From Halomicrobium mukohataei DSM 12286 (GTDB lineage: Archaea > Halobacteriota > Halobacteria > Halobacteriales > Haloarculaceae), in NCBI RefSeq assembly GCF_000023965.1, contig NC_013202.1:360001-392000 (forward strand): 32,000 nt of DNA, written 5' to 3'. Positions within the stretch are counted from its first letter, which is position 1; each line of letters starts with the position of its first letter. The position numbers and the translations under genes are program-made. The notes beneath the pieces are model-generated. The model ran no database searches. It worked only from the letters and a program-made list of their open reading frames with translations, and had not been told where the DNA came from. Shown in pieces: positions 1 through 32,000 of this stretch.

Positions 1-1006
1 ACGCCGACGCCTCCGTGAACCAGGCCGTCCGACTCGTGGGCGTGAACGCCTGCCGGGTGTGGACGTACTCGTGGAGCCAGGCGTTGTCCGGCTGGTCGAG
101 CGTCTCGGCGTCCCGGACCCAGGCGTCGGTGTCGCCGGTCTGGACGCCCCGGACGCCCCACTCGACGGAGCCCGTGGGCGCGGCGATCAGGAACACCGTC
201 TCGTCGCGGTCCCCGACCCGCAACGCGTCGGAGCTGTCGGCCAGCGCGTCGAGGATCGCCGACGGCGGCTCCGACAGCGTCGCGGCCGCCGGGACGACCA
301 GCCGGAACCGCTGGCCGTGGGCGGTCCGCTCGTGCAGTTCGTGCTCGCCGAGGTAGACGAGCCACTCCCCGGCCGCGCCGGGACCAGCCGTCGACGAGCC
401 GCGGTCGAACACGATCGGCGTCCCGCCAGTCGCCTCCCAGTAGGTCGGCGTCGGCGGGCGTTCGAACAGCGCCCACTCGCCCGTGCCCGCGTACAGCGCG
501 CGGCCGTCGCTCGCCTGTGGCCCCGTCCGGTCGATGGTCTCGTTGATCCGGTAGTCGTAGGTCAGCGTCGGCTGCTGTGTCGTGGCACGCCAGCGAAAGT
601 GGGTCTCGTTGTCGCGGGCGAATCCCTGCCGGGAGACGAAAGTGGCTCCGTCGGGAAGCGCGGCCCGCATGGAGACGACGCGTGCGGGGACGCTGTAGGT
701 CAGTCGGACCCGAACCGTGCCGGGGCGCTCGGGCAGGCGCTGGAATCGCTGGGTGAGTCCCAGCGTCCCGTCGTCCTGCTGGCCGGTGTCGCTGCCGGCG
801 GTGTCGCCCACGCCGAGACCGAACTGGCCGACGCCGGCAGACAGCTGCTTGGGCGGCGATCCCGATCGGTCCGCCGACGCCGGCACGTCGGTGTCGACGG
901 TCGTCTCGACGGCGGACGAGTCGGCGACGGTGATCGCGGGGGCGATGCTCCCCGAGAGCACCACCACGACCAGCACCGCGACGACACCACGCGTCACCTC
1001 GCCCAT
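1..1006 (-). CDS. Secreted or membrane-anchored putative zinc metallopeptidase (HExxH, gluzincin-like); C-terminus lies beyond the window edge
   Basis: Stop-free reverse frame running off the left edge, absent from the supplied ORF track. ATG at 1006..1004. Translation MGEVTRGVVAVLVVVVLSGSIAPAITVADSS... gives an N-terminal hydrophobic anchor or signal. Strong GC3 bias. Near position 60 it encodes NAWLHEYVHTRQAFTPTSRTAWFTEASA (HExxH plus a downstream WFxE). The + ORF 59..1042 is Arg-rich antisense. Confidence 0.6.
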   Translation of the reverse strand, partial: MGEVTRGVVAVLVVVVLSGSIAPAITVADSSAVETTVDTDVPASADRSGSPPKQLSAGVGQFGLGVGDTAGSDTGQQDDGTLGLTQRFQRLPERPGTVRVRLTYSVPARVVSMRAALPDGATFVSRQGFARDNETHFRWRATTQQPTLTYDYRINETIDRTGPQASDGRALYAGTGEWALFERPPTPTYWEATGGTPIVFDRGSSTAGPGAAGEWLVYLGEHELHERTAHGQRFRLVVPAAATLSEPPSAILDALADSSDALRVGDRDETVFLIAAPTGSVEWGVRGVQTGDTDAWVRDAETLDQPDNAWLHEYVHTRQAFTPTSRTAWFTEASA

Positions 1007-1108
1007 TTACCACTTGTTGCACACCACCCGACAAATAGCTGACCCGTGGGAACACGGACCAATCTGCGACCCACAACCCTTAGGCACCCGTCGCTCCCAG
1101 GGGCGGGT

Positions 1109-3853
1109 ATGACAGAGGCGACGGGTATCGTCGGCGAGTTCCTCTCGCTGAAGGCGGACAGTGACGCGGATCTGCTGGCGATGCAGTGTGGCGACTTCTA
1201 CGAGTTCTTCGACGAGGACGCCGAGATCGTCGCCGACGAGCTCGACCTGAAGGTGAGTCAGAAGTCCTCCCACGGCGCTTCGTACCCGATGGCGGGCGTG
1301 CCGGTCGACGACCTGACCCCCTACGTCTCCGCGCTGGTCGAGCGGGGCTACCGGGTCGCCGTCGCCGACCAGCACGAGACGGCGGACGGACACGCCCGCG
1401 AGATCACGCGCGTCGTGACGCCGGGAACCCACCTGGAGACGACCGACGACGCCGCCCAGTACCTCGCTGCCGTCGTCGGTACCGGCGGCGACTCGTCGGA
1501 CCCAGTGGCGGGAGCCGACGGCAGCTACGGGCTGGCCGTGGCCGACGTGACTACCGGCCAGTTCCACGTGACCCAACTCGACGGCCCGGACGCTCGCACG
1601 CGGATTCAGACGGAGCTGTACAAGTTCGACCCCGCGGAGGTGTTGCCCGGCCCCGACCTGCGTGGCGACGACGACTTCCTCGATCGCCTGCGCGAGCGGA
1701 CCGACGCGGCGCTGACGGTCCACACCGAGGAGTCGTTCGCGCCCGGACGAGCGCGCCACCGCGTTCGCGACCACTTCGGCCCCGAGACCGTCGACAGCGT
1801 CGGTATCGCCGACGACGACGCGGCCATCTGTGCCGCCGGTGCCGTCCTGTCCTACGTCGAGGACACCGGCGTCGGGACGCTGGCCTCGATCACGCGCCTG
1901 CAGTCCTACGGCGCGACCGACCACGTCAATCTGGACGCGACGACCCAGCGCAACCTCGAACTGACCGAGACGATGCAGGGCGGGACCGACGGCTCGCTGT
2001 TCGATACGATCGACCACACGGCGACGGCTGCCGGCGCACGCCTGCTCCGGGAGTGGCTCCAGCGGCCACGCAGAGATCGCGCCGAGCTGACGCGACGCCA
2101 GTCCTGTATCGCCGCGCTGACCGAGGCAGCGATGGCTCGCGAACAGCTCTGTGAGACGCTCTCGGACGCGTACGACCTCGAACGACTCGCGTCGAAGGCG
2201 GTCTCGGGCAGCGCCGACGCCCGCGACCTGCGCGCGGTCGCGGGGACGCTGTCCCTGCTGGAAACGGTCGAAGACGTGATCGACGAGGACGACCGACTGG
2301 CCGACTCGCCGCTGGCCGACGCCCTCGATCGGCTCGACCGCGAGGTCGTCGCCGACCTCGCCGCGGAACTGGACGCCGCCCTCGTCGACGACCCGCCGGG
2401 GACGGTCCGCCAGGGAGGCCTCTTCTGCCGGGGGTACGACGAGGAACTGGACGCGGTGATCGAGCGCCACGAGGACGCGCTGGAGTGGCTGGAGACGCTG
2501 CCCGACCGCGAGAAAGAGACGACCGGCATCACGCACCTCTCGGTCGACCGCAACAAGACCGACGGCTACTACATCCAGGTCGGCAAGAGCGAGGCCGACG
2601 ACGTGCCCGACCGCTACGAGGGGATCAAGGAACTGAAGAACTCGAAGCGGTTCACGACCGACGAACTGCAGGAGAGAGAGCGGGCGGTGTTCCGCCTCGA
2701 AGAACAGCGCCACGAGATGGAGTACGAACTGTTCGGCGACCTGCGGGAGCGAGTCGCCGAGGACGCCACGCTCCTGCAGGACGCGGGCCGCGTGCTGGCC
2801 GAACTGGACGCGGTGGCGTCGCTGGCGATCCACGCCGTCCGCAACGACTGGACGCGTCCGGAACTCACCGACGGCCGCGAACTCGACGTGGAAGCGGGCC
2901 GGCACCCCGTCGTCGAGCAGACCACGGAGTTCGTTCCCAACGACCTCCGGATGGACGGGGCGACTTCGCCGCCGGACCAAGAGCGTGCCAGCGGGCACGC
3001 GGACGCGGATCGTCAGTTCCTGATCGTCACCGGCCCCAACATGAGCGGCAAGTCGACGTACATGCGACAGGCCGCGCTGATCACGCTGCTGGCACAGGTC
3101 GGCAGTTTCGTCCCCGCACGCGCGGCGACGGTCGGACTCGTCGACGGGATCTACACCCGCGTCGGCGCGCTGGACGAACTCGCACAGGGCCGGTCGACGT
3201 TCATGGTCGAGATGCAGGAACTCAGCAACATCCTCCACTCCGCGACCGACGACTCGCTGGTGATACTCGACGAGGTGGGCCGTGGCACCGCGACCTACGA
3301 CGGCATCTCGATCGCCTGGGCGGCGACCGAGTACCTGCACAACGAGGTCCGGGCGAAGACCCTCTTTGCGACACACTACCACGAGCTGACCTCGCTCGCC
3401 GACCACCTCGACCGCGTCCACAACGTCCACGTCGCTGCCGACGAGTCCGACGGTGACGTGACCTTCCTCCGGACGGTGCGAGACGGGCCGACCGACCGCT
3501 CCTACGGGATCCACGTCGCCGACCTGGCGGGCGTCCCAGAGCCCGTCGTCGACCGCTCCCGGACGGTGCTCGATCGCCTGCGCGAAGAGAAGGCCATCGA
3601 GGCGAAAGGCAGCGGGTCGTCCGAACCCGTCCAGACCGTCTTCGACGTGAACGCGGGCGGGTTCAAACGCGCCGACGAGAGCGAGACGGCCACCGCCGAC
3701 GGTGGAACGGCGGCCGAGGCGTCGGACGGGGGACTGGACCCCGAAACCGAGGCCGTCGTCGAGGAACTGACCGAACTCGACGTCAACGAGACGCCGCCGG
3801 TCGAGCTGCTGGCGACGGTCCAGCAGTGGCAAGAGCAACTGGACGACGGCTGA
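1109..3853 (+). CDS. mutS: DNA mismatch repair protein MutS (bacterial MutS1 type)
   Basis: ORF 1046..3853, with start moved to the in-frame ATG at 1109 (MTEATGIVGEFLSLK). Motifs: GDFYEFF (Phe-X-Glu mismatch motif), Walker A GPNMSGKST, ILDEVGRGT, THYHEL. Acidic C-terminal tail. Confidence 0.95.
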   Translation: MTEATGIVGEFLSLKADSDADLLAMQCGDFYEFFDEDAEIVADELDLKVSQKSSHGASYPMAGVPVDDLTPYVSALVERGYRVAVADQHETADGHAREITRVVTPGTHLETTDDAAQYLAAVVGTGGDSSDPVAGADGSYGLAVADVTTGQFHVTQLDGPDARTRIQTELYKFDPAEVLPGPDLRGDDDFLDRLRERTDAALTVHTEESFAPGRARHRVRDHFGPETVDSVGIADDDAAICAAGAVLSYVEDTGVGTLASITRLQSYGATDHVNLDATTQRNLELTETMQGGTDGSLFDTIDHTATAAGARLLREWLQRPRRDRAELTRRQSCIAALTEAAMAREQLCETLSDAYDLERLASKAVSGSADARDLRAVAGTLSLLETVEDVIDEDDRLADSPLADALDRLDREVVADLAAELDAALVDDPPGTVRQGGLFCRGYDEELDAVIERHEDALEWLETLPDREKETTGITHLSVDRNKTDGYYIQVGKSEADDVPDRYEGIKELKNSKRFTTDELQERERAVFRLEEQRHEMEYELFGDLRERVAEDATLLQDAGRVLAELDAVASLAIHAVRNDWTRPELTDGRELDVEAGRHPVVEQTTEFVPNDLRMDGATSPPDQERASGHADADRQFLIVTGPNMSGKSTYMRQAALITLLAQVGSFVPARAATVGLVDGIYTRVGALDELAQGRSTFMVEMQELSNILHSATDDSLVILDEVGRGTATYDGISIAWAATEYLHNEVRAKTLFATHYHELTSLADHLDRVHNVHVAADESDGDVTFLRTVRDGPTDRSYGIHVADLAGVPEPVVDRSRTVLDRLREEKAIEAKGSGSSEPVQTVFDVNAGGFKRADESETATADGGTAAEASDGGLDPETEAVVEELTELDVNETPPVELLATVQQWQEQLDDG

Positions 3854-3869
3854 CGCGAGCAGCGATCAC

Positions 3870-4505
3870 CTATCGTCGACCGTCTACTCTCGTCCCCACG
3901 ATCGGGACGTGCTGGTACTCGATTCCGTCCCGGTCGTCCAGTGGTCGACGGAGCCGGAGGATCGCCGTCCTGCGGCCCCGTTCCTCGTAGGGCAGCTCCT
4001 CGACCACCTCGAAGCCGAGCTTCTCGTAGAGCCGGCGGGCCGTGCGGTTGTCCGGATCGACGATCAGCGTGAGCGCCTCGCGGTCTGCGACGGCCGCCGC
4101 CGCGACGACGTGCTTGCTCAGTTCGGTCCCGATGCCCCGTCCCTGGTAGTCCTGGTGGACGAAGACGGCGAACTCCGGCTCGGCGTCGTCGGTCGGCGTG
4201 TACAGCGCGTGGCCGACGATGCCGGTCTCCCCGACCACGAGGAAGTTACACCCCTCGTCGAGCAGGCCGTCGAGCCAGCCGGCGATCCGCGAGCGCTTCC
4301 GTGGGGGCAATCCCTGTGCCGCCTGTCCCGGCGCGAAGTCGTCGTACATGTCGACGAGGGCCTCGTGGTCGCCGTCGGCCGCCGGGCGGATCACCCAGGA
4401 CGAACCCTCCCGGTCGACGAATCGTGGACACCGCGGCGGGCAGTGTCGCGTCCCCTCGCACTCGCCTGGGTCCCAGTACCGGCAGACGCGGTCTGTCTGG
4501 TCCAT
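3870..4505 (-). CDS. GNAT family N-acetyltransferase with Cys-rich N-terminal extension
   Basis: 211-aa ORF with acetyl-CoA motif QGRGIGTELSKHVV. The N-terminus carries CRYWDPGECEGTRHCPPRCPRF (5 Cys + 1 His in 21 residues). Confidence 0.8.
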   Translation of the reverse strand: MDQTDRVCRYWDPGECEGTRHCPPRCPRFVDREGSSWVIRPAADGDHEALVDMYDDFAPGQAAQGLPPRKRSRIAGWLDGLLDEGCNFLVVGETGIVGHALYTPTDDAEPEFAVFVHQDYQGRGIGTELSKHVVAAAAVADREALTLIVDPDNRTARRLYEKLGFEVVEELPYEERGRRTAILRLRRPLDDRDGIEYQHVPIVGTRVDGRR

Positions 4506-4564
4506 GGCTGACTCTCTGTCGTCCCCAGTTAAAAGGAGGGGACTGCGCTCTCAGTCGCTGGGAA

Positions 4565-5128
4565 TCACTCCTCGACCAGCGCCTTCGCTGCCGCCACGTC
4601 CCGGAGGCTGGTCGTCGCGGCGTCCAGCACTCCCGTCAGCGTCTCCAGCGAGATGGGGCGAAAGTCCAGCAGCTCACAGCTCACGTTGACCCGCTGTTCC
4701 GCGGGTGCGACGAAGGGGTGGGTCTCCGGGTCGTTGTTGTGGATGTGGCCGTGGATCACCCAGTTGTCCCAGTCGTCGGGCACGTCCTCCGGGCGGTGCG
4801 TGCAGTAGAATCGGTAGTCGCCGTGTTCGAGCACACACGAGTCGAGCACCGGGAACGGAGCCGCGGCGGGATCGAGCCCAACGTCGTGGTTGCCCTGCAA
4901 CAGGAGATCCCCGCCCAGCTGTTGGAAGTACTCGATCGTCTCTCGACCGTCCCGCATATCCATAGCCACGTCGCCGAGGTGGACGAGCAGGTCGTCGGGA
5001 TCGACCGTCTCGTAGTGGCGATCGAGCAGCGCGCTGTCCATCTCGCCGACCGACGTGAACGGCCGGTCACAGTACTCGATGATGTTCGAGTGTCCGAAGT
5101 GATGATCGGAGATGACGTACCGGGCCAT
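4565..5128 (-). CDS. Metallophosphoesterase (calcineurin-like)
   Basis: 187-aa ORF with motifs SDHHFGH, GDVAMD, GNHD, GHIHNN. Confidence 0.85.
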   Translation of the reverse strand: MARYVISDHHFGHSNIIEYCDRPFTSVGEMDSALLDRHYETVDPDDLLVHLGDVAMDMRDGRETIEYFQQLGGDLLLQGNHDVGLDPAAAPFPVLDSCVLEHGDYRFYCTHRPEDVPDDWDNWVIHGHIHNNDPETHPFVAPAEQRVNVSCELLDFRPISLETLTGVLDAATTSLRDVAAAKALVEE

Positions 5129-5235
5129 GGTCCATAGCGCCGGGCGAGGACCCTAACAGTTCGGGTCGATCGTGGGATGCTACCACGCGTCGACGAGCCG
5201 GCACCCTTTCGACGCGGAGCCCCGAAGGGCGTCGT

Positions 5236-5907
5236 ATGCGGATCGGACTGCTCTCAGACGTCCACGGGAACCGCCCGGCTCTCGACGCGGTCCTCGACGA
5301 TCTGCCGCCCGTCGACGAACTGGTCTGTGTCGGCGACGTGGTCGGCTACAATCCCTGGCCCGCCGAGTGTCTCGAACGGGTCCGCGAGACGTGCTCTGTC
5401 GTCGTCCAGGGCAACCACGACCGCACCGTCGAGACTCCAGAGCGGTACGCGCACAACGAGATGGCACGGGCGGGACTCGAACGCGCCAGGCGGGCGCTCG
5501 ACGACGAGCAACGCGAGTGGCTCGCCGACCGCCCGCCCCGGACGACCATCGACGGCGGACGGTACCGACTGGCCCACAGCCACCCGGACCCGGACCAGCT
5601 GGGCACCTACGTCCGCCCGCGGCAGTTCCCGGAACTGCGGCCCTACCTCGACGACCACGACGGCATCGTCGTCGGCCACACCCACGTCCAGCACGAAGCG
5701 ACGGTCGACGACCGCCTGATCGTCAATCCGGGAAGCGTCGGCCAGCCACGCGACGGAGATCCGCGGGCGGCCTACGCCGTCCTCGACACCGACGACGACA
5801 GCGTCGAACTCCGCCGCGTCCAGTACGACATCGACCGAGTCATCTCGAAAGTCGAGGCGCTCGACAGGCCCCGACGACTCGGAATCCGGCTGCTCGACGG
5901 ATCCTGA
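5236..5907 (+). CDS. Metallophosphoesterase (YfcE/MJ0936-like)
   Basis: 223-aa ORF with motifs LSDVHGN, GDVVGYNP, GNHD, GHTH. Divergent from the preceding phosphoesterase gene. Confidence 0.85.
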   Translation: MRIGLLSDVHGNRPALDAVLDDLPPVDELVCVGDVVGYNPWPAECLERVRETCSVVVQGNHDRTVETPERYAHNEMARAGLERARRALDDEQREWLADRPPRTTIDGGRYRLAHSHPDPDQLGTYVRPRQFPELRPYLDDHDGIVVGHTHVQHEATVDDRLIVNPGSVGQPRDGDPRAAYAVLDTDDDSVELRRVQYDIDRVISKVEALDRPRRLGIRLLDGS

Positions 5908-6121
5908 CACTTCGGCTCTGTGTCTGGGACGCATCTCTCGATCTCGGAGTGGCGAGCGTCTCCAGACAGTGACAGTCAGCGCGACAGAGACAGCCGCGAA
6001 AATCGTCGAAACAGTCCCGCGACCGGGCGGCGAGTCGAGCGAGGCAAAGCGGCCTCGTTCTCGGACGGACTACTGTCGCCGTTTGCCCGGTCGATCGGAT
6101 AAAGGCGGACAATGAGCCGTA

Positions 6122-6415
6122 TCAGTCGGCGGGCATCTCGGTGCGGTCGGCGGCGTCGGTGGCCATCGGCGTGACGAGCTTGTAGGCACCCCAGACGGCC
6201 AGCACGAGCAGCGCGGCGATGACGATCCCGGTTCGCAGCGTCGGGTCGATCAGCGGCGTCGCGATCACTTCACCGGCGTCGTTGGTCAGCGCGGTCGGGC
6301 TGTAGGGTTTGCCCGCCAGCAGTTCCAGCACGCCCATGACGACGATGCCCAGCACGAACAGGGCACCGCTCAGTCCCAGCGCGATGCGGTCGACGATCGT
6401 TGTGGTGTCAGTCAT
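6122..6415 (-). CDS. Small membrane protein (2 predicted TM helices)
   Basis: 97-aa ORF with two hydrophobic stretches (LSGALFVLGIVVMGVLELL, IVIAALLVLAVWGAY). Lies 14 nt downstream of the DoxX gene on the same strand. Confidence 0.6.
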   Translation of the reverse strand: MTDTTTIVDRIALGLSGALFVLGIVVMGVLELLAGKPYSPTALTNDAGEVIATPLIDPTLRTGIVIAALLVLAVWGAYKLVTPMATDAADRTEMPAD

Positions 6416-6429
6416 TGTCGGTCACCTCG

Positions 6430-6954
6430 TTAGCCGAGGATGTAGCGCAGTTTCGGGTGGCGTTGCACCAGTTTCGTCTGCTCGACGATGGCGTCGAGGC
6501 CGTAGTACCGGCCCGCGCCCAGCACGATCACGGTCAGGAACAACAGCAGCCCCATCAGGTCGCTGTTGACCAGGCCGTGGCCGAACTCGGCGTTGCCGAT
6601 CCAGAACAGGGTCATGAAGATGACCCCGCCGATGGACGCCAGTCGCGTCAGCAGGCCGGCCATCAGCGCCAGCCCGATCAGCGTCTCGAACAGCGGGACG
6701 CCGGGCGCGATCAACCACGCCAGGTTGTTGCCCATCCAGACCGGGATCGGCCCCAGGGCCGTGCCCGTCATCTCCTGCATGTACATCGGCCCGTAGCTGT
6801 AGGCCAGCCCGTCCTCGACGAGCTTGGTCACGCCCGCGTGGAAGAACCACCAGCCCGTGATGACCCGCAGCAGGGCCAGCCAGTAGCTCGTCAGCGGCCC
6901 GTCTAACTCGAGCTCGAAGTCCGTCGCCAGTGGGTTCGCCGTGTTGGTTGCCAT
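6430..6954 (-). CDS. DoxX family membrane protein
   Basis: 174-aa polytopic ORF. RVITGWWFFHAGVTKL is typical of the DoxX family. Confidence 0.75.
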   Translation of the reverse strand: MATNTANPLATDFELELDGPLTSYWLALLRVITGWWFFHAGVTKLVEDGLAYSYGPMYMQEMTGTALGPIPVWMGNNLAWLIAPGVPLFETLIGLALMAGLLTRLASIGGVIFMTLFWIGNAEFGHGLVNSDLMGLLLFLTVIVLGAGRYYGLDAIVEQTKLVQRHPKLRYILG

Positions 6955-7021
6955 AATCTCTCCCTCACATGTACGAGTTGGCGTTGATACGAGATATAAC
7001 AGGCCGCGTGTTCCCAGCGGG

Positions 7022-7049
7022 TGAAAAGCGCTCTCAGATTCCGAGAGCG
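7022..7049 (-). terminator. Stem-loop plus T-tract downstream of the 7078..7548 gene
   Basis: The reverse strand reads CGCTCTC-GGAATCT-GAGAGCG followed by CTTTTC, 29 nt after the stop codon of the acidic protein gene. Confidence 0.35.
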
Positions 7050-7077
7050 GGAAGCGAGTGAGACCGCTCGGGTGCCG

Positions 7078-7548
7078 TCACTCCTCGCGGTCGCCGTAGG
7101 CTACGTCCTCGTCGTCGAAGAAGCCGAAGTCGTCGTCGTCCCGGAGGACGTAGTCGTTTTCCAGCACCTCGGAGACGATCCGGCCCAGCGAGTCGAGCGC
7201 CATGTCGATCCCGTCCGGATCGTCGAGAGCGTACTCGTCGGCGGCGTCGTCGGGGAGTTCGGGAGCGCGGTAACCGACCTCGTCGCTGGCGGGGTCCCAG
7301 TAGAAGTCGAAGGCCTCGATCAGGTCGAGCCGTTCGACGACCGCGAACTCCGCCGTCGAGAGCCCGGCACTGGTCGTCCACTCCTCGAACGCATCCTGCC
7401 AGGTACCGGCCTGGAAGAACCCCTCGACCTCCTCGCGGCGGTAGTCGTCGCTCGTGTCGACGATCTCGTTGTCGATGGCTTCGTACTCGCCTCTGGTCTG
7501 TGGCCCGGACAGCGACGGCGGATCTGGAACGGGAACGTCGAGTGCCAT
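7078..7548 (-). CDS. Highly acidic hypothetical protein
   Basis: 156-aa ORF with GC3-biased, Asp/Glu-rich composition typical of haloarchaeal cytoplasmic proteins. No motif recognised. Confidence 0.7.
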   Translation of the reverse strand: MALDVPVPDPPSLSGPQTRGEYEAIDNEIVDTSDDYRREEVEGFFQAGTWQDAFEEWTTSAGLSTAEFAVVERLDLIEAFDFYWDPASDEVGYRAPELPDDAADEYALDDPDGIDMALDSLGRIVSEVLENDYVLRDDDDFGFFDDEDVAYGDREE

Positions 7549-7632
7549 AGATAGTTGTTGTCTCTACAACAGTATAGCACCTCCGGCACACAGGCCAGAA
7601 GGTTCTCAAGTGGCGACCAGAGAGGGGCATGT

Positions 7633-8460
7633 ATGAGACACGTCGGACTGAAAGCCCGGATGGCGTTCGTGGGGTCGCTGCTGTTTGGCTTCTACGCGGT
7701 CGCCGCGGTAGTGCTGATGGGGCTGTTCGGCGAGAGCGCGCTCCCGCTGATCCTCGTCGGGAGCGTCCTCTTCGTCGGCATCCAGTACAAGATCGGTAAG
7801 TGGGCGGCCCTGCGCAGCGTCGGCGCGGAGGACCTGCCAGAGGACCGCTTCCCCCAGATCCACAAGCAAGTCGAGTACCTCTCGACGGACATGGGCATCG
7901 AGAAACCGCGGCTGATGGTCGCGCGGATGGGCGTGCCCAACGCCTTCGCCGTCGGCCGCAAGGGTGCCGGGACGGTCGTCGTCAGCGAGGAACTGCTCCA
8001 GCTCCTCGACGCAGACGAGGTCGAGGGCGTCCTCGCTCACGAGCTGGCTCACATCCGCAACCGCGACGTAGTGATGATGGTGCTTGGCCAGGGGATCGCC
8101 TCGATCGTCGCCATCGCCGCCCAGTGGATCGTCCTGCTGACCGGCGACAACGACCTGGCCGACTTCTTCCTGGCTATCGTGGTCGGACAGATCGTCCAGA
8201 TGATCGTGATGGTGTTCGTGCTGGCGATCTCTCGCTACCGGGAGTACGTCGCCGACAGCGACGCTGCAGCGGAGGTCGGCGGCGAACCGCTGGCCAGCGC
8301 GCTGGAGAAGATCTCGCGTGGGAGCGAGCGCGCCCAGGATTCCGCGATCGACGAGCAGGTCAGCGCACTGTGTATCTTCGGCGAGGAGCGCGGCCTGCTG
8401 GCCACGCTCTTTGCCTCGCACCCGCCCGTCGAGAAGCGCATCGAGCGGCTCCGCAACTGA
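7633..8460 (+). CDS. htpX: Zinc metalloprotease HtpX homolog (peptidase M48)
   Basis: ORF 7555..8460, with start moved to ATG 7633 (MRHVGLKARMAF). TM helices, HELAHIRNRD (HExxH), C-terminal SHPPVEKRIERL. Confidence 0.9.
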   Translation: MRHVGLKARMAFVGSLLFGFYAVAAVVLMGLFGESALPLILVGSVLFVGIQYKIGKWAALRSVGAEDLPEDRFPQIHKQVEYLSTDMGIEKPRLMVARMGVPNAFAVGRKGAGTVVVSEELLQLLDADEVEGVLAHELAHIRNRDVVMMVLGQGIASIVAIAAQWIVLLTGDNDLADFFLAIVVGQIVQMIVMVFVLAISRYREYVADSDAAAEVGGEPLASALEKISRGSERAQDSAIDEQVSALCIFGEERGLLATLFASHPPVEKRIERLRN

Positions 8461-8461
8461 G

Positions 8462-8698
8462 ATGGACACCCGTACCGTCCTGGCGGCCGTCCTCGGCGTC
8501 GGCCTGGGGCTCGTCTTCCTGGCCGCGCCGGGAGCCGTCCGGACCGCCTACAGCGTCGGACGGAGCCCCCAGGACCGTCGCGGCGAGTACGGCTCGGCCG
8601 AGCGTGCTGGGCGTCGGGTCCACTCGCTGATCCGGGCGGTCGGCGCGGCCTTCGTCCTCGTGGGGCTGTACGTCGGCTGGCAGGCGCTCGCGGTCTGA
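8462..8698 (+). CDS. Small membrane protein (2 TM), translationally coupled to htpX
   Basis: The ATG lies 1 nt after the htpX stop. MDTRTVLAAVLGVGLGLVFLAAPG...AVGAAFVLVGLYVGWQALAV. In frame with the listed ORF 8318..8698. Confidence 0.55.
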   Translation: MDTRTVLAAVLGVGLGLVFLAAPGAVRTAYSVGRSPQDRRGEYGSAERAGRRVHSLIRAVGAAFVLVGLYVGWQALAV

Positions 8699-8721
8699 GG
8701 TCGGTCCCGCTAGCGGCGCGA

Positions 8722-9174
8722 TCAGTTCTTCTGAACCTCTGTCGGCGGCAGATCGCCCGGTCCGTCGGCCTCGACCCAGTTTTCCTCGGCGAGGACGAGC
8801 CGAGAGATCACCGCGGCCACGTCGCGGGCCGTCGCCTCCCGCTGGAAGAAGGAGACGTTGCCGAGTGACGCGCCGATCGACCGGCTCACTTCGACGGTCG
8901 CGAGCGCCTCGTCGCCGACGACGTCCTCGACTGTGCGGGTCACGCGCTCGTTGAGTTCCTTGCGCATCGGCTCGGAGAGTTCGTAGCCCGCCGGCAGGAG
9001 ATCGTAGGTGATCGCGTACCCCTCCTCGTACCGTTCGACGGCGAAGAAGGGCGTCGATTCGGCCTCGGCCTCGTAGTAGGCGTCGTCGCGCGCCTGCTGG
9101 TCCTCGTACAGTGGCACGTCGGATGGATCGAATCCTGCTGGCACACGAGAGCGTACTCGATACGGCATTATCAA
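8722..9174 (-). CDS. Acidic hypothetical protein
   Basis: 150-aa ORF with good GC3 bias and acidic composition. Divergent from mutL. Confidence 0.7.
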   Translation of the reverse strand: MIMPYRVRSRVPAGFDPSDVPLYEDQQARDDAYYEAEAESTPFFAVERYEEGYAITYDLLPAGYELSEPMRKELNERVTRTVEDVVGDEALATVEVSRSIGASLGNVSFFQREATARDVAAVISRLVLAEENWVEADGPGDLPPTEVQKN

Positions 9175-9255
9175 CCTGTTCCCGGCGGGAGACGACGTGG
9201 CAACCGGACACCGGAGCCCGCAGGCTCAAGGCGCTCCCGCCAGTACGAGGGGACA

Positions 9256-11385
9256 ATGAGCGAGGGGACAGACACCGAGATTCGACGGCTCGATTCGGCG
9301 ACCGTCGAGCGCATCGCGGCGGGGGAGGTCGTCGAGCGGCCCGCAAGCGTCGTCAAGGAACTCGTCGAGAACGCGCTGGACGCCGACGCCGACCGCGTCA
9401 GCGTCGCCGTCGAGCAGGGCGGTATCGAGGGGATCAAGGTGACCGACGACGGGATCGGGATGAGTCGCGAGGCCGTCGAGCGGGCCGTCGAGGAGCACAC
9501 GACGAGCAAGATCAGTTCGATCGAGGACCTGGAGCGCGGGGTCGGGACGCTCGGCTTCCGTGGCGAGGCCCTGCACGCGATCGGGGCAGTCTCTCGGACG
9601 ACGATCACCACGCGCCCGCGAGGAAGGGAGCACCAGGGGACCGAACTCGTCGTCGAGGGCGGCGACGTGACCGCCGTCGAGCCGGCGGGCTGTCCCGCCG
9701 GGACGACCATCGAAGTCGACGATCTCTTCTACAACGTCCCGGCTCGCCGGAAGTACCTCAAGCAGACGAGCACGGAGTTCGCCCACGTCAACACCGTCGT
9801 CACCAGCTACGCGCTCGCGAACCCCGACGTAGCGGTGACGCTGTCACACGACGGCCGGGAGACGTTCGCGACGACGGGACAGGGCGATCTCGAAGCGACC
9901 GTCCTCTCGGTGTACGGCCGCGACGTCGCACAGTCGATGATCGAGGTGGACGACGGCGATCTGCCGGACGGACCCCTGGAGTCGGTGACCGGACTCGTGA
10001 GCCACCCCGAGACCAACCGCGCGAGCCGGGACTACCTCTCGACGTACGTCAACGGCCGCTACGTCCGGGCCGACGCGGTGCGGGAGGCGATCGTCGACGC
10101 CTACGACACTCAGCTCGCGCCCGATCGGTACCCCTTCGCGGTCCTCTTTTGTGCCGTCGATCCGGCGACCGTCGACGTGAACGTCCACCCCCGCAAGATG
10201 GAGGTCCGTTTCGCAGACGACGAGGGCGTCCGTCGACAGGTCGAGCACGCGGTCCAGTCGGCGCTGCTCTCAGAAGGGCTCGTCCGCTCCAGCGCACCGC
10301 GGGGCCGCTCGGCCGCCGAGCAGACCGAGATCGCGCCCGAATCCGGGCGGGTGGACGACGAGACAGACGCCACCGGGGCCCGCGAGGAGGCCGACGGGGA
10401 GCAGTCCGACGGCGACTCAGCTGGCGAGGCGCGTCGTCGTGACACCCCGGTTTCGGATCGAGCCGCCGACGGAGCGAGTGGCGCATCCGCCGGCGAACGT
10501 GGCGACCGCGGACAGCCCGACGCGACGACGGGGATCGACGTGACGGACGACGATGCGACGGCCGACAGCGCGGCGGACACCACCTCGCCGCGGAGTCGGT
10601 CGAGCGCGTCCAGCGGACGAGACGAGCCACCGACGAGCGCGCAGTCGACCCGGACGGACGACGCCGACCGCGGTCGTGCCCGCACCGGGCGCGACGCGGA
10701 CCCAGAGCGGAAGTTCCGCGGCGACGACCGCCAGGCCCGGCTGGGCGGCGAGGAACCGGGCCAGTCGCTCGACTCGCTGCCGGCTCTGCGAATCCTCGGG
10801 CAGCTCCACGAGACCTACGTCGTCGCGGAGGCCGACGACGGACTGGTCGTGATCGACCAGCACGCGGCCGACGAGCGGATCAACTACGAACGCCTGAAAG
10901 ATGCCTTCGAAGGCGAGACGACGACGCAGGCGCTGGCCGAACCGGTCGAACTCGAACTGACGGCGGGGGAGGCCGCGGTGTTCGAAGACCGCGTCGAGGC
11001 GCTCGCGCGACTGGGGTTTCACGCCGACCGAACCGGTGACCGGACCGTCGAGGTGCGGACGGTCCCCGGCGTAATCGCCGACGCCGCCGGCCCCGAACTC
11101 GTCCAGGACGTGCTGGCGGCGTTCGTCGCGGGCGAGCACGAGGCCGCCGACACGGTGGAGGCCGCCGCCGACGAGCTGCTTGCGGATCTCGCCTGTTACC
11201 CCTCGATCACGGGCAACACCTCGCTGACCGAGGGCTCGATCCGGGAGTTGCTCGCCGCGCTCGACGACTGTGAGAACCCCTACGCCTGTCCGCACGGTCG
11301 ACCGGTCGTCGTCGAGATCGATCGCGGCGAACTCGAAGACCGGTTCGAACGGGACTATCCGGGCCACAGCGGCCGGCGGACCTAA
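9256..11385 (+). CDS. mutL: DNA mismatch repair endonuclease MutL
   Basis: 709-aa ORF. GHKL ATPase N-terminus (ERPASVVKELVENALDA, DDGIGM). Low-complexity acidic/Arg linker of roughly 180 aa. C-terminal endonuclease motif DQHAADERINYE and CPHGRP. Confidence 0.95.
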   Translation: MSEGTDTEIRRLDSATVERIAAGEVVERPASVVKELVENALDADADRVSVAVEQGGIEGIKVTDDGIGMSREAVERAVEEHTTSKISSIEDLERGVGTLGFRGEALHAIGAVSRTTITTRPRGREHQGTELVVEGGDVTAVEPAGCPAGTTIEVDDLFYNVPARRKYLKQTSTEFAHVNTVVTSYALANPDVAVTLSHDGRETFATTGQGDLEATVLSVYGRDVAQSMIEVDDGDLPDGPLESVTGLVSHPETNRASRDYLSTYVNGRYVRADAVREAIVDAYDTQLAPDRYPFAVLFCAVDPATVDVNVHPRKMEVRFADDEGVRRQVEHAVQSALLSEGLVRSSAPRGRSAAEQTEIAPESGRVDDETDATGAREEADGEQSDGDSAGEARRRDTPVSDRAADGASGASAGERGDRGQPDATTGIDVTDDDATADSAADTTSPRSRSSASSGRDEPPTSAQSTRTDDADRGRARTGRDADPERKFRGDDRQARLGGEEPGQSLDSLPALRILGQLHETYVVAEADDGLVVIDQHAADERINYERLKDAFEGETTTQALAEPVELELTAGEAAVFEDRVEALARLGFHADRTGDRTVEVRTVPGVIADAAGPELVQDVLAAFVAGEHEAADTVEAAADELLADLACYPSITGNTSLTEGSIRELLAALDDCENPYACPHGRPVVVEIDRGELEDRFERDYPGHSGRRT

Positions 11386-11511
11386 CGGCTCCCGCGGAGG
11401 GACGCGCCGTTCGCGGTGTCGCGAACCGCCGGAAGACGCCGCCGCAGTCGACCGAAATCGCGCGCCGTAACGCCCGTGGCAACTAAGCCCCCGGCCGTCG
11501 ATGGCTGGCCC

Positions 11512-12471
11512 ATGAGTCGACTCGTCACGTTCGGAGAGACCTCGTTGCGACTGAGCCCGCCGGACCACGAGCGCCTGGAGACGGCGACCGACGTATCGCT
11601 GCACGCGGACGGAACCGAGAGCTCGACCGCCGTCGCGGCCACGCGACTCGGTGCGCCGGCCGTCTGGCTGTCGAAGCTTCCCGACACGGTGCTCGGTCGG
11701 CGCGTCGTCGCCGAACTGGAACAGCAGGGCGACGGGCTCCAGACCCAGGTGGTCTGGGACGAAGACGGCCGGCAGGGCCTACAGTTCGTCGAACGGGGGA
11801 GCCCACCCAGAGACGACGTGACCGTCCAGGACCGGGGCGACACCGCGCTGGCCACGGTGTCGACCGATGACGTGCGGATGGCGATGGTCCAGAACGCCGA
11901 CGTGTTCTTCGTCAGCGGCTCGACGCCCGCGCTCTCGCCGACGGCCCGGCGGACCACGGAGGCGCTCTATCGGGCCTGTGAAGGGACCTGCGTGTTCGAT
12001 CTGGACTACCAGTCCGGCCTCTGGTCGCTGTCGGACGCCCGCGAGGCGCTCCTCTCTCTCCAAGACGCCATCGACGTACTCGTCGCCGACGAAGACGACG
12101 CACAGGCGGTGTTCGACCGCTCGGGCAAGGCCCGCCAGCTGGCCCACTCGATCGCCTCCGAGGGCGACTTCGAGCAGGTCGTGATCACCCGCAGCGAGCG
12201 CGGGGCCGTCGCCTGGGACGACAACGTCGTCCACGAACAGGACGCCATCGAGACCGAGGTAATCGACGCCAGCGGCACGCACGCCGGGTTCCTCGGCGGG
12301 TATCTCCACCAGCTGTACGAGGACGCCCCGACGGAACAGGCGCTTGCCTACGGGACCGCCGCCGCCGCGCTGACCCGGACCGTCCCCGGCCCGCTGCCGA
12401 CGATCTCGGCGGGCGAGGTCGAAGGCCTCGTCGAGACCGAGCGAGAGCCCACGGGCGAGCGGAGCATCTGA
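11512..12471 (+). CDS. kdgK: PfkB-family sugar kinase, 2-keto-3-deoxygluconate kinase-like
   Basis: Start taken at ATG 11512 (MSRLVTFGETSLRLSPPDHERLETA), an N-terminus characteristic of archaeal KDG kinases. C-terminal DASGTHAGFLGGYL matches the PfkB signature region. Confidence 0.75.
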   Translation: MSRLVTFGETSLRLSPPDHERLETATDVSLHADGTESSTAVAATRLGAPAVWLSKLPDTVLGRRVVAELEQQGDGLQTQVVWDEDGRQGLQFVERGSPPRDDVTVQDRGDTALATVSTDDVRMAMVQNADVFFVSGSTPALSPTARRTTEALYRACEGTCVFDLDYQSGLWSLSDAREALLSLQDAIDVLVADEDDAQAVFDRSGKARQLAHSIASEGDFEQVVITRSERGAVAWDDNVVHEQDAIETEVIDASGTHAGFLGGYLHQLYEDAPTEQALAYGTAAAALTRTVPGPLPTISAGEVEGLVETEREPTGERSI

Positions 12472-12538
12472 GCGGTCCCGCGGGAGACCGGCGCACGAAT
12501 CGATGGACAAAAAACGCCAGCGGTGTGACGGGAGATCG

Positions 12539-13774
12539 ATGCAGGTCGAGTTTCTGGGCGGAGCCGACGAGATCGGTCGCAGTGCCGTCCTGATCGACGG
12601 GTCGCTCCTGCTGGACTACGGGATGGCCAGCGAGTCGCCCCCGCAGTACCCCGTCGGCGACGTGGACCCGGACGCCGTCGTCGTCTCTCACGGCCACCTC
12701 GACCACGTCGGCGCGGTGCCGGCGCTGCTCTCGGGGACCGAACAGCCCACCGTCCACTGGACGCCGCCGACCCGAGAACTCGCGCTGACGCTGGCCGAAG
12801 ACACGCTCAAACTCCACGGCGGGAGCCCGCGCTGTCCCTTCACCGAGAACGACGTGCGCCGGATCGGGGAGGTCTCGGCGACCCACGGCTACCGCGAGCC
12901 GTTCGAGGCGGCCGGCTACGAGGTGACGTTCTACAACGCCGGCCACATCCCCGGAAGCGCTCACGTCCTCGTCAGCGACGGCGAGACGCGGCTCCTCTAT
13001 ACCGGGGACTTCCACACGGACGATCAGCGCCTCGTCTCGGCGACGAGCGACCGCCCCGCTGCCGACGCCGTGATCTGCGAGTCCACGTACTCGGACGTGA
13101 GCCACGAGGACCGGGGCGACGTGGAGGCGTCCTTCGTCGAGACGCTGCGCACGACCGTCTGGCAGGGCGGAACCGTCGTCGTCCCGGCCTTCGCCATCGG
13201 CCGGACACAGGAGATCATGCTCGTCTGTGCGGCCCACGGCATCGACTGTTACGTCGACGGAATGGGACAGCGAGTCACCGAGCAGTTACGCCACCACCCC
13301 GCGTTCCTCCGAGACGCCGACGCCTTCCGTGGCGCGGTCTCGAACGCCCGCTTCGTCGACGGCCGCGACGGTCAGCGCCGACGGATCGCCGACCAGAACG
13401 CCGTCGTCGTCACCACGAGCGGGATGCTCTCGGGTGGGCCGGCGATGACCTACGTCCCGGCGATCGCCGACCGGCCGGTCAACACGATCGCCATGACCGG
13501 CTACCAGGTCGAGGGGACGCCGGGCAGGGACCTCCTCGAAACTGGCAGCGCCGAGATCGACGGTCGCGTGATGCCCGTCAGCGCACAGGTCGAGGCGTAC
13601 GACTTCTCTGCCCACGCCGACCGCGAGGGGCTCCTGTCGTTTCTCGACGCGTACCGAGACAGCCGGCTGCTGATCAACCACGGGGACCGCTGCGAGTCGT
13701 TCGCCCGGGAGCTGCGGGACGACGGCCACGACGCCAGTGCGCCGACGCTGGGCGAGACGGTGAGGCTGTCCTGA
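12539..13774 (+). CDS. Metallo-beta-lactamase / beta-CASP ribonuclease (aCPSF2-like, no KH domains)
   Basis: Start at ATG 12539 (MQVEFLGGADEIGRS). HxHxDH motif VVSHGHLDHVG. Later GDF, beta-CASP-like region and C-terminal FSAHAD and NHGD. Confidence 0.85.
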   Translation: MQVEFLGGADEIGRSAVLIDGSLLLDYGMASESPPQYPVGDVDPDAVVVSHGHLDHVGAVPALLSGTEQPTVHWTPPTRELALTLAEDTLKLHGGSPRCPFTENDVRRIGEVSATHGYREPFEAAGYEVTFYNAGHIPGSAHVLVSDGETRLLYTGDFHTDDQRLVSATSDRPAADAVICESTYSDVSHEDRGDVEASFVETLRTTVWQGGTVVVPAFAIGRTQEIMLVCAAHGIDCYVDGMGQRVTEQLRHHPAFLRDADAFRGAVSNARFVDGRDGQRRRIADQNAVVVTTSGMLSGGPAMTYVPAIADRPVNTIAMTGYQVEGTPGRDLLETGSAEIDGRVMPVSAQVEAYDFSAHADREGLLSFLDAYRDSRLLINHGDRCESFARELRDDGHDASAPTLGETVRLS

Positions 13775-13855
13775 TACCGTCGAGGAGACGACGACCAGCG
13801 CAGTCCAGAGTGGGCATCCCCAAGACGTTTGTGAGGTGTGGTCGGAGGAGAGAAC

Positions 13856-14473
13856 ATGGTCGAGCCCTCCCGCCGCGAGACACTCGCGGCGATCGCAGGC
13901 GGAACAGCGGCGGCCCTCGCTGGCTGCCAGTGGAACGCGGAGCCGAGCGACGGCGAGCGCGAGCAGCGGCGACGAGTGACCGACTACGAGGTGGCGTCGG
14001 TCCGTCACGCGGACGAGAGAGCGCTGTTCACCGAAGGCGAGCCGCTCTCGACGCCGAGAGAGAGCGACGAGCGGCCGCCGGTGTACGGGCACACCTATCT
14101 CACCAGCGGCGACGACCTCGACGACGTGACGTTCGCGGAGACGAGCGAGGCCGAGCGGCTGGCGTCGTTCGCCGCGGCGACGGCGCTCGACGGCGAGGAG
14201 TCGGTGTACCTCTTCACGACGGCGGTTCGAGCGTGCTCCGAGGTCCGTCTCCAGTGGGTCGAAGTCGACGGGACGGGGCCGTCGGCGCAGTTCTGCCGGA
14301 CGCTGCGACCCGCCGACGTGGAGTGTCGGGCCACGGCCTACGAGACGACGGGGTTCGCGATCAGGCTCCCGTTTGCCGGCGAGCGGTTCTCCGGTCACGG
14401 CGCGGGCATGAGCAGCAGTTGCGGTCGGCCACCGCGCCCGGAGCCGTTCGATCCCACGGAGGGATCGCCATGA
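13856..14473 (+). CDS. Tat-signal lipoprotein, function unknown
   Basis: MVEPSRRETLAAIAGGTAAALAGC carries a twin-arginine motif plus a lipobox Cys. The stop overlaps the next start (ATGA). Confidence 0.65.
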   Translation: MVEPSRRETLAAIAGGTAAALAGCQWNAEPSDGEREQRRRVTDYEVASVRHADERALFTEGEPLSTPRESDERPPVYGHTYLTSGDDLDDVTFAETSEAERLASFAAATALDGEESVYLFTTAVRACSEVRLQWVEVDGTGPSAQFCRTLRPADVECRATAYETTGFAIRLPFAGERFSGHGAGMSSSCGRPPRPEPFDPTEGSP

Positions 14474-15771
14474 ACCGGCTCGGTCGCCGTCGGTTCCTGA
14501 CGGCGATCGGGGCCGGAACGACCGCGCTGGCGGGCTGCTCGGCGCTCCCGTCGAACGGGGACGACGAACCGGAGCTCGACGACGACGCGATCGCGCGGGC
14601 GATTCGAGAACGCGAAGCGCCGTCGGTCCCGGCCACGAATCCGCTGTCTGTTCCGAGCAGTGCGATCGAGGACCACCGGACAGCGGCGCGTGAGACGCTG
14701 GAGCGCGTGCCGCCGGAGCTGTCCGTGCCCAACGGCGCGGTGACCGAGAAGCTACGCGAGCAGCGGGCGCGGGTCGCAGACACGCTGGATTCGTCGGCCG
14801 AGGGAGCGCCCGTAGAGCGCCTGGCGACGTGGCGCGACCGGCGTGGGGACGCCGTCAACGTCCGGCGAGCGTACGAAGCGGCGAGTGGCGACGCCGACCG
14901 CGGGGCGTATCGCGATCGGTGCGACGAGGTTCGGGCCGAGCGTGCGGCCGTCGGGGCAGATCTGGAGTATCGAGCCCCGGAGCCCGTCGCTGCGACGGTC
15001 GGGTTCGCGACCATCGAGTCGCTGCTCGACACGGCACGCGGGCGGCTCGACCCGCGGTCGCCGTTCCCCGAAGAGCCTGCCGCCGCCGTCTTCGATGTCG
15101 GAGACCGCTGGGAGGCCGTCGAGACCGCCGGAATCGAGACCGCCGACGCGCGTCGGCTGCGAGACGCCTTCGTCGACGCCACCGACGATACCCCCTGGCG
15201 GTCGCATCTGGTGGCGACCAGTCATCACCTCGGCCACTCGTTACAGATGACTCGCGATCGGGTCGAAGAGTACGTCGACGCCGAGGCGTCGGTGCTGGAC
15301 GCCGACGCCGCCACAGAGCCGCCGACTCGGCATCTGTTTCGGCAGGCGTCCGACGGAGTCCACTGGCGTACGGAGCGGGCGGCCCGGGCCCGAGACCGCC
15401 ACGACCACGCGACGACCGTGATCGAGTTGGGCCGCGGGCTGGTCGCGGCAGAGACGCTGGATCGGATCGTCGCCGAAATCGAGAGCGGCGACTACCGGAC
15501 CGAACTGACCGAGGAGACGATCCAGTCGGCCCACGCGTCGGCCGTGAGTGCAGTCGAGGACGCCGTCGAGACGACGCCCCAACCGCTGGCCGTCGCGCTG
15601 GCGACGCCCGCCATCCAGGTGGTCTCTGGCCTGCGGCGACGGCTCGATGCCTCTCGGTCGAGAGTGACACCCGAGCGACTGCAACCGAGACTCGACTACG
15701 TCGTCCGGTACGCCCGCGTCGTGCCGACCGCGACGGCATTCGTCGCGGATCGGCTCGCAGTCGAGACGTGA
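14470..15771 (+). CDS. Tat-signal lipoprotein, predicted mostly helical, function unknown
   Basis: MNRLGRRRFLTAIGAGTTALAGC (RRRFL plus lipobox). 433 aa, acidic, in frame with the listed ORF 13810..15771. 4-nt overlap with the upstream gene. Confidence 0.7.
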   Translation: MNRLGRRRFLTAIGAGTTALAGCSALPSNGDDEPELDDDAIARAIREREAPSVPATNPLSVPSSAIEDHRTAARETLERVPPELSVPNGAVTEKLREQRARVADTLDSSAEGAPVERLATWRDRRGDAVNVRRAYEAASGDADRGAYRDRCDEVRAERAAVGADLEYRAPEPVAATVGFATIESLLDTARGRLDPRSPFPEEPAAAVFDVGDRWEAVETAGIETADARRLRDAFVDATDDTPWRSHLVATSHHLGHSLQMTRDRVEEYVDAEASVLDADAATEPPTRHLFRQASDGVHWRTERAARARDRHDHATTVIELGRGLVAAETLDRIVAEIESGDYRTELTEETIQSAHASAVSAVEDAVETTPQPLAVALATPAIQVVSGLRRRLDASRSRVTPERLQPRLDYVVRYARVVPTATAFVADRLAVET

Positions 15772-15862
15772 CCGACGGGACGAAACCGATTCGTGGCGTC
15801 CGGGACAACGAGCGTGCGTGCGACAGACCCACCTCGACTTCGAGCAGTACTTTTCGGTAGCG

Positions 15863-16129
15863 ATGGAGACCGACGAGGCCCAGGCCGCCGAGATGACCGT
15901 CGAGCCGGGCCGGACCGTCGGTGGCCCGGAGAACGTCCACGCCGACAGCGACCAGTGGTGCTACGTCGCCGCGGGCACGGGCGTCGCGACCGTCGACGGC
16001 GCGGACAATCGAATCGAGGCCGGCGACCTGCTCCTGATCGAGGCCGGCGAAGCCCACGCGATCGAGAACGACGGCGACGAGCCGCTGCGGACGGTCAACG
16101 TCTACACCCCGCCCCGGTCCGATCGGTGA
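15863..16129 (+). CDS. Cupin domain protein
   Basis: Start taken at METDEAQ (ATG 15863). ...DQWCYVAAGTGVATVDG...IEAGDLLLIEAGEAHAIENDGDEPLRTVNVYTPP fits the cupin beta-barrel motifs. Confidence 0.75.
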   Translation: METDEAQAAEMTVEPGRTVGGPENVHADSDQWCYVAAGTGVATVDGADNRIEAGDLLLIEAGEAHAIENDGDEPLRTVNVYTPPRSDR

Positions 16130-16156
16130 GCCACCGGTCGTTCCTCGACCGGCGGT

Positions 16157-16183
16157 GTTCAGATAAGAGATCGAGAGTGGCGG
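16157..16183 (+). repeat. Left terminal inverted repeat candidate of the island
   Basis: A 9-nt perfect core GTTCAGATA plus ATCG-N-GAG-(N)-GCGG matches the reverse complement of 18236..18263 (about 20 matched positions with one 3-nt indel). Confidence 0.45.
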
Positions 16184-16318
16184 AAGTGAAGCACCGAAAG
16201 CCCTCTCGGTGCTCGACTACTCCAGGAGCCCAACTGTACGAGGGCTTTCGGCATCTCAATCCCAGCAGTCGCTGCTAAACGAAACACTACCATTGTCGAC
16301 CCCAGAACAGATTACTAA

Positions 16319-16516
16319 ATGAAAAACAGCCTAAATATGGAGCGGAGGAAGTACCTCGGTGCAATAGCTGTTGGGACTGGTATTGCAGGGCTCATCTACA
16401 GTGTGAATGGGATAGCCGAAGATTTTGACATAGAGGAATATATCCCATCCTCTTCAACAGTACAGAGAAAGAGAGCGCAATCCCAACGGCGTCGTTTAAA
16501 CGAACAAGAGTGGTAG
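16319..16516 (+). CDS. Small ORF with Tat-like signal (possibly the 5' half of a frameshifted gene)
   Basis: MKNSLNMERRKYLGAIAVGTGIAGL has an RRKYL twin-arginine-like motif and a hydrophobic stretch. Low GC. It overlaps the next ORF 16510..16707, which is in another frame. Confidence 0.3.
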   Translation: MKNSLNMERRKYLGAIAVGTGIAGLIYSVNGIAEDFDIEEYIPSSSTVQRKRAQSQRRRLNEQEW

Positions 16517-16697
16517 CGTTTACACAGGAACTCAACCTCGGACAAACCTTGGCACCTGGAAAAGAGCGGACCGAAGAACTCGTGACAGTAGACGACCTGA
16601 CAGTTGATGGCTGCTTCCCCCCGAATACGTATCAATTCAGATCTCAGCAAATATTTAATGATACTTCTGTTTCGTGGACGTGGAAGGTAGCTATTGA

Positions 16698-16868
16698 TCA
16701 AATATAAACGCTGATCCGTAGCACATTGTTGATTTCACGATGAGGCTCGAACAGCGCGTTTGAGAGCGTCCCGTCAGAACGGCAGCGAAGACAGATCACA
16801 CTGTTACGCCAACGAACCTGTTGCAGCAGATCCGGTGCGACCGATTCCGATCCAAACACATCTAGAGA
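16698..16868 (-). pseudogene. IS1595-family transposase N-terminal remnant
   Basis: Within ORF 16698..17000, SLDVFGSESVAPDLLQQVRWRNSVICLRCRSDGTLSN matches, from memory, the N-terminal zinc-ribbon region of haloarchaeal IS1595-type transposases (pattern FGSE...L..VRWRDG..CPRC.SD). The CPRC box has degenerated to CLRC, and only about 40 residues remain. Confidence 0.5.
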
Positions 16869-16996
16869 ATCATTCCAGTCGGGCACCGCTGCCGCGGTGT
16901 CTTTGTCCTCGTCGACACCGCAGCTGCCGCTCAGTAGTATCAGCAATCTCTTACGAAAGAGCGTCGATTCAATAGTAACTCGCGCTACGTCTCGAA

Positions 16997-17812
16997 TCAA
17001 TCTGCACCAGTCTCGGCTCCATTCTCCGGGTCACTATTCAGTGTATGAATGCCCTGCAGAAGTCTGCCACTAAAGTACAACACTGGAGATACCAAGAAAA
17101 GCAGGACAACTCCCTGAAGCGATCCTGCCCGGACTGGATTCGCAGCACCTATTGATAGGACTTGGAGCAGACAAATTCCGAGGCCGAGCGTGGCCGTCGG
17201 AAGTGAGGGGACCCTAGAGGAGGTCCCGATATCTGATTGCGTGCGACCGAGGTGGTACAGCGGGATCGCTGCCCACAGACAGATTGCGGCTATAACTGAT
17301 GTCTCAGCGAGTGGCTGCAACGAAGTATTAATACTCCCCGCCATTTCAACGACTGCACCCGCTGGAACGGAAACTGTGTCCAGAGCCTGCCATAAGTAAT
17401 ACACGTGCGGACTGATTGCGATCCCGATCGCTCCAACGATAGACCACTCTATCTGTTTGTTGCTTACCCGTCCGAGCGGGTAAGCTAATGCAACGGCTAT
17501 ACTCGCGAACGCCCACGAAAGACTCCCTATACTCCTCGGGTCGGACCCGAGTTCCCCAAATACTATGCTACCAATCGGTTGCAGTGCGAGACCCATCGAA
17601 CCAGCACCCAAGACTGTCACGATCACGATCCAGTGGATCTTCTCATGGGGAATAACCATTCGAACACTCCCCAGTATACAGTAAGCGATACCGAGGTGCA
17701 GACCAATCGCGACTAACCAACTCTGCTGTTGTCCTGTAGTAGCTCCCAAAGACGCAAAAGCAATAGAAAAAGCTCCGACCAGAGTCAGTCTACCCCCATT
17801 ATTGCCCATCAT
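16997..17812 (-). CDS. Polytopic membrane protein, unknown function (low-GC passenger gene)
   Basis: 271-aa ORF with about 7-8 hydrophobic segments. Its GC content is visibly far below the flanks. No motif recognised. Confidence 0.7.
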   Translation of the reverse strand: MMGNNGGRLTLVGAFSIAFASLGATTGQQQSWLVAIGLHLGIAYCILGSVRMVIPHEKIHWIVIVTVLGAGSMGLALQPIGSIVFGELGSDPRSIGSLSWAFASIAVALAYPLGRVSNKQIEWSIVGAIGIAISPHVYYLWQALDTVSVPAGAVVEMAGSINTSLQPLAETSVIAAICLWAAIPLYHLGRTQSDIGTSSRVPSLPTATLGLGICLLQVLSIGAANPVRAGSLQGVVLLFLVSPVLYFSGRLLQGIHTLNSDPENGAETGAD

Positions 17813-17851
17813 AAATATAGTTAAATAACTCCGAATTGTAAAAGGTGATGT

Positions 17852-18216
17852 TCAGACTAGCTGATTCCCTGCGAGGCTGAAGGATCTGAGCCAGTCGTCA
17901 GCGGTGTCTGGATCGACGACAGCGGACAGCCAATACTGCTCGTCATCGATTTGGATCACTGTTTCGTCAACTGCGACCTGATCCGGAGACCGACCAGACT
18001 CTGGCTGTAGCTCGGCCTTGTGAACCCAGTTATGAACGGTGGATCGAGCACGATCGACACCAAATATCTCAAGAACCGAAACAGTAGTCAGAAGGGATAA
18101 TTCAGCAAGGTATAGCTAAATACTGAGCTTCATCAAAATCGTGGTGTCGCTTCTCGTTCAACAAACTCTCAGTCGATCTGGTCGATATTACCGCTGAGGC
18201 GTGTGTTTTCGGGCAT
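17852..18216 (-). pseudogene. IS6-family transposase, decayed N-terminal fragment
   Basis: Reverse-strand reading: MPENTRLSGNIDQID*EFVEREATPR, a frameshift, then MKLSI*LYLAELSLLTTVSVLEIFGVDRARSTVHNWVHKAELQPESGRSPDQVAVDETVIQIDDEQYWLSAVVDPDT. This matches the N-terminus of haloarchaeal IS6 transposases. It has 2 in-frame stops and 1 frameshift, and homology is lost after about 17890, so the DDE catalytic part is missing. Confidence 0.75.
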
Positions 18217-18235
18217 GAATCGCTCAGAAAACACA

Positions 18236-18263
18236 CCGCCTCACGATTCAGTCATATCTGAAC
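18236..18263 (-). repeat. Right terminal inverted repeat candidate of the island
   Basis: The reverse complement GTTCAGATATGACTGAATCGTGAGGCGG matches 16157..16183. It lies 20 nt upstream of the transposase-remnant ATG (18216). Confidence 0.45.
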
Positions 18264-18317
18264 GCTCCCCCTCGACTACACCCCGTTGCTAAGGTGGTGG
18301 CGGTCGAAGCCCGGACC

Positions 18318-19760
18318 ATGACAGATCCGTTCGTCGCGATCGGTGGCGACGCGGCCGGCCTGAGCGCCGCCAGCAAGTGCAAGCGCGAGCAGCCAGAGCG
18401 GGACGTGATCGTCTTCGAGAAGGGGTCGTGGGTGTCCTATTCGCACTGCGGGATGCCATACTTCGTGAAGGGAGAGGTCGACCGGCTGGACGATCTACTG
18501 TCGCTGTCGCCAGCGGAGATCCGGGAGCGGGGGATCGACCTTCGCCGGGGGCACGAGGTCGTGGCGATCGACAGCGACGCACGCGTCCTCACCGTCGAGA
18601 CGAGCGCGGGCGACCGTCTCGAACAGCCCTACGGCGACCTCCTGATCGGGACCGGCGCGCGTGCGGTCACGACGCCGATCGAGGGGAGCGACCTCGCGGG
18701 GGTTCACACGATGCACGGGCTGGACTCGGCCGCGGCCGTCCGCGCTCACCTGCTCGATCCGGCGGTCGACGCCGTCGCAGACGTGGGCGGCGAGGAGTTC
18801 GTCGACCGCGAGCTGGTCGAGCGCCACGCCGCGTTCGAGCCGCCAGAGACCGTGGCGATCGTCGGCGGCGGCTACGTCGGCGTCGAGATGGCGGAGGCGT
18901 TCAGCGCCCACGGGCTGGACGTTCACCTCTTCCAGCGTGGCGAGCACGTCCTTCCGCCCTTCGGCGAAGCGGTCGCCGAGGTCGTCGAGGGGGAGCTCGC
19001 CGCCGAGGGCGTCACGCTCCACCTCGGCGAGGAGGTCCAGCGCCTCGACGGCGACGACGGCCGAGTCGAGCGCCTCGTCTGCGCCGGCGGCGCGTCGCTG
19101 GCGGTCGATCTGGCGCTCGTGGGCATCGGGATCCGTCCCAACACGGACCTCCTCGCGGACACGCCGATCGAGACCGGCGTCGCCGACGCCGTCGCGGTCG
19201 ACGACTACGGCCGGACGAACGTCGACGGCGTCTACGCGGCGGGCGACTGTGCGACGATGCGCCACGCGGTCACCGGCGAGCGCGACTGGGTGCCGCTCGG
19301 CCTGACCGCGAATCGGGCGGGGCGAGCGATCGGCGCGACCGTCGCTGGCGACCCGACGCCCGTGGGCGACATCGCGGGGACCGCCGTCGTCAAGGCCTTC
19401 GAGCAGGAGTGTGGCCGGACCGGCCTCGTCGATCACGAGGCGGCCAGCGACGCCGGCTTCGATCCGGTCAGCGAGACGATCACCGCCGGCTCGCGGTCGG
19501 GCTACTACCCCGGCGGGGCCGAGACGACGGTGACGCTGATCGCCGACCGGGACAGCGGCCGTCTGCTGGGCGGGACTATCGTCGGCACCGATCGCGCGGC
19601 GATCCGGATCGACATCGTCGCGATGGCGCTGGAACAGGACGCGACTGTGGGAGAGCTAGAGCGGTCCGACCTGGCCTACGCGCCGCCGTTCTCGCCCGTC
19701 TGGGACCCCGTCCTGACGGCCGCGAAGGTGCTCGGCTCGTCGGTCCAAGAGCGCTACTGA
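18318..19760 (+). CDS. FAD-dependent pyridine nucleotide-disulfide oxidoreductase (CoA-disulfide reductase / NADH oxidase family)
   Basis: Start at ATG 18318 (MTDPFVAIGGDAAGLSAA). Single redox Cys motif SYSHCGMPY. Second dinucleotide fold IVGGGYVGVEMAEAF, then YAAGDCA. Confidence 0.85.
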   Translation: MTDPFVAIGGDAAGLSAASKCKREQPERDVIVFEKGSWVSYSHCGMPYFVKGEVDRLDDLLSLSPAEIRERGIDLRRGHEVVAIDSDARVLTVETSAGDRLEQPYGDLLIGTGARAVTTPIEGSDLAGVHTMHGLDSAAAVRAHLLDPAVDAVADVGGEEFVDRELVERHAAFEPPETVAIVGGGYVGVEMAEAFSAHGLDVHLFQRGEHVLPPFGEAVAEVVEGELAAEGVTLHLGEEVQRLDGDDGRVERLVCAGGASLAVDLALVGIGIRPNTDLLADTPIETGVADAVAVDDYGRTNVDGVYAAGDCATMRHAVTGERDWVPLGLTANRAGRAIGATVAGDPTPVGDIAGTAVVKAFEQECGRTGLVDHEAASDAGFDPVSETITAGSRSGYYPGGAETTVTLIADRDSGRLLGGTIVGTDRAAIRIDIVAMALEQDATVGELERSDLAYAPPFSPVWDPVLTAAKVLGSSVQERY

Positions 19761-20269
19761 CCGAGCACGCGGGCCGACTCGAACCGATCGTCGGTCAGGT
19801 AGACCGCGTCGTCGTCGACCGCGACGGCGACCGCGTCGAGCGCGTCGCCGGCACAGGGACCGTGCGTACACGTCCCTTCGCCGCCGGAGAACTGTGCGCC
19901 GTGTTTGTGACAGACGAGGTCGTCGCCGCGGACGATCGCGCCGGTCCCCGGATCGAGCGGGACCTCCGGTCGGTGGGGACAGGAGTTGCGCCAGGCGACG
20001 ACCGCGTCGTCGATTCGCCGCAAGATGCAGTCGACGCCGTGGGACGGGCCGCGGGCCTCGAACCGAACGGTCGAGTCCGTCGGGACCGCGTCGAGGTCGA
20101 CGATCCGCTTGGGGTCGTCTCCGGCCACCGGGCCGTCGTCTGACGCGCTCTCACCGAGGTTGAATCGGACGGTGGCATCGCCGGCCGAGAGAGCACACTC
20201 GCCGTCCGAGAACAGCGCCGTCTCGGTCTCGTCGTCGTGCTCGACCGTCACGCGGAACCGGTCGCTCAT
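19754..20269 (-). CDS. Rieske [2Fe-2S] domain protein
   Basis: Start taken at ATG 20269 (MSDRFRVTVEHDDE). CPHR...CHKHG plus CTHGPCAG match Rieske ligand boxes. The upstream part of the listed ORF (to 20539) is Ser-rich antisense of a + strand acidic ORF. 7-nt convergent overlap with the preceding gene. Confidence 0.8.
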   Translation of the reverse strand: MSDRFRVTVEHDDETETALFSDGECALSAGDATVRFNLGESASDDGPVAGDDPKRIVDLDAVPTDSTVRFEARGPSHGVDCILRRIDDAVVAWRNSCPHRPEVPLDPGTGAIVRGDDLVCHKHGAQFSGGEGTCTHGPCAGDALDAVAVAVDDDAVYLTDDRFESARVLGQ

Positions 20270-20282
20270 CGCCCACACTCGA

Positions 20283-20296
20283 TTCGGCGAGCCTAA
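20283..20296. promoter_or_regulatory. Dyad operator candidate TTCGGC-GA-GCCTAA
   Basis: 13 nt upstream of the Rieske ATG and 61 nt upstream of the small acidic ORF. Member of the 8-copy TTAGGC-N2-GCCTAA family. Confidence 0.5.
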
Positions 20297-20357
20297 AAAA
20301 TTGCCGATCCGCGGGAGCGCCGCAACGGTGTAGTGTCGTCGGGTCGGACGATTACGT

Positions 20358-20522
20358 ATGGACTCCGAAGACGTCGCCGTCGACGTGGAAGTCGAAGTGG
20401 AACTGGACACGGCCGAACTCGAAGCCGAGATCGAGGACGCGACCGAGTACGAGGCGACCCTCGAAGGCGACGGCATCGAGATCGAACTGGAAGCGGCAGT
20501 CGAGTTCACCGACGAGGACTGA
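20358..20522 (+). CDS. 54-aa extremely acidic mini-protein (not in ORF track)
   Basis: ATG 20358 to TGA 20522: MDSEDVAVDVEVEVELDTAELEAEIEDATEYEATLEGDGIEIELEAAVEFTDED. Nearly every codon ends in G/C. The antisense frame gives an implausible Ser-rich peptide. Confidence 0.45.
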   Translation: MDSEDVAVDVEVEVELDTAELEAEIEDATEYEATLEGDGIEIELEAAVEFTDED

Positions 20523-20596
20523 CCGCCAGAGCGAGACACCCGCTCGGTCAGCGTGGGGCCCGTCAGACGATACCTGTCGTCGGCACCCGCGCCGTG

Positions 20597-20974
20597 TCAC
20601 TGGACCGGGACGCTCTCCTCGCCCTCCAGCAGGAGGGCGTCGAGCCGGTCGGCGACGATGGGACTGACCGTGTCGACGACCGCGCGGGCCTCTCGCTCTG
20701 GCGACTCCAGTTCGAGCACCTCCTCGAAGAACGCCGACAGCGTCCGGTAGGTGTCGTACAGCTCGGTCGCTCGCTCGCGCCCGCGATCGGTCAGCGTGAC
20801 GCCCTCGTACGGTTCGTAGTCGACGAGTCCGTCGTCCGCGAGGCGCTGGAGCATCTCCGTGGTCGCCGACGGAGAGCGACCCATCGCCCGTGCCACGGTG
20901 CCCGGCTCGACCGGCGATCCGTCGGTCCGTTCTCGATCGTAGACGACGACCAGGTACTGAGCGACGCGCTCCAT
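20597..20974 (-). CDS. Short DtxR/SirR-family transcriptional regulator (HTH plus dimerisation domain only)
   Basis: Start set at ATG 20974 (MERVAQYLVVVYDRE...). GTVARAMGRSPSATTEMLQRLADDGLVDYEPYEGVTLTDRGRERATELYDTYRTLSAFFEEVL parallels the DtxR winged HTH and following helix. The listed N-terminal extension to 21073 is Arg-rich and overlaps a better small ORF. Confidence 0.8.
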   Translation of the reverse strand: MERVAQYLVVVYDRERTDGSPVEPGTVARAMGRSPSATTEMLQRLADDGLVDYEPYEGVTLTDRGRERATELYDTYRTLSAFFEEVLELESPEREARAVVDTVSPIVADRLDALLLEGEESVPVQ

Positions 20975-20979
20975 CGGGC

Positions 20980-21141
20980 TCAGCGGCGCACGTCGACGAC
21001 GAGGTCCGTCGCGATCCACCCCTCCGTGTTGTCCGACTCGATGAAGGTGCGCGACCCGGGACAGGTCTCGCACACGTCGATCGACGGGCGGTCTGTCGCC
21101 GGCTCGCCCGCGCGGTCGTCGGGCGCAGTCGTCGTTGCCAT
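20980..21141 (-). CDS. 53-aa CxxC small protein (not in ORF track), first gene of the regulator operon
   Basis: ATG 21141 to TGA 20982..20980: MATTTAPDDRAGEPATDRPSIDVCETCPGSRTFIESDNTEGWIATDLVVDVRR. Acidic and GC3-biased. Its stop is 5 nt before the regulator ATG. Confidence 0.55.
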   Translation of the reverse strand: MATTTAPDDRAGEPATDRPSIDVCETCPGSRTFIESDNTEGWIATDLVVDVRR

Positions 21142-21150
21142 ACCCGTATT

Positions 21151-21164
21151 TTAGGCACGCCTAA
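21151..21164. promoter_or_regulatory. Perfect dyad operator candidate TTAGGC-AC-GCCTAA
   Basis: 9 nt upstream of the small CxxC ORF / DtxR-like operon. Flanked by T and A runs (TATTTTAGGCACGCCTAAAATTAAA). Confidence 0.6.
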
Positions 21165-21228
21165 AATTAAAGCTTCGGGTGATCGCCGCCGCCGGCAGGC
21201 GAGAGTGGCGTCGCTGTTCGACGTTTGT

Positions 21229-21242
21229 TTAGCTGCGCCTAA
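21229..21242. promoter_or_regulatory. Dyad operator candidate TTAGCT-GC-GCCTAA
   Basis: Lies between the dpsA stop (21270) and the regulator-operon promoter, 78 nt from the 21151 box. Confidence 0.4.
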
Positions 21243-21269
21243 AAGAGTGGGGTGTCGGTCGCCGAACGC

Positions 21270-21818
21270 TTACTGCATCGCGCTCTCGGTGACGAGCGTG
21301 TCGTCTTCGAGGTAGTGTTCGATGTGGTGGACCGCGTCCTCCAGCTCGACCAGCTGCTCGCGGAGCATCTGTGCGCTGGCGTGGTCGCCGAGTCCCTCGG
21401 TGAGCTCGATGTGGCTCCGGGCGGACTCGATGATCTCGCCGTACACGTCTACGTCGTTGGCCAGCGAGGTGCGGATGTCGTACACGTCCTCGTCCTCGGG
21501 CTCGACGGTCGCCTCGGATTCCAGCGTCGCGGCGCTGGCGTGCGGGACACCGCCCAGCGCCTGGACGCGCTCTGCGAGTTCGTCGGCGGCCGCTTCGGCC
21601 TCTTCTGCGGCCTCGCCGAGGAACAGATGCAGGTCGCGGAACTCGGCACCCTCGACGTTCCAGTGGTGCTTTCGGAGCTGGTGGTACAGCACGTAGACGT
21701 TCGCGAGGTCGGCGTTGAGCGCGTCGACGATCTGCTCGACTTTCTCCTGTTCGAGTCGGAGTGCTTCGCTGGCTTCGACGGTACCGGCCTGCTTCAGGGT
21801 CGACTGTTGCTGACTCAT
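21270..21818 (-). CDS. dpsA: Dps-type ferritin (DNA protection during starvation protein)
   Basis: Start at ATG 21818 (MSQQQSTLKQAGTVEASEALRLEQEKVEQIVDALNADLANVYVLYHQLRKHHWNVEGAEFRDLHLFLGE). This closely resembles the halobacterial DpsA N-terminus and ferroxidase motif as I remember it. Confidence 0.9.
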   Translation of the reverse strand: MSQQQSTLKQAGTVEASEALRLEQEKVEQIVDALNADLANVYVLYHQLRKHHWNVEGAEFRDLHLFLGEAAEEAEAAADELAERVQALGGVPHASAATLESEATVEPEDEDVYDIRTSLANDVDVYGEIIESARSHIELTEGLGDHASAQMLREQLVELEDAVHHIEHYLEDDTLVTESAMQ

Positions 21819-21871
21819 ACTCGATCGTTCGTCCCCGACCCACTTCAAACTTTTCAAAATTTTTATATTTT

Positions 21872-21885
21872 TTCGTACCGCCTAA
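21872..21885. promoter_or_regulatory. Dyad operator candidate TTCGTA-CC-GCCTAA next to the dpsA TATA-like region
   Basis: 53 nt upstream of the dpsA ATG. It abuts the strikingly AT-rich stretch 21845..21875 (reverse strand AAAAAATATAAAAATTTTGAAAAG). Confidence 0.45.
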
Positions 21886-21908
21886 ACCGGGCGACGCGTC
21901 CGACGGCA

Positions 21909-22070
21909 TCACTCCTCGTCGCGCTCTTTGAGCCACTCGTCCAGGAGGTCGCGGATCGCCGCCTCGCGGTTGTCGCGGTGCTCGGCGAAGGCCTTCTCGT
22001 CGATCGCGTCGAGCAGCTCTTCGTCCAGTTCGAGCTCCACGGCTTCCAGATCCAGGTACGCCTCGTCCAT
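21909..22070 (-). CDS. 53-aa ribbon-helix-helix (CopG-like) mini-protein
   Basis: Start taken at ATG 22070: MDEAYLDLEAVELELDEELLDAIDEKAFAEHRDNREAAIRDLLDEWLKERDEE, a strand-helix-helix pattern. The listed upstream extension to 22241 is Arg/Cys-rich and unlikely. Confidence 0.5.
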   Translation of the reverse strand: MDEAYLDLEAVELELDEELLDAIDEKAFAEHRDNREAAIRDLLDEWLKERDEE

Positions 22071-22203
22071 CGGGTGGGAGCGACGACCCCCGCAGATAAA
22101 TAGCCTCGTCAGACGACCGTCTGGCGTTCGTGTGACGCGACGCCGGCCACACCGCCCCTCGGCGGTCGGAACGGTTTCGGCATCGGAGTGCATACGGTAA
22201 CAT

Positions 22204-22611
22204 ATGTCACATAGTGTCGACCGATCAGAGCTGACAGACACCGAACGGGCGGCACTGCACCGCCTGCAACTGGGTGTCGAACACGTCCACCGAGGGTACG
22301 GGTCGCTGCTGGCCTGTCATCACAGCATCGGCCACGGGATGGACCACTTCGAGGCCGCCCGCGAACTGCTCTCTGAGGCGGGCCACGAGGCGTACGCCGA
22401 GGCACTGAGAGAGGAGATCCTTCCGGCGGGGTTCGTCGACGACCGGTGGACGTACGAACTCGTCGACGCGGCCCGGACCGGGTTCGTCGACGACGTAGCG
22501 ACGCTCGAAGCGGCGATCCGGGCTGACCTCGCCGACGGCGAACAACACGTCAGCGAGCGACGGCTACAGCGCCGCTGGCGAAGGCGAGCTGCGGGGCGAG
22601 ACGGAGAGTAG
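22204..22611 (+). CDS. Hypothetical protein with His-rich N-terminal segment
   Basis: 135-aa ORF, GC3-biased. HRLQLGVEHVHRGYGSLLACHHSIGHGMDHF contains 7 His and 1 Cys within 31 residues. No family recognised. Confidence 0.6.
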   Translation: MSHSVDRSELTDTERAALHRLQLGVEHVHRGYGSLLACHHSIGHGMDHFEAARELLSEAGHEAYAEALREEILPAGFVDDRWTYELVDAARTGFVDDVATLEAAIRADLADGEQHVSERRLQRRWRRRAAGRDGE

Positions 22612-22622
22612 CGACGACGGCG

Positions 22623-23351
22623 TCACTCGGTGAGGCTCGGGTGGGTCTCCGGTGGCTCCGGATGGGGGTCGGCGAGCGTCTCTCGCAGTCGCGCCCGAGC
22701 CCGTTCTTCCCGCCGACGGCGTTCGTCGGCGTCGATCTCCTCACACCCCGGCGGCAGGTCGCGCCCGCGGTCGGTGAAATAGCCCTCGGGGACGACCCAG
22801 TCGTGGTAAAACGGCGCGTCGTCGTCGGTCAACAGCGTCACGGCGACCTCGGCCCCGTGGCCGGCACAGACGACGGCCTGGTGGGGTTTCTCGGCCAGCC
22901 GACCGGCCGCGTAGAGGCCGTCGACGCCGGTCCGCCCGTGCTCGTCCGTGTCGACGAAGGTCTTGCCCCGGTCGATCAGGCCGACGCCGTCGATCTCGCT
23001 CAGATAGCTCGTCTCGTTTTTCGTCGCCGCGATCACGGAGTCGCTCGTGTACCGCTCTCCGGCGTCGGTCTCGACGGTGAAGCCATCGGACCGGTGAGTG
23101 ACGGTCTCGACGGTCGCCAGCCGCCGCTCGGCCCCCGCCCGCTGGGCCTGTTCGCCCAGCAGATCGAGGAACTGGCGGGCGTCGATCCCGGCCGGAAAGC
23201 CGGGGACGTTCTCCAGGTGAGCGTTACGCCGGAGGATCGAGCCGCCGGCATCGAGCACGAGCGTCTGGAAGTCGGCGCGGGCGGTGAAGACGCTGGCCGA
23301 CAGGCCGGCGACGCCGCCGCCGACGACCACTACGTCGTAGCGTTCGGGCAC
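22623..23351 (-). CDS. Short thioredoxin-reductase-like FAD oxidoreductase
   Basis: MPERYDVVVVGGGVAGLSASVF (GxGxxG FAD fold) and C-terminal GLYAAGRLA...QAVVCAGHGAEVA. At 242 aa there is no second dinucleotide-binding GxGxxG and no CxxC. Charged C-terminal tail. Confidence 0.8.
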   Translation of the reverse strand: MPERYDVVVVGGGVAGLSASVFTARADFQTLVLDAGGSILRRNAHLENVPGFPAGIDARQFLDLLGEQAQRAGAERRLATVETVTHRSDGFTVETDAGERYTSDSVIAATKNETSYLSEIDGVGLIDRGKTFVDTDEHGRTGVDGLYAAGRLAEKPHQAVVCAGHGAEVAVTLLTDDDAPFYHDWVVPEGYFTDRGRDLPPGCEEIDADERRRREERARARLRETLADPHPEPPETHPSLTE

Positions 23352-23441
23352 GTGTCTGGGTCGCGTTCGGAGCGGGTATAGCAGCGTCGAATCGTTCGGT
23401 CGGCCGTGGAACGTCTCGGTCGGACACCGCCGATCGACACG

Positions 23442-24659
23442 TCAGCGCGTGACGATCTCGGCGACTCGCTGGCGGTCGAAGAGCCGTTCGCCCTCGTGGA
23501 TCTCCGGATAGTGTTCGCCGTCGGTGTAGGCCGGCCACTCGCCGAAGATCTCGGGATACAGTTGCTTCGCGCCCATCTCGATCTGGAAGAGGTTCATGAT
23601 CGGCCCCTGGTAGCGCATCCCCGCGGGGTAGACGCGGTCGTTCTCGACCGCCGAGAGCCGGCTGCCGGAGGCGCTGTCTTCGAGCCGCGTGCGCGTGTCG
23701 GTGATGCTGTAGTTCGGCGTCATCCCCCAGAGGTGGAGGAACACGTCCGGATCGGCTTCTAGCATCGTCTCGTAGTCGACGGTCCCCCAGAGGCCGCCCC
23801 AGTCCTGGTCGGCGAAGGCGTCGTTCGCACCGAGCGGGCGCGTGTCGGCAAGCCAGTAGCCGGGCTCGTTGAGGTGGTACGTCCAGAAGGTCTCGCCGTC
23901 GCCCGAGAGGGTCGCACGCACCGCGGTCGGCCGGTCCTCGACGGGCGGGAGCTGTGACTGGATCCGCTCGACGAGATCGGCGTGGACGGCGGCCAGCGCC
24001 TCGTAGCGTTCGCGCTCTCGAAACACGTCGGCGACCGCGCCGAACAGCTCCCAGAGGTCGTAGTACTGGTAGTCGTCGTACCCCTCGGGCGGCTGGTCGT
24101 GGGTCCCGCTGTAGAAGTTCCCGAACCACGGGCCCAGCTGTGTCGCGACCTCGTCGACGTCGTCTGCGCCCCAGTTGTCCTGTGTCGTGACCCACGCCGG
24201 ATCGGTCAGGTGTACGTCGGCGTCGTGGGTGTACAGCCGTTCTTTCGAGAAGCCGTCACTGAGTGGGTCCGACAGTCGCTCCCAGTCCAGCGAGACGCCG
24301 TCGAGATGGTGGTAGTAGTGGTTCATCGTCGGCCCGGACATCTCGGGGACGTAGACGCTCTGGACCGCGTCGCCGTGACCCAGCGCGACGGCCATATCGA
24401 GGTACTGTGGGTAGACGGTAAACACGGTCTCGGGGACGGCGTCGAACGACACCGTCCCGGCCGGCGACAGCGTGGCCGTGTGACCGGCGTCGGTCGTCGA
24501 CTCCGTCTGTGTCCGAGGCCGGGCCGTGTCGTCGGGGGTCGATCCGTCGCTTTCGTCTGCCTCCGTCGCGTCGCTGCCCGCACAGCCCGCGAGAGCCGTC
24601 CCGGCGGCGATCGAACTCGCGACGAACCGTCGACGTGTCGAGGAGCGGTCGTCTGCCAT
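23442..24659 (-). CDS. ABC transporter substrate-binding lipoprotein (iron-chelate/siderophore type)
   Basis: MADDRSSTRRRFVASSIAAGTALAGC (Tat motif plus lipobox). Paralogous to 25738..26925 (shared ...VSFDAVPET..., ...LFDRQRVAEIV...). Divergent from the FecCD-type permease. Confidence 0.8.
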   Translation of the reverse strand: MADDRSSTRRRFVASSIAAGTALAGCAGSDATEADESDGSTPDDTARPRTQTESTTDAGHTATLSPAGTVSFDAVPETVFTVYPQYLDMAVALGHGDAVQSVYVPEMSGPTMNHYYHHLDGVSLDWERLSDPLSDGFSKERLYTHDADVHLTDPAWVTTQDNWGADDVDEVATQLGPWFGNFYSGTHDQPPEGYDDYQYYDLWELFGAVADVFRERERYEALAAVHADLVERIQSQLPPVEDRPTAVRATLSGDGETFWTYHLNEPGYWLADTRPLGANDAFADQDWGGLWGTVDYETMLEADPDVFLHLWGMTPNYSITDTRTRLEDSASGSRLSAVENDRVYPAGMRYQGPIMNLFQIEMGAKQLYPEIFGEWPAYTDGEHYPEIHEGERLFDRQRVAEIVTR

Positions 24660-24664
24660 TACTT

Positions 24665-24678
24665 TTCGGCTTGCCTAA
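24665..24678. promoter_or_regulatory. Dyad operator candidate TTCGGC-TT-GCCTAA
   Basis: 5 nt upstream of the binding-protein ATG (24659). First of three boxes in the 101-nt divergent spacer. Confidence 0.5.
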
Positions 24679-24700
24679 AACAGCAAATGCCTTACGGTTT

Positions 24701-24714
24701 TTAGGCGAGCCGAA
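24701..24714. promoter_or_regulatory. Dyad operator candidate TTAGGC-GA-GCCGAA
   Basis: Centre of the divergent spacer, flanked by TTTT and ATAAA. Confidence 0.5.
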
Positions 24715-24739
24715 TAAATCGGAACTGATACAAGTGATG

Positions 24740-24753
24740 TTAGGGACACCTAA
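24740..24753. promoter_or_regulatory. Dyad operator candidate TTAGGG-AC-ACCTAA
   Basis: 7 nt upstream of the permease ATG 24761. It would lie inside the ORF if the alternative in-frame ATG 24737 is used. Confidence 0.4.
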
Positions 24754-24760
24754 AACAGAT

Positions 24761-25696
24761 ATGGCCGGGACCCACCCAACCGACACGCCCACCGAGGTGG
24801 GCCACCAGCGCAGTTGGCTCACCGGCCGTCTCGCGGCCTTCTGTCTCGCCAGCGCGGCGATCACAGTGTTCGCGGGGCTGCTACAGGTGAGCTTCGGCTC
24901 GTACTCGATGACGATCGCCGAGGCCTGGCGCTCGGTGTTCGACCCCTCGATCGTCTTCGACCCCGCCGTCTGGAACATCCGCCTGCCCCGCGTGCTCGTC
25001 GCCGTCGTCACCGGCGCGACGCTTGACGTCTCGGGTGCCATCTTTCAGGCGGTGGCCCGCAACGAACTCGCCAGCCCCTACATCCTGGGCGTCAGCTCCG
25101 GTGCGGGGCTGGCCGTCCTGCTGACGCTGGTCGTGTTCAGCGGCCTCACACCGTTCCTGCCGCTGATCGCGGCGGCCGGCGGGACCGTGGCGTTCGCGCT
25201 CGTCTACGCGATCGCCTGGAAAGGGGGGACCAGCCCGGTCCGGCTGGTACTTGCCGGCGTCATCGTCGGCACCGTCTTCCAGTCGCTCCAGACCGGCGTG
25301 TTCTTCTTCGCGGACGACCTCGTGGTCGTCCAGTCGGCGATCGCCTGGACGACCGGCTCGCTGACCGGCACCGACTGGGAGCAGGTGCGGCTGTCGATCG
25401 TCCCGGCGACGTTCGCGATCGTGCTCGCGCAGGCCGCCCGCTTCGCCGACAACCTCGTCGCGATGCGAGACGGCCAGCTGTACGACTGGGGCCCGCCCCG
25501 CGAGGTCGTCACCGAGCAGCTCCTCGCAGACGTGTTCGGCGTCGAGGCCCGCATCCAGCACGAACCGGAACTCCAGATCCTCCCCAGCGGGCTCTCTCGG
25601 AATGACCTAGCATCGATATTTCCGCGGCTTAATTTCTCAGATCTGGGGATTTATCCCCTGAATCGCTCTCATTCCGGCGTCGAACACACCAGTTAG
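24761..25696 (+). pseudogene. In-frame chimera: N-terminal two-thirds of a FecCD-type permease fused to the C-terminal tail of an iron-chelate ABC ATPase
   Basis: Residues 1 to about 222 are permease-like (RLPRVLVAVVTGATLDVSGAIFQAVARNELASPYILGVSSGAGLAV...). From about nt 25427 the same frame reads QAARFADNLVAMRDGQLYDWGPPREVVTEQLLADVFGVEARIQHEPELQILP, typical of FepC/FhuC C-termini. There is no Walker A/B or LSGGQ. The tail after about 25580 is lower GC and probably read-through. Confidence 0.65.
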
Positions 25697-25717
25697 ATTC
25701 GCAAACCTTTACTACTT

Positions 25718-25731
25718 TTAGGCTAGCCTAA
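25718..25731. promoter_or_regulatory. Perfect dyad operator candidate TTAGGC-TA-GCCTAA
   Basis: 6 nt upstream of the second binding-protein ATG (25738). Context CTTTTAGGCTAGCCTAAAAATTG. Confidence 0.6.
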
Positions 25732-25737
25732 AAATTG

Positions 25738-26925
25738 ATGACAGACGAATCACGCCGATCGCAGACACGACGGACCGTGCTGAAGACCGGGGCGACACTG
25801 AGCGTGGCCGCACTCGCCGGCTGCACCGAGTCGACCAGCGGTGGAGACGCTGACGAGAGCGCATCGACCACGACGGACGCGCCGGCCGACGCCACGACGA
25901 CCACGGACGCGGACGCCGAGACGACCGCCGACACCAGCTACTCGGTCTCGATGGAGCCGGTCGGGACCGTCGAGTTCGACGAAGTGCCGGAGACCTGGGT
26001 CGCCAACAACGGTAGCTGGGCCGACATGGGGATCGCGCTGGGCCAGCAGCCCCCCGAGGGCGTCTGGCTGCCCGGACGCTACCACACGCAGTACTACGAC
26101 GACATTCCCGGCGTCAGCGTCGACACAGACGAGATGACCGCGCTGTATCAGGACAGCGTCAGCAAAGAGCTGTTCTACACGCTGGATGGGGACGTACACG
26201 TCATCGATCCCAACTTCCTGCTAAATCGGTTCAAGGGCTGGGACCAGATCGATATCGACGAAGTCACCGACAACGTCGCGCCGTTCTTCGGCAACAGCAT
26301 CTTCTCCGGGGGCTACACCTGGCACGAGGACTACCAGTACTACAGCCTGTACGAGGCCTTCGAGAAGCTCGCGGCCGTGTTCCAGCAGCGGGACCGCTTC
26401 GAGGCATTCAGCGCGCTCCACGACGACTTTCAGTCCTCGATCGACGACGTCGTCCCGCCGGAGGGCGAACGGCCCGAAGTCGCCATTATGTGGGCGGGCA
26501 GCGACGAACCAACGGAGTTCTCGCCGTATCTCGTCAGTCGGGGAACGAGCTTCAAGCAGTGGCGCGACCTCGGCGTCCGCGACGCGCTGGCCGAAACCGA
26601 CGTGGAGGACTTCCACGAGAGCCGTGGCCGGATCGACTTCGAGACGCTGTTGAAGATCGATCCCGAGCACATCATGTTCCGCGGCCAGGAAGCAAAGAGC
26701 CGCGAGGCGTTCGAGGACACCATCCTCGCCTACATGGAGAACCACGAGGTTGCCAGCCAGCTCACTGCCGTCGAGAACGGCGACGTGTACCGCGGTGGTC
26801 CGCTGTACCAGGGTCCGATCACGAACCTCGTGCTCACCGAGCGAGCGGCCCACCAGGTCTACGACATCGACGAACAGCTGTTCGACCGCCAGCGCGTCGC
26901 GGACATCGTCAACGGCGAGTTCTGA
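25738..26925 (+). CDS. ABC transporter substrate-binding lipoprotein (iron-chelate/siderophore type), paralog of 23442..24659
   Basis: MTDESRRSQTRRTVLKTGATLSVAALAGC (Tat motif plus lipobox), Thr/Asp-rich linker, C-terminal ...LFDRQRVADIVNGEF. The listed start 25735 is a TTG one codon upstream. Confidence 0.8.
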   Translation: MTDESRRSQTRRTVLKTGATLSVAALAGCTESTSGGDADESASTTTDAPADATTTTDADAETTADTSYSVSMEPVGTVEFDEVPETWVANNGSWADMGIALGQQPPEGVWLPGRYHTQYYDDIPGVSVDTDEMTALYQDSVSKELFYTLDGDVHVIDPNFLLNRFKGWDQIDIDEVTDNVAPFFGNSIFSGGYTWHEDYQYYSLYEAFEKLAAVFQQRDRFEAFSALHDDFQSSIDDVVPPEGERPEVAIMWAGSDEPTEFSPYLVSRGTSFKQWRDLGVRDALAETDVEDFHESRGRIDFETLLKIDPEHIMFRGQEAKSREAFEDTILAYMENHEVASQLTAVENGDVYRGGPLYQGPITNLVLTERAAHQVYDIDEQLFDRQRVADIVNGEF

Positions 26926-27088
26926 CGGCCCCGGAGAGTAGCGACAATCACAGCACGAACGCGATGGCCAACAGGACGGTCGAAGCCGCGACGATACCCG
27001 AAGACAAGGTGCTGGGACATCTCTGTGAACCCGGTCGCCATGTCGGTGTGAAAATTCGCGAGGATATTCTGGAGAAGTAAGAGCGCCG

Positions 27089-28024
27089 TTACGAGAGGTT
27101 GTCGGCGACGGCAGCGAGACCGTCTTCGTGCGTCGAATACGTCGGCACCCAGTCAGTGGCTTCGCGGAACTGTTCGTTCGACGTCGGCATGGAACTGGTG
27201 AAAAACCGCACGTTGTCTTTGCCGACGAACAGTTTGGCGAGCCAGCCAGGGATGCGACTCGGCTCGCCAGCGTCGAGGTGCTCGGCGAAGGTCGTGAGGA
27301 AGTCGGCCACCGTGACCGGTTCGTCGTCGACGACGTGGTAGGTTCCTTCGAGACCGTCTTCGGCAGCGGCGACGAACGCGTTCGCGGCGTCGTCGATGTG
27401 TATCGGAGAGACGACGGCGTCTTTCCGTCCGAACAATCCGCCACCGACGATCGGCATGTCACCGCTTTCGAGGTTCTCCGCGATGGTTCTGGTCTGCTCG
27501 GAGTCGGCCGCGTAGAACCAGCCACACCGGAGGACCGTCGCGTCGAACGGGCCGTCCCGTGCCGCAGTCGTAGCGATGTCTTCCGCGTCGGCGGCCGACT
27601 CGGTCGTCCGATCCGTGTTTCTGGGTGCGGTTTCGTCGAACGGGGACCCGTCTGGCTGACGGGCGACCCAGACGATACTCTGCTGGACGTACTGGTCCGC
27701 ATCAACTTCTGCTGCCGCGGTGGTGAGATTCTCGACGCCTTCACGCCGGATCCGGTCGTTTTGCTCCCAGTCCGCTGGACTCGGTTTCGTTTCCGTGGGA
27801 ATCGCCGTTGCCGCGTGGATCACGACGTCCGCACCGGTCGCCCCGCTCACGAGCGAATCGACGTCGAAGAGGTCTCCTCGATGGGGCTGCCCGCCGCGCT
27901 CCCGTACGATCTCGTCACCCTCTTCGTCTCTGGTCAGTCCGACCACCGTGTGATCGTTTGCGGTAAACTGCTCGACGAGCCGTTTCCCGAGGTCGCCCGT
28001 CGCACCGGCGATGAACACGTCCAT
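27089..28024 (-). CDS. NAD(P)-binding epimerase/dehydratase-family (atypical SDR) protein
   Basis: 311-aa ORF. MDVFIAGATGDLGKRLV is a GxxGxxG Rossmann N-terminus. Confidence 0.85.
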   Translation of the reverse strand: MDVFIAGATGDLGKRLVEQFTANDHTVVGLTRDEEGDEIVRERGGQPHRGDLFDVDSLVSGATGADVVIHAATAIPTETKPSPADWEQNDRIRREGVENLTTAAAEVDADQYVQQSIVWVARQPDGSPFDETAPRNTDRTTESAADAEDIATTAARDGPFDATVLRCGWFYAADSEQTRTIAENLESGDMPIVGGGLFGRKDAVVSPIHIDDAANAFVAAAEDGLEGTYHVVDDEPVTVADFLTTFAEHLDAGEPSRIPGWLAKLFVGKDNVRFFTSSMPTSNEQFREATDWVPTYSTHEDGLAAVADNLS

Positions 28025-28497
28025 ACGGCGTGGAATGTAATGGGTGTAACATACAACTATCCATTCTAGTCTCCGCTGGAAAAATTTCGATCACTCCGTG
28101 TGCAGCTCGGCGGTGGACGCCGATTACGATTGCGACGCCGACGTTCCCCAGTTGAATTCCAGATACGCTACCGAGAGACGGCTGAGAGGGAGGGGCGCTC
28201 CTGGATCGTCGTCCGCCCCGCCGTATTGCCAGAACATCGACGGTCAGCGTCAGCTCGTCTCTGCGGGACTGTTCGTGCGACCACAGTCTCGAGACACACT
28301 CGACCCGATGGCGATCGAAACGATGTGGAGACTGCGACCGCCAGAATGCGACGACCTCCCTTCCAACATACGTGCTCCGATCGCCAAGTCACTGCATCGA
28401 GAAGGGGTTCGAGATGGCCGAGACGAACGTCGCACTGACGCTACAGCCGGCCGAGCCGATCGAGACGAGCGTCACACCACGGTAACTGTCCCGTGTG

Positions 28498-29445
28498 TCA
28501 GACGGCTGCCGCCGGCACCTCGAAGTCGTACTCGACGCCGGTCAGGTCCTCGGAGACGTGCCAGAGTCTGCTCGCCGTCGCCGCGTTGTACGAACGGGCG
28601 CTCGAATCCTGCACCGCGGGCGCACCGCGCATGTTCAGCAGTCCACCGGGGCCGACGTACTCGCCGCCGGAGATTCCGTCGTGGGTCGCCGCGTACAGCA
28701 TCGGGAGCGCCCCTCGGGCCGCCGACTGGGCGACGAGGGCGTTGGCGGCCTGTGCGATCACAGCACCGATCGCACCCGCCCCCGCCTCGCCGGCCCGTCG
28801 CTGGAGGTCGCTGTCGGCGTAGCCGGGGTGACAGACCGCACTCGTCACGTCGATTCCCGCCTCGTCGGCACGTCGGTCGAGTTCGTAGCCAAAGAGGACG
28901 TTCGCGAGTTTGCTCTGTGAGTAGGCCGACCACCGACCGTACGATCGCTCGCCCTGGAGGTCTTCGAAGTCGATCTCGCCGTTCTGGTGGGCACCGCTGG
29001 ACTGGGTGACGACGCGCGCGCCGTCGGTCGCGGCGAGCGCCTCCATCAGGTGGCCGGTCAGCGTGAAGTGACCCAGGTGGTTGATCCCGAGTTGCCGCTC
29101 GAAGCCGTCGGCGGTCTCACCACGGGGCAGCGCCATCACGCCCGCGTTGTTACAGAGCACGTGTAGCTCGCCGTATGCAGACGTAAACGCCTCGGCGAAG
29201 TCGGCGACGGTGTCGAGGTCGGCGAGGTCACACGCCATCACGTCGAGGTCGGCGTTGGCGACGCTGCGGTCGATCTCGCGCGCCGCGCGCTCCCCGCGCT
29301 CGGTCGAGCGACAGGCCATGACGACGGTCGCGCCCCGGCGGGCGAAGGCCTTCGTGGCCTCGTAGCCGATCCCGCTGTTCGCGCCAGTGACCACGACGGT
29401 TCGGTCGTCCAACGACGGCATGTCGCGTGCTGTCCAGTCAGTCAT
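28498..29445 (-). CDS. Short-chain dehydrogenase/reductase (classical SDR)
   Basis: Start at ATG 29445 (MTDWTARDMPSLDDRTVVVTGANSGIGYEATKAF). TGxxxGxG, NNAG, catalytic YSQSK. The listed extension to 29853 is antisense of aIF-1A. Confidence 0.9.
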   Translation of the reverse strand: MTDWTARDMPSLDDRTVVVTGANSGIGYEATKAFARRGATVVMACRSTERGERAAREIDRSVANADLDVMACDLADLDTVADFAEAFTSAYGELHVLCNNAGVMALPRGETADGFERQLGINHLGHFTLTGHLMEALAATDGARVVTQSSGAHQNGEIDFEDLQGERSYGRWSAYSQSKLANVLFGYELDRRADEAGIDVTSAVCHPGYADSDLQRRAGEAGAGAIGAVIAQAANALVAQSAARGALPMLYAATHDGISGGEYVGPGGLLNMRGAPAVQDSSARSYNAATASRLWHVSEDLTGVEYDFEVPAAAV

Positions 29446-29577
29446 CACTGTCGCTAGCGGGTCGCCACACAGAAAGGTGGTACCAAACGGCGCTGTCGAG
29501 TCGACCGACCAACGGCCCGTGTGACACGCTACCTCGTCTCGCCGAATAGTTATCCGTCTCGGGCTCATCCTTATGTT

Positions 29578-29862
29578 GTGAGCGAGAATTCCGGGCGTCG
29601 AAACCTTCGAATGCCCAACGACGACGAGCTGTTCGCCGTAGTGACAGAGCACAACGGCGGCAATCACGTACGCGTGCAGTGCGAGGACGGCAAGGAGCGC
29701 ATGGGCCGGATCCCCGGCCGCATGAAGTTCCGGACGTGGATCGAGACGGACGACGTGGTGCTGGTGGAGCCGTGGGACTGGCAGGACGAGAAGGCCAACA
29801 TCGAGTGGCGCTACACCAGTCAGGACGCCGACCAGCTGCGGTCGGAAGGCCACATTCAGTAA
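29578..29862 (+). CDS. eif1a: Translation initiation factor aIF-1A
   Basis: ...[75 protein letters not shown] is an S1-like OB fold of aIF-1A. I chose the GTG start at 29578 ([12 protein letters not shown]) because homologs begin a few residues before the GRRNLRMP motif. The start is uncertain. Confidence 0.85.
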
Positions 29863-29931
29863 CGCTTCTCTCGCAGATTTGCCGTACGTGCCTACGCCGA
29901 CGAGCGTGCGGGCTGTCGAAGTTATCCAGAC

Positions 29932-30228
29932 TCACCGATCAGTTGAACTCAGTTCGGCCTCACTCTCTGACAGCGGCCAGTATGACCTGAAGAATAAGAA
30001 ACCCCCGACCAGAAGGTAGCTAGCGGCACCGAACTCAACTGCCGACAAATGCCAGTGGACCAGCCACAGGGTTGCCCCAGACCCACCACCGACGATGATG
30101 CTGTCGATGACGGACTGAAGGGTGGTCGAGACAGTTCCAGCAGGCAAGATATCGTTAGTTTTCTTTCTTATTTTTTCATATCCGACTAAGATCACGGCCC
30201 AGAGCCCACCGACCCCGAACGCGCTCAT
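29932..30228 (-). CDS. Small membrane protein, lower GC than surroundings
   Basis: ATG 30228 (MSAFGVGGLWAVILVGY...); the listed GTG start is at 30240. Three hydrophobic segments. No motif recognised. Confidence 0.5.
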   Translation of the reverse strand: MSAFGVGGLWAVILVGYEKIRKKTNDILPAGTVSTTLQSVIDSIIVGGGSGATLWLVHWHLSAVEFGAASYLLVGGFLFFRSYWPLSESEAELSSTDR

Positions 30229-30236
30229 GGATTCGA

Positions 30237-30266
30237 TCACAGTTCTATTTGCTCACAGTTCTATTT
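30237..30266. repeat. Tandem direct repeat TCACAGTTCTATTT x2 (16-nt period)
   Basis: Identical 14-mers at 30237..30250 and 30253..30266, immediately upstream of or overlapping the start of the small membrane protein gene. Confidence 0.6.
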
Positions 30267-30343
30267 TGCCTGCCGGAAACGTATATCCATTTGTCTGACA
30301 GGCCGAAAATATCGTTCGAGCCGTGGTAGACAGTTTTTCTGGA

Positions 30344-32000
<1,657 letters not shown>

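What the first reader, a model, noticed from the sequence alone, without database searches (positions are those of the whole stretch)
20283..25731. Eight-copy TTAGGC-N2-GCCTAA dyad marks a compact iron regulon
I count eight copies of a 14-bp dyad. Two are perfect: 21151 TTAGGCACGCCTAA and 25718 TTAGGCTAGCCTAA. Six have 1-2 mismatches: 20283 TTCGGCGAGCCTAA, 21229 TTAGCTGCGCCTAA, 21872 TTCGTACCGCCTAA, 24665 TTCGGCTTGCCTAA, 24701 TTAGGCGAGCCGAA, 24740 TTAGGGACACCTAA. Most extend into T/A runs (TTTTAGGC..GCCTAAAA). All eight lie in intergenic DNA within 5.5 kb, and I found no full copy elsewhere in the 32 kb. Five sit 5-13 nt upstream of a start codon: Rieske 20269, CxxC mini-ORF 21141, binding protein 24659, permease 24761, binding protein 25738. 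One is 53 nt upstream of dpsA beside an AT-rich TATA-like tract. Three are packed into the 101-nt divergent binding-protein/permease spacer. The flanked genes are iron-related, and a DtxR-family regulator gene sits in the middle with a perfect box in front of its own operon. AT-rich TTAGG...CCTAA-type dyads are what bacterial DtxR/IdeR repressors bind. A position between TATA and the start codon fits archaeal repression by promoter occlusion.
Basis: partly seen in the sequence, partly recalled or inferred. Interest (0 to 1): 0.75.

Follow-up and report, generated by a model that had tools for sequence, protein, structure and literature searches.

The report
Known haloarchaeal iron-box operators, Halomicrobium locus

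Summary
All eight dyads are at the stated coordinates, all are intergenic, and no other copy lies in the 32 kb. A weight matrix built only from other genera ranks these eight first (scores 32.6 to 12.3, next best 3.2). One correction: the dpsA site has 3 mismatches, not 1-2.

The motif tTTAGG(C/t)nnGCCTAAa equals the published Haloferax volcanii TroR motif, TTTAGGC-NNN-CCTAAAA, which rests on ChIP-seq, RNA-seq and reporter mutagenesis. It is also cited as the "DtxR motif I / ferR regulon signal".

In 79 other haloarchaeal loci it occurs 256 times, against about 35 in shuffles. It usually comes as pairs 36 bp apart that bracket BRE/TATA, with the proximal dyad 4-10 nt before a start codon. It precedes the same gene families: siderophore-type binding proteins, permeases, idr, a small conserved protein and dpsA.

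The window's architecture matches the validated HVO_B0047 promoter.

The neighbouring regulator is the Idr orthologue. In Hfx. volcanii Idr is a TroR target, and it lacks the canonical DtxR metal ligands. It is probably regulated by the box rather than being its main binder.

Repression by occlusion fits seven sites. The dpsA site lies upstream of the TATA box and probably activates. Verdict: already known, low interest.

The parts
20283..20296 (.). Iron-box dyad TTCGGCGAGCCTAA, 13 nt upstream of the Rieske gene ATG (minus strand). The T-run and TATA abut it.
   Evidence: 1 mismatch; PWM score 17.7; conserved in Hmc. katesii, L008 position 10678.
21151..21164 (.). Perfect iron-box dyad TTAGGCACGCCTAA, 9 nt upstream of the small-ORF/idr operon. 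BRE/TATA (CGAAGCTTTAATTT) abuts its distal arm.
   Evidence: PWM 30.1. The same 9-nt geometry precedes the orthologous small ORF in all 15 promoters caught by the gene census (sequences).
21229..21242 (.). Iron-box dyad TTAGCTGCGCCTAA, 78 bp upstream of the 21151 dyad and 27 nt past the dpsA stop codon. Probably an auxiliary operator; its role is unresolved.
   Evidence: 2 mismatches; PWM 17.2; conserved in Hmc. katesii, L008 position 9733, 1 mismatch.
21872..21885 (.). dpsA variant box. On the minus strand it reads TTTAGGCGGTACGAAAAA, 53 nt upstream of the dpsA ATG and upstream of the TATA box. Probably an activating site.
   Evidence: 3 mismatches; PWM 12.3. The same variant, gTTTTAGG(C/T)nnn(A/G)CGAAAAA, sits at about -63 to -70 from the dpsA ATG in all 48 other loci with a dpsA match. 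TroR binds and activates dpsA in Hfx. volcanii.
24665..24678 (.). Proximal dyad of the binding-protein-1 promoter, 5 nt from ATG 24659 (minus strand).
   Evidence: 1 mismatch; PWM 25.0.
24701..24714 (.). Central dyad. It serves as the shared distal operator of the two divergent promoters, 36 bp from the left proximal dyad and 39 bp from the right one.
   Evidence: PWM 23.0. A 36-bp spacing is the norm in other genomes, 67 pairs.
24740..24753 (.). Proximal dyad of the permease promoter, 7 nt from ATG 24761 (plus strand).
   Evidence: 2 mismatches; PWM 21.5.
25718..25731 (.). Perfect dyad TTAGGCTAGCCTAA, 6 nt upstream of the binding-protein-2 ATG 25738. A BRE/TATA-like tract (GATTCGCAAACCTTTACTAC) lies just upstream.
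   Evidence: PWM 32.6. The downstream protein is 60% identical to the TroR target HVO_B0047.
20597..20974 (-). idr: a DtxR-family regulator of 125 aa without an SH3 domain. It is the orthologue of Hfx. Idr (HVO_0538), a regulon member, and lacks the canonical metal ligands.
   Evidence: Pfam Fe_dep_repress 6.1e-14; Fe_dep_repr_C 26.2 bits, below the 27-bit cut-off. Synteny; ligand mapping.
20980..21141 (-). Conserved 53-aa protein that forms an apparent operon with idr (5-nt gap). It is the likely counterpart of the 'hyp.' gene beside dpsA and idr in the Hfx. volcanii TroR map (my inference). The CxxC motif is not conserved.
   Evidence: Orthologues found in 37 other loci. In the 15 caught by the gene census the dyad lies within 20 nt of the start, at 9 nt in the promoters printed. 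No Pfam hit.
21270..21818 (-). dpsA, a ferritin-like iron-storage protein.
   Evidence: Pfam Ferritin 1e-30; 65-73% identical to dpsA genes in other haloarchaeal loci.
19754..20269 (-). Rieske [2Fe-2S] protein gene preceded by a dyad. A Halomicrobium-specific regulon member.
   Evidence: Pfam Rieske 2.9e-8. Adjacent to idr only in Halomicrobium.
23442..24659 (-). Siderophore-type ABC substrate-binding protein 1.
   Evidence: Pfam Peripla_BP_2; 32% identical to HVO_B0047. This family is the commonest dyad-adjacent gene, 38 cases.
24761..25696 (+). FecCD permease remnant fused in frame to the C-terminus of a FhuC-like ATPase. Probably a deletion pseudogene.
   Evidence: FecCD profile positions 2-197 of 311 only. 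Matches residues 95-299 of a 423-aa homologue. The tail matches FhuC residues 209-253.
25738..26925 (+). Siderophore-type ABC substrate-binding protein 2, a close homologue of HVO_B0047.
   Evidence: Pfam Peripla_BP_2 2.5e-14; 60% identity over the full length to HVO_B0047.

Best explanation
The eight dyads are operators of the haloarchaeal iron box. This is the TroR motif of Haloferax volcanii, also cited as 'DtxR motif I / ferR regulon signal'. A dimeric, iron-loaded DtxR-family regulator binds tTTAGG(C/t)nnGCCTAAa.

At the uptake-type promoters (both binding proteins, the permease remnant, the small-ORF/idr operon and the Rieske gene) a proximal dyad lies between the TATA box and the start codon. 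These transcripts are presumably leaderless. At the divergent promoter pair a shared distal dyad lies on the other side of BRE/TATA. Bound regulator would then block TBP/TFB or RNA polymerase when iron is sufficient, and the genes would be de-repressed under iron starvation.

At dpsA a conserved variant box (TTTAGGCnnnACGAAAAA) lies upstream of the TATA box. It most likely mediates iron-dependent activation of the storage gene.

The regulator encoded in the cluster is the Idr orthologue. It is itself under box control. The principal binder is more likely (about 55-60%) an orthologue of TroR encoded outside the window.

Shown here: sequence identity to the published motif, conservation, geometry and target families. 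Inferred: who binds, the sign of regulation, and leaderless transcription.
For: - Motif identity. The published TroR motif from ChIP-seq and MEME is TTTAGGC-NNN-CCTAAAANAN, with tandem copies and reporter mutagenesis. A matrix from 196 sites in other genera gives tTTAGG(C/t)nnGCCTAAa.
- Statistics. The window has 7 sites at up to 2 mismatches against 0.22 expected. The eight sites are the top eight matrix scores, followed by a wide gap.
- Conservation. In 79 loci (1.47 Mb) there are 256 sites, 63 of them perfect, against 29-40 in block shuffles. Neighbouring sites are 36 bp apart in 67 pairs.
- Geometry. The dyad end lies 0-14 nt from a start codon for 79 of 205 adjacent genes. Among those within 20 nt the modes are 4-5 nt and 9-10 nt. 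The consensus of 33 paired promoters is distal dyad, aTCGAAAc (BRE), tTtTAaTt (TATA), proximal dyad, 4-5 nt, ATG.
- Validated promoter. P(HVO_B0047) of Hfx. volcanii on pHV3 reads TTAGGCTCGCCTAA, 22 nt, TTAGGGAGGCCTAA, AAGAC, ATG. This is the same architecture. Window binding protein 2 is 60% identical to HVO_B0047.
- Target families next to dyads elsewhere: Peripla_BP_2 (38), idr (23), the small ORF (15), dps (11), FecCD (5), IucA/IucC, NifU, and DUF5059 with a halocyanin domain. These match the published TroR and motif-I regulons.
- dpsA. The variant box is conserved in all 48 other dpsA loci examined. TroR binds and activates dpsA.
- idr as a target. TroR-HA binds the idr promoter only when iron is present, and idr is de-repressed in the troR deletion. 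Dyads precede idr or its operon in Halorubrum, Haloferax and Halomicrobium.
Against: - There is no binding or expression data for Halomicrobium.
- I could not retrieve a TroR (HVO_0863) sequence, so the presence of a TroR orthologue in this genome is not shown.
- In Hbt. salinarum, Idr1 and Idr2 were reported at iron-uptake genes. An Idr1 regulon member is orthologous to a motif-I gene of Hfx. volcanii. Idr-type proteins may therefore also use this box.
- The abstract of the TroR paper places the motif about 100 nt upstream of start codons. My census finds most proximal dyads at 4-10 nt. I checked this on only one validated promoter.
- Transcription start sites are not mapped here, so leaderless transcription and the TATA assignments are inferred from consensus.
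Confidence: 0.88

Rival explanations
1. The locally encoded Idr protein (20597..20974) is the main or only binder of the dyads. It would autoregulate its own operon and control the neighbouring genes as a self-contained local regulon.
For: - The regulator gene sits inside the dyad cluster with a perfect box before its operon.
- Across 79 loci Idr-family genes are strongly linked to dyads.
- The Idr helix-turn-helix region (RSPSATTEMLQRL) is highly conserved, as expected for a conserved target sequence.
- Hbt. salinarum Idr1 and Idr2 were found by ChIP-chip at iron-uptake genes.
Against: - In Hfx. volcanii the orthologous idr promoter is bound by TroR-HA when iron is present. idr expression depends on troR. 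The published network has only two edges, TroR to idr and SirR to sirR, so no Idr self-binding was found.
- The motif was derived from TroR ChIP-seq peaks, 32 of 32.
- The Idr clade lacks the canonical metal ligands: H79 to Y, E83 to S, C102 to M or R, E105 to A or V, H106 to G or D. The window protein has no His or Cys. That makes iron-dependent co-repression by the usual route unlikely.
Confidence: 0.3
2. The dyads are part of the basal promoter (T/A-rich TATA-like tracts) or short hairpin and terminator signals, with no specific regulator.
For: Most copies run into T/A tracts and abut or overlap the presumed TATA box. They are palindromes and could in principle form hairpins.
Against: - The invariant positions are the GG and CC of TTAGG/CCTAA, not the A/T tracts.
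- The motif occurs only before iron-related gene families, and nowhere else in 32 kb that contains many other promoters.
- Mutating the two motifs abolishes TroR- and iron-dependent repression in Hfx. volcanii.
- Seven of the eight copies lie in promoter regions upstream of start codons. The exception, 21229, lies just past the dpsA stop.
- No Rfam family matches the window.
Confidence: 0.02
3. The copies are remnants of a small mobile repeat (MITE-like) that spread locally.
For: There are eight similar copies within 5.5 kb. A low-GC island and a deletion-scarred transporter gene lie nearby.
Against: - The similarity covers only about 19 nt, with no extended flanks or target-site duplications.
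- The same positions relative to orthologous genes are conserved across many genera.
Confidence: 0.01

Closest known systems
TroR operator and regulon of Haloferax volcanii (Martinez Pastor et al., Nucleic Acids Res 2024; PMC10783522)
   Same: - Same sequence: TTTAGGC-NNN-CCTAAAA against tTTAGGCnnGCCTAAa.
- Same tandem arrangement around the TATA box. I checked this on pHV3: 36-bp spacing, with the proximal dyad 5 nt from the ATG.
- Same targets: dpsA, idr, Fe-siderophore ABC binding proteins and permeases.
- Window binding protein 2 is 60% identical to HVO_B0047.
   Different: - A different genus, with no experimental data.
- idr is transcribed here with the small ORF. In Haloferax it follows a DUF7260 gene.
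- A Rieske gene is an additional target.
- Three dyads serve two divergent promoters.
- A TroR orthologue was not located in this genome.
'DtxR motif I / ferR regulon signal' from comparative genomics of archaeal DtxR regulons (Leyn & Rodionov, J Bacteriol 2015), as cited in PMC11349517
   Same: A conserved DtxR-type motif before the fhu/phu binding-protein paralogues and a DUF5059/halocyanin gene in haloarchaea. My census finds the same families.
   Different: I could not read the original paper, which is not held. I therefore could not check its motif logo, which paralogue it assigns, or whether Halomicrobium was in its genome set. I believe from memory that it was.
Bacterial DtxR/IdeR operator (19-bp TTAGGTTAGCCTAACCTAA; consensus quoted from my own knowledge)
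   Same: It has TTAGG/CCTAA pentamer arms and is recognised by a DtxR-family helix-turn-helix. Repression is iron-dependent and works by promoter occlusion.
   Different: The pentamers are 9 bp apart in the bacterial box and 4 bp apart here. No match to the 19-mer at up to 3 mismatches in the window. The transcription machinery is archaeal (TBP/TFB).
Halobacterium salinarum Idr1/Idr2/SirR/TroR network (PMC3074139, PMC5737653)
   Same: DtxR paralogues control siderophore uptake genes in response to iron and regulate one another.
   Different: The motifs proposed there, GTT-N8,9-AAC and WCGAS[C/A]TCGW, are unrelated to this dyad.
SirR/MntR-type manganese box TTTwGAnnnnTCwAAA (PMC10783522)
   Same: An A/T-flanked palindrome for a DtxR paralogue in the same organisms.
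   Different: The core differs, and there is no copy in the window at up to 1 mismatch.

Membership tests
Haloarchaeal iron box (TroR motif / DtxR motif I) | Sequence matches TTTAGGC-N3-CCTAAAA | tested here: met
   Two perfect copies, three with 1 mismatch, two with 2 and one with 3. A matrix from other genera ranks the eight first. Published motif.
Haloarchaeal iron box (TroR motif / DtxR motif I) | Lies in promoters of iron uptake or storage genes | tested here: met
   The flanked genes are Peripla_BP_2 (two), FecCD, Dps, a DtxR-family gene and Rieske. The same families flank dyads in 79 other loci.
Haloarchaeal iron box (TroR motif / DtxR motif I) | Tandem copies bracketing the TATA box, as at the validated HVO_B0047 promoter | tested here: met
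   Window spacings are 36 and 39 bp at 24665/24701/24740. The spacing is 36 bp in 67 pairs elsewhere. pHV3 P(HVO_B0047) has dyads at 18608 and 18644 with the ATG 5 nt downstream.
Haloarchaeal iron box (TroR motif / DtxR motif I) | Orthologous targets carry the site at orthologous positions | tested here: met
   The dpsA variant box is present in all 48 other dpsA loci examined. The dyad lies 9 nt before the small ORF in the orthologous promoters printed. idr is preceded by dyads. Binding protein 2 is 60% identical to HVO_B0047.
Haloarchaeal iron box (TroR motif / DtxR motif I) | Bound by TroR in an iron-dependent manner, with flanked genes responding to iron | not testable with these tools
   This needs ChIP or EMSA and RNA-seq in Halomicrobium. 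It has been shown only for Hfx. volcanii.
Haloarchaeal iron box (TroR motif / DtxR motif I) | A TroR (HVO_0863) orthologue is encoded in the genome | not tested
   No TroR sequence could be obtained. The profile search returned only Idr-family proteins. The Hfx. volcanii chromosome is not in the collections. No second DtxR gene lies in the window.
Bacterial DtxR/IdeR 19-bp operator | 19-bp palindrome TTAGGTTAGCCTAACCTAA | tested here: not met
   0 matches at up to 3 mismatches. The pentamer arms are shared but the spacing differs.
DtxR family of metalloregulators (the protein at 20597..20974) | N-terminal winged-helix DNA-binding domain and dimerisation domain | tested here: met
   Fe_dep_repress 6.1e-14. 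Fe_dep_repr_C scores 26.2 bits, just below the 27-bit cut-off. A profile of the clade matches DtxR, IdeR and MntR structures with E-values from 3e-17 to 1e-7.
DtxR family of metalloregulators (the protein at 20597..20974) | Canonical metal ligands (DtxR H79, E83, H98, C102, E105, H106; MntR H77, E99, E102, H103) | tested here: not met
   The window protein has 0 His and 0 Cys. Across 81 clade members H79 is Y in 81, E83 is S in 72, E105 is A or V, and H106 is G in 75. C102 is M in the clade consensus, and R in the window protein.
Orthologue of Hfx. volcanii Idr (HVO_0538) | Synteny with dpsA and the small ORF, with sequence similarity to Haloferax proteins in that context | tested here: met
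   Eight Haloferax loci have idr, then a dyad, the small ORF and convergent dpsA. They are 52-57% identical to the window protein. The paper's locus map lists hyp., dpsA, idr and DUF. The DUF7260-idr operon was seen in the three Haloferax loci inspected. I did not compare directly with the HVO_0538 sequence.

The most novel reading that the evidence does not exclude
The Idr clade has lost the canonical DtxR metal sites, is itself switched on under iron starvation by the box, and is always linked to a conserved 53-60 aa protein and to dpsA. It may not be a classical iron co-repressed repressor. It could be a second, iron-independent or differently liganded factor, perhaps working with the small protein. 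Such a factor might compete or cooperate with TroR at the same dyads, forming a feed-forward loop that tunes uptake against storage. The dyad at 21229, which faces the 3' end of dpsA, could then drive an iron-regulated antisense transcript.
Probability: 0.12. Interest if true: 0.5.

Novelty: already known. Interest (0 to 1): 0.15.

Why it matters
The value is practical rather than conceptual. The sites give a confident regulon-based annotation of this Halomicrobium locus. The two binding proteins and the permease remnant are ferric-siderophore uptake components. dpsA, idr, the small ORF and a Rieske protein are iron-controlled.

The comparison also sharpens the published picture in three ways:
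- The proximal dyad usually sits 4-10 nt from the start codon, and the pair brackets BRE/TATA with a fixed 36-bp spacing.
- dpsA carries a conserved variant box upstream of its TATA in every dpsA locus examined.
- The Idr clade lacks the canonical metal ligands.

That last point bears on the open question of what Idr senses and whether it shares the box with TroR.

Tried and rejected
- Leyn & Rodionov 2015 (PMC4285986) is not held. Its motif and regulator assignment are known to me only through citing papers and memory.
- The supplements of the TroR paper are not held. HVO_0537 appears in no searchable paper.
- TroR was not found:
  - A recalled C. diphtheriae DtxR sequence, searched by tblastn, found no second DtxR gene in the window. 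In the loci it found only a SirR-like gene with an SH3 domain, in L040.
  - A profile search seeded with the SirR-like and Idr-like sequences returned only Idr-family proteins among its best 120.
  - The Hfx. volcanii chromosome is not in the annotated collections.
  - A neighbour-joining tree of the 80 Idr-like proteins shows that copies not linked to dps tend to group together. Those copies are 51-62% identical to the dps-linked Idr of the same species or genus (three pairs compared). They therefore cannot be TroR, which is reported as at most 33% identical to its paralogues.
- The bacterial 19-bp DtxR box and the SirR/MntR box are both absent from the window.
- No known RNA family or tRNA lies in the window.
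- I rejected the mobile-repeat and hairpin readings. The similarity is limited to about 19 nt and the positions are conserved relative to orthologous genes.
- I rejected the zinc-finger reading of the 'CxxC' ORF, because the second Cys is not conserved.

Full report
**Source.** The window is 100% identical over 20,378 nt to GenBank CP045142.1 (assembly GCA_009217585.1), a 3.09-Mb Halomicrobium replicon. The regulator protein is 98% identical to that of Halomicrobium katesii.

**Observation**
- TTAGGCNNGCCTAA with up to 2 mismatches gives 7 hits in 32 kb, all between 20283 and 25731. Dinucleotide shuffles give 0.22.
- The eighth copy (21872) has 3 mismatches, not 1-2.
- I built a 20-nt weight matrix from sites in 79 loci of other genera, leaving Halomicrobium out. 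It ranks exactly these eight first, with scores from 32.6 down to 12.3. The next best window position scores 3.2. Block shuffles give 0.055 sites above 12.
- The repeat finder returns the same eight as its largest family.
- All copies are intergenic, and the stated distances to start codons are correct (13, 9, 5, 7 and 6 nt, and 53 nt for dpsA).
- Pfam confirms the Rieske, DtxR-family, Dps/ferritin, FecCD and two Peripla_BP_2 genes.

**What it is**
- The motif is already described. In Haloferax volcanii, TroR ChIP-seq peaks yielded TTTAGGC-NNN-CCTAAAANAN, found in 32 of 32 intergenic peaks and often in tandem.
- There, TroR represses siderophore and iron-ABC genes and idr when iron is present, and activates dpsA. 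Mutating both motifs of the HVO_B0047 promoter abolishes iron- and TroR-dependent repression.
- A second paper refers to the same signal as 'DtxR binding motif I / ferR regulon signal' of Leyn & Rodionov 2015. It reports the signal before the fhu/phu binding-protein paralogues and a DUF5059/halocyanin gene.
- My matrix from 196 sites gives tTTAGG(C/t)nnGCCTAAa, the same motif.

**Comparative test**
- A scan of one genome per species with an alignment of the regulator's relatives returned 80 haloarchaeal loci of about 20 kb each.
- In the 79 loci outside Halomicrobium (1.47 Mb) the dyad occurs 256 times at up to 2 mismatches, 63 of them perfect. Shuffles that preserve composition in 100-nt blocks give 29-40.
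- Neighbouring dyads are 36 bp apart in 67 pairs, and 35-37 bp apart in 77.
- For 79 of 205 adjacent genes the dyad ends 0-14 nt before the start codon. Among the genes within 20 nt the modes are 4-5 nt and 9-10 nt.
- The adjacent genes are Peripla_BP_2 binding proteins (38, of which 37 lie within 20 nt), idr (23), the small ORF (15), dps (11) and FecCD (5). Others include IucA/IucC-FhuF, NifU, DUF5059 with a copper-binding domain, DUF7260 and DUF7551/7552.

**Promoter architecture**
- The consensus of 33 paired promoters is tGtTTTAGGctngCCTAAAA-aTCGAAAc-nG-tTtTAaTt-n-TTTAGGctgGCCTAAA-ccnt-ATG. In words: distal dyad, a BRE-like CGAAA, a TATA-like TTTTAAT, proximal dyad, 4-5 nt, start codon.
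- That CGAAA and TTTAWA are the haloarchaeal BRE and TATA consensus, and that most haloarchaeal mRNAs are leaderless, is my own background knowledge.
- I read the validated Hfx. volcanii promoter on plasmid pHV3. It is TTAGGCTCGCCTAA, ATTCCGAAGACGTTTTAACCAT, TTAGGGAGGCCTAA, AAGAC, ATG, with 36-bp spacing.
- In the window's divergent spacer the central dyad (24701) is 36 bp from the proximal dyad of binding protein 1 and 39 bp from that of the permease. It therefore acts as the shared distal operator of two such promoters.
- Binding protein 2 is 60% identical to HVO_B0047 over its full length. Binding protein 1 is 32% identical.
- Single-dyad promoters, including the small-ORF/idr operon and the Rieske gene, have a T-rich TATA tract abutting the dyad.

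**dpsA**
- The weakest site is nonetheless real. All 48 other loci with a dpsA match carry gTTTTAGG(C/T)nnn(A/G)CGAAAAA. It starts about 63-70 nt before the dpsA ATG and is followed by TTGAxAAGTTATAAG.
- The window has GGTTTAGGCGGTACGAAAAAATATAAAAATTTTGAAAAGTTTGAAG.
- This is one perfect half-site plus a conserved variant half-site, placed upstream of the TATA box.
- TroR binds and activates dpsA in Hfx. volcanii. Activation, not occlusion, is therefore the likely role. This is inferred.

**Who binds**
- In most genera the gene order is idr, a dyad, the small ORF, then convergent dpsA. Eight Haloferax species show this order, and their proteins are 52-57% identical to the window regulator.
- In the three Haloferax loci I inspected, a dyad pair precedes a DUF7260-idr operon. 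This matches the paper's locus map, which lists hyp., dpsA, idr and DUF.
- The window regulator is therefore the Idr (HVO_0538) orthologue. In Hfx. volcanii idr is repressed by TroR. TroR-HA occupies the idr promoter only when iron is present. The published network has no Idr self-edge.
- The window Idr has no His and no Cys. Across 81 clade members the DtxR ligand positions are H79 to Y (81 of 81), E83 to S (72), C102 to M (R in the window), E105 to A or V, and H106 to G (75).
- I therefore favour a TroR orthologue encoded elsewhere as the main binder. I could not obtain a TroR sequence or show that one exists in this genome.
- Idr-type proteins may also use the box. Hbt. salinarum Idr1 and Idr2 were found by ChIP at iron-uptake genes.

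**Rejected alternatives**
- Basal promoter element: rejected. The invariant positions are GG and CC, and the motif is absent from all other promoters in the window.
- Hairpin or known RNA: rejected. Rfam gives no match, and seven of the eight sites lie in promoter regions upstream of start codons.
- Mobile repeat: rejected. The similarity covers about 19 nt only, and the positions are orthologous across genera.
- The bacterial 19-bp DtxR box and the SirR/MntR box are both absent.

**Verdict.** The motif, its tandem arrangement, its targets and its mechanism are all published. This locus is another instance of a known system. The corrections concern the likely regulator, the sign of regulation at dpsA, one mismatch count, the 'CxxC' label and the damaged permease gene.

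Noticed in passing
window 24761-25696 (+): The 'permease' gene is a remnant. FecCD homology covers only profile positions 2-197 of 311, equal to residues 95-299 of a 423-aa homologue. It then continues in frame into the C-terminal roughly 45 residues of a FhuC-like ABC ATPase, followed by an unrelated lower-GC tail. This looks like an in-frame deletion of about 1 kb joining permease and ATPase genes. The transporter cluster is absent from the idr neighbourhood of Hmc. katesii.
   Followed up: partly
window 20597-20974 (-) and L009-L087 near position 10001: The Idr clade of DtxR-family proteins lacks the canonical metal ligands: H79 to Y in 81 of 81, E83 to S, C102 to M or R, E105 to A or V, H106 to G. 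The window protein has no His or Cys at all. What it senses, if anything, is open.
   Followed up: partly
window 20980-21141 (-); orthologues in 37 other loci, e.g. L010 10487-10651: The small ORF belongs to a conserved 53-60 aa family with no Pfam hit. Its motif is P.(I/V).VCE..PG..VF.ES.N(T/S)(D/E)GWI(A/S).D..V(D/E)V.R. In the 15 orthologous promoters caught by the gene census the iron-box dyad lies within 20 nt of its start, at 9 nt in those printed. The second Cys of 'CxxC' is not conserved (Haloferax has VCKGGPG), so it is not a classical zinc finger.
   Followed up: partly
window 21819-21890; dpsA upstream regions of 48 other loci: About 60 nt of the dpsA promoter is almost invariant across haloarchaeal genera: TTTTAGGYnnnRCGAAAAA, 10-12 nt, TTGAWAAGTTATAAG. 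This is far more conserved than typical intergenic DNA.
   Followed up: partly
window 21229-21242: This dyad has no gene start downstream on either strand within the usual 4-13 nt. It lies 78 bp from the 21151 dyad and 27 nt past the dpsA stop, facing into dpsA on the plus strand. It is conserved in Hmc. katesii. It could be an auxiliary operator or the promoter of an antisense RNA.
   Followed up: no
79 related loci; L088 18608/18644: Neighbouring dyads are spaced at a fixed 36 bp start to start (67 pairs at 36 bp, 77 at 35-37 bp), with BRE/TATA between them. The window's right-hand pair is 39 bp apart, an unusual spacing.
   Followed up: yes
literature versus L088 18590-18700: The abstract of the TroR paper places the motif about 100 nt upstream of start codons. 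At the validated HVO_B0047 promoter and in my census the proximal dyad ends 4-10 nt before the start codon.
   Followed up: partly
window 16001-18000: A low-GC island (0.52-0.53 against about 0.68 around it). Its ORFs have no Pfam hits apart from a weak IS1595 zinc-ribbon match. It is probably foreign or mobile DNA.
   Followed up: no
window 20358-20522 (+): A 54-aa, extremely acidic ORF with periodic E/D-x-E repeats. It is called as a gene in the NCBI record and is 100% identical over the matched stretch in Hmc. katesii. It has no family match, and it lies 61 nt from the 20283 dyad.
   Followed up: no
L046 16288-17210 (Haladaptatus halobius plasmid): A second Idr-like paralogue of 141 aa, with a Cys-rich C-terminal tail (ECPDC...CVYLDC). 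It overlaps by 4 nt a preceding 166-aa ORF that I did not identify, and lies about 700 nt from a dps gene.
   Followed up: no
L040 4182-7864 (Halorubrum sp. CSM-61): A canonical SirR-like regulator with intact His/Glu ligands and an SH3-like tail. It sits next to three ORFs the size of a metal ABC transporter (their roles are my reading of one sequence, not tested). It lies 5 kb from a second Idr-like paralogue that is not linked to dps.
   Followed up: no
window 20524-20549 and 20678-20703: A 26-nt inverted repeat, 88% complementary, with arms 128 nt apart. It spans the gap between the convergent acidic ORF and idr. It may be chance in GC-rich DNA.
   Followed up: no
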